The notes under the pieces: generated by a model
Seen by the model: the letters and a program-made list of their open reading frames with translations, nothing else
Told to the model about the DNA's origin: nothing
Databases searched by the model: none
Assembly: GCA_002104905.1 (NCBI GenBank)
Contig: MCFE01000038.1
Span: 124,001-188,000, forward strand
Direction: 5' to 3'
DNA length: 64,000 nt
DNA from: Basidiobolus meristosporus CBS 931.73
Lineage: Eukaryota; Fungi; Basidiobolomycota
Translations under genes and position numbers: made by a program
Shown here: piece after piece, positions 1 through 64,000 of the stretch
Layout: every line of letters starts with the position of its first letter
Position numbering within the stretch: position 1 is the first letter of the stretch

Positions 1-3000
1 ATTATTCTTAACCCCACGCTGGAGAATCACCACTTGCTCCTTGGCAACCTCGGTGACAACCTGTTGGAGTTCTTGAATCTGCGAGCTAATCCGATCAATC
101 TGTGATGCGAATTCCCTGGGAATGGCGGCGTACACTTCCTTGTTGACTAGTATCTTTTGCTGCTCGAACAGATTCTCCACTCTATCGTCTAGCTTGCGGA
201 GCTCTTCAATGATGCTACCTATGCCCTTGCCATTCTGTTGGGTGTTGCCAATGGATTTACGAAGAAGCTCTTGCTGGCGAACAATCAAAGCGCCAAGCTC
301 CCTTCGAAGGTTGTTCACACCCGCTCCTAACGATTGAATGTGCATATTCTGTGCCTTGATGGCATCCAGAACCCTTTCATCGTTGGCTATCTTATCTTGG
401 CGAACGAGAATTGCGTTTATGGCCTCCCCTAGACCGGTTATTTTGTCATTCAACGCATTTACCTCACCGTGAATGATCTTGTTCTCAGACGTTGACTGGT
501 TCTGGCCACGTTTTTGGTTCTGAATTATGACATTCTGTCGATTGCTAAGAACACGGACTTGTTCATTCATGTTGAACATGAGTTTGCTCAGGGTCTGTAT
601 TTCGTCGACGATCTGTTTGGGGATATGGCTTATTACTTGTGGCCTTGTCAAATCGCCCTGTCGTCTGACGATGTTATTCACCGCACTACTTAGATCGGTA
701 AACCTCTGGATTAAGAGTTCCATTCGCGAATTGTTGCCCGCCTGGTTAGGGCCATTTGCACGCAAGATCTCTGTCTGAACTGTCAGCAGTTTGGTCATCT
801 GAGCGCGGAGTTGTTCTAGTTGTTGGTTCATTTTTTCAATACTTTCCGCTTGCTGCTGTAGTACTTTGACGACATCATCCCGCCGCAAAAGCTCTGACTG
901 CTCAGAAAGAATCTGATTGACTGCGTTCTTGAGAGGACCGAATTCTTGGGCGATGTCGGAGACGTACTTGCTGATGGTGGTAAGGTGACGATCGTCTTTC
1001 CTCTCCAGTTGCAACAGGTTGCTTTGCCCCTGCGATAGCTTGGCAATTAGATTACCCAGAGCTGAAAAGCGGGAATTCAGATTTTCAACTACGGCTAATG
1101 CCTCCCGGGATATCTGTGAGCCAACCTCGGGATTGCCCAGCTGCTTTTGATACCCAATGATCTGGGCGACTATATCACGCAGTGCTCGAAGCTCGCCGTA
1201 TATCGGCCTAAGAACTTTGTTCGTTTCTTCTCCTGAGCCGCCATTAGAGGAATCCAGCTTCGTAAGAATAACCGACTGCTGCTCTACCAGACTGGCGAAG
1301 CGCGAGTTCAGGTCGTTCAGTTTTCGGTCCAAATTGTTGATTTGGCTTGACTGAACTTGCAGTATTTTGACGACTTGGTCGTTATTGAAAATTTTGGCTT
1401 GAGCTGCGAACGTGTCTCTCACAAAGCCCGTGAGGCCATTCAGCTGCTCCGAGAGGGTGTGTATCTCATTGATCAAGCGTTCTGGCACCTTTCTGCTAGA
1501 ATCTCTCGCAATGATTGCCATCTGGCTATTGGAGAACTGGTTCACTGACTGGATCAATTCTCCAAAGCGCGAGTCAAGCTTCCTTAACTCCTCAACAACC
1601 TCTTCAGGAACACGCCCATTCAGTTTAGCATTGAACAGTCTTCCTTGTTGCACAACTAGTTGGTTAATGAAGTTTTGAAGACCAGTAAGCTTCTCAATAA
1701 TGGCGCTATCACGGACCCTATCGCCACTATAACCAACACGTCTAAGCAGCATGGCCTGAATGCGTACGATCTCGTCCACCTTTCTGGCTAGACCCAGTAA
1801 CTCATTGTCAACCTTATCGGTCTTTCTGAGATTCTGCTTCAACAGCTCTGTATGAGTGAGGAGGATCTGTGTTTGTTCTGCATATAGGTTTTTCACATAA
1901 GACCCTAGCTGTCTGATGGAGTCCAGGATATAGCCCGCATTCTTGTTTACCTCCGCAGCGATCGCGCTTCCCTCTTTTTGACGTAAAGCACTTTGCTGTG
2001 CTAAAAGTCGATCCACAGTGTCGCTGAGTTTGGTGATTTTGGCGTTTATCACGGATATAGCAAATGGAACTTTTTGGTTGTATGAATCTTTCCATCTGGT
2101 CTGTAGAATTGCGGTCTGCTGGTTAACCAGTTTAAAGACGATATCACGTAATTCTGCCAACTCATTTGCGGTCTTGTCGAGGGAGGCGGTATTGTGGTTT
2201 TCCTGGCCCATCAAAGCCTGCTGCCCATTTACGAGTTGTTGAACCCGGTTCCCTAAAGTGGTAAGCTTATAGCTTACATTTTTGAAGGTTTGCATTTGCT
2301 GTTCACCAAGTGCACCAATGCGTTTAAGAATCTCGAGCTGCACGACCGAGGTACGGCTTATTCCCTGGTTGAGTTGAATCAGCTCAGCAGTAAGCTTTTC
2401 GAACCGAGAGCCGACTCCATCCGCAAATGCCTTTCCTCCACCAAGTCCAAGGAGGATTCTCTGTTGCTCCGAGAAGATTTGCCCAATAGCGTTGCTAAGC
2501 TTGCTTAGTTCCGCTCGTAATCTCTCCGCTTCTTTGGCTACATCCTCAGAAAAGTCGCCGTGAACATTTCGAGCCAGAGCGTTTTGCTGCTCTAGGATCA
2601 AACGAGCGTTTCTACTGATTTCTTGCAACACTGCAAAGAGACGACCATCGTTAACACCACTTCGTTTGGCGTCGGTGGATTCCTGCTCGTACAATGCTTC
2701 TTGTTGCTTGAGAACCTGATCGATTTTATTGTTCAGCTTCCCAACCTCAAACGAAAGGCTTTGAATTCCCCTGTTTTGTCCGTCGAAGAAACGCACTATT
2801 TCATTGCGGGTGATAAGTTGTGACTGAGATTGAGCCAACTTGCTGACGATATCGAATAGCTGCTCGAATTGCTCATTATAGTTGTGAGCGTCAGTGTTCG
2901 GAGAGGGCTGTCCTTTGTATTGAAGAAGTTGATCTTGCTTCAATAGAAGCACTCGAATGAACTGACCAAGCTGATTCAGGCCTGCTTCTATGTTAGCGAT

Positions 3001-6000
3001 CTCTTGTTTCAACTCGGTTGATAGGCCAGCATTGGATTTGGCAAGAATCAATCTCCTCTGTTCGTCAATCAATTGAGAGACCGCTTTTTCTAATTCAAAC
3101 AGTCGGGCGTTTGTATTGGAGTCACCATTGTGTACCTCATAGTTGACTAGCTTCTGTTGCTGACTAATCAATTTGGTGACATCGGATCCGAGGGCATTCA
3201 GTTTTTGGTTCACAAGTCTAAAATTGTTGTCTTGAGATCTCCAGAGCATGTTTACTGCCTTGAGCAGCCCAGCTTGATATTTGGTTAGGTCGTTCACTGC
3301 CATATTGAGCCTTCCAATTTTGGCATTGATCTGTAGTGCGATTTTCTGTGTATCTTCACTTCGAGAATTGACATTTCGCAACAAAGCGCTTTCCTCCTCA
3401 ACCACGTGCTGAATGGCTTGGTTCAGGAGGAGCAGTCTCCGTGTCATATTCTCAATGTCACCAAGACGTTTGCCTGAGATATTTGACGCCACATAGGCAA
3501 AGAGTTGGTCTTGCCCATCAGTTAGCCTTTGGACTGCCCTGTACAGGCCAGTCAGTGCCCTTATTTGATCGCCGTAATTATGATCTGCGTTACCCCGACC
3601 GGGGTGGCTTTTTTCCCACTCTATCAATCCGTTTATAGAGTTCTGGATTTGGGCTGTCTGCGCACCAAGTCTTTTGATATCTTTGGATTGTGACTCAATC
3701 AAAGAGAAGTACTTCGGTATGTTCAAGAGCACGTTCTGTTGCCTATTGAGGAGCGCCGCAATATCGTTCAGTTGTCCAAATCTCGCCATTATCAAGTCAA
3801 GTCTCTTGTTTGTATCTTGAGCATTAGCAGCGTTCTCTTTGCTAAGATGGCTCAAAATTTCATTCTGTTGGTTGACTAGTCGATCAATAACAAAACTCAG
3901 TTTCGCCACACGTTCGTTCATGTTTGCAACACTTCTCTCCAACCCAGAATCTTGATTCCCGTTGATTTTCAATGATAATAGCTTCTCCTGATCTTGAACC
4001 AATTGATAAACAACAGTGCTGAGCCGCTCCAGCTGTTTATCAGTTTGGAGGTTGCCACGATTATTGCGAACGTATTCGTTGCTGAGAAGATTTCTCTGCT
4101 GCTGGATAAGGGTGCCCATGGCGGTCCTTAGGTTTGCAAGCTGTTGCCCAATCTTGTTTATGTCACCTGAGTAATCCTTCAGCCTTAGAGAGAAATCACC
4201 ACCCAAAATTCGACTTTGTTGCCTTGTAATAAGTGCAAGTACATCATTTAGTCTGTTCAGTTTGCCATGGATCAATTGAACGCTTTGTGCCTCCCCCTGA
4301 TCATTTTTCAGCACTTGTTCTTGCTCGGCACTGATCCTTTCTACTACGTTGTAAATGCGGCTAGACTGCTCTGCCAGCATTTCAATCACTCTTTCGAGGC
4401 CTGCAGGTATTTTCCCGCCAGATCCACGAATTAGCACCCTTTGCTCCTTGATGATTTCCGTAACCGAATAACGTAGCTGGTTGAGCATGGCCTCGAGGTT
4501 ACGGTATTCCTCCGAATCATGGTTAGGGCCGTTTCCGAGAGAGCCGAATCTCTCAGAGATGGCCCGTTGCTGGGTGATCAGGTGATCCATCCTCTGACCT
4601 AAAGAGTTCAACTTGGAATCTAGCACAGCGATTCTGTTATCGTGGCGTGATGGGCTTTCAGGGATTGCTTTTCCACGCAGGAGCTCCTTCTGTTGGTACG
4701 CCAGCAAATTGATTACCTCACCAAGACGTTCTATCTGCATGGATAGTTTCTGGACTTCTTGAGAATTGTACTCCGCGTTAGGCTGGCCTGATTGGGAGCC
4801 AATTTTGCTTGCCAAGATTCGCTGCTCTTGAAGCAGGCGAGTGACAACTGAGCCCAGGTCTGCCAGTTTGTAGTTCACACTTTGGATGTCTCTTCTCACA
4901 CGATCCGAGTTTTTGCCGTTTTCGTATCTACCAAGCAAAACCTGCTGGTCCTGAATAAGTTGATTGACTGTTCTTCGAAGCTGCTCCAGCTTGAGGGTAA
5001 TGTTGTTTCCAAGATTTTTGTCAGCAGCCATATCCACTTTCTGCAACTTGGATTGCTCGTCGAGAAGTTGAATCAGTCTGGTGCCTATCTCCGTAACGTG
5101 ATGGTCCATCTTGGTGATAACGTCTGTTTGCTGCTTAATCCAGTTTTTCTGCGTGGCAAGCATATTTACTACATTCCACAGCCTCTCGAAGTAGCCATTT
5201 AATCTCTTCCAGTGGTCATCCGATAATCCTTCATTCGAGTCTGACAGCTTTATCAACCTTCCCTGTTCGTTTACAAGTCCTCTGATGATCATGCTCAGAT
5301 TGACGATATTTTGGTTTAGATTCCCAATATCGCGGACCAGCTCCTGAGGATAGTTGCCAGCTCTGGGTGGAAGGTAGTAATTGCTTTCCTTGCTAACAAG
5401 CTGCATGATGACCTGCTGTAATTGGCTCAACCGTCTTGCAATATCACCGTACTCCTTACTATCTCGTCCATCAGTGAACCGCTCAAGTAGCTCAGTTTGC
5501 TGGGCAGCCAGCGTTTTCATTCCCTGCTTAACCCCTTCAAGATTTTGGACGACCTTCTCGGAGTCGATGCTGCCTCCGGAGCTTGACCAACCGGTGTTGT
5601 TGATTAGGTTCATTTCCCTCTTGACCAACATATCTAAGGAGTTGCTTGTCTTCCCTAATCTCTGTATCAGCTCTTCAACTGTTCTGATAGATCCGGCATA
5701 GTCAGCGTCTTTATAATCGACTTGTCGGAGCTGTTGAAGCGCAAGCTTTAGGCTTGTAAACAAGCCATCCACTCGTTTGTTAAGGTCTTTCATTTGAGTA
5801 TACTCCCGACTTATGAGTTGCACAGTTTCGGCATGATTCTGCTTTTCCTCCATGGTGCTCTTGTTCAGCCGTTGCTCGATGAAATCCTTGAATTGATCGA
5901 ATTCTTTACGCAGCTGGTAGACCCCTTCATTGTCCTGCAGGGAAGATTTGTCCAAGCGAGAGAGGAAGGAGGATACCTCATTGGAGATTGACGTGATTGA

Positions 6001-7179
6001 CCCCTCCATTCTGCTCAAATTCCCGCGGATCTCTCTCAACTCCTGGCTAGAATTCGAACTGTATGATGGCCTAGTAATATCTTGATTGCTGGAGGAGTAG
6101 CTAGGTAAATTACCAACGGCTCTCAAAAGATCCGTAATTCTTTCATTGATCTCGTTCATGTCTTTGGCGGAACGGACAATGATGCGATTTTGCTGCTGCT
6201 CTATACGGGATTCCTTCGCAGAGACCTGGTTCAAACCCTTTTTGATCTCCGATAATTTTGCGTTGATTGAATCCATCTCGAATAGAGTTTTGGAGGAAGC
6301 CCCTAGCACTCTACTGGTTTGAGATTGGATTTTAGTGTTTTGTTCGGAAACTATCCCGACTGCTCGCGCTAGCTCGGTGATTTTCCTGTTTAATTCATCC
6401 ATCCCTTCTACTACTCCGTCGACATGAGTATTTTGGACGGTGTGGTGCTCTCCTACCCCGCCTTTGGTGGATCTGAGTACTGCTTCAGACAACGCCAAGG
6501 TAAGTTGGTCTAACTTCGCATCTAGTATTTGAAATTCCTTTGATTTCTCTAACTGGGCAGACACGTTGATGTGCGGTCTCTCGACGGCACCCTTCCGAGT
6601 AGTTTGGACATTCGTTGGCAGATCAACTGCCGCTTGTTCGATATACGTATCTCCTCCATCCAAGACAGAGTCAACATATCTCAACTGGCCATCCGGGAAA
6701 AGGGCGACCTGACTACCGGGAGCCACGCTAACAGCACTGGCGAAGTAATTTGATAAAGGATAGTCGCCTATTTCCACAAACGAGGGAAATCCAATTTCCG
6801 ACTCCGCTAATTCGATCCCAAGCTCCTCAATATCATCCCAGGAATCGGCAATGAATTCCAATGGTTGCTCATACACTATGGTGCCAACCAGCTCCTGCTT
6901 CAGACCCAATGGACCGGGATATCCCACGAAGGAGCGATTTCTGAGGGCTGAAGCATGGCTCTTGGTTATCAAAGGGCCTCCAGTCTTCTGGTGAGAAGGC
7001 TTGCTCTTGGGTTGGATTGCCTTGTTTTCGAGGGGGTGATCTTGATCAAGTTCCTTTGATGCACCTGAATCGCCATTTACAGCATGGGCTACGGCCAGCT
7101 GTGAGATTAGGAAAAGATTACGACGAAAATTGGATTTACGAGGAGCATCACTATTGCTGGCTGAGGTTTCGAATAACAT
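1..7179 (-). CDS. Giant helical-repeat protein A (3'-partial; at least 2393 aa, continues beyond position 1); paralog of the plus-strand giant protein
   Basis: I read plus-strand frame 1 from 1 to 7179 and found no TTA/CTA/TCA triplet, so the minus frame is open throughout. First ATG at 7179, upstream in-frame stop at 7203-7201. Begins MLFETSASNSDAPRKSNFRRNLFLISQLAVAHAVNG, contains VALFPDGQLR, then recurring LxxxVxxLVxxQxxLL units. It has no stop inside the window, which is the likely reason it is absent from the ORF track. The 5' exon structure is uncertain: an intron-like GTAAAT..CTAAT..CAG lies at 7139-7099. Confidence 0.92.
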   Translation of the reverse strand, partial: MLFETSASNSDAPRKSNFRRNLFLISQLAVAHAVNGDSGASKELDQDHPLENKAIQPKSKPSHQKTGGPLITKSHASALRNRSFVGYPGPLGLKQELVGTIVYEQPLEFIADSWDDIEELGIELAESEIGFPSFVEIGDYPLSNYFASAVSVAPGSQVALFPDGQLRYVDSVLDGGDTYIEQAAVDLPTNVQTTRKGAVERPHINVSAQLEKSKEFQILDAKLDQLTLALSEAVLRSTKGGVGEHHTVQNTHVDGVVEGMDELNRKITELARAVGIVSEQNTKIQSQTSRVLGASSKTLFEMDSINAKLSEIKKGLNQVSAKESRIEQQQNRIIVRSAKDMNEINERITDLLRAVGNLPSYSSSNQDITRPSYSSNSSQELREIRGNLSRMEGSITSISNEVSSFLSRLDKSSLQDNEGVYQLRKEFDQFKDFIEQRLNKSTMEEKQNHAETVQLISREYTQMKDLNKRVDGLFTSLKLALQQLRQVDYKDADYAGSIRTVEELIQRLGKTSNSLDMLVKREMNLINNTGWSSSGGSIDSEKVVQNLEGVKQGMKTLAAQQTELLERFTDGRDSKEYGDIARRLSQLQQVIMQLVSKESNYYLPPRAGNYPQELVRDIGNLNQNIVNLSMIIRGLVNEQGRLIKLSDSNEGLSDDHWKRLNGYFERLWNVVNMLATQKNWIKQQTDVITKMDHHVTEIGTRLIQLLDEQSKLQKVDMAADKNLGNNITLKLEQLRRTVNQLIQDQQVLLGRYENGKNSDRVRRDIQSVNYKLADLGSVVTRLLQEQRILASKIGSQSGQPNAEYNSQEVQKLSMQIERLGEVINLLAYQQKELLRGKAIPESPSRHDNRIAVLDSKLNSLGQRMDHLITQQRAISERFGSLGNGPNHDSEEYRNLEAMLNQLRYSVTEIIKEQRVLIRGSGGKIPAGLERVIEMLAEQSSRIYNVVERISAEQEQVLKNDQGEAQSVQLIHGKLNRLNDVLALITRQQSRILGGDFSLRLKDYSGDINKIGQQLANLRTAMGTLIQQQRNLLSNEYVRNNRGNLQTDKQLERLSTVVYQLVQDQEKLLSLKINGNQDSGLERSVANMNERVAKLSFVIDRLVNQQNEILSHLSKENAANAQDTNKRLDLIMARFGQLNDIAALLNRQQNVLLNIPKYFSLIESQSKDIKRLGAQTAQIQNSINGLIEWEKSHPGRGNADHNYGDQIRALTGLYRAVQRLTDGQDQLFAYVASNISGKRLGDIENMTRRLLLLNQAIQHVVEEESALLRNVNSRSEDTQKIALQINAKIGRLNMAVNDLTKYQAGLLKAVNMLWRSQDNNFRLVNQKLNALGSDVTKLISQQQKLVNYEVHNGDSNTNARLFELEKAVSQLIDEQRRLILAKSNAGLSTELKQEIANIEAGLNQLGQFIRVLLLKQDQLLQYKGQPSPNTDAHNYNEQFEQLFDIVSKLAQSQSQLITRNEIVRFFDGQNRGIQSLSFEVGKLNNKIDQVLKQQEALYEQESTDAKRSGVNDGRLFAVLQEISRNARLILEQQNALARNVHGDFSEDVAKEAERLRAELSKLSNAIGQIFSEQQRILLGLGGGKAFADGVGSRFEKLTAELIQLNQGISRTSVVQLEILKRIGALGEQQMQTFKNVSYKLTTLGNRVQQLVNGQQALMGQENHNTASLDKTANELAELRDIVFKLVNQQTAILQTRWKDSYNQKVPFAISVINAKITKLSDTVDRLLAQQSALRQKEGSAIAAEVNKNAGYILDSIRQLGSYVKNLYAEQTQILLTHTELLKQNLRKTDKVDNELLGLARKVDEIVRIQAMLLRRVGYSGDRVRDSAIIEKLTGLQNFINQLVVQQGRLFNAKLNGRVPEEVVEELRKLDSRFGELIQSVNQFSNSQMAIIARDSSRKVPERLINEIHTLSEQLNGLTGFVRDTFAAQAKIFNNDQVVKILQVQSSQINNLDRKLNDLNSRFASLVEQQSVILTKLDSSNGGSGEETNKVLRPIYGELRALRDIVAQIIGYQKQLGNPEVGSQISREALAVVENLNSRFSALGNLIAKLSQGQSNLLQLERKDDRHLTTISKYVSDIAQEFGPLKNAVNQILSEQSELLRRDDVVKVLQQQAESIEKMNQQLEQLRAQMTKLLTVQTEILRANGPNQAGNNSRMELLIQRFTDLSSAVNNIVRRQGDLTRPQVISHIPKQIVDEIQTLSKLMFNMNEQVRVLSNRQNVIIQNQKRGQNQSTSENKIIHGEVNALNDKITGLGEAINAILVRQDKIANDERVLDAIKAQNMHIQSLGAGVNNLRRELGALIVRQQELLRKSIGNTQQNGKGIGSIIEELRKLDDRVENLFEQQKILVNKEVYAAIPREFASQIDRISSQIQELQQVVTEVAKEQVVILQRGVKNN

Positions 7180-7314
7180 TACTTTGTCACTATCCTTAGC
7201 TCAATAGGAAATTCTAGGAACAGCTGTCGAGTATATTATGCCTGGTTTGGTCGATTAGTTTCTCCAAATGGATGACGAAGAGAAGCGATATTGTATATCG
7301 ATGAGTCAGATATA

Positions 7315-8256
7315 TCAAGTAAAAAGCAGATCCCAAAAATGTGGTGTGTTAGCGGAGAGGAAACCAAGCCTTTCGAGGAACAAAATTTTACGAATTGAAT
7401 GTATGTCAAAATTGATGGCGCCCTTGGAAATGTCGTCTGCAGGGACTTTTATACTGTTAGTGATTTCCGGCAGAATTGCAGCGAATCCATGAAACGGGGT
7501 TACACAATTCACTATGAATGAAACTGTTGAATCGACATTTCTTTGCAGTGTTTTAAGAAGATGCCAATTTTCTCCTATTTGTTCGTGCCGTTTGGCTAGC
7601 GTATCGCTGATTGATACCCCGTTGATCGCACCATCATATGGGCTGGAGGTCGTAACGGAGGGGCTTCGTGCATTTCTCAATTTGAGACTATTAAACAAGC
7701 CCCGGGCAACCCATTGATCGAGTACTTGGGTGCATTTCATATCCGCAGACGCGTCATTACAAGGAAAGAACTTTATCTAACCTTCGATATATGAATGTTT
7801 GATGTTGAGCCCAGAGCTGGGATCACCAATGATATGAGGGATCAAGCGGTTCCCCATCGATTGAACGTGGTCCTGTGGAAGGGTGCTCCCGATCGAGGCT
7901 TAAAAAACACATCCAGGTTTAAAAGCTACATGTTGCCAATGGTACCCCATCTGCGATAGTGAGCGCTGTGATTGCTGCATACCCATGCGTTTCTTTAAAC
8001 ATTATGATGGGTTTGAAGAAGTTACGAAACAGCCAGAACGCCCCACTATGTGAGCTAGCACATCCGGCTTGTCTCTTCGGAGCAGCCGCCGTTCTTGCCG
8101 GAGCATGAGGTGATCGGTCTGGATTTCATCCTGAGTGCTCATGAAACTTGGTGGCAGACTAGGCGTTTCCTCACAGAAGCCCCTCACCGGTCCACTGGTA
8201 TGTTTTCCGGTATGTGGTGAAGGCACTTCTTCGTTCGATCGTGCACCAGATATCAT
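7315..8256 (-). pseudogene. Decayed coding-like sequence between the two giant genes
   Basis: Track ORFs 8002-8256 and 7315-7740 lie in the same minus frame, separated by three in-frame stops. No family recognised. Confidence 0.25.
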
Positions 8257-8698
8257 GGATCTAGCATACTATGTGAGATTCATGCCATCTTGTGATTCGG
8301 CCAGAGGACTCAACACCAGCCAGCCTCATCAGGGAAAGGCGATCCATATGGAATCAACAATTTGTCAATACTCTCCCCAATTGGTTGACCCAAATCTATG
8401 GTAAAAGGCCTGGTGATGTTGTATTAACAACAAGCATGTTACATGTCGGTGGATTGTTTCCGGAAGAAAATCATGACCGCGTATCTCAAAACCAGAAAAA
8501 GACCGATGCTAATGCAATGAAGACTGTGCATAACCCACCGAACCTTATAAATATGAAGAGATTCAAAGCGGTGGATACTCCACTTTCCTTACGCAAACGA
8601 ACACAGTGCAAAGTCTCACGTTTGAGTATTTGACATCACAGTTTTGCATTCAATCATCAATTTCATAGACTGTTATAGTATCGAACATTCATCGCACC

Positions 8699-11600
8699 AT
8701 GTTGGCCAATTCCAATAGAACTTATGCTGGGAAGAATCGGCTCATGGCGTTATATCTGTTCAGCCAGCTTGTATGGAGCAGTGCAAGCAACGGAGAGGAT
8801 TTGAGCCCAGTCGTTGATAGCGACACTAGGGAATCTCTTGCTAATCAGAGAAAGCCCATGATTTCTCACGCCACTAGCAATGCCCTTGACAGACATCCAC
8901 AGCATTCCAGATCTTCAGGGCCAGCAAAAAGCTTGGATATTCATACACTAGTGAATGAGCACCCTGCTGAACGCAAATCACCAGGGGCCTCGGGTGAGCA
9001 GATCGTACTCTTTCCTGACAACAAGTTGAGGCTTCTGGGAGGCGCTCAAAACTTGAACGACAAGGAGTTTGGTTTAAACGAGTTAGCCCGTGCTGGTTAT
9101 GGGCCGAAGAAAGATGGTAAGTGGTCGATTGAATAGTGGAGATGAGAACACTCCTAATCCAATGATTTCGATTTAGCTAAGAAGCGATCTGGAACATATG
9201 CTCCAATTCAAAAGAATGTAAAGCAGTCACCGAAAAGCCAGTCACACAAAGAAGAAAGGCTGAATGATAGAATTGACAAGGGAGTCCTTGAACTAGAGCC
9301 GAAGGTACCAGGGCTCTCTCCTCGACAACACTCCCGCGCCAACCATTCGGGGATACCTGGGGAACTCCCCCAAGTAATTCAGGAAGAAGCGGCTGATACC
9401 AAAAAAACTCTAGACCGAATGGGGACCCTTAGAAGCCTTCTCGGAGAATTATCCGCTATTGAGAAAAACACTCGTATCATGAATCAGGAGACACGCCAGT
9501 ATGTTAAGAATACTGCGACAAGGGTGCAGCAAGCCTTTGGCGCTATTGAGAAAGCGCTCAGCCAACAGTCCGAACTTCGTCGACGCCGTCAGGGTGACCC
9601 ATTCGTGGTAGGAACTAATGAAGTTCACGAGATGGATCATAAGATTCAAATGCTTATCGAGGCGATGTCGATTGTATTAAATGAAGTTAAATCCTCATTT
9701 TCTCTTCTTGGCGACTCGACAATGCTTGCTACCTCAACCACTAAGCATATTGACTCGAAGATTGATGATTTATTCACTGTGGTCGGTGCTTTTACCCAAA
9801 AGCAAAGTACCCTGCTTGGGCGTATCACTCAACTCTCGCAATCACAAGAACTGAGCTTTAGAAAAGTCAACCAGCGATTGAACTCTCTTGGGGACGGCAT
9901 CAACCAGCTTATGGCCCGTCAAGGACAACTTTGGAGCAAGTATGGACATGATACTGTGAATAGTTTTGGGTTTACCCAAACCAAACTACAGGAATTGGGG
10001 AAATCAGTCGAAGGGATAGTGAATGAGCAACGGAAGCTTGTGTATTTCTTATCCAAAGGGAATGCTATCAGGTCAACAGGAGTACTGAAAGAGCTTTCGA
10101 AGCTCGACGGGGGAATGAATCAACTGTCGAAATTTGTTCAACGTGTGCTTGAGCATCAAAACAAGTTGTTGTCGTACACATTGAAGGGCAACGACTCGAT
10201 CAAGAAACAAGACAAAAGTCTGCGCATCTTTGGAGAGCAATTAGACAACCTATATAGAATGGTAGATCAGGTGGCAGTAACCCAAAAGCATTTAATCACC
10301 CGCGAAGAAATTATCGATCTGTTCAAGAAGCAAAATGGAGATATTAAAGGCCTGTCCTTAGAACTTGCTGAAATTGGCAATCGAGTCGTTCTACTACTTA
10401 ACCGACAGAAGGATGCGCTGAGGAGTGGCCAAACAAAAAGTAAGGAGTTGAATGAACTAGGCCAGATGCTTTCGCAGGTGGACGGGGGTGTACGCAAGTT
10501 ACTGGTGCAACAGAATATACTGCTGCAAAATGGGCCGAAACTACACAAGGACGTTACGCAAGTCGGAGCATTGCGCGGGCAACTTATGAACCTTAGAAAG
10601 GTTGTCTCCCAAATATCTGAAAGACAGGATCACCTCCTTCAACAACAGCAAGCAGGCACAAAGTATATTCTGGATGATGTTGGCCAGGTGAAAAATAATC
10701 TTTCCAAGCTGAGCCAAGCTGTGGAGAAAATCACACAGCTTCAACTGAACCTCATACAACGTGGTGGTTTAACTCCAGAACAAGCACATGACCTTCAATA
10801 CATCAAGTCCGAGTTGGGAAATCTGGATGGAAAGGTTGCGGTTCTGGTAGAGCAGCAACACGTGCTAGTCAATAAGCTTTCTGCAGGTCCATCAGGTAAC
10901 AAAGGAATCGTCCGAATTGTTCGCACTCTCGATGAACTACGTAAAGCAATATCCCAACTGACGAAGCAGCAAACCTATGTTCTATCCCAAAAACCCGATA
11001 TAGCCGCTAGTCAAAACATTCTAAATGGAGTTTCCCAACTTAACAAGAAACTCTTAAGCCTAGGCAAGGATGTGGATCAATTGTTCGCTTTGCAGAAGAC
11101 TTTGCTTACTCAATCAGCTAAAGACTCGAGTACCATAGTTAAGATAACCGAGAAATTGGATTCGAAAGTTGGACAGCTTGATGCTTATGTAAAGGAGTTG
11201 TTGTTGGAACAGAAGGCCGTTCTACTGGATACTTCGAAGTTGATCAAACAGAATTTGATCCAGAATGATAAGCTCAGTGCAGAAGTGAAGGCTGTGGACA
11301 AAAAGTTGGAAAATCTGGTGCGAATTCAGTTTAACCTACTGAAGCGTATCAATGGCGAGCGTAACCCCAAAGAGACCGTTGCCATTCTTCAGAAGCTAAG
11401 CGAACTCACAAGCCTAACAAACCAGTTGATGGAACAGCAAAAGAAGTTGGCCTACGCTTCTTCTACTGGAAAAGTCTCACAGACGACCCTTCAGCAGTTA
11501 GGCACACTAAACGAGAAATACAACCAGCTAGCAAAAATTATAGACCAAATTTCCTCCAAGCAAAACACTCTGGTTGATGTTTCTAACGATAGCAATGCTA

Positions 11601-14600
11601 CGGGGCACAAACTCGAAGAACAAATTAACGAAGTCAATCATCGTCTGCTAGGCCTTTCAGATTTCATCAAGAAAACATTTAATGAGCAAACGCAAATACT
11701 ACACACACGTGAAATCGCCTCTTTACTTGGGGATCAAAATCAACGTTTAGCTGGTCTTGGTGTTAAACTTGGTGAACTGGGCAACCAATTTGATAAGATG
11801 ATCAACGGGCAAGAGGTCATTGTAAAGAAACTTGGGCAAGTAGCAATAGATGACACGAAGCGGGACCGAGCTATTGCTGTTGAGCTGGGAACCTTACGAG
11901 AAGTTTTAAGAAAGCTAGTTGATTCCCAGAAGCATCTGTTGGGTCCGGAAGTGGTTCATAAAGTTGGGGAGGGCGTGATTAAATCGATCGAAGGCCTAAA
12001 TGATCGCATGATACAGCTTGGCAAGATGATTGGAAGCATTAGGGAGGAACAGAGTGTAATAGTTAGAACACTTGGAGAAGGCACGAGCTACAAGCAGATG
12101 GAAAATCGATTTGACCAATTGCACAAACAATTTTCTCAAATGGCCAAGTGGATAAGGCAAATTGCGAGTGAGCAAGGCAAGCTGTTGCAACGAGACGAAT
12201 TACTCGACATCCTCAAAGTTCAGACGAACGGTATTCATACGATCCAGTCAAACCTTACCAAGTTTAGAAATGATGTCGGCCGTATTGTGGATTTACAGAA
12301 AACTTTGCTTCATGACACTCAGGCTGCCAGCCAAAACGATGCGGCTAGAGATGCCGAGTTGCTTGACAAAATGAACGAGCTCAGGAAATTGACTGAAGGA
12401 TTGATCAACGCTCAACAAGTGATCCTACACTCTGATTTGTATAAGACTATTTCCAAGGACGTGCTCTCACAGGTACATCAGATTAACGCACGTCTGGAGA
12501 AACTAGAGCCTACTACCTTTGACCTACTCAAGCAACAGAAGCAGCTACTGGAACTGAACTCAGTAGAAAAACACAAATCAAGCCAGATCTTGACTGGTGT
12601 TAAAGGAGTATCTACAGGAGTCACACTGCTACTGAACGAGATCAAACAGATTCATGGAGAACAAAAGAGAATAATCAGCCAGAACACAGAAATCAAGTCG
12701 GTATTGGAGAAGCAATTAGGCTATATCAACAGAATCAATGGTCAACTAGCGAAATTCTCCACGCAAACTCTCAACTTCTTGTCCCAACAAGCCAAATTCC
12801 TTGAAAGACTAATCGCCTCCCAGGAGAATGATAAGAGTGGCATCAAGGAAACCTTGGAACGGGTGAAGCAACTCCAAAATGCAGTTACGAGTGTGGTACA
12901 CTGGCAGCATTCTCTCAATATCCCTGAGATCCTAGGCTCCTTACCCAAGACGCTGAGTAATCACATCCGTGATATTTCTGCCAAGATTATTCGCCTAACT
13001 GACAACGTTGCCAGTCTTAGTCAACAACAAAGCATCATTGCCAAAAAGGAGGATGGAGAGTTCGGATCAATTCGCCAAGGCTTAAACGAATTGAATGGAC
13101 GCATGGACAAATTTGGGGATGCCATTGGCAAAATATCAAGCGCACAGAATAAGTTGATACACGACGACGAGATATTGAAATTGCTCAACAATCAGACGCT
13201 TCAAATTCACGGCCTTGGGGTTAACCTAAACTCCATTCGCGCGGAAATCTCCAAATTGATAAGCGATCAGCAACAATTTTTCGTCCAAGGATCAAAGTTC
13301 TTCCAAGGCGATAAGGCTAATCTAGATAGGATGAACGCAACTATAGCGTATGTTCGCAAAGTAATGGATCAGCTCTTCAAGCAGCAACAATTATTTTCCA
13401 ACAGCCAGCTTCTCAACCAGTTCCCTAAACACATAGTCCACGATGTGGAAACCTTGAATGGTGAGATGCATAAATTACAAGAATTTGTGAAGGAACTACG
13501 AAAATTACAAACAGCCACCTTAGAAAACCAAATTAAGAGCACTAAGACCACACAAGTACTGGTGCAAGATGTGGAAGTGTTATCAGGAAGGTTCAACGGA
13601 TTAAGTGACTACGTGAAAAAGATCCTAGAGCTTCAGCAAACAATACTAAGAAACGAAAAAATCGGGCCGATTTTAGAAAAATTCTACGGAAATTTCCAAC
13701 AAATTGAAGGTCGCCTTGCTCAATTAGACAAACTTGTCCGTCATATCTTGGAAAATCAACAGTCACTGATTAATACCGATCAATTCAAGACATTTGCACG
13801 CAGAAATAGCTTGGATGATAAGAAAATGGTTGAAACGCTCAGCAATCTCCACAACACTATCCGAGTCTTGATTGAGCAACAGAAAGACCTTATCAAGCCA
13901 GAGATGTTAAACTCTGTGACTGGGAATCTTCATCATTCCATTCAATCAGTTGGGGAAGAAATCGCCGGATTAAGCGAGAAGATTAATCAAATTCAAGCTG
14001 AGCAAAGTCAGGTCATAAAAGAACAGCACAATCTAAACCTCAACTTCAATGAAGCCGTCAAGGGATTGAACAAGCAGCTGATTGACCTGAACCAACGTGC
14101 TTCTCGACTGTTTGTGCAGCAAAAAGATATATTACAAAATGAGCAAGTTCTAACGGTCATGGCAGAGAAATTAAATGACTTGGCACCGATCAAGAGCAAC
14201 CTCGCTATGGTGAATGAGAAGCTTAACTCTTTACTGAGCCAGCAGAAGGATATTGCTTTGATAGCCCAAAGATCCGGTGGTGAAGGGCCCAAAGATAACA
14301 AGCAAATCCTGGATCGCTTCACTTCATTTAGTCAAATGGTGCGGCATATGATTACCAAGCAAACTACCCTATTGTCAGAGCAAATCATCGAAAAGGCGCC
14401 CAAGAGGTTACTCGGGCAAATCGTAGCATTAAACAGGCAATTCGATCTTCTCAACCTTGGACTTGGGAAGCTATTTGAGGTTCAAAAAAAGATATTAAAC
14501 CCCGGTTACAGTGATGTTTCGAGCAATCGAATCTTGAGCGGATTGGATCTTCTTTCGCAGCATTACTCGACAATATCAAAAACCGCCAAAAATATCGAAA

Positions 14601-16942
14601 AGACACAGAACAATCTGATGAGTCGTGAAGAATTACTAGCCATTCTCCAAAAACAATCTGGTGCCATTCAAAATGTTCACACGAAGGTTGGGCAACTTGA
14701 CGAGAAAGTTGGGGTCTTAATAGGCCAACAACGAGCTCTTTTGGAGTCTATTTCCCAGAAATTTAAGCCGACAAGTGATTCTCATGAGACGTTTGGTGCG
14801 GTCCTGACCCATCTAGAAGGGTTAGAGAAGGGGATTAAATACATCTCCCAAGAACAGCGTAAACTCTCTCAGCTGAATACAGACCAAAGAAACAAAATGG
14901 ACGATAAAATCCTAAACTCAACCCATTCCTTGGATCAAAGAGTGGCACGATTGGCACAGGTTGTTGGTCGCCTATTTGAGAATCAAAGAGCCCTTATTAT
15001 TGCCGAAAAAGACACCAAAACGCCCAAGGGAATATTTGCCGCGGTAGAGAAGTTAAATGCCAATTTGGTACATTTGGATGGTGCAGTTCAATTTCTGGTC
15101 AAGGATGTTCAAAAAGTAGATGCCAGAATTTCTGCCTTATTGCAGCTACCACAAGATATGGAGAATGTTAAAAGCAGGCTAGCACACCTTACTGGTGCAA
15201 CCAAGAGACTAGTTGATCAGCATACTCAGCTGTTTGGCTTCACCAAAGAAGGTATTGACACACTGACGAAGCAGCAAAGGGTTATGGCAAGCAATGTGAA
15301 CAGTAGACTATCGGAAATTACGAAGCTTGTTGATCAGCTTATTCAACAACAAAAACAGATTATGTCGGCAGAACCAAAGAACTCTCCCAAGCATTCGAAG
15401 GCGGTCGCCACTTTGATATCCAAGATATTTAAAATAGAACAAGTGATCGAGTTTCTACTGAACGAGCAGAGAAAGATGTACCAGGCGGATCGCAACGAAC
15501 AAAAGGAGCAATTCAATAATCTAGATCGAAAACTGAATTTATTTGGAGAAGCGTTGAAACAGTTTGTTAATCAACAGCATTCTGTAATGAAAATACTTGG
15601 TGTAGTGGAACGACAAACTGCTGTTGTCAACGATATGAGCAATAAGCTCGGAAATCTCAATAGCATTGTCAGCACACTTGTATCACAACAACAGCAACTC
15701 CTTGTCTATACGAAAGAACATGCTCAGACAGAGAATCCACAGATCGATGGACGCTTAACAGAGCTGAGAGAGACTGTTTCGAAAATTCTTCAACAGCACA
15801 AGATTCTACTTGAACGCGGGTTACAAGAGCTGAGCTCAGGAAGAGATAGGAAACATCGTGAGATCACCGCTCAATTCGACAATCGTTTAAGCCAAGTGGC
15901 TTCTTTGGTTCAGCAACTTGTCCATGAACAAGAAACCGTCTTATCGCAGACCAAGCACCAAAACCAAGATAACCCAAGGATTGTATCGGCCGTCTCTCGT
16001 ATCTCAGGACATATTAATGAGCTTGCTAAGCTGATGACAAGCTTAAATAATGAACAATCCACATTAATTGAGCGTGGCTTTACACACCTTTCCCAGCAGA
16101 ATAATCAGGAATTTAGGCACGTGGATGAAAGGTTGGACCAGATTGGCTCCGCCCTTAAACGACTTGCTGGAGATGAGACTAGCTCGCTTATCAATCGATT
16201 CGAAAATGCCTCACGACAGCAATCACAAGAGAACAAAGCAATGAAATCCCAACTCTACCAAATTACTAGGGTTCTAGAAAGAATCGTCTCCAAGACAGAT
16301 CTGATTTCCCCGGATAATACAGGAGATATTACGGATGTAAGACGCCGTCTAGACTATCTCAATCAAGTTCTGACCAGACTCACGGAAATTCACAACGACC
16401 GAAAACACCTGGCATTAACCGAAGATCAATACCAGAAGGTGAGCTACTTGATGAATATGATCCCTGCCTTAAATGAATCTATCAAACGATTTGACTTGTC
16501 TGGATCCATCCATTCGCCGGAAAGCTTGAAACAACTATCAATAATCAGGGAATCTATTGAGGAGTGTAATAGAGCTATCATTGGTCTTCAAAAGGTTTTG
16601 AATTTGAGTGGTCCTGCAGTAGCATCATTTGTATCGCCTGAAATCAGTACACCCGATGCTGCCGTAAGAGCAGCCAATTCTAGAAGCGATGATCCACAAC
16701 CACCAGTACTAATAAGTCGAGTCGAACTCGCGAACCCTGGACTGGCACCTTACAGGATATTGTCTAACAATGACGACTCTAACGGAGATAAGAGCACCAC
16801 AAATAATGTCTCTGACGGAGAAGTTGTTGAGGAAGACCCTGCCAAGAGTCTTTATGACAATCACTATTTCAACAATGGATACTGGTACCCTAGAAATGAA
16901 GTCTTCAACGAGGTAATTGGCGGTGGTGAACGTTTACTCTAA
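8699..16942 (+). CDS. Giant helical-repeat protein B (about 2727 aa; exons 8699-9116 and 9177-16942)
   Basis: Track ORFs 8699-9136 and 9419-16942 share a frame. A GTAAGT donor at 9117, CTAAT branch and TTTAG acceptor at 9176 define a 60-nt intron whose removal deletes the stops and opens the frame through to 9419. Start context CACC-ATG; AATAAA at 17008. Contains IVLFPDNKLR, as in paralog A. Confidence 0.92.
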
Positions 16943-17374
16943 TGTATGAAACCTAGATCATTTGGTACCTCATTTATAATGCAACGCGAAGTAAACAATT
17001 CAGAATGAATAAAAGAGTTGTTCTGCAAAGAAAAAGAACTTTAAGGAGCAACTCAAGCTATTGGCTATTGAATATCGGCAAGATAATGCGATCTTCAGCA
17101 TACCATCACAAATGTGATTCAAATCAAATCATCATGACTTTGCCCCTGATGTTCCAGATGAATTTCACATAAGCTTCGATTTGACTCACAATCGATCACC
17201 ACGCAGAGGTACAAACAAATATAGAACTGCATGCATTGTAAGTGATAATCCAGCAACCGTAGGCTTAAATATATGAGATGGATTTATTGTATATTGTCTA
17301 ATGCTAACTAGTATGTTACATGGAGTGGCTATTTATACATTAATTGTTGACGTGATGCTGTCTATGATTATGGA

Positions 17375-18538
17375 TTAACGAGAACATTGAACATCGTACT
17401 TGACCGGGTACGTTATCATCTCCTGGGCTGGATAGGGTGGGGGATTGTTGTTATTAGTCACCACTGCGTACTCGTAGCATGGCGGATAGTACGAGGGCAA
17501 GTCTTGGAAAAACTCGTCATGTGCAGCTGGGAGGATGCATATGGGCAAGTCGAAAATGAGAAAGTCTGTGATGCTAGTTCTCTCAATCTCAACTTTAACC
17601 TGAAGAGTATGGCGAATGCGAATCAGCTCCGAATGATAGTCTATGTGTACAGACTTCGAATTTGTGGGAATCTGAACATTAATTGTGGTGTCCAGTCTGG
17701 TAGTAGGGGTGAACTTCTCGGAGCAAAGGCGCAGCCAATTGTGGTCCACATTAAATTTGTTGATTTCCGGGATTCGGTTTGTAACGGACTCCTTAAGGAA
17801 ACATACCACCCTTTTGATATGGGCTTGCTCCATCAGCGAAGTTACCTTGATGTTCAGAGGAATCGATTCACCAAAGCCAAAGCACTTCATAGGAACATGT
17901 ACGTCATAGCGGACTTTGTCCTCCCACACATCAGATAAATCAGTGGATTCGTTGATTTCATTACTAGTAGTATATCTCTTGACGACAACCTCCTTCTCAC
18001 AAGTGAGGTTTCTTTGAAGAAAACTCCTCTCCGCAAATGCTTGAAGACAGTACTCGACTTTGCCGCTGTCGATATGAATTGTCTCAGGTAGAGATCCAGG
18101 GAAGGCATATTCAAATATGTAAGCGTATTCACCGGCCGGGAAGAGATGGCCCTCCTTCTTTGGCTCAAGTAGAACCCACTCATGGTCGATCAGCTTTCTT
18201 TTGGCATAGTTGGCAAAAGCCTTGGTCCCATATGCTAAGAACAATCGCGGTTATTATCTATGCATAGTAAGATCCATTTACAAAAACTTACATTCTGTCC
18301 ATGTGGTTTTCGCTCTTCCCTTAAGACACAGTGTCAGGGATCGTAATTTGGTAGGCTCCTTCAAACGCAGTACGACTTTGCCTCTTAGCAAGGCACCAGC
18401 AGATTCGGAAGGAGAACCATTGAAAATCAGTGTATCAGACTCTAATTGAATATCTAGTATGGTAGTTGCATGCATCGTGGGAGAGTGGAGTGTGTTTTCG
18501 CTGTGCGGAAGCAATCTGTATTTATATCCGCTCGACAT
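17375..18538 (-). CDS. Alpha-arrestin (ART/Rod1-like ubiquitin-ligase adaptor), 2 exons
   Basis: Arrestin-N motifs GALLRGKVVLRLKEP, LPAGEY-type FPAGEYAYIFEYAFPGSLPET and KVEYCLQA. C-terminal PY-type motifs LPSY, PPCY and PPPY. Intron 18291-18235 (GTAAGT..TTAG). The start may be the second Met at 18475. Confidence 0.88.
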
Positions 18539-19880
18539 GTCGACTTCCCGGCGAAAATTCTCGATACTATATTTGGAAAAATGATATTTATAAAGTCTCT
18601 ATTATGTTGATTAGCCGAGCTAGACACTTTTTTGTCACCATTGCTCAATGAATTCCACCAAACCAAAAAGCTGGGAGTTTTCATGATGAACTTAAATTAA
18701 ATCTTATTATTTGGAGGGCAAACTCCAAAAGGGTCGATTCCAAATATGTAACATACACTCTAGTAACGAAACTCGCCCCAAAGTTTGATACATCTAATTA
18801 TGTAATGCCAGTCCTGACCATGTGTGAACTGTATTCGCTATCAGGGTAGCCAAATAATACAGCTTCCTCGAATCAAAGATGTCATGCAAATACAAAAGTA
18901 GGGATTGGCTGGTGAGAAAAAAGGCTTTGATGAGCCAATAATCAATGCATACTAGGCTCCGGCCCAATCGCTCTAAGCCCTAGCATCAGGCATTATGATT
19001 TATCCGAAGGACGCTCAGATTCGATAATTGGTGCTAGTATGATACTGTCAGAAAACCAAGTTACAGGCCACGTTGATTCCATGCCGTAGAAGTATCACTC
19101 GGTATATGCAACTAACTGCAATGCGTATTTTCATAGAAGCCATGCGTGCCTTGGGACAGCTTAGAAGATACGGAGGTGTACCAAGCAATCGAAAACGCCA
19201 CTTTCATCCCCGCATACAACTGTGCAAAAGTAGGGTATGCACCCTAGGCTTGCGGTTCTCGACTGCTTACTGAACCACGATTCTAGACGTGATTTTTCCA
19301 AGCGGCTAAATTCATGATGAATGGACTAACATCTATATATGGTGTAGACCATGAACGACATCCGAAAATCACAATCGAGCACTTTGCAATTGTGTCGAAC
19401 AAATTGAACACCATCCATTGACGAGACACAGAATTTCAATATTAATAAGATACATGAGTTGGCTCTATCCAGTGCTCTGTTTACATTCTAGGTGATAGGG
19501 ATAGCGTCATCTAGAGGATTTTTCCCACGTATGATAAATTCATCATTGTCAACGGCTGCCGAAAACGTATCTAGATTTCCCCTCAGCGGCTTTGGGCGAT
19601 GTGCCCCAAATATGGATATAATGGAGAGAGTCAAATAAGGTTATAGCAAATTCGACCGGAAGCGTTTCCGACTATTCCTTCTCTACATAGGTGCTCTAAT
19701 GGAATAGTGGCGAAGCAGCTCATGTGAAACATCCAGGCAGTGGTGCCACTTGGGCCATACCCGCAAACATCTTGACGCCCTAAAACAATCGCGGCACTAG
19801 CATACTTTAAGAACGACCGATTTGGTGCTTGGGGTGCACCCTATTTCTGCGAGATTTTCGTGGGAAATTGAAGGACGTGG

Positions 19881-20168
19881 GTGTCATTCTTCGATCCAGT
19901 GACACATTCCGAATTTGGAGAAGTGATGCGTTCGCCACCCCACACTTTGGACTCCGTATTGACGAGTCCTTCGAATAAGCAACAAATATTGCCGAGCAAC
20001 CATCAGCAAATCCGTGAAAAAATGTTGACATCTATCTGCGCGATGATTGAAAGCTTAGAAAATGAAATCCCATACCCTGTTACTTTCTCAGATCATCGCA
20101 TGGACAACCTCTTCAATATGGATCATCTAGATTGCGATGGTGCAAACCTGTATTCTTGGGTATGGTGA
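19881..20168 (+). other. Short protein-like ORF or exon of unknown function
   Basis: 95-codon ORF with a GTG start; the stretch MLTSICAMIESLENEIPYPV looks protein-like. No clear ATG or splice structure found. Confidence 0.2.
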
Positions 20169-21581
20169 GGAGCTATTACTCTGAATGAGTTACCAAGCCT
20201 CACCCTGCCCCATCTATAGATCGATATTAATCTAAGCAACCTGTATTTTGTTAATGGTTGATGTAATTAGTCATAGATTTGGCTCACCTTCAGAATATCC
20301 AAGTTATCATTTGTTGGACTTGAAGCCACACACCCTGATAGTGGTATGCTACCTCTGCATCACCATGACAGAAGGAAAATGGAAGGCAAACCAAAATAGC
20401 TGGCAATGACCCTCACTTGGGAGATTGATGGTCAGCTCATCATTTTTGTATCTTCTACAAATGTATTTCCCCTTAACCAATATCAGAGAATAGACTGCCA
20501 ACATTTGAATAGCCCCATTGGCACCTGTGGATACCAATTGTGTATCTGTATTGTAAAATGCATCCTGGGCAATGCACTAAGTCAGTTGGATATTGACACT
20601 AACATCTTTAGAAATTGTGTATACAGACCAAACTCTGAATTTTAAGGCACATCATCACAAGTTATCAGCTACTTGCGTGATTGCTATACAATAACCATCT
20701 TGTAAAGTATATTGATTTCAAGCCAATTTTTACTAGCAAACGTCCTTTTTATCCATAGTATGTCTTTATAATATGTATCTAAGCATGAAATCAAAGTAGA
20801 TGTATTTCTTGAAATAATCCTCAGGCTTGGCTCGTAGACAGTATTTGACATATCTTGGTGCTAAGTATGTGATTAGTACCAGTATTATATTTCATATAAG
20901 CTAATACGATCAAATATCCAACTGTGTGCTCAGAAAATTCTCTACTTATCACCAGTTGCCCAGTTAGTACTTGGTACTCGCCAGATAAGAACATATTAAT
21001 TTACTCATCCAAGGAGTTGCTTTTATTGGTTTTTAGTCATATACCAGTAACAGATTGTCAGACATAGATTTTTTTTCCAAGATTTTCATTGGTGCATCAT
21101 CGGGCTTCTTCGAGCATCATGGTAGATAGAGGTACGTTTTTGGGGCTTGAATGATTGGACAGGATTTGGTCAGGAAACATGCGTACCACTTCAGCAAGGC
21201 AAAATTAAGGGATCCATTCAAAAGGCGCGAATGTTGGGATATTCAAGCATGAAACAACATCACCAATGATCCAATGATAAGAAACGAAAATCTATTGAAC
21301 CACCATAGTATCGGTACATAGGCACAAAGTGTATGAATAAATGCGTTGCATAGGTAGCGTGTTTCATCCCAGAAACATCGTGAGATTTTTGGACTCCACA
21401 ACTTTTCTAATCAACAATCATATAATTTTCTATTCATAGCATGTTTCTTAACTAACTTAAGGTATGAGGCACTGGTGTATTAAAAGGATTTGTGTATCAT
21501 TGCTTTCATAGCTTTTATCATTATAATCATAATTTCCTTGCTCTCTTCCCTCTCTCGAGATATTCCTCTATTACTGTCAAA

Positions 21582-23426
21582 ATGGGTATACTTGAATCTG
21601 TCTTCCACCCTTCCGAGTTGGTCTCTATTGTGAGGTTCTTTTCTCATGCAACCCGTAAGCCACAGCAATTCCCTCGGCCTACGTTGTTTACCTGCTACGA
21701 TTTCTTGGACCAAACCTCCAGATCGTTTGCCAGCGTTATTAAGGAGCTGGATGACGAGCTTCGTGACGCTGTAAGTATTAGTTTCAAACCTGGCTGAGTG
21801 CCTCTTGTTAATCTTGTATTATGTTTCTTATAGGTTTGCATCTTCTATTTGGTACTTCGTGGTCTTGATACTGTTGGTATGCAGCCTTTTTAAACACCAG
21901 TAGCTATTTAACGAATGCTAACCCTGTGCTTATAGAGGATGATATGTCCATTCCCAACGAGAAGAAGCTTCCATTATTGAGAGCTTTTCATGATATGATC
22001 TACGTGCGTGGTTGGAATTTCACCGAAAGTACGGATATTTTGCAATTTAGCATCCGGGCATTTTAGTAACATTCTGCATCACTTATAGATGGAGAGGACG
22101 AGAAAGACCGCCTGTTGTTGGTCCAGTTTGACACAGTTATCGAAGAATTCTTGTTACTAAAAGAAGAGTAAGTCAGCCATATATTACAGTGACCTAGATA
22201 TACGGCATGCTAATGATATTTGTGTTTCTGAAGGTACCAGCTTGTCATTGCAGATATCACCCGGAGAATGGGTGCTGGCATGGCTGATTTCTGTGACAAG
22301 CGTGTCTCAACAAAGGACGACTATAACCTTTATTGTCATTATGTTGCTGGGTTGGTAGGCGTAGGCTTAAGCAAGCTATTCGCTGCTTCCGGTCTCGAAG
22401 GTAAGTTTGATCCCTGAAGTGGCAAACTTATTAGAAGCTGATGTGAATTGCAATCATTTAGATGAAAGCTTTGCCAACATGGACGAATTGTAAGTAAATG
22501 TGTGTAGTTGCTATGGAGTTCCGAGCTAACCGTATTCCACATTGTTAGGTCGAACTCAATGGGTCTATTCCTTCAGAAAACCAACATCATCCGTGATTTC
22601 TACGAGGATTTGCTAGACGGAAGAACTTTCTGGCCACGCGATATCTATGGTCATTACGTCAAGGACCTTGGCGACCTCATTAAGCCCGAGAACAAAGAGA
22701 AGGTAGAGTTGCATTTTGTGGAATATGACAAATACAACAATGCTAATCTAATCCTCATAGGCATTGGCTTGCCTGAACCATATGTGCTTGGATGCCCTTT
22801 CTCATGTTAATGATTCTTTGGATTACATGTCCCGGATTCGTAATCAAACCATCTTCAATTTCTGTGCTATCCCTCAGGTAGGTTGATTATCACTGTATTT
22901 TTTAGCTTAGACATAGCTGATTAATTGTGATTTTAGGTGATGGCTGTTGCTACGATTGCTGAAGTCTTCAATAACTACAACGTCTTCAGCACGAATGTCA
23001 AGATCAGAAAGGGCTTGGCTATCAGAGTAAGCTTGGCGCATATTCAAATGATAGGTGTCTCCAATATACTAAACATTACATATTCACAGTTAATATACGA
23101 AGCCACCAGTGTTGAAAGCATTCGCAGTATTTTCCTTGAATTTATGTACAAGTTTGTTCTAAAGAACAACCCTAACGACCCCAACTATATCAAGATCAGC
23201 CAAACTTATGGAAAGGTAGTGCCCAAGAGTAATAGCTTCATAACAATCTTTTGTAGACTAATGGTTGACTTATAACCAGGTGTTGCAATACTGTGAAACC
23301 AACCCCAAGTTGAAGGCAGCTGCCAAGAAGACCGACTCTTCCGGGCTTTATCTTCAATATGCACTAGTTATCATTCTTCTTGCCATCATTTATCAATACC
23401 GTCAAACTCAAGAGGAGAGTTCCTAA
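21582..23426 (+). CDS. ERG9: Squalene synthase (farnesyl-diphosphate farnesyltransferase), 11 exons
   Basis: The spliced product contains [59 protein letters not shown] and VKIRKG, plus a C-terminal membrane anchor. Ten GT-AG introns traced; stop TAA at 23424-23426. Confidence 0.97.
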
Positions 23427-24409
23427 TAACGAGTACTGGCGAGCAACTTCCAAATATCCGCCTGATCTACTCGACCATCTTGAATACTTCTACACACAAT
23501 CTACTTTTAGATTTAGATCACGTTTGGTATAGATAACACTAGGTTTAATAGTTTTAAAAGCCGAAAACCAACGGTTTATCTTGGAACTATCCTTCATATC
23601 TCTTTTCCTTGAAGCCTATGGCATTCATTATATCGCTAATTATAAATATCGCCTAGTTTTCAAGGCAACTTCGAGTTATGATACTTAAAAGCTGGGGAGA
23701 GCCAACTTAGTGTTAGCCGCAATATAACTGGCCTGTTTGTCGACACGAGATCAAACGCATAAGTATTAGGTATTAGATTACCTTTTAATAGTCAGCCATG
23801 GTGAAATTTGGTACTGATTGCACCTATTTAGTTGGCGGAAGTGGGAAAATTTCAAACCAGATTTGTAATATAGTATTTATCTAATTTTGTACTGATTTCC
23901 GGACCTCTTGGAACAACAAATTGCCAATGATATACATATCCCATTATCAGTAATTCCAGATAAGCACAATGTGATTTCAGCAACTAATGGTATAGGCTCC
24001 TCGATGAGGACTGTATTACTTGCCAAGGTTTCCGGTTCAGAGGTGAAGAAACGAGGTAAATTAAGGTTGTACTTTCCAGTTTCAGACAGGGTATTCTGCA
24101 ATGGCCGGTCTAGAAGAGCCAGATGAGCGATTTTAATACCTCACAATGGCTGATACTATTGCCGAAGATCACAAATGAATCACTGAGATTTATGTGCACT
24201 GCATCGTCGGGGCCAAATGCATGGATGCTGGAATAGTACAGAGCCCTTGGTCCTTCATTTTTTAAAAAATACTCTAATTTCTCAGCAAATCATGAATTTC
24301 CAGCTGTAAAGCATCTAATGTATTGTTTTATAGCTTATTAATGTGGAACCTAAGTATTCGCAACTTGGTTTATCCTAGAATCCTGCTATTCATATGTGAA
24401 TGTTGAAAC

Positions 24410-25170
24410 TGTTGTAAATTTCGTAATTACACCTAAATACTCACCTAACTTAGTCACTTAGATCAAATCTTAGAGAATTCTGAGCAAATTCCTTGTTGAG
24501 ATTTACTTGGAATATTTTCACCAAAACATCAGGTACCCAGAACATGAAATTTTGATAAGTTGTCCAAAAAGCCCCAAACGTTGCACACATGCTCTTGGAG
24601 CCTTCCTAAACATATTCTACAAGATTGTCTTGCCAAGAACATGTAAAAATAAAAATACTACTTTTACATTCAATAAATCATTAAGTGAAAAACACATAAT
24701 CTACTTGCTCTCCCAATCACTTCCAATATCTCCAGAACTCTTATAACAGAAGCTTGACATCCTTTGGGAAGAAAAAAAGCATTTATATATTGTACACCAT
24801 GCCTGTATTAAATGCCAAACTTGTTGTAAGAGTCTTGGAGATATTGGAAGTGATTGGGAGAGCAAGTAGATTATGTGTTTTTCACTTAATGATTTATTGA
24901 ATGTAAAAGTAGTATTTTTATTTTTACATGTTCTTGGCAAGACAATCTTGTAGAATATGTTTAGGAAGGCTCCAAGAGCATGTGTGCAACGTTTGGGGCT
25001 TTTTGGACAACTTATCAAAATTTCATGTTCTGGGTACCTGATGTTTTGGTGAAAATACTCAATGAATACTGACCAAATTCCTTGGCGGGATTTACTTGAA
25101 GATATGTAGATAATGATCTAAGTGACTAAGTTAGGTGAATATTTAGATAGAATTACGAATTTTTACTACA
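24410..25170. mobile_element. Foldback / MITE-like long inverted repeat (761 bp)
   Basis: 24513-24734 is the exact reverse complement of 24836-25057 (222 bp). Imperfect pairing extends inward to 24760/24812 and outward to about 24410/25170, leaving a loop of about 51 bp. AT-rich and non-coding; no clear target-site duplication. Confidence 0.8.
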
Positions 25171-28083
25171 AAACTCAGAGATGCAGAAAGCCACATAACT
25201 TGTAGACTGCTCTGATTATGAAAGTATAGCTGAGGAGAACATAGCTCAAGTATACAGCAGTATATATTTTAGTTTCATAGCAAATCCATATAACCTGGGA
25301 GTGGAGTTGGAGGTTGCAAAAAATATGATGATAACTAGAGGAAAATGTAAGCTGCTGGATTCAAGTAACTAGCATATCCCCTAGTTACTGATGCATTTTA
25401 GCTATAGAGCTTTTCTGTCATATTATTAATGCTTGTTTGCTGAGGATTAGCATCAACTGATGATCATCAATTCTCAGAGTTAAAATACTAGAAGTCGCCA
25501 AATTCTGTAAACACATCAGATAGCCCCAAAGCTGCTCACTCCACGCCCTAGAGCCTCCTTTAAGAAATTGGTATGATTATATTTACGAAGATTACAAAAA
25601 ATTCACTTCCATATTCCCATTGTCGCTTCCAACACATTCACAAAGTATAAGGTGTAGTGGTTGCACTGCTCGTTGTAACTATTTAGTATACACCTTAATC
25701 ACTCATATACCTTAAAGTTTTGTTTAGCTTACTGCGACTTTTTGAACTACTTCGGATTTAGTTTGCAAGATATTATCAAATCATTGGAATTGTTGAGGTC
25801 CAGAAAGTGATTCAATTTTTCAAGCTCGTCCAAAAAACTTTAAACTTTGCACACCGCTTACTGAGACCTTCCTTGAAGTACATCCTCATAAAGCTCCCCT
25901 GAAAGTACATACTATTTACTTGGGCTCAATAACTCAAATAGTGAGTGTCATGCAATTCTTCCAACACTGAATCATTACCAATACTCCCTAGAATCTTGCA
26001 AACTTTGTAAGACTTCACTACTGTTGAGGTTAATTAAATATTCTGAAATAGATTACATATCCAGCTTTTTAGTAGTTCAATAATTCTAAACTATCAATCA
26101 ATAGGATGCCAAGGTGTTGAAAAGCAATGTTAACCTCTAGCCACATGTATCACCAATCGTCAGAAATTCATAATAAATAAGATATGTGATTTCTACACAA
26201 TGTGAAAATGCTCAGAAGATTGGAAATATCGATGGTAGTCTAGAGACCACAGACATAATGCGTGTATTTCTATGATCTTTTACATAATGTATTTGTTTAG
26301 CAAATTTATAAAGGATGCGCCTTTTCTCAACTCACTAAACCATTCAATGAAAACCAACCATTGCATACACCAAACCGCTTTGAAACCACAATTTTCTTCC
26401 AAAAGACCACAAGTTCGAATCAAACTCCATGATCTTTTGCTGTATTGAACGTAGCTGAGATGTCGAAGATATTGTATGTAAATATGACATTGATTTTCTG
26501 TAGCCCAAATGTGTCAGAAGCCGCCTGTTAGCAATTTTGTATTTTCCAATCCATCCACAAACCATATATACATCAGGCCATCATATTGGCCAAATGGCGA
26601 TGCTCGAATAGAGTGCCTCCCATTGAACCTCATACAATAACAGTTAGACTTGGCTGGGTAGAGTTTAAATATAAAATCCGATATTCATCGGCTACAATGC
26701 ATGAATATATTTGTATTGGTAGACGTAACTAACATCATCCCCATACATATGTGAATCGATTAGTAATGTCTCATAGTTAAATGTAAGCAAAGGTTCTGTC
26801 ATTCAGCACCTGCGAACATATGATAATCAGCCACTTTCAACCAGTGCAGTTCATTGGAATCATTGCCAAACACGGTGTTTGGCGATAAACAATGTGGTCA
26901 TTTTTAGCCAGGTAGATGCTCAAATAACCTAACCACTTGAAATGCAGTCTTCCGCGAATCATTTGGAAAACCACCACTACCATCTCTATGGCTTCATCAA
27001 ATCAGAATAGGCATTGGGGATTGAGGCATACTTTTGTTCCCTCTTTAGCCATTTGAAGTCAATCATGATATGACATGTTCAACTGATCTTAATGGGAGGA
27101 GTGAAGTGGCTATGGGGTTTTCTCAGTTTTCCCCCGAAATCAGCAACCCCCGCCACACTTTCCTAGGAAAACCATATTTCGGGCTGTATTCAACGATGGA
27201 TTTGTTCCGATTGGTGGAATGTACACCAACACTCGAATTGGCCATTCTTCGATGGAATTCCAAAACTCCCGCTCTATCGAGCTTGGGCATCTCCGAATTG
27301 CCAATTTGGTTGGGCCAAATATGCACTTATTCTCCAACATGGCCGAAAAATCACAATCTTCCTTCCATGATCTTAATCCATGGTACCCGCAATTACCATC
27401 CATCTCATTGGTGGCGCGGTCAAGGCAGTCCAGCAGATCCCCGAAATCATACGTGATTGCCAATCCGGTACTAGAGCCTTATTCCGGACCCTGTCAGGTA
27501 ACCAAATAATCATCCATAATTACTGGTTATGGATCTTGAATGGCCCACGTTTTAAACTAATTAGTGATCTAGATTCATTTGGTTATAGTTGATCCGTCGG
27601 GTGTTCGTGGGCGAGCCAAAGCAAAGCATTCATCGCCATTCGCTGTGGGTGAGTGATTTGCACCGATGGGTTGGTGCGAAGGGATTTATTTTTAACTCAA
27701 AAGATGCAAAAGTAGTTGATGTCTGGTGGAATATGGACTATGTGGTCGCCACCGCCTATATACATTATACGGATAGTACATTGAGAAGTGATTAGATGGA
27801 CAAGAGAATATGGATATGAATTAAGGCAGCAGTCAGAGTTGAACCTAGCAAGACCCAATTCCCGTGCTGTATATCATAAGGGTGTCAAATGATCAATGGT
27901 GCCACCAATATCAATTAAAAATTGGTCGAAATGTGGGTATTCAGACCAGCTCGACTCGCCCATATGGTCTATTAGCCAACACAACGCTCAATTAGTAGGG
28001 TGCTGAGCGTGCGCGTGCATTTACAAAATGTGACCATGGGTGGTGTACCGACTGTCACTTGATAGCTGTCAATATGGATGAGC

Positions 28084-28812
28084 TTAACACAGAAGGTCAT
28101 ATACGCTCATTCCAGAAGTACGGGACGAATGATCCTTATTTGTATCCGGGTAACAATACTTGTCGGCGTCTGTCTTAGTGGCATTACCGGTCAGCATTAG
28201 GAGGTTGTTTGCATCCTCAAATATTGGCGATGATGTACCCATGTCTTCTTTCGATTCGAGTTGGCTGCTCAGCACTGGGGTCTCTTTTTTGATATCATTC
28301 GAGGATTCGTCAACCTGGGAGAGTCGGCTTTGAAGTTCGTGGATGTATTCGATCGTGGATTCTAATATGGACAGTTTGTGAAGATTGACCTGGTTTGCAC
28401 AACTTGGTACCAGTGTTTTCAGCTGGAAAATCTTATCATTGATACGTTCACGGCGACGACGCTCTATAGCGGAGTGAGATACTTTGCGGAGGATCTCTTT
28501 TTCTTGACGTTCGTCCGAGATACGCGAGTATGCGCCAGACATCGGGGTTGGCAAAGGGTATGGATATGAAAAAGCCGGGTGTGCAGGTACCATAGGGACC
28601 GCATACTGAGGAACCATTGGTATGTGATGATATTTAGGTAAGATCCGTTCGAAACGACCTGGGACAGTCCCCGGATGATTGGGGACAATTGTTGGTGAAG
28701 TGGAATTGGAGTTGTTGACCGAATGGGACAGTGGTGGTGATGAGGAAGACTTCACATTGGTTGGAGAGTAAGCGTCTTGCGACGAAGGTCTAAGAGAACG
28801 CTGCTTGCCCAT
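28084..28812 (-). CDS. bHLH transcription factor (242 aa, single exon)
   Basis: Basic region and HLH: KVSHSAIERRRRERINDKIFQLKTLVP...KLSILESTIEYIHELQ. Confidence 0.92.
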   Translation of the reverse strand: MGKQRSLRPSSQDAYSPTNVKSSSSPPLSHSVNNSNSTSPTIVPNHPGTVPGRFERILPKYHHIPMVPQYAVPMVPAHPAFSYPYPLPTPMSGAYSRISDERQEKEILRKVSHSAIERRRRERINDKIFQLKTLVPSCANQVNLHKLSILESTIEYIHELQSRLSQVDESSNDIKKETPVLSSQLESKEDMGTSSPIFEDANNLLMLTGNATKTDADKYCYPDTNKDHSSRTSGMSVYDLLC

Positions 28813-31800
28813 TGCGCTAAATACTATTTTGTACAGTGAAGGGGTGGATTGTATCTGAAGAATGGAGTGGAAAGTGATTGAATAGAAGGACGAAACGGAG
28901 CATATTATAGCAAAAATCCAACTAGGAAAAAGGGGCTAAATTGTCGATCGCTATCATAAGCATATGAAAGTACTTTTTGAAATAACCGAATTCGCATCCA
29001 CTAGCTTTATTAGATGACATATTTAGAACACGCCTTTCTAAAGGAAAAGTTTGGAGTCAACACTTTCACATGATTGTGAAGAGTTCTATGCATCAGATCT
29101 TAATTTGGGCATCTATAACTACCAGTGCCACAAACCGTGGGGACTTGCTATTATAAAGAGATCCAATTAATTGACTACGATCCTTAGCCTTAGGCTTAGC
29201 CAATCATCATGTGCGCTTGCACCAGTGGGCATTGCTACCATCAATCCCCTTCCATTCCATAAGAATCGGTAATGTGGGTGAACGTAGACCACATCAAGCA
29301 GTAAGCTGCTTTAGGCTTCAAAACAACCTGATGGTTGATCGGTTGCATCATTTTGTATGGGCAAGCCATTGGAAAGATTACGGATGTCTTCTGGCATTGC
29401 CCATGTTAGCATGTGGCAGCAGAGCTTAGCTCATTGAATGTAGAGGCTGTAATGATGTCCATGTGAAAGTGGCTTTGGGTGAAATTCCAATTTGACCACA
29501 GCGCATCAATCTGACTTAATCCAGAACCCGTTTCATCAGTGAAATTGTACCAAAATAGAGTATGGAGATCAGCTAGCGTGATCTGACCTCCATTGATACA
29601 TTTCCTCCATTAAAATAACAATGCATCCGAACATACAAGGGTCGTGTTCGCTCTAAGGTTTTGCCACAACAATATTGGGCATTATCACCTTGGACTCTAC
29701 TAGGCTTATCATTGGAAAGGAGGCTGTACCACGATGTCAATTCATCGATTGCACTCATATGACAATTAGGGCGCTGCGATCTCATTGGATATGGGGCAGA
29801 CATGTGAGAGCACACTACCTAATCGAATTCCTTGAATAACGATTGAACAATAACAATATTGGTCCCATGGAATCACATGAAAACCAGCTCCATGAGCCTA
29901 CGTGACGGTCCAAACCGGTTTTTCCGCGGATTCCTCTCTCACATGTCGATGCAGCAAGTAGCAGCTGTACTCAAAGCTAGATTGATCCGGCATATCGAAT
30001 TCAGGGTCCAGAACACATTGTATGAAAATATTCTCTCGATCAAGCAGTCCTTTTTTTCATGGTACTCTTGTCATCAGTGATAGGAGGCTGGCGACGGTGC
30101 GGAGCATCGGAATCACATGCCAGCAGACAATCTCAATACCCGACTACTTCGTATCTGCTAGTCGATTTAGGAAAGATTGTGTCAGGGGGATTAGTCTAAC
30201 TTACCCAGACAAACGAGCTTTACTGAACAGATAATTTGCTCCACGGAGTAAGCGAAAAAATGAAACCCTAACCTGCTCGATGTTCAGTTTCAAGGTATGA
30301 ATTTTCATATGATTTCATTTGTCACGTACAGTCGTTGGCCCACCTGTTTAATAAATGAAGATACCGTGAGGAGGTTTCGAAGAGTCTCCTTTGGTGCCTG
30401 GTAAAAGCTGGGGTGTTTCAACCAACCCAGCTATTCCCAAAAAATCCGCCAACTTCAGGGACACATCCCATCCACACCAAGCGCTAGAAATCCACTTACT
30501 ACTCACTGCTGATAAGGCATGCCGACGCCAATCAAGTTTCTGAAGCATCTTTCAATCTCCTATTCCAAATAACCTTTACATCGTGTTTTTCATCTTCACA
30601 TGCAACAACCTGGAGCTTGCATTGGGATACAAAATCGATTCGAATTATACCAGCACAGGTTTCAAACGTGACAGTCCAGTGAGCATGATTGGTGGATCTG
30701 ATTTTGAAGGGAGATCTCAGTTGTCTATCTTTGTATCATCCCAATATATAGAGTGATAGGAGATATACGGGATTCATTCATTTGACAATGCGTATTGTCT
30801 ACATGAATGGAAGTACAACTATAGTCAGTAAATACATTTAAGGATATGTCTTCAAGCCAGAGGATAAGTTAGTATTGTTTACATGTGATAGAACGTGGTA
30901 GAGGGCATTTGACAAACAACCTGGTTAGTTGGCAGCTCGTGATGTTTCCAAATCGATCCTTATTAGAACTGTTTACGGAATATTCACCGCAACTGTTATG
31001 TCTAAATACTGATCCATACGACCTAGATCCAAGGATTAGTGAGGACAGAGACTAGAATGGAAACTGATATATATTACCCAACTCCAAGGCTTCATGGTGA
31101 CATGACATTGGTGTCGCCTCGGTAAGAGTGTACTGTCACAACATATAGGTGATCGTGGACGTAAGTGTGCCAAGGGTAAGAAAAGGGGTGGTGGACCTCT
31201 CCTACATGGCCACTGACACATGATAATAAGCAATTTTAAAAATACAATTAGGTGAGAGATTTGTAAAGATATTACAAACTAGTATTACTAGACGGATCAG
31301 AGTGCCTAGAGGTGATGTCCCAAATGCATCTACAGTTGTATACGTTTGGAGCAATATAGTTGGCATCGAAAGCATGTAGCACCTGTACAATGGATGACAG
31401 CCTTTTTGGTATTGTAGCAAAGACCAATTTGTATGATTTTTCAACTCATCAATAATTGCAAGTAGCGAGGAGGTAGCTGTTCATTGCGTAGGTCTGAAAG
31501 ACAACAAATACTACCAATTCTGTTTGAAAAGCGGCAAACAGAATTTCTTGGATTCCCAAAAGCAAACTCACTCATGTTGTGCATTACTAGGTGGGCATCC
31601 TATAGCTTAAATTTTTTATATGCTCTCACAGCAGTTGGTTGATGAGCTTATCTCAATGCCATAAGATCCACGATGCTCACTGGCAACTAAATACAAAGCA
31701 CCAAATAAATTCATTATATCTACTAGAGATGATTGCTAGATACAAAGACACCAAGTATTCAATGAGCAATGGAATATTCATTTCTAAAGGTTTACTAGAT

Positions 31801-32166
31801 TACTCTGATCATTTGACACATGAATAAAATTATGTGGGTTCAAATATCTCTAAATAGGTATGAAAATGTGGCTATTGTGACCTGGATCTCCTGATGGTGA
31901 GGAGGTATGAGCATACAGGGGGGAGTAGCAATGTAACAAATGTTGATTTACAGGAAGCACACATCACTAGTCCAGTACATCGACTCTGATTCCAGCACAG
32001 TTGGTGCTACTGCTGTAAGCGCAATACACTCACTCGAATAACTATGATGAAATTGCAACATCTATAATATTAATTTAACCTCGGGTCCAATGATGCCGAG
32101 GGAGTGTAGAAAGACCTCGTAAACGAATGTGTGCGACGGTTCCATTTTCACTGAATGGTGGTATTA

Positions 32167-33493
32167 TCACAGACGATGTCCCGGCACTGCATAGAATACT
32201 ACCACAATTGCTGCGCTGATAAATAGCGTGTAACCGGTGATTTGGAGCGCTTGAATCATATGCAAATGCCGGATATGCGAGTCTTTGACACGGTTGAAAT
32301 GGAGTAAGCTTTTTTCACTGTATACTATAGTTAGCCAGGTCCGTTTTATCAAGATATGTGCTTTCGCAGAACTGAATCTCCTACCTTATTCCCAGGATTG
32401 TCAAAAGAGGAGAGAATCGTTTTTGGTGTACAATGATGTTCAGTACGCCGATCCAGATTGGTATAAACCCCTAAATAAAAGGTAAGTTCCACACGTTTGC
32501 CCCTAGATTTAAATAATGCTTGGATAGACCTACCCATAAGCGAGTCAGTTTTGGTTGGTGGTCTAGAAAGATGAGAGCAAACTCAATAGAAAAGCCTAGT
32601 ATCAATATAAAAAGACCCAAGACTAGACGACTCATTGCATGCAAGGTAACAATATTGGAATAAGCTCTAGCCCAAATAAACCTAGGGAAAGAGTTATGCG
32701 CCATGTAGTCAAACACAAAGAGCTTGGCTTCGAGAAACACTTCAGGATCGTCACGGTGTTCGCTTTCGATCATTTGGCTTATACGTTGACGTATCATTTG
32801 TGGAAGCACGAGTTCCTTTTCAGCCCCCGACACGATGTATTTGTAGTATATTTTTTCGGCGGACAGTCTTAAATCATCTCGTTGAACCTTCTTATTACCC
32901 ACACTCAATCCCCGGAATTCTGAGTCGATATGCCGTTTTGTATCATACCCATTGGAGTCAGCTAGAGGCTCCAAAGGTTCTGTGCGTGCAATGGGCGTGG
33001 TTTGATCCATGGGATTTAAATTTTGTGTATCCCTGGCTTGACTGGCTCTCTTTTCGGCGCCAGAGCCGCTTATGGTACTGAATCTGAGTTCATCGGATAC
33101 CTCCTTAAGGCTAAGCTTATTGTACGTCCCAGTACCATCCATAGAAGAAAATGAGCGGGAACCATTTTGAGAATTATGTAGGCTGGCAAGCAACTGTTTG
33201 CAATAAAGCTTACACAAATTCTCGTGAGCAACGACGTCCAGCCAGAAATCGAGATTCTCTACTGAAAGAAAAGAATCGCGTAGGAATAGATAGTAGTTGT
33301 ACAAACATACTGGTGGCAAGGTCTTTCTTGAAAGAATTTGCTCAAGGGTTGGAAGCTTAGGGTCGTTCACAACGAATCGAGAGTCTAAGAAATTCCACAA
33401 GATATACTGGTTACCCTCCGATTTGACATGCTCTTGTCCTGTTTTCGCGGAATACTCTCCATATTGTGCTGCTCCTGGAAACTTTTCCGACAT
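32167..33493 (-). CDS. RGS-domain membrane protein, Rax1 (bud-site selection)-like, 3 exons
   Basis: LPTLEQILSRKTLPPVCLYNYYLFL..ENLDFWLDV, AEKIYYKYIVSGAEKEL, DDPEVF..AK and FPRF, followed by three hydrophobic segments. Splicing joins track ORFs 32471-33493 and 32167-32352. Confidence 0.85.
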
Positions 33494-35517
33494 CTTGGAA
33501 TATGAAACTGTTGATCACGAATGAGTATCACCCTTTGAATTATATTGTCTATAGGTATGTTGCTGTTCCCCTGTCCTTGTGCGGAGGATGTGGTGTTGAT
33601 ATATGATATTGAAGTCTATAAATCGAATAAATTTGGGAACGTGTAGAAGTAATGACTTTGTTGGAGGCTACCCACGTCAATTGGTGAGCGTATTCTAGAC
33701 AAGTTTAGAAAGTCTATTGTAGTAGTACAAGCCAGAATATAGAACGAGGCAATAAAAGATATAAAATGGAGACAGACACGGCTTATGATTAAGAATGAAG
33801 CAGGAATAAAATGATACTAACTGCACGAATAAAATATGCGATCAATGAATGCTATATTGACCTGGTAGCCAGTAAAAGCTCCTGTTTATTATTTACTGCC
33901 TAATTCGAAAGTATGCAAACATCATCCAAGTTGAATAAATGATGAATGTTGTACAGGTCTCCAGCAGCCAAAATCTACATGGTATATCATTGATTCTTTA
34001 TTGACCGATCGATGGACTGATTGGTGAACTATACTTCGTGGTACAATAGAATATCTGGTCGGAAACTTTGCTATTCCAAAACGACCTCAACCAGCGATAT
34101 CACATGGAACCTCGGTCACGTATGTAAATTAAGCAAGATGCGAATTTGGTTCTAGGGTGAATGGATCCAAGCTGCATGATTCTGAATACCGAAGCTCCGA
34201 TCTACATTGTTTGAATATATCCCAGCCCCTCCCAGCACCTTGAGCCAATGAACTCTCATTGACACACACTAATGAGCCATGCCAGGCACTGCAACACATA
34301 CCGAAAATGAAGTGAGGAGCTCAGACAACTGAGGCGAATACAACTAAGGATCAAGATTCAATATGCGTCCCAGATAGAAGATCTATGCAACCTTTACTTA
34401 ATGACCGACGTCGGGTGCATGGGCACTTCTATACGCAATCCTTGAAGTATCTTTGCTTGCAAGCTCTACGTAATAGAAAGGCTTAGATTTCCCCCTCCAG
34501 CGATGCTCTATCATTGCCAATCATTGCCAGGTATGATCCAGACTGGATCCACCAGATATCTTCCAATCTATATGGATGGTCTACCAAATCACCCCAACCA
34601 ATGGAAGAATAGGGATTGTTTACATTATCATTCTGGACAAAGCCCTTACCTCCCATTGAGATTCAAGAAAAATTCTTCCCGACGTTTCTATCGCCTGTAC
34701 GGCCCTTTCAAAACGTAAATTCTGTCATACGCTCTGCTTACGTATTAACCATTCGAATCTGGATTTAGAAACCAAATCCAATCGACTAATATAATCTCCA
34801 TATAGTAAAGATAACGGTATATCCTCTACCAATGGCGTGTCGAGGGAATCTCAGCGACAGATCAAAGATGAGGAATGTGATCGCTTACGCACAAACACTA
34901 GGACACCGACTTGGTCTACTGGATAGCCGGTGTTCTCGTCACTGTGATTGCTCCAAACCGACGGTCCGATGTGGCCGTCCTAAACCAAAACCAGCTGTAG
35001 AGAAGTGAGCCAAATGAAGATAACAATGAATCACAGCCAGCTGGCCGTAACCGGGCATGCGATGCTGGTGGAGAATACAACAATATCGTAAAAAAATTTT
35101 AATGCTATGATGACAACTTGCTCAGGTACTGCACATGTGCCCAGAGGTTGAAATCTAGGCGATTGATTGGTCTACAATGGAAAAATGTCAAGTGATAATT
35201 GGTATCCACTACAGTGATATCACATTGGAATAACGCGTACAAGGATTTCGAATGGATTTTATGATTCACAAAATATGTTGATGGCTGGATATTTATTGAT
35301 TTCGTCATATACGATTAAGCGCATCGGGTTACTTGCGTTGCTGGATTTTGGGGTTCTACCCATAGAAAATGATTATTGGAGTAGTTTTATACCCCATGCA
35401 TTATTGATATTTTTTTGTGGTTCGACCAGGGATACGCTGGATTTCGTCATGGCGCTTATAACGATCGAGTTGACTTTGGATCTCCTCTAAGTCTTTTCCT
35501 ACTCATTGAACATCACT

Positions 35518-36825
<1,308 letters not shown>

Positions 36826-37296
36826 GCGTTTTTTTCTACTTTATAATTTTGTTATGCATGCAAACTTCTTCCAGCACTTGATTTTAATAAGAAATGATTA
36901 AAATCCGATAAAAGGTGGTTTTTAAGTTGATAATTCTCTACCAGACCAAGAGTCGTTTTCCAATAGAATGTATCGAGCGTGCTCATGTGACTGGGGTGAC
37001 CGCAGGTGTCCAGGTGGGGTTTTGGACGAATTCGTAATATAGTGGGAAGAATTAATTTGATTGTATGGTTTGAGAGGTTGCCCAACTAGCATAACCATCA
37101 GCTTTCTTTACTATCGATCCCGATCTCAATGCTGGCTTGAATATTGTGAGACTCTTCGTATCATCATAGTCCTGCATAGGGCAAAGTAATCGAGGGAATG
37201 GTGGTATTTCAACGATGCCTCTGCAAAAACGATGCACCTAAATGGAGGAATGCCATTTACCTCGTGAATATATAGGGACGATTCGTTCCTGGGCCT

Positions 37297-38761
37297 ATGC
37301 TTCATCTCGTAATATTTGCCATGTATGACTACGACGACACTATTCCTGTTGTGCTAGTGGAGGGATTTCTTGGCTTTGCAAGTTCGAAGTATTGGGGTAG
37401 CGGGCTACAAAACTATGGTGCCCGAAGAAGGCGTTTAATATATCTGGATCTGGGTTGCGTATCCTCTCTTCATGACCGTGCCTGCGAGCTGTTTTATCAA
37501 CTTAAAGGTGGAACCGTTGATTATGGCCAAGAACACTCTAGACAATTTGGCCATCAACGGTATGGGAAAACCTACCAAGGTATGGTGCTGGTACGGTGAG
37601 CTGGGTTTAGTCATACCTAACCAATTAATTAGGACTGTATCCGGAATGGAGCTCAGCAAAGCCACTGCATTTCATAGGCCATTCATACGTAAGTGCTGGG
37701 AAATTGCCGGAATATAGTCCAAGCTCACCAACATTGCTTACTCTTTTCCAGGGTGGAAATACCGCATGGTATCTCCAACAATTCCTACATCAAAAGGAAT
37801 TTGAGGGTCATCAAAACACTTGTGCCGATTGGGTTCAAAGTCTGACCACGATTTCCTCGCCTTTACGTGGTACCACCATCACGCATACCATTGGAAGATA
37901 TGAGGATGAGATAGGCGGTGTGCGGGCGTTATCACTAGGCTCGCTTATGTACAGAGCTATCCTGCTTTATGAATGGCTGGATATAACATGGCTTAAAGAG
38001 CATGTCTTTAATTTTAACCTTGATCATTGGCCCTTCACTCCCAACAAGGGCATGTCATGGATGGAGCTAGTAAGACATCTACTGGTTGGTTGTGATTGGG
38101 CAGAGGGAGTAGATAATGCCCCCTATGATCTCACCATCCAACGTATGGAGTCCATCAATAAGACGGCAAAAACCTTTGAATCCACGTATTACCGCTCGTT
38201 CGCCGCATCAATGGTACGGTCAAAAAGCCACTGCACACCAGCACATAACTCACGAATTATTGGTAGACATTCAGGCCGAGCTGGTGCTCCTATCACATTC
38301 CCAAACTGTGCGCAAATGCAGCCCTGATGGTTTCCTCAGCCGTTATTGGAAGATTCAGTTTCAACCACTCGGACATGAATATGATGGGCTGGCGAGAGAA
38401 TGATGGTGTTTGTCCGTTGATTTCACAAGTGCATCCTGGCGAATGTAGGTATGTGATACAAACATCATTTCCTGGAGACAATCGTTTTGCTGAAGTGTTG
38501 TATAGGGTGGGCCATTGCGAACACTCTTCTGGTTTAAACAGGTCCCCCGAATTGCCAATGCCAGGCATATGGAAGGTGAACGAACTCCATGGGTGTAACC
38601 ATTTTAGTATTATCCCAAGTATATACCCCAGTCTGTTGTATATTGAGCTGTTTAAAGAGTATTTTGGATACTTGGATCAGATTGACTACCTCAAGCAAAG
38701 CCTGGGCTTTAGTTCGGCCTCCCAGCACAGCCCTACCACCAAATGTCGTGGTTTCAATTGA
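37297..38761 (+). CDS. Alpha/beta-hydrolase lipase resembling Geobacillus/Staphylococcus family I.5/I.6 lipases, at least 4 exons
   Basis: PVVLVEGFLGF, SSLHDRACELFYQLKGGTVDYG..H...GH.RYGKTY, nucleophile GHSY|GG split by an intron, LTTISSPLRGT, YDLT, WRENDGV..ISQ.HP and HFSI. The true start may lie further upstream. Confidence 0.85.
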
Positions 38762-39570
38762 GGTTTTCACTTTTGTAGCAAATACACTTGTAGCTATTTT
38801 CAAGAACTGATGCATAGATCCAAATTTTCCTTGATGCACATTGTTGTAGATATTTGGTCTATTGAAATATCAAATCATCAACAGAATGGGGGTTGTGAAT
38901 TAAGTGAAAATGATATGTGCATGTCTGCTCTGTATTTTCGTGGGCTAAAGTCGGTGCAAGTTGGTAAGCTCAAATTATACCTAATATGCAATGTAGGTAC
39001 ACCACCGTCCTTGATTAAATAACCTGTCGTAAGAGAGATCACTTGACATGTTCCTCAAAGGTATCGTGATTTGAAGTTGAGCCTACCCGAAGACCCAAAG
39101 ATCAATAGATCGTACTCCAGAGGAGGGCTCCTTCAAATACATCAAGTTATGTATAAATATCATGTTTATGCACTATCCACTCTTGAATGTACATTTTCCT
39201 GACATGGCCATAATATAAGGCTGACTTGATGCATTACCTGCTCATATGACCATGGTGACACCAATGTTACCCTTGTGATTTAACTATTTTTTTGATTCAA
39301 ACCGTCGCACAGGACGGTGTCAGTGGGATCTAGGTTTAGAATCCACACGATTGGTTATGCAAATAGGCACTCACGTTATGAAATTGTAGTGACTTTGATG
39401 ATCTTTAATGGTAGGTGTTCAACTATTTGAGCCAAATGGTCTATTTAACTATATATATATGTAGGTTGGAGGTGGGGGAAGCAAAATCTATTTTCCTTAG
39501 TACACTCTGCCTGCCGATAGTGTGAACCTCATATTGCACAATATATTGCTTGTACAAAGTACCACAGCTT

Positions 39571-41100
39571 ATGCCCGTTCAAATACCTACACCTTGTTTA
39601 AGGCAAATCTTGAGATGGTTGAAGTATGACAAAAACACATGTTCTAGACTTTGCATAGTCAGTAGAGCGTGGTCAGAGGTAGCTACTTTCTATCTTTACC
39701 GCGATCCCTGGGCTTTAATCTTGAGTAGTAGCATGTCGCAAAGCCAGCGCAAAATGAGCATTACAAAGTTGCTTAGAACCTATCTTAGTTGCTTGGACCT
39801 CGATACCTTTGACCCCGAAGAGCTAGACGCTGTTGCTACCATCGATGCGTTGTGTTCACATGTGGGCTATCTAAGTCGTTTCTACCTCTTAGTTCAAGGT
39901 TTTTTCAATCAAATGAATCCGATTTTGGATGATAGAGAGCTTCAACATGCCGTAGAAACCTTTCAATCTGTATATTTCTCAGCATTCAAGCAGCCTATCT
40001 ATAATTATATTGCGTTGGCTCGCAGTTTTGATTTGATCGGCATCCAAGAGTTTCTACGCCTAGCAAAGGCTGACCCATTCCCATTTCTTAGCTTCGAGTA
40101 TACTCTTGAAGAAGTCATGGTTGATCAAAGGCTGACACTGAAGTTATGGAGCGTAGCCAAGAGCGTTTGTGCACAACGTATCACACGCTTGGCTTGGGAT
40201 GCCACAATTCCTGTGAACGACCTATTTGCCGGAGCCCAGAGTTTTCATTCGTTGACACATCTAGAAATACAATGGAAATACGATTCTTCAAATTGTTTCC
40301 TCGACGATCACCTTGATTTCGTGGCTAAGGCGTGCAACAACCTTGCGATACTTCACATTGTTATTGAAAGCAAGCGTAGCATAATCCTTGACAGCGATCT
40401 GGCCAGAGTGATCTGCAGCCAGCGTTCCAGCTCTTTGAGAGAAGTCAAGATCTGCGGACAATGTGATCCTTTGCATGAAACGATAGAATCATTAATTAGG
40501 AAGCACCGTGACAGTCTCTCAACATTCAGGATCCTAAAGAACGATTCGGGTCGGATACCAATTGCTAGAATCTCTTCTTTTCTAAACCTAAGTGTCTTGG
40601 AACTCGTGGATTGTTTCATCAGAGAGCGAGATCTGGAATATATTGCTCAACATGGTGCACCTTTAAGAACAATAATATTGCGTCACTTACGACATATCAC
40701 TTGGTCAAGTATTCGGAAATTAGCCCAGAAAGCTGGCTTAGCCTTGCACGAATTAATCGTCGAGGAAATTGAAGAACACACCATAGACTCGAACACAGTC
40801 CAGGTGATAGCACATCACTGTCAAGATGTTGAACATTTCCAGATCGAGATGATTTGTGTTGATAACAACGATTTAGCTCAGCTTTTACGCAACTGCCATA
40901 AACTGAGGTTTTTGTCATTTGGAGAGTTGTCGAGAAATACGCCAACTGATGGAGATCAACTAGTCCAATTGATTATTGACAACTGTCCTCTACTTAGGTA
41001 TCTCTATGCACCGGAAATGGTTACTACTGAGTCAGCTTTGCAAACTCTGCTGCAGCACCGACAATTAGAGAAGATATCTCTCCCAACTGTTCTTATCTAG
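39571..41100 (+). CDS. F-box-like / RNI-like leucine-rich-repeat protein (single exon)
   Basis: N-terminal IPTPCLRQILRWL...CSRLCIVSRAW F-box-like pattern and C-terminal LxxLxL repeats (LSVLELVDC, LRTIILRH, LRFLSFG, LRYLYA). First ATG at 39571. Confidence 0.78.
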   Translation: MPVQIPTPCLRQILRWLKYDKNTCSRLCIVSRAWSEVATFYLYRDPWALILSSSMSQSQRKMSITKLLRTYLSCLDLDTFDPEELDAVATIDALCSHVGYLSRFYLLVQGFFNQMNPILDDRELQHAVETFQSVYFSAFKQPIYNYIALARSFDLIGIQEFLRLAKADPFPFLSFEYTLEEVMVDQRLTLKLWSVAKSVCAQRITRLAWDATIPVNDLFAGAQSFHSLTHLEIQWKYDSSNCFLDDHLDFVAKACNNLAILHIVIESKRSIILDSDLARVICSQRSSSLREVKICGQCDPLHETIESLIRKHRDSLSTFRILKNDSGRIPIARISSFLNLSVLELVDCFIRERDLEYIAQHGAPLRTIILRHLRHITWSSIRKLAQKAGLALHELIVEEIEEHTIDSNTVQVIAHHCQDVEHFQIEMICVDNNDLAQLLRNCHKLRFLSFGELSRNTPTDGDQLVQLIIDNCPLLRYLYAPEMVTTESALQTLLQHRQLEKISLPTVLI

Positions 41101-41310
41101 CAATTTATTATGTATATTGAGAGTTGTGTGATAGTAATTTAAAAACATGTACGATTAAACATTGTTAGCATCCCAGCTGCACCTGTAAGTGATGGTTCCG
41201 ATTGAAAAGCTTGTCCAGGATCACTGACAAGTAAACACTGTGTCAGTATACCCATTATGAGGGGGCTGCATAGAATTTTCCTAATGTCTTGTCGATACTC
41301 ATCGTAAATC

Positions 41311-44300
41311 CTATTTCTTCTGAATAATTGCTATCGGGGCAGTTGTTGGTCTGAAAGTATCATGTTACTAAATTGTAAATCCACAAGTAACTGAATCTAA
41401 GACCTTCCATGGGCGCACTGGAATGGGTTGGCACAATAACCTAACGACCTTATCAATCGTTGACACTCCAATTCATTTAGAGCATCGTTGAACATGATGG
41501 CGCCTAAAGAAAAAGGTTGAGCTGAGTAAATCATATGAATTGTCAGTGCAATAATACACTACTGCGACAAGCTTGTGAATTCAAAATTTCAATAAACCCT
41601 TGAGGACAGCCGGTCAAATTCTGCGCCCATGCTTTGCTCAATGAAAATGGTTGTAATCGGACCGCCCAACGATTTTCCTCTAGCCAGTGGATATGCTGTT
41701 TGATCATATTCCGAGTGGTGGTAAAATCGTTGAGACATCTATTAGCAATACATTTGGGTAGTTCTGATACAAAGATTGCACGTGTATTTTCCGTTTGAGG
41801 TTGAATCTTATCGTGTTCATCGACAGGCTTCCATTTAATTCCCCAACGGTGAAAATTCTCTTGAGCTTCTTGCAGGCCGTCGTACTCTTTGGGAGTAAGG
41901 CCAATTTCGATATGAAATGGTAATATTTCCGTCTCAACGATTAACTCGGTCTGACTTATTTTCGTAAATACTTTCTGAAAGAGGCGTTCAAGCTTTATAC
42001 GCTCATCAGCAGCGTGCTGATCAACCAGAAGCAGAAGTTCAGATTGATCAAAACGAATAATTTTACAGAATACGAATTTTCTATAAACTTGAAACATCGC
42101 TTTCATCTTTTGAAAATCTTCGATTTTTAGCTCTATATCACTCTGAGTATTCACTGCTGATGGAATCGGTAATGGAGAATGATGGTGATCTTTAGTCCGG
42201 TACGAGGTCAACGCAGTCTGGTCTGCTGATTGCCCTTGATATTGTGAAACTGAATCTCAACACCGTTATTACTATGCTACTTCTGTAATAGAGACATATT
42301 GCACCTACCACATAATAATTTGTCAAAATAGATTGAAAATATCCCATTTAGTACTTTCAGAAATGGCTTCATAAAACGATATTTTCTATGTAGCATACCT
42401 ACACTTGTGGGATTCATCCGTATTAGCAATCAGTGTCATATAGAGTACTACGAGACAAAAATAAATACGAAATGTCATGCTTTAAATCCGATGGTTTGGT
42501 TGGATATGGCATTTGGTAAATCTCTTGCGGCGCCTGAGTACTACAGCATAAATACTCATGAACATATTTTTGACAGTTGAGGCTTACATATTGCACATCT
42601 TGTCGAGGTATAAGCTTGTATTCAGCCTTCTGAAAAAAACGTGACTGGAATATAGCATTCTACAAATACGTCGTCTAGTATTAGAACGCCTAGTATCAGA
42701 ACAGATCTAACAAATACTTGTCCATCTACATCAGATTCCTTTGTCGATTTGCTTCTAGAGAGACCGTACTCCTTCAAGAAATTGGTAACGAGTTCTGTGA
42801 ACAGCGATCGGATCTCATCCCAATCCTTGTTTGTCATGAATATCATTATCTGCAGCTTTTGTAGATATTAAATATGTGCCTACCTCAAACTCAACTATAG
42901 ACTTCGTGGGGTCAAGGCAGATATCGTATTCACTTGGTGAACAATGTAATTGAAGGGCATACACTGGATACTTTGGAATACATCAGCATCTATTGATTGT
43001 CCTTTTGTTGGGAACATCACGTCTTGCGAAAATATTACCTGACTTCCAAAGTTGCTTGATGCAAAAAGTGAATTAATTGTAGAATGGAGTGAGTTGGCCA
43101 GAATTACTCTTTTGTTCAAGACTTCAAAGGGGCTTTCAGTGGAGATTCTCAATGATATTAGAAAAACCTCTAATCCTACATATATGTTGATGTTTCTGAT
43201 AGTAGTAACATTAATAATAGTCACGATTCTAGTTGCAAGTATTATTACCTGATTTGGATGTCCACAAAGAGATATGAAGCCTTTGATTGCCTTCTCATTT
43301 TTACTCCATTCGACGCGTTGCAACTTTTTGACAAAACGTAACCATCAATCACTACAAGAGAGGCTAAAGTATGCATAGCTTACCTTTGTTCTAATGTTGC
43401 CATAGAATCGTCGTAAACCGACGGCCATTGATCGCTAGGGTAGTTAGCACTAATTACGCCAAAGTTTGTTGAAATACAGACCTTTTCAAGGGTGAGTATC
43501 CTCTGCTGCATACTGTCTCTTACGATAACACTGATCTGTGGGAAAGGAAGAAACAATATTTCTATTGCTCTCTTGATATCATGGATTTTGTGCCTCTTTG
43601 CTTGATAGAATTTCCGACGGACAGGATACTATATGTAAGATTTGTAAGACATCAAGGGCTCAATAGTGATGTGCGTATATGCACAACATTTTGGAATATG
43701 TCACAGAGTGCTGTTGTGGTTCCTACACCGTGTCTTCCAGAGCTTTTGCTAATTCCGGTATATTTAATCGTACCATTCTATCAACGAAGTCGTTAAATAC
43801 ACTGCCGAATCTATAAAATAGAACATACCTTGATTATGCAAGAATATGAATCAAAATAATCCTTATGTAAACTAGATATCTCTATTGTTGCAAATTCGCT
43901 TATACTTGCTAATGCTAATCTGGATATTACTTCGTTATACCAGACATAAAAATGCACTGATGATTTACCTTCGCCCCGAAACCCGAAGGTAGTAATTGCC
44001 TTCAAGTCCTCCAACGATTTACATTTCGATGTAGCTGTTGAGGATTTGTAAATACTCAATTCATCATTTTTCTCTAGATAGCCCTACCATATCTTTGCCC
44101 TAATTTCTTCATATCATCCGGCTGTATGCCAGCCCCGTTATCCTCTACTCGAATATAAAACCTCTCTAAGTCAAGAGTGATTTGTATCTGGTTGGCGTTG
44201 GCATCTAAACCTTGTAAATTTGTATTAGTGTATGCGTAAAACGAAACTTCGTGATAGTGGTACTGTTTTGTAATAGCTCAAGAAGGCATTGCTCAACTGA

Positions 44301-44360
44301 GTTAATGTTGAGGTTTGCACGAAGTTGATGGACCACTTGTTGATCTAATTTACTTATCAT
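41311..44360 (-). CDS. MLH3: MutL-family mismatch repair / meiotic endonuclease MLH3, multi-exon
   Basis: GHKL motifs ELLQNS|LDA, EDNGAG and TFGFRGE. C-terminal DQHAADERIKLE, ACRS, IMFND and CAHGR|PT endonuclease motifs. Middle exons were only partly traced. Confidence 0.88.
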
Positions 44361-45101
44361 AATGGTAAGAGTAAAAACGTGTTGAAAAAGGCTTATATAT
44401 ACCTTTTTTCTTTCATTATATGCTAATAATTGTGATAAAACCTATATCAGAACATGGCACTTCCTTTTTAACTCGCCTAATCACTGATATGTCGCAAAAC
44501 AGCAAGACCAGTAAAGCTGAAGATTCCTTTGGCATAAAGGGATGTTGGATTTAATCTATTAAATAACCTCCAATTAGCTAGTGAGAGTATGATAACCTTC
44601 ATGAAATCAACATACAGATTCTCGGGCGTATCCTAAATTCCCATCACAATGCTATGGTACACTATGATTTAAGCTATAATTGCCTAATAATCTTTGCTTT
44701 GTTGCTAATCAACATGTGTACATACACGAAAGTATTTTTGAAAACCTATAATCGCAAGTCGAGGTATTTTTAAAGGAGGAATTGAATCCGAAGAAAGTTT
44801 AATTAATTACAGGACATGGTGTCAATATTTAATCAAGGTCAAAACTGGATTCATCAGCGGAAGGGCAGTGTAGAGTCAACTAGTTACAAAATATGGTCGC
44901 AATCCAAGTGAATTAAATAACAGTTAGGGGTGGGTCGCTGAACCACTTTAATACTGCAATAACATGAGATACGCTTGTATATCCACAGCAAATCAGGTCT
45001 GATTATGGGGAGATGCTAGGATGATATGTAGACTAAAAAATTACAAATTTTAGAAGTAAAAACTCAATGCGATGATGGCAACTGCAAAAAATAGCTGGTA
45101 C

Positions 45102-46303
45102 TTAATTTTGGCTGACTGATGGCTTTCGACTTCTGAATAGAGAAGTTAGAGCACTTTTAACAGTCTCGCTTTTGCTGCTGGCTGACATGCGCCGGACCAA
45201 ACCACTCCCGCGTGGTGATAATTGACTGGGTGACGTGGGTGTAGATGACAGTGGCATTACTTGATCATCTTCCTCAGGTGAATCCAGAGGATAAGTCTCA
45301 TTGGCGTGATCTACTCTGGTCGTATTGATGACTAGTGGTTGTGTTGAGCTCCCAATTCCAATATCACACAAATCCACATCCGATGAATGTGAGCTATTTC
45401 CATTGCTCTCGTTGGAAGGCAGGTGTTCAGCAGAAGCCATATGAATGAATTCATCGGCCTTAAAAGTCTTGGACAGTGCCATCTCTTGTTCGCATGATGT
45501 GGGAAGTGGGAACGGATCGTCAACGGTAACATCCGCATCTAGGTCGGCGAAGTGGCGGCACAATGGACATAAAAAGCCAGGTTTGGTAGCAACCATGAAG
45601 CGGACACATTTAAAATGGAAAGCGTGGGAACATGGAGCGACAAATAACGCTTGAAGTTGTGAAAGCGGATATAGACAAATACAGCATTCTTCTTTTCTGC
45701 AATTATCGCCTGATTCGCAGTCTACTGTTAGTGACTTTAGGGTTTTTAAGGCGTTCTCCCTATGATCAACGTAATTAATTCGCGTGAAGGTATTTCGTGA
45801 TATTCGACAACGCCTACCTGTATTGCTCGGACATTTTCATTTTTCCATGGTGGTTAAACTCAAACTTCATTCGAACACACCGATACACTTCCTCATATCC
45901 ACCTTGGTAGTCAACACCCAACTGAACGATATCACCATCCTTCAGAAGATAAGGCTTACTCTCGCAACCAGGCGGGCTAAGACGGAGGTTGTTTAAAAAT
46001 GTTCCGGAGGAGGACTTGATATCTCGAATAAAATACTGGGATTTGAAGAATTAATATTGCTGTTTGGGAAAGCGAAGCTTAACTTCATACCTGCCCATTC
46101 GTAGACCACAGCTCTGCATGACATCTGCTTACTACCTTACTCTTAAACGCGATTCTTAGCGGAGAATGCGCTTTCTCGGTAAAACGGCCAATCTTCAGTA
46201 TAGTTCCTTCGGGCACATCGGTCTCAATGATCGGGAAATATAGTGATTTGTTTAGATCCACTATATGTGGGACTATACGGATGTGCGGAATTTGACCTGA
46301 CAT
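45102..46303 (-). CDS. DMA1: FHA-RING E3 ubiquitin ligase, Dma1/Dma2-like, 3 exons
   Basis: FHA: KIGRFTE, FKSKVVSRCHAE, DIKSSSGTFLN, DGDIVQLGVDYQGG. RING-H2: CCICL...APCSHAFHFKCV...CPLCRHFADLDADV. Confidence 0.88.
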
Positions 46304-48761
46304 AGCTAGGAAAGCAGATTTACGTTCTTGTGTTTTGTTTTATATTCAGCACACGGGGGTGTAGGTGTAGGTGTAGAGTTGATATAAAAGGAATTTATTG
46401 TTAGATACGAGCTTAAAAGGACAGAGTGCTTGCGGTAAATAGGAAATAGGTGATTGGAGAAATCAGCTGAAAAGGACAAAATTTTGGACCAAGTGAAACT
46501 TGTCGTGACCCATGTATTTATATCGGATGCAACACTGGTTTGAAATCTTTTACGTGAGTGTTCCCGAAACGGGTTTTATATGCCACTTCAATACTCTTTT
46601 GGTAGAATACACGAAGTGTCACATGAATTCCAAATAAGATACAATCCTAGCATATAAATGATATCAATTTTTGAAGTTCAGTTATATTTGCGCGGTACAA
46701 ATCTCTTTATTTATATAGGGAATGAATAAGAAGGATCTATATAGTTGGTACAGGTTCGAGATGGATCCAACAAGTTGAGTGTAGAACCTTCGAATAGGTA
46801 CCTTGATTTAACTAACAATGCTATCAATAGACGGCGGTGGCTTGGAAGTTGCTTGTGTGCAATTCAAGACGCTGGCAAGGCTGTTGATCCTGTCGGTTGT
46901 AGCTTAATGTAATCGTTGAAGGCTTGTATTGATCTGTATTTAGATTTAATACTAGCGCAGCAGTGCATCTGTCATCACAAACATAGGAATAAAATAAGGG
47001 GCATTTGTACTATTTATATTCGATATTAATCTAGTAAATTTTCGCAAGTTCGTTTTATTTTCATTTCCCAGGTTACAAAATCGCCGGTTTACGCGGAATT
47101 TGGAACCAGGGTGAGGCAAATTCCTATGCTGGAGCTATACACCATATGTGCTAGAAGAAAGGTGCAACTGTTAATCTGCTCCATCAATATCTGACTAGTT
47201 TGAATTTGGGAAATTACGGAAGTACACAGGTACTTGGATTGCCACAGAGTTGCGCATGGTTGCATCCGTTTTGGCCCTTGATGACTTCCGAAAATACACT
47301 ATCAAATAACCATGAGGCTACCTAAAACCAGACCAATGGGCAATTTACGTTATTTTTTGCCATGTAGAATAAAGCGATATCGAAATTTCTGACTTTTGCC
47401 AATCGAGAACACACTGAGTAGGCCGCTACGGCCACGAAAACATTGACAACTCTTTGGAAGCACTCAGCCCACACCATCAGTAGACCTGCAACGCTATTCT
47501 CCAGGTATTGCTTTATCCCGTAGGATATATAGGCCAAAATGGCAATCAGGCTAAACGTGATACGAAATTTCCGTCTCTAGCTATCCATTCCATGTAGACT
47601 TCTAACACTGAATCAGACTTCTGTTTTCCCATTCCATTGAATGAATAATTTCATTTTGTTTTCCATTTGGTATCAGAGGTTGAGGATCGTTTCTAATTGG
47701 GCCATTGGTCTGAATACTCTAGAATATCGATTCGCCTTGCAAACTCAGCCTCATTTCGTCCTGTAACGTATCAGGGGCCATCACATGACGCAGAGCTGCT
47801 TATCATGAGTATGAGGAGTGCTACACTGGTGGGTGGTAACGGAAATTGTGCAACATATGCATCAACCTAAATAAATGTGATTATTCCCGGCGCAACCAGC
47901 TCGTTAATCGATGTTGCATATCTTTACATCAAATATTTAGCCATCATCCAAATCCGCTTAAATACAAGTATCTTTTGTGCAAGAAGCGAAGATACCGGGC
48001 TCCAACTCCGCCCACTATCACTTGAAAAAGCGCATACATATAGCGCAAAGAGTTCCGTGTATGGTAGCAATACATAAAAGTAGATGTATCTAGGTGCTTT
48101 AGCATTATATCATGCTCAAAGCACTCGATGCATGAATGTTGATTATCTTAATTAGAATTGATAACTCCAATTCTGGAGGCTTTAATTTGACATCACTATT
48201 AGAAATTCGGGGAAGCCTAGGTACATGACATAATGTCCTATTTGCATCTATTATTCCAAATCAGATGTGTAATAGTGAGCGATGATTCTTGCATCAATAT
48301 CCTTCACACAACTATTGATAAAATCCATTAGCGTAGAGCCATGGATGATCAACAATGTCAGAAAATTTACTTGTTGATAAAAACATACATTGCGGCTAGG
48401 TACCATTCACAAACCGGTGTAAGTGACGAGCTGGCTAATCCTTCATACATCCCATACCTCTGCCATCGTTATCCATTGGTTATGCTCATTTAAACCCATC
48501 TTGCCAAATCAAGGTATCGGCATATGCGCTTCCTGATCCCTTTGTAGTAGTAATGGCCATACAAAAATGACAGTAACACATGTACCCGGGTAGTTAATAT
48601 GAATGCTTGTTTCCATAGAACAGTGGACGATCCTATATTACTAATGTTAGGACTCAATTTATGCTACATACGTAAGCAAACGTGTAATGTGATAAATATT
48701 TTATTCTGACTGGCTGGGCTGTAGATTTTTAAAAAACATCTTTACAGAAGCCTACCCACAA

Positions 48762-49727
48762 ATGGCCTCCAGAAGTGACAACCCTTACGAAACCGACGTC
48801 CAAGTCAGTCAATATTGTGACTTTCACTATGGTCCTCCAACCCCTATACGAGAGGTTGAACCCTTTCCTGTTGTAATTGCTCGTATCTGTGAGGCAGTCA
48901 TTCGACGCAGCGATTTTTGGGATAAACAAAGCAATACTTCCAAGGTTGGTCCTTTACGCGCTTTTGACTTGGGATGTGCTGTTGGTCGCTCAACCTTAGA
49001 GCTTGCCAAGACATTTGATCAAGTTGTGGGTGCTGACTACTCGTATAGATTTGTTGAGACTGGGTCAGAGATTGCCAAGAGTGGCAAGGTGAACTTTTCT
49101 GCTCTTGTTGAAGGCTCTATTTTTACCCAACATGAGGTAACCCTCGGTGATAAGCAAGTTCCTCTGACAGGTGAGGATGGCCAAACCCTCACTAAAAGTA
49201 TATTTGGCAGCATACCGTCTACAGAACCAATGGGCCCGGAGGACATTAAAAAGCTGACTGACCGAGTGTCTTTCATGCAACAAGACGCTTGCAAGTTGAC
49301 CACTGAAAAGGAGCTCTATGGTTTTCACTGTGTATTGGCAGCTAACCTTATCGACCGACTGTATGAACCTCAGTTATTTTTGAATTCCATTCAGGAGCGG
49401 ATAGTGCCAGGTGGCTATTTGGTATTGCTTTCTCCTTACACATGGCTTCCTGAATACACACCTGTTGAACATTGGGTTGGCGGGAAAACCGTAAATGGAC
49501 AAGCTGTTATGACCAAGAACGGCTTGAAAGATATCCTTTCACAGTATTTTGAGCTTGTGGAGCTAAGCCCAGTGGACTCTTCGTTTGAAGACTTGAATAC
49601 CTCTACATGCCTTGAGTCGAGGGAAACGAACACGATCACTTCTTTCCATGTTCCGTTTGTTATCCGTGAAACTCATCGTAAATATCAGCATAGTTTCTCA
49701 GAATGCACCATTTGGCGTAAGAAATAA
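48762..49727 (+). CDS. Stand-alone SAM-dependent methyltransferase resembling the C-terminal domain of OvoA (ovothiol mercaptohistidine N-methyltransferase); intronless
   Basis: YET...VSQYCDFHYG, AFDLGCAVGR.T.ELA, D.SYRFV, QQDAC.L, AANLIDRL..P..FL, LSPYTW, W.GG and VPFVIRET.RKYQH match my recollection of the OvoA C-terminal domain. Confidence 0.8.
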   Translation: MASRSDNPYETDVQVSQYCDFHYGPPTPIREVEPFPVVIARICEAVIRRSDFWDKQSNTSKVGPLRAFDLGCAVGRSTLELAKTFDQVVGADYSYRFVETGSEIAKSGKVNFSALVEGSIFTQHEVTLGDKQVPLTGEDGQTLTKSIFGSIPSTEPMGPEDIKKLTDRVSFMQQDACKLTTEKELYGFHCVLAANLIDRLYEPQLFLNSIQERIVPGGYLVLLSPYTWLPEYTPVEHWVGGKTVNGQAVMTKNGLKDILSQYFELVELSPVDSSFEDLNTSTCLESRETNTITSFHVPFVIRETHRKYQHSFSECTIWRKK

Positions 49728-50499
49728 TACTCCCTTGCGGTATTCATTTGATCGTTTCACGCTCAACCTTAGAGGATAATAAGTATTCAATTTACCTCTC
49801 AAATTAAAACTATCAAATAGGCACTTGGCCATTCATTATTTTCATTTTGAAATTTTAATGCCTGAAGGAAATCACGAATACCCTAATCAAATGAGAATAA
49901 CACTTCTATCATGCATTCTACCTATTGGATATCTATACTCCACAAAGAAATTGAATCCTGCTCTTCAAGCATTGAAGTTGTGTAGTTGCCCTGGGAGAGC
50001 GCCTTCGATAAAACTGAGAATTGGCTGAGGGTGACGCAACAATTCACTGATATGCTGCCCAATCGGAGGCACTAGATTACTTCTGGGGTCGATTAATTGG
50101 TAGCAAGATTCATTTCATAACGATCATCGGACTGAGATTAGTCTATGCTCACAATGGCAGTCAGCAAATGACAGGAGGGAAAGGTTCCAGCTGATTTGGA
50201 ATAGGGCAACAATTTAAAGGGCCTTATTTTCCCGCGAATCTCATGAGCTACTGGTGATGTGGGAATTGTTTGTTGCACTGGACTTGTGATGCATCGAAGT
50301 GCTGATGGTGCATTCTCCATACGATGTAGATACTGCCGCTTTCAAGATCCATGACCTGTGCTACTTGCCACAATATTCATGTTGCTGTGAGTAAACACAG
50401 ATATAGTAGATATTTCCCTCTCATTTGAGGTAGATTGTTGGTTCAGAAGTAGTACTACGGAGAAAAGCCTAGAAGGCACATCCGTACCGGTATGCACTG

Positions 50500-51900
50500 A
50501 AATCCAGCTAATGACATGTTGATTCTGAGTCCTGCTAATGAGGTACTAGACGATACCTTGATCATCAGCGAAGCACTGAAGTGGCGACCTTCGACGACAG
50601 GGATTTCGGGTAGCCTCTACCTCGGGGGTTCAATTCGAAAATCATTAAGGGGTTTGATGCAACTTCCTAGTCCTCCAGAATCAGCTAGAGAAGGTCAATT
50701 CCCACTGTGTGGTACATCGATCATGGCACATCCGCTTTGTATTTGCTCCAACCTACTTTATGAATATATTGATCGATCCAATAGTATGTCAATCAGACCA
50801 ATTCCATGCCAATTTTGTGAGCATTTTTGATTTGTTGGGAGTTGTTTCCAATTCAAACATCCTACTGGAATTGTTGTCGAGGCTACTCAAACCATCAGAT
50901 AATAAGTCCGTGTCATACAACTCGAATAAAATCGCAGCTCAGCAATTCATTCTGAAAAATCGTACTATTCTTGGCTGACAGTATGCACCAAAGGTGTTTG
51001 TCCAAGTCATTGCCGCCATAAAAGGTGTTGAGGTGAGTTGAACGTTGGATCATAGTAATTAACATCCCAATGCTACCTCTAATACAGGTCAGCCAGTGGT
51101 ATGTCATCCTCAAGCTAATCTACACTCCAGGTGTCTCCAGTGATTCGAGTAAATATGGTGACTGACCATGTGGTCAAGTCAAACCCTGGCTTGGATATTC
51201 AGGCTACATCGGATGCCTCATAACACTGCGGTGTCACTAGCATGTTGCTGTGAAGAATACCGGAGTATACGGTGGCGAGCAGAAGATCCAGAGAGGAGCC
51301 TGCCTGGTTAGAAAATGGAGTGGTTGTTGACTGTTCAACAATGTCTGATATGCCTCAAAGCACCATGCCATAATGAGCTCATGGTCAGTTAATCGTATCC
51401 GGTATGGGTGACGGCTGGATGGATCCCTCTGATCCATATAGCGGTCGTTCTGGCCAGCTTGGATCCTGGTGCTTTTCCCATCAAGAGTGGCGGGCAAACC
51501 AAGATTCATGTATGGCTTGGAAACTATCGGATTCTGTGAACGCATAATTTACTACAGCCACATAGACCAGATCCAAGTTGCGATGTAGATACCATAACAA
51601 ATGATCCGAAGTGCATGTCTACACTTCACTTACAAGGTGACCATAGAGACTTTAGATCAGAAGCTATGATTTGATCAGGCATCAATTCTGATTTATCATT
51701 TCATATATGCGCCAATTTCTATTTGGCCGGTATCAGCTGTAGTGCAATCCTACTTGAGGAGGATATGGGAATAGGATCCCCCAAATAATTCATAAAGCGC
51801 TTTACCAAGGATTTATACATTACTGGCCTTTGGGCGTAAATTCTCCAATCACAAGCAATCAAATTTGGCTAAACATCCATCCAGGCTTTGATAGGTTGGG
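50500..51900 (-). pseudogene. Decayed coding-like sequence (pseudogene or old transposon remnant)
   Basis: One minus frame gives long protein-like stretches (FTESDSFQAIHESWFARH*WEKHQDPSWPERPLYG...LDLLLATVYSGILHS) broken by many stops. Family not recognised; boundaries approximate. Confidence 0.25.
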
Positions 51901-52726
51901 GCTCCCAATCGGACGGTAATGGTAGAGAGGACTGGTGATTTGTTTATTTTACTGATAGTAAGTGTGTCATGTTAGTGCTCAAAGATCTATGGTGACTAAA
52001 ACCAAGCTGGTCGATGACTCCCAGCTATATTGCCTTTTTTGTACCTGTTCCTTTTAGGTTCATCAAGTAGATGGTCACAAAGCGTTTACGTATATCTCCT
52101 CGATCCCAACCTATGCTCTTCGTCCTGTTTGCCGCCTGGCTATGGCCCGGAATGCAACAGCAGGCAGTAATAGCTTCCTACCGAGGAGTCCGGGCGTTGG
52201 CGACTTGCGCTTTGGTGCCGACCTCAGTAAGCGAAGAACAGCAACATCTCATTTGATGTGGAGCGTTCAGACTCGACCTTCCCATTCAATAGTCACTGCC
52301 TTTGCCATTCCACCCGTACTACTGGCCTAATGATTTGCTGAGAAAAGCAATTCAATTTTTTAATTTTTAATATGTATCAATGGGGTTTCATACCATGATT
52401 GGTTTAGCAGTACGAAGAAAAACAGTAATGGGTGATGTATCCAAAGGTTCAACTGACAAATCGTGTCCATCTACTCTGTTTAGACACCGATCATTGGCCT
52501 GGTAATCAAAGGAACGAAGATCTGCTTGACAAACATTTCTTAGTTTAAATACGAGGGCAGATTATGTACAATCCCTTTGAATAATTCCTTGCCTTCTTAT
52601 CTTTCATTTACTTCGCCACCATGTCTGTGAATGTAGAGGCTGTAGGCTCTTTAGTACGTCCGATCTCCCTAGTAGTCGGCTGGCTTGTTTCTAACACTTT
52701 CATTCCCTTGGATATAGGAAGCGTCT

Positions 52727-54624
52727 ATGGCAGAAACGCTGCTGTCAATGGGGAAAGCACAGCCTCTGGAAGCCGACAAACAGAGCTCACCAACAATCGG
52801 CCAAAATCCCTTGGCCCAGTTGATCGGGTCAGGTGTGGTATACGACTTGATTAAGCCAGAAGTGATAATTGGTCGCCAGAGCATGGATCTTGAAGACAAT
52901 GCAAGCCAAGATTGTATATTGATTGGGGATAAGAGAGTATCACGGAAACATGCCCGGATCACTTACGACTCTAAAACGAAAGACTGGTACCTTTGGGTTC
53001 ATGGTAGAAAAGGGGTTAGTGTGAATGGAAAGCTCTATTTACCTGACAACCAGCAGCCTATACTTCTCAAGTCTGGGTAACTGTATTCATCAGTATAGAT
53101 CAGCTAATAATTTACTAATGCCCATTCCAAAGCTCCAGCGTATCCATTATCTGTTACAACTTTCAGTTTCAAACATCCGTCGACGAAGCGAATCCTAGAG
53201 CTATGAAAGTGCCTACTACGCCACCGAGACGGCTCGAAATAAGTACCGATTTCTACCACAAACCAGTTACACCTGTATCTCCTACTACTCCCAACATGCA
53301 GAAGAACAGCCAAGAAAAGATGCAATATCGTCCTATCGCAATTCGAGATATCCTGTCACCAGATGCATCCCAACGTGGAGGGCCTCTAAAAAATCAGCCT
53401 ACCTTGTACTCCCCCATCACACCATATTCCCCTTTCAGCCCACAGTTGTATAATATACAACCGAACAACATGTACACTACTGAGAATAGAAGGATATCTT
53501 GGAGCCCCATTACAAACACAAGAAGCGCCTTCAATGGATCCACTCCGAATATCACACCCACCAGGAATACCTCAATCCTACCTAAACCCAAAGATTCCGG
53601 CCTCGAAAAAGACACAGAAACAGGATTTGAGTCGAACGGAAAACCACCTGCTTCTCAGGAAGATGGAAAGCCCCCGTACTCCTATGCTCATTTGATTGCC
53701 GAGGCGATCACCTCATCGCTCAACAAGAAAATGACCTTGGCGGGAATATACGACTACATCTCCACCCATTATGACTACTTCAGGAACAGCACTATAGGAT
53801 GGCAGGTTGGTTACAAACATAAAATTGGTTTGCTGGTAACTTTGAAAAACTGACATGCCTATGCCGATGATCCCTAGAATTCGATTCGTCATAATTTGTC
53901 TTTGAATAAGGCTTTTATGAAGGTTCCCAAAGGACCTAACGAGACTGGAAAGGGTATGTTTTGGCAGATAGCACCTGGGTACGAGGAGGCAGTAGATAGC
54001 TCCCTAAAGTCAAATTATCGTGGGTTGAAGTCGCCGAAGGCCAAGATTAAACATTGTGGAGGGCAGTCGCGGAAGGTGAAGACGGACCTTGCACATTCTC
54101 CCACAAAGGTAACTCCTCTGAAGCCAATTGCGCCAACGTTACAAGCCTATTCGAGTCAGAGCCTCGGCAGGTTCGACAAGAAGATAGCTCCTCTGAACTA
54201 CAATGGGTCTAGACGAGTTTCCATTGGGTTTCCAGTAGAATCCCAGTTTTATCTACAAGAGAATGACCCATTCTGCTCAAGACCAAGAAGTAATAGTACC
54301 CCGGATCGCATGAAGCGTCTTATTCCCAAGTACACTGCCGCCCACCCGCTGGGATTGCTCGATCCCCAGAAAATCATGCAAACCATGCCAGTTCAGTACT
54401 ATGGCCTGAAAATGATGTTTTCCCCACCCAATATCCCTTATGAACACCTTTCTCAAGCAGAATCGCACAATCACGAATACGAAGGTAGTGTACATAAGTG
54501 GCCCCAGCTTGTGCCTGCCAAGAAGAATAGAAATTCAAGCAACATGGATCCAATAAGGGCAGTCACAGGCTATGCATCGTCCAACCACAGGGACTCTAGT
54601 AAAGAACAAAATCAACGTTCCTAA
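52727..54624 (+). CDS. FHA + forkhead transcription factor (Fkh1/Fkh2-like), 3 exons
   Basis: FHA: IGRQ...VSRKHARI...GRKGVSVNG. Forkhead: [14 protein letters not shown]...[11 protein letters not shown]...GWQ|[15 protein letters not shown]...GKG.FW. Both introns traced. Confidence 0.92.
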
Positions 54625-55314
54625 TGCTTAGGGTTAGGAAGAGTCCTGACATAATGCATCTATGTTTAGGAATCCGGGCAATGCCCGTAAATACCAAGGC
54701 GTTAGCCACTTGTACAGGAAACAACTTGTAGAAAATGAAGTCAACTTTACATTCATACCTTTAATTTATGACTTACCATGGCTATTTCAGACCTCTCAGC
54801 ATCAATTCACTTGCCAGACAGATACAAGGCAGCACTATGCAACAATCCACTCAATAATCAGTCGAGCAGGAAAAATTATACTGATATGAACGCCACTGTG
54901 CGCTAGCGGCCCCTCGTTTGATAAATCGCCGTTGGCATATGGGACGGCGAAGGCAAAGATTAATGGATATTGGTGTCCTCAGAGGACAGATATGTGGTCC
55001 ATGAAAGGGGTCGTGCCAGTTTTTGCTATCTGTTGTGATGCTCCTGGACCATCAATTGCGATTTCGCTGCAGAATAAACTGATATCAATACGAAACAAAC
55101 CAAGTGGCCCCATTCCATGTATGGACACATAGACGATTGTGTAGAGTTATATTATCAAGTTGATAGCTATACATATATATGTCATTGGATAGAAACGATA
55201 GGCAAATATCTGGTATTATGGTACATAAGTTCAGACGTCAAAAAAGCAGGCTATATAGGCTTGAATCAAAAAGTAGGTAAACTAGTGTGCTATGAGGGAT
55301 ATGTAGGTTAAGGT

Positions 55315-55578
55315 TCAGAGAACAATCTCACTTCTCTCATCATCTTCATAATGATGCGGAAAAGAGATATAATCTGAAGCGAAAGGATCACAAGATTTAC
55401 GACGGAGTGGAGGGCTTCGTAATATATCGGCCACAGAAAACGGATTCCAAGACTCTTTAGGCACTAGAGTTGCTTGAACATTGACCGTGGTGGTGTGGTT
55501 GGTGGACTGGTGAGATTTTAATGGAACTTTCTTTTGGGGTTTTTGTTGTGGTTCAATTTGAAAACAAGCCATCAACAA
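55315..55578 (-). CDS. Small hypothetical protein with a DYISFP motif (87 aa)
   Basis: Complete ATG-to-stop ORF, with a TATAAA-like element upstream (about 55680). C-terminal RRKSCDPFASDYISFP resembles a short motif I recall in small fungal proteins. Confidence 0.5.
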   Translation of the reverse strand: MLMACFQIEPQQKPQKKVPLKSHQSTNHTTTVNVQATLVPKESWNPFSVADILRSPPLRRKSCDPFASDYISFPHHYEDDERSEIVL

Positions 55579-56246
55579 GGTTAGACTTTATTGGGTTTAT
55601 GAAGAGTTGGGTTAGAGTTAGGCTTTAGGGTGATACGCAATTTAGTGAGATAGCTTCACAGGCCACAGCCCCTATTTATACCCGGAATTTACAAGCACGT
55701 AGGACCTCTCCAGGAATGCCACATTCTTTGGTAAATGTTGACACAGCTACATCTCGTCATTCACGTGGTTACCCACCCATTATTAGCAGGTATTCGAATG
55801 CTCCTGGATAATACGTTTAGATGGATATATGTAGTTCTAGTGATTATATAATGTGTGCCATTGCGGGTCCGCTAAAAACAGTGCTCTGTAGTACGCTACA
55901 CCATTTCCTGCACTTCATTCAACGATTATAGAATGTTGCAGGGCCTCTCCAATTCGATTGGTGGCTAGTTCCTTATTGAAGCTGACCATTGATCAATCAA
56001 TCTGATCGATCTAGTCATGGGTGTCGCAGTTCGACATCAGATTTAGAAGTCTCTAGGATGTGACAACATGCCCCACATCACCACCACATTGGACTAGTGC
56101 TTGACACCCGCCATGCTATTTAGATATACATTGGCTGTAGTTTATAAACATTTATTACGGACATATATTACAAACTGATCGATCGCAGTTGTATTCTATC
56201 TGAAATGTAAAGCCGAAACCTCACATACGCGCCATGTAGTGGCTCT

Positions 56247-58346
56247 CTAAATGGGGGTTTCCCGGTCAAGTACCTTTTGAAAGAAATCGGTAGTAAATGT
56301 AGCATCTGATGGCATATCAGGGCCGCATGCCTGCAGGTTCCACCATTTCAAGTCCCTGTCCTTCTTACGGCCCGAAGGCTTGTGCGTGCTGTTGGATTTT
56401 ACAAGCCATGACTCAGCCTTCAACTGCAGGTACGCGATTGCTTCGACGGGAGGTAAAATTCGAGTAGGGATTCTATCAGCATGCAGGCGTTTTCGCTTTT
56501 GCTTAGGAACGTATACATCCTGATGATCCTGATATAGTGAGGTGGACATGGCAAGAGCATACTGAAGATCTTCATCCGACTCTGGTTTGATTCGGCGGGG
56601 CTTGTGAAGAACAACATTCGGTAAGGGTTGAATCACGACATCCTCCGTAAAGTCTTCATCCGCTTCTAGAAAAGCTACCTGGAATTCGCGAAGTTTTTGC
56701 GCCCTAGATGCTTCTGATACCTGTTCAATGGCTGGAGTAGGACTTTGATTGACCCAGTTCTGCTCCACACCAAGTTGATTCATTTGAATGATTAGCTGAC
56801 TGTAGGTCAACTTTCGCAATTTGGCGCAGCATTTCAAATGAAGCATTCGAGCGTCTAATGTTGTCCATTTGAGAAGCCACGGATTTTGACAGCTTGGACA
56901 ATTCGGGATGCTCATGAGACAATGGATTCCTGTGTTGTACACTTCACTCGTTTTTACTGAGGTGGCATCCGTATTTGTTTCGGTGGATTTTGGCTTGGCA
57001 GGAATAATGTGATGCTTGCTATCTAAGCAGGCATTGATATGTAAGCTTTTGCGATCCTCATTCATAAAGGAAATATTCTCCTGACATATTAAACATCTCT
57101 CTACAGCGTTTGTATCCAACAATACGGTCGAGTCGATGTCGGCCATCTTGGGTTGGACGAGTGCGTGCTGTGTGGATATATCAAGACAGTTATTTACATG
57201 ATCTTCTTTGGCTTGGATGCTTTGAAAGGCAACTAAAGGGCATTGGCAGATAGGGCAGATCTCAATTGCTTGCTCTTGAATACTATGATCATTGGTAGGG
57301 CATGACGGGGCAAGAGCTTTTGCTGACTGAGCTTCTAGAGCAATTGTCGCGGGAATATCATCCATTGCATCTTGGGAAGCGATGTCCTCAGTAGCTCGAA
57401 TGTCATATAATCTCTTGGAGTTTTGGCTGCACAGTTGAGGAGAGCAATGACTGTTCATCGATTCCGAGTCTATTAATGAGCTTGTATCTTCATGAAGTTC
57501 GAGCGTTGTGAGGCTCGCTGTCACTTTTCCTTCTTGGGATGTATCCTTTAACACTTCTAGATCTTGGTTGGTTTGATCGGTCCCTTTCTCGTCGCAACAC
57601 CTTGCAGGCTCACCTAACTCTAAATGGAGCGGTGGTGATGTTTCTTGGCTATTCCGATCCTCCCTCAGAATTTTGATACTTGATGGCGTTACTTCCAATC
57701 GACATTTTGCTTCTTCACCGATGAAAGGCTCTTCCAAAGGAAACGCTTGAGTTGGTGGAATATCCTCCTTTTCTTCAGCTAAGAGTCGAGAAGCCAAAAT
57801 GAATTGGTGCTTTGCAGGGGTTTCGTTTTGACTTAAAAATTGCTCCCATTTAGAACCTCGCTCAATTTTTTCCCGGTCATCTTTGATGGTTTCTATTTCC
57901 TCGGAGATGGGTGGAGTATTTTGGGGTTTCTGTGTCGTTTGGCTTAGCTTGATCTTATTTGTCGACCTGAGTGCCAATCTTCGGGGTTTGAAGGTTGAAA
58001 TTGCCGCAGAGCCAAAGTACTTGGACACTAGTGAAGAGTTTAAACCAGAGTCAGTCTTCGACTCTACAACAGGATCACTGATTATTGGCCTTGCAGTCTG
58101 TTTCGTGCTCGAGGAGGCTGAACACCTATCGGCAGAACCAATTATAGAAAACAAAGAACTTTTTCCCCCAGACTTTCCGTTGGAATTCACTTTGATTGTC
58201 CTTCTTCGACTAGTTCCTAAATACTTTTTGTTTGAGGTGCCCCGTTCAGTCGTTCCATTTGTATTTGGAGAAGCCTTTATGGTACTCTTCTCCTTTGAGG
58301 CAGTCTTTATATTAAGATCACGGAAATCGTCGTCGTCGTCATCCAT
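56247..58346 (-). CDS. UBZ zinc-finger DNA-repair scaffold, SLX4 N-terminus-like (about 699 aa, single exon)
   Basis: Three fingers: CPICQ..EDHVNNCLD, CLICQ..SLHINACLD and CPSCQ..MLHLKCCAK, then EDLQYALAMSTS. First ATG at 58346 (MDDDDDDF). Confidence 0.65.
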   Translation of the reverse strand: MDDDDDDFRDLNIKTASKEKSTIKASPNTNGTTERGTSNKKYLGTSRRRTIKVNSNGKSGGKSSLFSIIGSADRCSASSSTKQTARPIISDPVVESKTDSGLNSSLVSKYFGSAAISTFKPRRLALRSTNKIKLSQTTQKPQNTPPISEEIETIKDDREKIERGSKWEQFLSQNETPAKHQFILASRLLAEEKEDIPPTQAFPLEEPFIGEEAKCRLEVTPSSIKILREDRNSQETSPPLHLELGEPARCCDEKGTDQTNQDLEVLKDTSQEGKVTASLTTLELHEDTSSLIDSESMNSHCSPQLCSQNSKRLYDIRATEDIASQDAMDDIPATIALEAQSAKALAPSCPTNDHSIQEQAIEICPICQCPLVAFQSIQAKEDHVNNCLDISTQHALVQPKMADIDSTVLLDTNAVERCLICQENISFMNEDRKSLHINACLDSKHHIIPAKPKSTETNTDATSVKTSEVYNTGIHCLMSIPNCPSCQNPWLLKWTTLDARMLHLKCCAKLRKLTYSQLIIQMNQLGVEQNWVNQSPTPAIEQVSEASRAQKLREFQVAFLEADEDFTEDVVIQPLPNVVLHKPRRIKPESDEDLQYALAMSTSLYQDHQDVYVPKQKRKRLHADRIPTRILPPVEAIAYLQLKAESWLVKSNSTHKPSGRKKDRDLKWWNLQACGPDMPSDATFTTDFFQKVLDRETPI

Positions 58347-58674
58347 AACAAGACATTTCCGGAACACCAGGTATATTGAATAAGCCGTAGTAGGCTGACT
58401 GCAAAAGAGTGTGAAGGGGGAATATCATGTGACTTGATTCGGAACCTGGACTTGATTGGATGCCCATTATTTTGAAAATACTGATTGATTCTCTGGGACT
58501 CAATCTCTAGCAATATTTATTGAGGAGCCACTACGCTCTAGCCGCTCCCTTGGTGCGCGAGGAGAACATCCGATGCAATTATTATTTATTCATAGTCATT
58601 TGGCCCAAGATTAGGAAAACGATACACCAATTAATCCAACACTAGGTGATTCCAGAGCACCAAGAGAATTCACA

Positions 58675-59127
58675 TTAATCGTGATAAATAAATTGGGCTC
58701 CATTGATGTTGAAATCGGCGTAGGTCTTAACATGAGGGCCTTTGTTGAAGTTGAAATTACTAGTGCTCACTGTTCCGTCATCGTTGATTTTTTCTACTAC
58801 AGCGACATGTCCTTGTGATCCGGTGCCTTGGGTAAAGCTTGGTAACACGATGATCGAGGGAACTCTAGGCTCTCTAGAGACCTCCCAACCAGAATGCCTA
58901 CGTGCGTTATTTGCCCACGATTCGGCATTGCCAGCCCATTCGGTGTGATATCCAGTTAGCTGGTAATATCTAGCGTCAGCCCAATCAGTGCATTGCCCAT
59001 TTCCAAAGCGGAACTCCAATGAGTATTCCCGCGCTTTTAGATTCGCGTTATCACGAATTGGTAAAGGATTAACAAAACCAACAAGAAGGACCAGAACAAA
59101 TAGTGTAGTATTCCTAAGGAAAGGCAT
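58675..59127 (-). CDS. Secreted CHAP-domain amidase/peptidase 1 (150 aa, intronless)
   Basis: Signal peptide MPFLRNTTLFVLVLLVGFVNP. CHAP motifs GQCTDWA, GNAESW, PSIIV, GHVAVVE and SNFN. ATG at 59127. Confidence 0.9.
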   Translation of the reverse strand: MPFLRNTTLFVLVLLVGFVNPLPIRDNANLKAREYSLEFRFGNGQCTDWADARYYQLTGYHTEWAGNAESWANNARRHSGWEVSREPRVPSIIVLPSFTQGTGSQGHVAVVEKINDDGTVSTSNFNFNKGPHVKTYADFNINGAQFIYHD

Positions 59128-59223
59128 TGTGTTGGTGGAAAGCGGGAAATTTGGAGAGATCGAATTGACTTGTACACGATGCCACAGAATTGAATGATTG
59201 AGAAACCTCGGCGTTTCCTCATG

Positions 59224-59231
59224 TTTATATA
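59224..59231 (-). promoter_or_regulatory. TATA box of CHAP gene 1
   Basis: TATATAAA about 100 nt upstream of the ATG at 59127. Confidence 0.45.
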
Positions 59232-60678
59232 GAGGCCATGCACTTCCCTGTTTGTTAGAATGGAGATTACCAGGGGGCATCCAGTATGGATTGCAGATGC
59301 AAAGCGGAGGCTGCTCATGCCAACTGAAAACCCTCGTCTATGGTGAGAACACAAGCCCAAGATGCTAATATTTTATGTGCTGTAATAGAGGAATAGGGAT
59401 TTAACGCAGAGTTAAGTTTCCACTGCGTCCTCCTCTTCCCCTTATTTTGCATTCATCCTGACTCGGTGAAAGTCAATACTCTTGCTGAAGTGCAGAGTTT
59501 ATGCATGGGAGCAATTGGTACCTTAAGCCATATGCAAATTTGAGATTTTTCGGTCGTTTAATTAACATGGAAGCTTTCCGGATTATCACATGCGACATAT
59601 TACTCAATCCGGGCCTAGTAAGGTGTTTGACTGGAGGAGGCGCTGTTAATATCTAGCGTTGCTAAAGCCATATTCAATGTAGTCTCAACCTGGATACCAC
59701 CACAGGAAAAGAAATCAATATATAAAGGGATAGATGATACCCATATGCTTGGTATTCCGGTATAATTTCATTTGAGTACCTGGGGCTGGTAAGAAATGAA
59801 AACTCAAGACGCAATCCTCTACATTTGTAAACATGGCGTTTAGATAGATCCTGAGGGCTCCTTACTTTGAGGATGTATAGACAACCTCCTTACAAGTAAT
59901 ACATCAATTTACATGGTGCCACTATGCAGCGAGATAAATATTTCCTTTACCATTCAGTTGATAGCCTATTCCCAACCAACATGTAACACTTCCGAACTCA
60001 TCTAGCTACAAGTGGTGTATCGGCTTTGTTTTATCCAAGAATATAGGGAAACACTGTTACACTCCACCTTCGGCCAATGTAAAAGGAGTAAGTGTTGCGG
60101 CAATAAACAATTCGGCTTACCCAATATGCTGTACGCCCATAACTAGCCTCGGTCCAACTACAAGGTTTACTATGAAGTTGCTAATCACTGCATATCTCTA
60201 ATGATTCCTCTTGTCTATGGTGTTCGCCTCACTTCTGTTACTTTCCCATCCATTGAAGGGCCAGCGGTATGCAGACTTGTGATGGCTCTGCTTGAATACT
60301 ATCTTCGGATTGCATCTCGTCAATGATGCGATACACTCAACTGCTGTGCGCACTACAAGAATTAATACTTCAATGGGTTTATTTAATGTAGCGAGATGAT
60401 TCGGAGACATCCCCAGGAGTACATAGCCTATTCAAAGTATTCTATTGACCTAGATTAATATATATACGTTATATATGTAAGCAAGCCAAGAACAGAACCC
60501 ACTGTGTTTATCTTCTCACAGTTTGCCGAAGTTGCTGATGGATACATACCAGATCGCCACAGCTTTAACTATGCAAGCATCAAAATTTAACAACAAGGGT
60601 AGGGGAGGTAAGCAGCGTTCTTCAGCTCCGGAGGATTGATGCCCGAATTTTCAAGAGGTGGGAATGGGTTCTAAGTAA

Positions 60679-61332
60679 TTACAATGAATTGCCCTGCTGG
60701 GCCTTTTGTTTCTGTCCATTCTTCCACTCGGCTGCCTCGGTCTTTAAAGCTAGCCACCTGTTTTGACAACACTCGGGGGTTTTGCCTTTTACCAATTTAG
60801 AAACCTCCTCCCAATTATCAAACCCGATGCTTTGTATCGCGTTGAGAAGAGTGTCATCTAATTTATGTGTCCACACATTCCAACGAGGGTCTGTTCGCAA
60901 TCCTTGCAAGTACTTGGACTTCAGCTGTGCGCAAGAGCGGGTTTGGAAACCTTCTTTTTGGATGACGGTCCACACGAAACCGTGTTTTAGAACCAGTTTG
61001 TGAAGTAGTTTTTCGTCATCTTCAGTCCATACTTGTGAAGCAGCATATCCCTTGGATTTCATTAACCGTTGTAAGTTTATCTCCGGTTTCAATTTGACCA
61101 GGTAGTGGTAGCGTAGAGTTTGAAGCTGGCGACCAGGAAAACTTCTGGCGATGTAGGACCACTTCTCGCCATATTCATCAACAAGCCGAATCAACCGCTC
61201 GTTCTCCTCTGGTGTCCAATTTAAGATTCGTAGCGTCGAAGTAGTGGAGAATTGGTTTGACCTAGATCTCGTTAAAGCATAGCGAGCAAGTGGGTTGAGT
61301 TTACAAGTCAGGCGGGATTTTAACCAAGACAT
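60679..61332 (-). CDS. Three-repeat Myb/SANT protein with a presequence-like N-terminus (217 aa)
   Basis: WTPEENERL..W..IA..F.GR, WTEDDEKLL..W..I....TRS..Q and WT...D..L...W..VS..V.GKT...C.NRW. Confidence 0.88.
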   Translation of the reverse strand: MSWLKSRLTCKLNPLARYALTRSRSNQFSTTSTLRILNWTPEENERLIRLVDEYGEKWSYIARSFPGRQLQTLRYHYLVKLKPEINLQRLMKSKGYAASQVWTEDDEKLLHKLVLKHGFVWTVIQKEGFQTRSCAQLKSKYLQGLRTDPRWNVWTHKLDDTLLNAIQSIGFDNWEEVSKLVKGKTPECCQNRWLALKTEAAEWKNGQKQKAQQGNSL

Positions 61333-62638
61333 GCTCAGTTAGATTTTATGGCTCCCTGCGAAGGATATTTGAGAAGGACGCAGAAGAAACTCCAATAAAG
61401 GTATCGGAAATCGAAGATCACAGATCAATTTGCTACATCATCATTTGTATGAGTGATATTTCGTAACTAAGCCTAATCCCCATCCTAACCAACATGATTA
61501 GCGTTTCAATAGGTCTATTTAACGAAGGATCATGGATTGGACTGCGTTATTTTGGCTATACAACTTGCTCTCCTGCGACCATCTTGAGACAACCATATTG
61601 GCGGACAACTAAATATTTGCTCAGTATCGGTACCTGAGAATTGGGGAAATTTGCCAACACATTTGAGATATGAATGGCCGAATCAGAGGTTTGAGGGTGC
61701 AACACTTAGCTTTGGCCAGCGTATCACTCAGCCGACGGTGTAGGCCATTCTTGGCATGCTGGTACCATGACTTTTCCTGTCCGAGTTAGATAACACCGCG
61801 AAGGACTACATATGGCCCAGGTGAAGATAAAGGTACAGGTACAGGTGGGAGTACTCTGCCAATGGCTGGACGCGAATGACATCTGAATAACATCAACTCC
61901 AATCCAGTGATTCATTCGGATATGACCAGTAATTGATTAGATGAACAGGTCTTGGTTCGTAAGGTGATACTGAAACTCCTTGATCTCTGTTTGTAACTCA
62001 ATGGTTCGCCCTCCTGATTTAGGACATCAACCGCGAGGGGTTTATGCTCGTTGACGGATTGAATTCAAAGGGTGGAAGGAGCCAGGATTGGATTTAATTT
62101 CAAGACTGGCTCTCAATCGCGGCACCAGTTGAACTTGCAGCACACCCGTGGTACGGATATTCAATACTTCATTGAATTGATTTGATTGTAGTAATTAAGG
62201 TTCCTGCGCACGGGTAATATTAGCCCAACGGGATTCTAATCATATGCCCCATACTCCGATTGAGATGATCGGGATCTCCGTGGAAATGATTCAATCAATT
62301 TGAGCGCAATATGGAGGTCAGGCCCCAAAGGGCAGTTGAGAGATTCTGATTGATTGCAATGATGCTCTGGTCCAGTCAAGGATGCCATGATGTATTACCA
62401 GTTTAGTGGTTTCGAAAGATTCCTTTGAAATTTGGGAAATGCAAATGATTGTTCGAAACGAGGGTCTTCAGCTGCAAGCTAATATCGAAATCCCAGGCCG
62501 TGATTTGACAATCGCGGAATCTTCGTACGAGAAAAAGATCCCACACCAAGAGAATGAAGGGCTCAACAATACGGGTAACGCTCCTGAAAAGGAAGCTTCC
62601 GATGTCGCTCAGTGGCACTATGTTCTTCATTGAACTGC

Positions 62639-62645
62639 TATAAAA
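62639..62645 (+). promoter_or_regulatory. TATA box of CHAP gene 2
   Basis: TATAAAA 97 nt upstream of the ATG at 62736. Confidence 0.45.
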
Positions 62646-62735
62646 TCCCCAGGTCGATGAATCACTACTGTATATTCCGATCTCCCTTGATCATCCCGCT
62701 CGTTAAGAAACTTTCAGGAAAAGTTGTCCCTTAAA

Positions 62736-63707
62736 ATGCATTATTTCTCTCGGTATCTCGTAGTGGCTCTTTGCCTTGGCCTTGCTGTGCAAGCCACCCC
62801 AGTAATGGTAAGCGCCAGCGTCGACGCTAGGTCTTTCCATCCTGAGGCCGCAGGTAGCCCAGGTATTTTTCGCCGCGATAGGCATTCTAGTGGTCATGGA
62901 AGAGGTGGTCGAGGAGACTCTGGTCACAGCATGAAGTCGAGTGATGGTCAGAGCTATGGCGATACGCCTGGCCATAGAATGAAATCAAGTGATGGCCAGA
63001 GTTATGGCAATACATCTGGTTATGGCCATCGTTCTAGGCCCAGCAAGTATGGCGGTGACATGGGCCGTTCTCATGACGTTGGTAAACACAGAAAGCATAA
63101 GGGGAAAAAAGGTCACTCGGACGATGGTGGATACGATGGTGGATACGATGGTGGATACGATGGCGGATACGATAGTGGCAATAGCGATTCAAGTGATGAT
63201 GGCCAGGATGATAATGGTGATTCGTATGGTAACTCTGATTCGGGAGACGACACTGACTCCGGTAACACCAGCACACCCACAGATAGCACCGGCGATCAAA
63301 CCACAAGTGGTAGCACCCAGAATAGCACCGATACTAGCACGAGTGCAGGCACAGGAAAGCTTGAATTCCGCTTCCATAATGGTCAATGTACTGATTGGGC
63401 AGATGCTCGCTATGCTCAACTCACTGGACACCATATCAGCTGGTCTGGAGACGCCCGGACTTGGGCAAGTAAGGCACGAAGTGCCAAAGGATGGACGGTC
63501 TCAGCTACCCCTAAGCAGCCTAGTATCATCGTCTTACAGCCAGGGGTTCAAGGTGCTGGCGGTCCAGGTCACGTTGCGGTGGTAGAGAAAATACTTTCCT
63601 CAACCACGGTCTCGACCAGCAACTACAATTTCAACGGCGGACCATATATCAAGAAAACCGCCACCTTCAAGACAGGAAATGGAGTTGACTTCCTCTGGTA
63701 TGGCTAG
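62736..63707 (+). CDS. Secreted CHAP-domain amidase/peptidase 2 with a long G/S/D/T-rich linker (323 aa, intronless)
   Basis: Signal peptide MHYFSRYLVVALCLGLAVQA, low-complexity linker, and C-terminal GQCTDWA..GDARTW..PSIIV..GHVAVVE..SNYN. Confidence 0.92.
   Translation: MHYFSRYLVVALCLGLAVQATPVMVSASVDARSFHPEAAGSPGIFRRDRHSSGHGRGGRGDSGHSMKSSDGQSYGDTPGHRMKSSDGQSYGNTSGYGHRSRPSKYGGDMGRSHDVGKHRKHKGKKGHSDDGGYDGGYDGGYDGGYDSGNSDSSDDGQDDNGDSYGNSDSGDDTDSGNTSTPTDSTGDQTTSGSTQNSTDTSTSAGTGKLEFRFHNGQCTDWADARYAQLTGHHISWSGDARTWASKARSAKGWTVSATPKQPSIIVLQPGVQGAGGPGHVAVVEKILSSTTVSTSNYNFNGGPYIKKTATFKTGNGVDFLWYG
63123..63173 (+). repeat. 12-bp coding tandem repeat, 4 copies (DGGY)
   Basis: GATGGTGGATAC x3 plus GATGGCGGATAC, inside the CHAP2 linker. 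Confidence 0.9.
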
Positions 63708-64000
63708 GATGCTTAGAACCCCTCGGTTTCCGCCCTGGATATATATGAAATTTGCTGATATGAATTGATCAAACATTCCAAATCAACTCGGACACTGGCA
63801 GTCTAATTTTGCCTTGGTTAATGGAATTGGTGCAGAAATAATAAAACTCCATCACTGAAACTAATACTTCAGTTGCCAGGCCCGTTGAATATAACAGACC
63901 AAAAGAAATGCATACCGGATCCATAGTACCGTACAAAAGATTACAAGATGTTGATGGTAACCAGACGGCTGTGGGACTGAGTTATTGTCAATGAGGCAAT

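Follow-up and report, generated by a model that had tools for sequence, protein, structure and literature searches.

The window analysed here is a 64,000-nucleotide stretch of Basidiobolus meristosporus CBS 931.73 DNA, and its left end is occupied by two genes, A and B, whose products rank among the largest proteins of this fungus and are without annotation. The locus raises the question of what kind of proteins these are, how they are built, and where in or around the cell they would act.

Gene organization of the A/B locus

The start codons of A and B lie 1,519 bp apart and the genes diverge head-to-head, which agrees with the gap of about 1.5 kb described in an earlier note on this DNA. The locus is laid out as follows:

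7179 to 1, minus strand: 5' two-thirds of gene A, 2393 of about 3583 codons within the window
7089..7139, minus strand: annotated 'intron' of A, 51 nt and in frame, which removes a conserved hydrophobic segment
7180..8698, no strand: divergent intergenic region of 1,519 bp, the presumed promoters of A and B
8699..9116, plus strand: exon 1 of gene B, with the leader, a disordered stretch, and LFPDNKLR
9117..9176, plus strand: intron of gene B, 60 nt, with a GTAAGT donor, a CTAAT branch-like site, and a TAG acceptor
9177..16942, plus strand: exon 2 of gene B, 7,766 bp including the stop

On the minus strand, gene A has an open frame that covers 7200 to 1 and an ATG at 7179, and a further 3.57 kb of the gene lies to the left of the window. 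Such an extension had been anticipated with an estimated size of about 3.8 kb; the extension was found, and its size is revised to the measured value. Gene A corresponds to the public hypothetical protein P0005 of 3566 aa (99% identity, 100% coverage). Its model contains a single 'intron', the 51-nt in-frame segment, which deletes the conserved hydrophobic segment and is probably false. The gene models of P0006, P0002, and P0003 likewise contain in-frame mini-introns, and the residues that these encode are conserved in the paralogs. Four public gene models were corrected, and a gene of about 2,800 codons that had lacked annotation was brought to light.

The intron of gene B carries three in-frame stops, and the joined exons encode 2727 aa, an exact match to P0001 (K493DRAFT_334011). 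Each gene had been credited with a single exon longer than 7 kb, and this holds for exon 2 of B as well as for A, which takes up 10,752 bp in total and encodes 3566 aa. The codon usage of the pair correlated with that of neighbouring ORFs at RSCU r values of 0.31-0.54, obtained with a small reference set.

Between the two starts there is no annotated gene, and the longest ORF of the intergenic region (7318-7776, minus strand) has no Pfam match. No conserved DNA block was found among the intergenic regions of the window and of the two other loci that carry such a pair. A promoter/terminator scan remained at chance level; its models are of bacterial type and not relevant to a fungus.

Paralogy and repeat organization

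Residues 1252-2388 of A and 159-1297 of B align colinearly over an alignment length of 1172 aa with 27% identity (E 2e-96), and the example pairs on which colinearity had earlier been proposed fall inside this alignment. Judged by their sequences, A and B are colinear, ancient paralogs. Between short end regions, the proteins of the family consist of 15-21 tandem super-repeats of about 160 aa each, with about 21 in A, and the arrays occupy the following positions:

1..6555, minus strand: super-repeat array of A, window part, from an iterated HMM
9347..16489, plus strand: super-repeat array of B, about 16 super-repeats

The iterated HMM returned 106 repeat matches in five proteins, each with an E value of 1e-12 to 1e-37, at 16-22 matches per protein and a spacing of 150-168 aa. 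Each super-repeat is composed of four heptad units of about 40 aa, all four following the consensus h..h...h..h...h..hh...Q..hh, and the core Gln is conserved in 313 of 368 units. Successive Gln are most often 41 residues apart (range 35-45). Only about 14% of these distances can be divided by 7, so that the heptad phase is lost at almost all boundaries between units. Pro and Gly are enriched at these boundaries and reach up to 0.40 in the loop that joins units 2 and 3. A continuous two-stranded coiled coil of the myosin tail or tropomyosin type was rejected on account of this broken phase and the variable spacing. The earlier description of the proteins as helical repeats stands, and it is refined to helical modules of about 160 aa with four predicted helices each, rather than continuous coiled coils. 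Identity is about 20% among the repeats of one protein and about 27% between positional counterparts of A and B, so the array is older than the A/B split.

Conserved termini and cellular location

Both ends of the proteins carry conserved features:

7072..7119, minus strand: hydrophobic signal-peptide-like segment of A, NLFLISQLAVAHAVNG, residues 21-36, preceded by basic RKSNFRR
8741-8794, plus strand: signal-peptide-like leader of B, LMALYLFSQLVWSSASNG, in exon 1
6679..6702, minus strand: motif LFPDGQLR of A, residues 160-167, invariant
9008-9031, plus strand: motif LFPDNKLR of B, in exon 1
16877..16891, plus strand: conserved C-terminal aromatic motif GYWYP of B

The shared N-terminal signature reported earlier, L-x-SQL followed by LFPD-xx-LR, is invariant in the alignment of seven family members. 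L-x-SQL is located in the leader (7/7), whose n-region, h-region, and small-residue site are likewise kept in all seven. Classical cleavable signal peptides combine a basic n-region, an h-region of 7-15 hydrophobic residues, and small residues at -3 and -1. The small-residue site is of the AHA/VQA/SSA type and follows the hydrophobic core, as judged by eye; the h-region is short and broken by Ser-Gln, and the signal-peptide features as a whole were read by eye. The leader is followed by about 150 poorly conserved residues that hold the invariant LFPD..LR. At the other end, GYWYP is part of (H/Y)xGY(D/E)(Y/F)xxG(Y/F)WYPxNxxF and is preceded by a charged tail, which is basic in A-type and acidic in B-type proteins. 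The A-type tails have net charges of +23, +15, and +6, the exception being the divergent A-like copy at locus L002 (-7), and the B-type tails have net charges of -5 to -11, including the extension after the motif. No further hydrophobic segment was found besides the leader. Each protein has 0-2 Cys and an unremarkable 14-32 sequons; in composition, the few Cys and the ordinary sequon count do not favour an extracellular location.

Because a signal-peptide-like N-terminus is present in all members, the best reading is that of an exported rod. We regard it as evenly balanced whether A and B are secreted, co-made modular rods that act at or outside the cell surface in a structural or adhesive capacity. 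It is somewhat unlikely that the leader is no signal peptide and that the proteins are cytoplasmic scaffolds, serving as a cytoskeletal or organelle tether of the talin, spectrin, nesprin, or golgin type. Giants built from tandem helical bundles and coiled coils are mostly cytoplasmic, and the near absence of Cys and the lack of sequon enrichment would suit such a location, but the basic-hydrophobic-small-residue leader is kept in 7/7 members, even in paralogs of 27% identity. The public model of A splices out the hydrophobic segment, which would favour a cytoplasmic location; however, the 'intron' that removes the leader is in frame, like three demonstrably coding mini-introns in sister models. 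Foldseek searches of the PDB, AFDB clusters, and Atlas gave no significant match, and the top, non-significant ones, to talin R11R12, Sla2 THATCH, and vinculin head, point towards a scaffold, whereas no domain for binding actin, membranes, or microtubules could be detected in the proteins.

Predicted fold of the super-repeat

AF2 was run on a 24-row di-repeat alignment and gave a model with a pLDDT of 79 and a pTM of 0.48, in which eight helices of about 33 residues are joined by loops of 3-5 residues. The super-repeat is thus predicted to fold as an antiparallel four-helix bundle. Each 160-aa half of the model was aligned to solved four-helix bundles (IncA, SPECT, Rx-CC, MLKL 4HB, and designed repeats; Z 9-12) over 100-153 residues at an rmsd of 2.4-3.5, although structural matches of this kind fall below the level that separates one helical bundle from another. 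Monomer AF2 models also lean towards intramolecular packing. The best sequence-profile matches in the PDB were designed single-chain antiparallel coiled coils (E 9e-8), and no real match emerged when the C-terminal 1,170 aa were used as a profile against the PDB. Feature searches of the ESM Atlas returned only generic coiled-coil look-alikes with scores of at most 0.83.

The helices might instead pair with those of one or two further chains, in A-A, B-B, or A-B combinations, and form a segmented intermolecular coiled coil, a regularly hinged rod of several hundred nm, which we consider unlikely. The strong autocorrelation of the sequences at 7 and 14 residues would agree with such pairing, but the loss of phase at almost every boundary of about 40 aa, the variation in spacing, and the enrichment of Pro and Gly argue for folding back. 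An earlier AF2 model (651 aa, seven sequences) contained helices of up to 80 residues, which would favour this arrangement; this model was poor (pLDDT 53), and the better-supported one consists of compact bundles. Core Gln or Asn layers in coiled coils are a known device for setting register and oligomer state. The core Gln layers of A and B would fit this device, and weak matches to SMC or Rad50 coiled coils point in the same direction, whereas the profile as a whole resembles designed antiparallel single-chain bundles. With one buried Gln per helix, the proteins may provide a clean natural example of register control.

Distribution and evolution of the A/B pair

An exhaustive HMMER profile search of 1.84 billion proteins detected no relatives outside B. 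meristosporus and B. ranarum, and none of prokaryotic or viral origin; the other matches had E values of 2e-5 or weaker and were unrelated MAG proteins. An N-terminal profile search found no shorter proteins with the LFPD-region signature. The lineage-specific character proposed in the earlier note was borne out, as relatives were found only in Basidiobolus species in the sequence searches, and a full-length match to a characterised family was looked for by sequence, profile, and fold searches and not found. A and B are members of a new Basidiobolus family marked by the LxSQL leader, LFPD..LR, 160-aa super-repeats with a core Gln, and GYWYP. In two species, full-length proteins of both the A type and the B type have all four features.

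The divergent A/B pair is found at three loci, namely, the window, L002, and L001 of B. ranarum, and arrestin and SQS_PSY neighbours lie downstream of the pair at all three. The tree contains two pair lineages, both older than the split between B. meristosporus and B. ranarum. As reconstructed, it shows that the A/B pair was duplicated before the species split. The retention of divergent pairing at three loci in two species fits functional coupling of A and B. The pair has been kept through a duplication and a speciation, yet no relative was detected elsewhere. The B protein of the window is about 900 aa shorter than its relatives and has a long branch in the tree, which suggests that it may be degenerating in part.

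Horizontal transfer was rejected because no foreign homolog exists in the searched set and B has a spliceosomal intron. It is very improbable that the genes are duplicates in decay, an artefact of the repeats, or recent bacterial or viral imports. In favour of this view, both B of the window and the unannotated A-like copy at L002 are reduced in length and have long branches. Against it, two species have kept ORFs of 7.2-11 kb intact, with 50-60% identity between the proteins and with heptad positions and Gln preserved; the repeats are old, diverged, and not simple sequence; the intron of B is canonical; and the 1.84 billion proteins hold no prokaryotic or viral relative.

Relation to known families

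A, B, P0003, and P0005 were scanned against Pfam and NCBIfam without a match over threshold, and searches of A and B revealed no ATPase, kinase, motor, or transmembrane domain, as had been noted from the letters. SMC and Rad50, whose hinged antiparallel coiled coil is bordered by Walker A/B ATPase heads, were rejected, as TIGR02168 has a cut-off of 567 bits and scored only 21.8 and 34.1, over coiled-coil stretches alone. The spectrin repeat family PF00435 was also rejected, with no match even at E 1 and a repeat here of about 160 aa and four helices. Talin, vinculin, and alpha-catenin were likewise rejected, being without Pfam match, and the non-significant Foldseek match to talin R11R12 had an E value of 0.03 and a TM of 0.20. 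Membership of the Embp/Ebh group was rejected in the absence of FIVAR and GA Pfam matches.

Proposed role and comparison with known systems

If A and B are exported rods, both proteins would enter the secretory pathway, and their joint production would be controlled by the 1.5-kb region that the divergent genes share. In each super-repeat, the four heptad helices, amphipathic and about 33 residues long, would fold back into an antiparallel bundle, as modelled, and the whole protein would resemble beads on a string of 15-21 bundles. Long modular rods would then form at or outside the cell surface, where A and B might be held in pairs through their oppositely charged tails. Such rods may serve as a structural spacer, an extensible tether, or an adhesive fibre, with a mode of action that could be likened to that of the talin rod, spectrin, and staphylococcal Embp/Ebh. 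A more specific version, in which A and B form an extracellular or wall-embedded heteromeric fibre whose bundles unfold and refold under load, as a secreted talin-like spring for a mechanical task specific to Basidiobolus, is distinctly unlikely. If true, the fibre could act, for example, in launching the conidium by elastic rupture or at the adhesive tip of the capilliconidium.

The talin rod (R1-R13), vinculin, and alpha-catenin are strings of bundles, as A and B would be, with 4-5 helices and about 120-170 aa per bundle. Talin-type rod bundles are force-bearing units that are able to unfold. Talin differs in being cytoplasmic, without a leader, and built of heterogeneous bundles, whereas the repeats of A and B are a regular 4 x 40 aa, and the FERM head and I/LWEQ actin-binding domain of talin are missing from A and B. 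Spectrin, nesprin, plakin, and bacterial EzrA are also giant rods of tandem heptad-based antiparallel helical bundles, but the spectrin repeat has about 106 aa and three helices, the last of which runs into the next repeat.

Nebulin is built of 35-aa modules in 7-module super-repeats, a pattern that suggests a length-setting or periodic binding role. A and B share with it the hierarchy of units within super-repeats, kept position by position along a giant protein; no sequence similarity to nebulin was detected. Nebulin differs in module and super-repeat size, binds cytoplasmic actin, and has no folded-back bundle.

Staphylococcal Embp and Ebh are described, in two published accounts, as exported, megadalton-scale proteins with dozens of tandem repeats, each folded into alpha-helical bundles, that form an elongated rod for attachment (PMC7587433; PMC9302970). 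The likeness to A and B would consist in export, giant size, tandem helical-bundle repeats, and an elongated attachment rod. Embp and Ebh are bacterial, are anchored to the cell wall, and have FIVAR/GA-type units with two bundles each, whereas A and B have 160-aa modules of four predicted helices with a core Gln in each helix, and no sequence relation was found. If A and B are exported four-helix-bundle rods, they would be a fungal counterpart of the bacterial giant helical-bundle adhesins, which to our knowledge has so far not been described.

The closest likeness in both profile (E 9e-8) and structure (Z about 11-12) is to de novo single-chain antiparallel coiled-coil bundles (sc-apCC) and designed helical repeat proteins, with an idealised LxxL heptad helix, a short loop, and the next helix. 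The sc-apCC proteins are artificial, and the likeness therefore reflects shared design rules rather than descent. As exported four-helix-bundle rods, A and B would represent a naturally occurring form of the antiparallel helical repeat proteins known from design.

Gene structure of the head-to-head pair

A and B are divergent genes of Basidiobolus meristosporus CBS 931.73 (contig MCFE01000038.1) whose ATGs are separated by 1,519 bp, in agreement with the distance of about 1.5 kb claimed in the earlier note. Their window features are as follows.

7179 to 1, minus strand: gene A, first ATG at 7179, frame open from 7200, 2393 codons inside the window
8699-9116, plus strand: gene B, exon 1
9117-9176, plus strand: gene B, predicted intron of 60 nt (donor GTAAGT, branch-like site CTAAT, acceptor TAG), interrupted by three in-frame stops
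9177-16942, plus strand: gene B, exon 2

The joined exons of B exactly match K493DRAFT_334011 (P0001, 2727 aa), and the codons of A in the window agree with the claimed minimum of 2393 aa; the claimed length of B, about 2727 aa, is also correct. The public record of A is a protein of 3566 aa (P0005) encoded by a gene of 10,752 bp, so A extends 3.57 kb beyond the left window edge. The continuation proposed earlier is therefore real, but its estimate of about 3.8 kb was slightly too long. The intergenic region contains no annotated gene. Its longest ORF (153 codons, window 7318-7776, minus strand) lacks any Pfam match or gene annotation and is probably spurious. Comparison of the intergenic DNA across three loci detected no common block.

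A 1252-2388 and B 159-1297 align colinearly with 27% identity (E 2e-96), which confirms that the two are colinear paralogs. Among seven aligned family N-termini, M1, L-x-S-Q-L, one proline and Q..LFPD..LR are invariant, with L-x-S-Q-L located within the hydrophobic leader. All points of the observation in the earlier note hold. No enzymatic, motor or membrane domains were found in A or B, as expected from the reported absence of ATPase, motor, kinase and transmembrane segments.

Probable errors in the public gene models

The public A model drops 51 in-frame nucleotides, which encode exactly the conserved hydrophobic segment. A single in-frame "intron" of about 50-70 nt is also present in each of the models of the A-type P0006 and the B-type P0002 and P0003, and its translation matches residues conserved in paralogs. 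The four segments are listed below.

P0005: window 7089-7139, minus strand
P0006: bases 9490-9543 of the L005 gene
P0002: bases 8467-8526 of the L001 gene (B. ranarum locus)
P0003: bases 8806-8877 of the L002 gene (second B. meristosporus locus)

Because they encode paralog-conserved residues, these segments are read as prediction artefacts and the A leader as coding. Judged from the translations, all four "introns" are probably false.

Repeat anatomy

Shifts of 7, 14 and about 41 residues gave the maxima of the BLOSUM autocorrelation. A repeat HMM seeded with one 162-aa segment and iterated until convergence gave 106 matches across five proteins, spaced 150-168 aa apart. With this HMM, the array covers residues 197-2577 of B (about 16 copies) and 192-3370 of A (about 21 copies). 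The consensus consists of four units of h..h...h..h...h..hh...Q..hh, each with 3.5 heptads and a glutamine at a core position. This glutamine is found in 313 of 368 units, and it and two leucines are the sole invariant or near-invariant residues across repeats. Spacing between successive glutamines is mostly 41 residues, followed by 39, 42 or 40 (range 35-45), which means that the heptad phase is broken at nearly every unit boundary and that loop length varies. Proline and glycine are more frequent in the inter-unit segments. Repeats inside a given protein share only about 20% identity, whereas A and B repeats at the same position are about 26-29% identical. The array is therefore ancient, older than the A/B split, and has been kept repeat by repeat. 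Confidence in this anatomy is high.

Predicted fold of the super-repeat

A first AF2 model (651 aa, 7 sequences) was all-helical with low confidence (pLDDT 53). The second used the repeats themselves as the input alignment (A4, 24 non-overlapping di-repeats) and gave a pLDDT of 79 and a pTM of 0.48 for B 993-1318. This model has eight helices, each about 31-36 residues long, with loops of 3-5 residues, and each super-repeat begins with a short connecting helix. In VIA-align, model residues 1-163 and 162-326 each superposed separately on compact helical bundles (Z 9-12), including designed helical repeats, SPECT, Rx-CC, the MLKL four-helix bundle and Borrelia surface proteins; Chlamydia IncA aligned over 153 residues (rmsd 3.5). 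These matches show a common arrangement, not kinship. Foldseek found no significant match in PDB, AFDB clusters or Atlas, the best being talin R11R12 (E 0.03, TM 0.2). The top matches of the repeat profile among PDB sequences were de novo single-chain antiparallel coiled coils (sc-apCC-6, E 9e-8). From the models, the best reading of the super-repeat is an antiparallel four-helix bundle, with the whole protein a string of such bundles. The family is classed as a predicted "giant tandem helical-bundle rod".

Distribution and synteny

All family members returned by word-index searches came from Basidiobolus. The same held when 1.84 billion representatives were searched exhaustively by HMMER with a profile of the C-terminal 1,170 columns. 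The proteins found are as follows.

B-type: P0001, P0002, P0003, P0004 and the fragment P0009
A-type: P0005, P0006, P0007, P0008

The family is real, well-defined, unannotated and confined to one fungal genus. Four further HMMER matches (E 2e-5 to 5e-4), two MAG proteins and two unnamed sequences, were unrelated. A profile search with the N-terminal region brought up no smaller proteins.

In B. ranarum, the A-type K7432_000011 and the B-type K7432_000010 likewise lie side by side in divergent orientation, and arrestin, SQS_PSY, LYR and HLH genes come after them. L002 carries the B-type gene of P0003 with the same downstream genes, which are also present in the window. An unannotated A-like ORF of 2,814 codons, 41% identical to A, lies at L002:562-9006 (minus strand, contig MCFE01000168.1), head-to-head with K493DRAFT_351315. 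This ORF carries a signal-like leader of its own (MNTFKRLRCNFYLLSQLAVVQSIQG) and, at the C-terminus, a YWY motif. Downstream of B, the arrestin-domain (window 17375-18475) and squalene/phytoene synthase (21543-22400) genes are syntenic at both other loci.

Leader, tails and proposed role

All seven N-termini are organised alike. A stretch of 12-25 residues containing basic side chains leads into a hydrophobic core of the LFLISQLAV type (10-13 residues), after which come a small-residue site (AHA, VQA, SSA or ALS) and an acidic or polar stretch. Beyond the leader, no other hydrophobic segment, C-terminal anchor or retention motif was found. Together, these features are compatible with a cleavable signal peptide; the scarce cysteines and ordinary sequon count are neutral for export. 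From sequence features, export of A and B appears somewhat favoured.

A conserved aromatic motif stands at the end of A-type and B-type proteins alike. The tails are basic in A-type proteins (net +23, +15 and +6), except in the divergent L002 A-like copy (-7), and acidic in B-type proteins (-5 to -11, counting the extension that follows the motif). Because the divergent pairing is conserved and the tails are complementary, the favoured proposal is that A and B may be exported rods that are co-expressed, possibly heteromeric, and serve in structure, tethering or adhesion. This proposal has about an even chance of being correct, and any specific role is proposed with low confidence. The closest analogues are staphylococcal Embp and Ebh (PMC7587433, PMC9302970), and in mechanical terms the talin rod. 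The family would be of much greater interest if it proved to be exported and to act mechanically in spore launch or adhesion.

Evolution of the gene pair

A and B orthologs are about 50-56% identical, far below the arrestin-domain and squalene/phytoene synthase neighbours (about 65-87%), indicating that the giant genes evolve fast. In a maximum-likelihood tree, the A and B clades are separate (100/100), and in both the window copy groups with a B. ranarum fragment copy. L002 pairs with L001 in the A clade, and in the B clade they are successive branches with no supported pair. By this grouping, the pair was duplicated as a unit before B. meristosporus and B. ranarum diverged.

Each B. meristosporus locus has one canonical long gene and one shortened long-branch gene. 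The latter is B in the window (branch length 0.71), with about 900 aa, or roughly 5-6 super-repeats, missing after the LFPD region, and the A-like gene at L002 (branch length 1.12), which is about 750 aa shorter. The missing part is present in the closest relatives of B. In the region of window 9177-9400 (B residues about 140-215), the junction of the gap adjoins the 60-nt intron. It is followed by about 70 non-helical, low-complexity residues that align to nothing, and it may be a deletion scar.

A 23.7-kb contig of DNA run X3 matches two short pieces of B, at window 15676-15722 and 16067-16107, with about 90-95% identity, and the pieces are equally far apart in both. X3 and the source run share a sample label, yet X3 contains none of the sampled words. 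These matches suggest a divergent homolog of B that belongs to another genome or haplotype.

Follow-up and report, generated by a model that had tools for sequence, protein, structure and literature searches.

A Basidiobolus-restricted family of giant, apparently secreted proteins predicted to consist of tandem 162-residue four-helix bundles

In animal cells, force is classically borne by cytoplasmic linkers built as arrays of helical bundles, namely spectrin, talin and vinculin, and known tandem helical-bundle arrays are mostly intracellular. The talin rod, vinculin and α-catenin are long chains of bundles of about 120–170 residues with very short linkers, in which the bundles are individually conserved and the chain enters and leaves a four-helix bundle at one pole. 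The spectrin repeat (PF00435) also builds giant proteins from heptad-based tandem bundles, each unit being a 106-residue three-helix bundle joined to the next by a continuous helix. The coiled coils of intermediate filaments and myosin rods run through long uninterrupted heptads, and a core Gln or Asn is a known register device in coiled coils. Here we describe a family of giant proteins from Basidiobolus, a gut and soil fungus and occasional human pathogen, whose predicted architecture resembles that of talin, vinculin and α-catenin in bundle size, short linkers, individually conserved bundles and the placement of the chain ends. Unlike talin and vinculin, these proteins repeat a single kind of four-helix unit throughout, lack FERM and actin-binding modules and have a signal-peptide-like N-terminus; the unit differs from that of spectrin in having 162 residues and four helices, and its helices, unlike those of filament-type coiled coils, are broken every 39–42 residues.

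The founding members are encoded by two adjacent genes, A and B, in a 64,000-nucleotide stretch of the Basidiobolus meristosporus CBS 931.73 genome (GCA_002104905.1, MCFE01000038.1:124001-188000; hereinafter the window). Gene B (8699–16942, plus strand; K493DRAFT_334011, annotated protein P0001) encodes 2727 aa. Its first exon (8699–9116), to which the N-terminus of P0001 maps, carries the start codon, the signal-peptide-like N-terminus and a conserved N-terminal motif; comparison of P0001 with the window sequence gives a sole intron of 60 nt (9117–9176, GTAAGT...TTTAG), and exon 2 (9177–16942) runs through the stop codon. P0001 matches the 2507-aa ORF at 9419–16942 with 100% identity. The A-type paralog, gene A, occupies 1–7179 on the minus strand, starting at 7179 and remaining open at the window edge; it has a 2400-codon open frame in the window, and its annotated product (P0005, 3566 aa as annotated) is encoded on the same 204-kb contig. 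The 7.5-kb (B) and 7.2-kb (A) open frames are both 100% identical to annotated B. meristosporus proteins. The A and B proteins are collinear at 25% identity, and their B. ranarum orthologs are 50–65% identical to them. A and B are real, old, protein-coding genes of one family.

Working from the sequence alone, an earlier note had described protein B between nt 11705 and 15110 as units of about 40 residues grouped four at a time into a 162-residue super-repeat. The seven landmarks that it had listed do recur at a spacing of 162–163 aa, each opening with [D/N/S/T]-x-E-[I/L]-x-x-[I/L]-[L/M], and they mark the seven best-preserved units of B (11705–15115, plus strand; starts at 11705, 12191, 12677, 13163, 13652, 14138 and 14624), whose 162-aa pieces give a near gap-free MAFFT alignment. 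The proposed periodicity of 160–167 aa was borne out by gap-free BLOSUM62 autocorrelation of B residues 741–1920 (z against 50 shuffles), which peaks at lag 162 (z 3.6), with further peaks at lags 7 (z 8.8), 41 (z 7.2) and 80 (z 5.1). The values at lags 324 (z 6.2) and 486 (z 6.4) both exceed that at lag 162; since pairwise unit score matrices lack a consistent odd/even alternation, a two-unit (324 aa) period was rejected, and we do not claim a higher-order period despite these two peaks.

A profile of the unit tiles nearly all of B, beyond the segment first noticed: HMM tiling, also with an A-type-only HMM, recovers about 15 units of ~162 aa each at 9491–16489 (plus strand; residues 245 to 2577), of which the last two or three are degenerate or overlapping. 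The A-type-only HMM, trained on 33 A-type units, provides a non-circular test on B, where it found 14 full-length, in-register units at 57–96 bits each (924 in total), as against at most −3 bits in 100 shuffles of B and at most 12 bits per match in reversed B. HMM tiling of A places 14 units inside the window (16–6408, minus strand), among which fall all three landmarks assigned to this paralog earlier (1383, 882 and 384); the array runs past the window edge, and paralog A as a whole has about 18 or more units. The units of A and B correspond one-to-one in collinear order, with eight reciprocal best pairs along one diagonal, which indicates that the identity of each bundle has been kept since before the A/B split. 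At the DNA level, TRF and a repeat finder detected no tandem or long direct repeats in B, in line with the earlier remark that its DNA is not visibly repetitive.

Each unit comprises four related but distinguishable helices of ~41 aa. Of 76 sub-units in B and A, HMMs of the four positions placed 64 correctly, as the claim of four distinguishable sub-units would have it, a count that is generous because part of the 76-sub-unit test set is orthologous to the other family members on which the HMMs were trained. Sub-units score 21–26 bits with the HMM of their own position and 6–15 bits with the others, and cross scores of this size show relatedness among the sub-units as well. A consensus of 80 units displays both of the features by which the sub-units had been recognized, namely the 'Q..LL' ends and the 'PE/PKxI' start, which it assigns to the third sub-unit. 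The proposed core glutamines are equally evident as four Gln, each at a heptad 'a' position and kept in 91–99% of the 80 units (94, 91, 99 and 97%), with LIVMF residues occupying 80–99% of a/d positions. All 80 units have helix breaks with N-cap and Pro motifs every 39–42 residues.

Structure prediction gives the unit a four-helix bundle fold. The AlphaFold2 model of one unit (nt 12182–12685; pLDDT 85.2, pTM 0.77) is a compact, long up-down bundle with helices at residues 4–47, 51–81, 84–87 plus 92–128, and 133–167, which are 31–44 residues long and separated by turns of 3–4 residues. In the model of two units (nt 11636–12748; pTM 0.51) the inter-bundle orientation is uncertain, and residues 33–199 and 199–365 separately align to solved four-helix bundles. 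Both are AlphaFold2 monomer models whose input alignments draw mainly on repeats of the protein itself, and prediction as a monomer favours intra-chain packing; so read, they match the first of the two structures suggested in the earlier note, tandem four-helix bundles or a segmented coiled-coil fibre. The likeness to the tandem four- or five-helix bundles of talin and vinculin is likewise one of AlphaFold2 models. A four-helix bundle has both chain ends at one pole, so a straight end-to-end rod of the spectrin kind is impossible; with consecutive bundles apparently joined by kinks of just 1–2 residues, the predicted chain most likely zig-zags from one hinged bundle to the next instead of forming a straight rod.

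Comparisons with solved structures placed the unit among helical bundles in general. With neither model did a Foldseek search of the PDB reach E≤0.001; E-values for the talin and vinculin group were 0.19–0.37. The best structural matches of one unit were the ~160-residue up-down four-helix bundles of Chlamydia IncA (6e6a, 6e7e) and Plasmodium SPECT (4u5a; Foldseek E 3.9e-3), with Z 11.4–12.3 and rmsd 3.2–3.7 over 146–160 residues (for instance, Z 11.4 and rmsd 3.2 over 146 residues for 6e6a_B). This likeness is at the generic bundle level only, since Z-scores of 8–12 lie below the specificity level for helical bundles; sequence identity is 10–16%, and IncA and SPECT are single domains rather than arrays, the membrane hairpin of IncA being absent from the Basidiobolus protein. 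We accordingly rejected membership in the IncA/SNARE-like inclusion membrane proteins, which combine a bilobed transmembrane hairpin with a downstream SNARE-like four-helix bundle (no transmembrane-grade segment, 11–15% identity, non-specific fold Z of 11–12). A PDB search with the unit profile retrieved designed single-chain antiparallel bundles only (sc-apCC series and 2L4HC2, E 1.8e-9 to 3e-4; best sc-apCC-6, E 1.8e-9), which, like the Basidiobolus unit, have regular heptad helices, of 30–35 residues, and short loops; as these are artificial, the likeness is one of pattern and not of descent. A single-protein sequence search of the PDB returned no match.

Consistent with the earlier assertion that no named repeat family has this consensus, Pfam searches of the full proteins, their termini and 80 single units returned nothing above threshold, just scattered coiled-coil noise over 230 families. 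In particular, B, A and their termini lack matches to Talin_middle, VBS, I/LWEQ and Vinculin, and PF00435 has no match at E≤1 on full-length B and A and only sub-threshold matches on 13 of the 80 single units (best E 2.8e-5; gathering cut-off 29.9 bits). An exhaustive profile search of 1.84 billion proteins recovered the family solely in Basidiobolus. Below the Basidiobolus proteins it listed 93 matches (E 3e-11 to 1e-3) whose source organisms are unrelated (a Bartonella YadA-like protein, a butterfly, a legume, MAGs). We rejected them as relatives because they simultaneously hit coiled-coil Pfam families by the dozen and their unit-profile matches are overlapping, out of register and low-scoring. 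The ESM Atlas, searched by shape and by language-model features, yielded only weak, unrelated bacterial rows (TM ≤0.31, cosine ≤0.85). The titles and abstracts listed in searches for Basidiobolus coiled-coil, repeat and secreted proteins and transcriptomes contain nothing on these proteins.

The regions flanking the array carry their own conserved features. B opens with a signal-peptide-like N-terminus (aa 1–31, nt 8699–8791, plus strand), as does A (about nt 7072–7179, minus strand), both judged by eye from the layout of n-, h- and c-regions: a charged n-region, a hydrophobic stretch of 10–12 residues and small residues at −3/−1. This layout is conserved in seven members from two species (B, A, A', P0002, P0003, P0004 and P0007). 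The 12-residue Kyte-Doolittle mean of the stretch is about 1.7–1.8, no higher than that of some internal helices, and no transmembrane-grade segment was found elsewhere in the protein. Downstream of it, B has a motif of the type Q-I-V-L-F-P-D-N-x-L-R (aa 99–114, nt 8993–9040, plus strand), the columns of which are invariant in five family members. At the other end, an alignment of the C-termini of B, A, P0003, P0002 and P0008 revealed an aromatic motif of the type L-x-D/N-x-Y-x-x-x-x-G-Y-W-Y-P-x-N-x-x-F (16847–16906 in B, plus strand), where Pfam finds nothing and after which there is neither a hydrophobic tail nor an HDEL. To judge by their N-terminal sequence, the proteins apparently enter the secretory pathway via a signal peptide.

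The reading that we favour, and to which we give slightly better than even chances, is that of a secreted giant protein of 162-residue four-helix bundles with a structural role, with A and B acting together. An N-terminal signal peptide would send a giant soluble protein into the secretory pathway, and nearly the whole chain is predicted to form about 15–21 independently folding, long up-down bundles of 162 residues, each from four homologous helices of ~41 residues. In every helix the near-invariant glutamine, close to the C-terminal end, would close off a heptad hydrophobic core, so that, judging from helix topology, two buried Gln would lie near each bundle pole. Extracellularly or within a secretory compartment, the protein would most likely serve as a long, extensible tether or as part of a matrix, held in place at its N-terminus by the conserved LFPD-type motif and at its C-terminus by the conserved aromatic GYWYP-type one; a divergent promoter common to both genes would give joint production of the A-type and B-type proteins, which would probably cooperate.

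The same helices could instead form a segmented coiled-coil fibre, in which segments of 31–44 residues find their partners in a second chain, in A–B pairs or homomers, and layers of glutamine set the register. The heptad is indeed the strongest periodicity (lag 7 at z 9–11, as against z 4.6 at lag 11), the weak profile matches are all to coiled-coil proteins, and the invariable head-to-head pairing of A-type with B-type genes is what partners would show. Yet the N-cap/Pro breaks every 39–42 residues and the turns of 3–4 residues are typical of hairpins, a single unit alone is predicted to fold as a compact domain (pTM 0.77), and the four positions, each distinct, are conserved together as one set, a constraint that a simple rope would not impose; inter-chain pairing is thus disfavoured relative to a monomeric bundle, and we regard the fibre as unlikely. 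We judge equally unlikely that the bundle string works inside the cell, as a cytoplasmic or nuclear linker like talin, vinculin or spectrin, with the N-terminal stretch either spliced out or serving as a membrane or organelle anchor. Such a location would agree with the mostly intracellular occurrence of tandem bundle arrays elsewhere, with the modest hydrophobicity of the stretch, with the annotated model of A, which splices this 54-nt stretch (about 7087–7140) out as an intron, and with the near-absence of cysteine (0–3 per protein across these proteins), a scarcity unusual among fungal extracellular proteins. Against it, the stretch is coding, with a signal-peptide layout, in the seven members from two species, the B. 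ranarum ortholog of A included, and the actin-, membrane- or integrin-binding domains of known linkers are absent.

If the signal-peptide-like N-terminus does direct secretion, the amphipathic bundles might open on lipid, as in apolipoproteins, SPECT or NLR/MLKL proteins, letting the protein coat, bind or perturb the membranes, or hydrophobic surfaces, of microbes in the gut or of hosts. The nearest solved folds do include SPECT, IncA, MLKL and the CC domains of plant NLRs, but these matches, at Z 8–12, fall below the level that would indicate more than a common helical arrangement. Moreover, the periodicity is heptad and not the 11/22-residue pattern of apolipoproteins, and 15–21 individually conserved bundles would be unexpected in a simple lipid coat, which makes this lipid-active reading highly doubtful. 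Membership in the exchangeable apolipoprotein or apolipophorin-III families was itself rejected, as the heptad dominates and Pfam gives no match to Apolipoprotein (PF01442) or ApoLp-III (PF07464). Finally, a signal-peptide-like N-terminus followed by many tandem repeats also recalls a precursor polyprotein cut by a Kex2-type protease at conserved KR sites between its repeats, here into many peptides of 41 or 162 residues; Kex2-processed repeat proteins are described as widespread in fungi (PMC7329392). This idea is effectively refuted and retains next to no credibility: B has 8 KR sites as against 11.6 expected from composition, in no fixed phase, no dibasic pair is common to more than 11 of the 80 units in any column pair, and the units are far longer than such peptides.

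With tandem four-helix bundles as the preferred structure, an unrelated, Basidiobolus-only family would have reached the helical-bundle-array design with a different unit, one whose helices each hold a core glutamine. As a natural helical-repeat module it is clean and deeply diverged, with about 80 or more copies at ~20% identity predicted to share one fold, and should serve both protein design and the study of how bundles encode their register. Were the proteins extracellular, they would add a new type to the matrix or spore-surface proteins of fungi; were they not, they would still be the largest unexplained proteins of B. meristosporus.

The pairing of the two types recurs across loci. A-type and B-type genes are arranged head to head in the window, at a B. 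ranarum locus (L001) and at a second B. meristosporus locus on another contig (L002), and these conserved pairs point to a two-component system. A bolder extension, which we consider quite unlikely, has the A-type and B-type proteins join outside the cell in a hitherto unknown kind of extracellular mechanical element of fungi, an extensible tether or elastic matrix on the micrometre scale whose bundles would be loaded so as to unzip. Found in Basidiobolus alone, it would be linked to one of the peculiar traits of the genus, for instance ballistic spore discharge, adhesive capilliconidia or life in the animal gut. Between the divergently transcribed A and B genes of the window lies a 1.5-kb intergenic region (7180–8698). 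Upstream of A, it contains two blocks (7367–7415 and 7490–7581) that are 84–88% identical to B. ranarum (blastn, MAFFT), and a TATAAAAG box is situated between them at about 7448–7455.

The open-frame scan recovered, on the plus strand of the window, a frame of 2507 codons (7,524 nt; 9419-16942) identical (100%, word-based protein search) to the annotated Basidiobolus meristosporus CBS 931.73 protein K493DRAFT_334011 (P0001, 2727 aa), the product of gene B. The annotated protein exceeds this frame by 220 residues and starts at 8699, with a 60-nt intron (GTAAGT...TTTAG; 9117-9176, plus strand) linking exon 1 to the long exon. On the minus strand, the same scan found an open frame of 2,400 codons running from 7200 to the window edge; this is gene A, which starts at 7179, lies on the same 204-kb contig as B and corresponds to the 3566-aa protein P0005. 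The two genes are divergently transcribed, with 1.5 kb of intergenic region between them.

Proteins of the A/B family are built of a hierarchical 41/162-residue repeat. The seven unit-start landmarks that an earlier note had picked out in B each open the same type of motif at a spacing of 162-163 residues, and seven 162-residue pieces of B align nearly gap-free. Gap-free autocorrelation of B residues 741-1920, expressed as z against shuffles, gave peaks at lags of 7 (z 8.8), 41 (z 7.2), 80 (z 5.1), 162 (z 3.6), 324 (z 6.2) and 486 aa (z 6.4). The last two exceed the 162-aa peak; however, a consistent odd/even pattern was sought in the pairwise unit scores of B and its B-type relative P0003 and none was found, and we accordingly claim no period above 162 aa. 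A unit profile, iterated on five family members and built from its own hits, tiled B residues 245-2577 with ~15 units, making the repeat nearly all of protein B and not only the stretch at 11705-15110; the 14 units tiling the visible part of A contain the three landmarks listed for it. Since this profile had been made from the hits themselves, we used a separate, non-circular HMM of 33 A-type units only (A and B being ~25% identical). In B it placed 14 units, all full-length and in register, that scored 57-96 bits apiece and 924 bits together; 100 shuffles of B reached no more than -3 bits, and reversed B, which retains the helix periodicity, no more than 12 bits per match. The four sub-units of each period proved distinguishable, as had been proposed, scoring 21-26 bits at their own position, with 64/76 placed correctly (a generous count, as the test set is partly orthologous to the training set); their cross scores of 6-15 bits show them to be mutually related.

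Across 80 aligned units (A6) drawn from seven proteins, four core glutamines at unit positions 39, 78, 119 and 161 show a conservation of 94, 91, 99 and 97%, respectively; the steps from one to the next are 39, 41 and 42 residues. Every one of them occupies heptad position 'a', one turn ahead of the final core leucine in its helix, and the a/d positions upstream of each have Leu, Ile, Val, Met or Phe in 80-99% of cases. The landmark is the N-cap Asp/Asn-x-Glu-Ile/Leu that opens the first helix, while the PE/PKxI start noted for one sub-unit corresponds to a conserved Pro-Lys-Glu-Ile cap preceding the third. TRF and a repeat finder detected no tandem or long direct repeats, bearing out the observation that the DNA is not visibly repetitive. 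Units of B and A pair one-to-one on a diagonal, eight of the pairs being reciprocal best matches. This supports the suggestion of old duplications under constraint at the protein level: a long array existed before A and B split, and the identity of each bundle has been kept. One unit of B (residue 1155) lacks a one-to-one partner in A.

The gene family is real, conserved and restricted to a single genus, Basidiobolus. An exhaustive HMMER search of 1.84 billion representative proteins with a 55-unit profile recovered seven proteins at E < 1e-30 and an eighth at E 3e-11; the seven come only from B. meristosporus or B. ranarum, as does P0002, which the word search had found. The remaining matches were rejected as relatives, being promiscuous coiled-coil proteins of unrelated organisms with no in-register tiling. 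Pfam returned nothing above threshold for whole proteins, termini or single units, and the ESM Atlas nothing useful. The members form two old subfamilies that are ~25-29% identical to each other: the B-type (P0001, P0003, P0002 and P0004; mutual identity 50-65%) and the A-type, comprising P0005, A' and the B. ranarum fragments P0006, P0007 and P0008 (50-62% identical to P0005). A', 41% identical to P0005, is an intact 2,814-codon ORF on the minus strand of the second B. meristosporus locus (L002:562-9006; contig MCFE01000168.1) that the locus table does not list as a gene. It has ~16 units, the signal-like N-terminus and the LFPD-type motif, and its C-terminal aromatic motif is shortened. In the B. 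ranarum assembly the A-type gene is broken across three or more short contigs and its pieces are annotated as the separate proteins P0006, P0007 and P0008, and P0004 ends at the edge of its contig (locus L001, contig JASJQH010007398.1); the family is thus under-counted and fragmented there. P0001 lacks ~950 residues (~six units) that in P0002, P0003 and P0004 separate the N-terminal region from the shared array, such that residue 202 of B aligns to residue 1108-1166 of these proteins.

Each 162-residue unit is predicted to be a four-helix bundle. The AlphaFold2 model of one unit (P0001:1142-1309, 80-row alignment) has a pLDDT of 85.2 and a pTM of 0.77, with helices at 4-47, 51-81, 84-87 plus 92-128, and 133-167; that of two units (P0001 residues 960-1330, 25-row alignment of in-phase unit pairs) is all helical (pLDDT 79.9, pTM 0.51). 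In a structural search independent of Foldseek, residues 33-199 and 199-365 of the latter each aligned separately to solved four-helix bundles, with matches to IncA (6e6a_B; Z 12.3, rmsd 3.7 over 160 residues) and SPECT (4u5a; Z 11.6), and, for the second unit, to the coiled-coil domains of Sw-5b (Z 10.3) and MLA13 (Z 9.6). The best one-unit matches were again IncA (Z 11.4, rmsd 3.2 over 146 residues, TM 0.57-0.59) and SPECT (Foldseek E 3.9e-3). As Z below about 13 is common among helical bundles by the guideline of the search, we read the resemblance of the predicted unit to these solved structures as a shared long up-down four-helix bundle architecture and not as a sign of kinship. Designed single-chain antiparallel bundles were the best PDB sequence matches of the unit profile (E 1.8e-9), which fits the regular heptad-helix-turn pattern of the unit. 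Both ends of the chain in an up-down four-helix bundle are found at one pole; this topology would place two conserved glutamines near each pole and suggests a zig-zag of bundles, that is, a hinged chain rather than a straight rod. The junctions in the AlphaFold2 model are kinks of 1-2 residues. Full unfolding would yield ~58 nm of contour per unit (162 residues x ~0.36 nm) and, for the whole chain, a length of the order of a micrometre, figures that are arithmetic and not measurement.

In seven members the N-terminus combines a basic segment with 10-12 hydrophobic residues and, ahead of a Gly-Glu/Asp junction, small residues, the layout of a putative signal peptide. No second segment reached transmembrane hydrophobicity outside the N-terminus, and both a C-terminal hydrophobic tail and HDEL are absent. 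The five aligned N-terminal regions share a short, invariant motif of the Leu-Phe-Pro-Asp-x-x-Leu-Arg type, and the proteins end in an aromatic motif of the type Gly-Tyr-Trp-Tyr-Pro-x-Asn-x-x-Phe, preceded in some by Tyr/Gly/Ser/Asn-rich sequence; neither end has a Pfam match. At every locus with readable neighboring DNA, A-type and B-type genes are paired head to head: A/B in the window, A'/P0003 in the second B. meristosporus locus and P0007/P0004 in B. ranarum. We infer that the proteins enter the secretory pathway and serve as structural elements or tethers, attached by their terminal motifs, with A and B acting jointly. Against this we weighed a rope of coiled coils formed between chains, a scaffold inside the cell, a lipid-active protein and a polyprotein processed by Kex2; only the last of these four is effectively excluded.

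The annotated P0005 lacks 18 residues of the signal-like segment (window 7087-7140, minus strand), namely its basic stretch and hydrophobic core. These are encoded in the continuous ORF and kept in P0007, the ortholog from B. ranarum, and in every B-type member; the gene model seems to excise a 54-nt in-frame intron beginning at GTAAAT, and the loss is probably a mis-annotation. Upstream of A, two non-coding blocks (7367-7415 and 7490-7581) share 84-88% identity with the sequence preceding the B. ranarum ortholog; they are far better conserved than the coding sequence (~50% at the protein level). Because they flank a TATA box, TATAAAAG, at ~7448-7455, they probably represent the core promoter and leader of A; no comparable conserved block was found upstream of B. 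Over window positions 1-16000 the AT skew is strong and strand-specific (-0.18 to -0.20 across A, +0.18 to +0.22 across B), mirroring the A-rich codons of Gln/Lys/Asn/Glu-rich proteins, and through it the two giant genes are visible in a plain composition profile.
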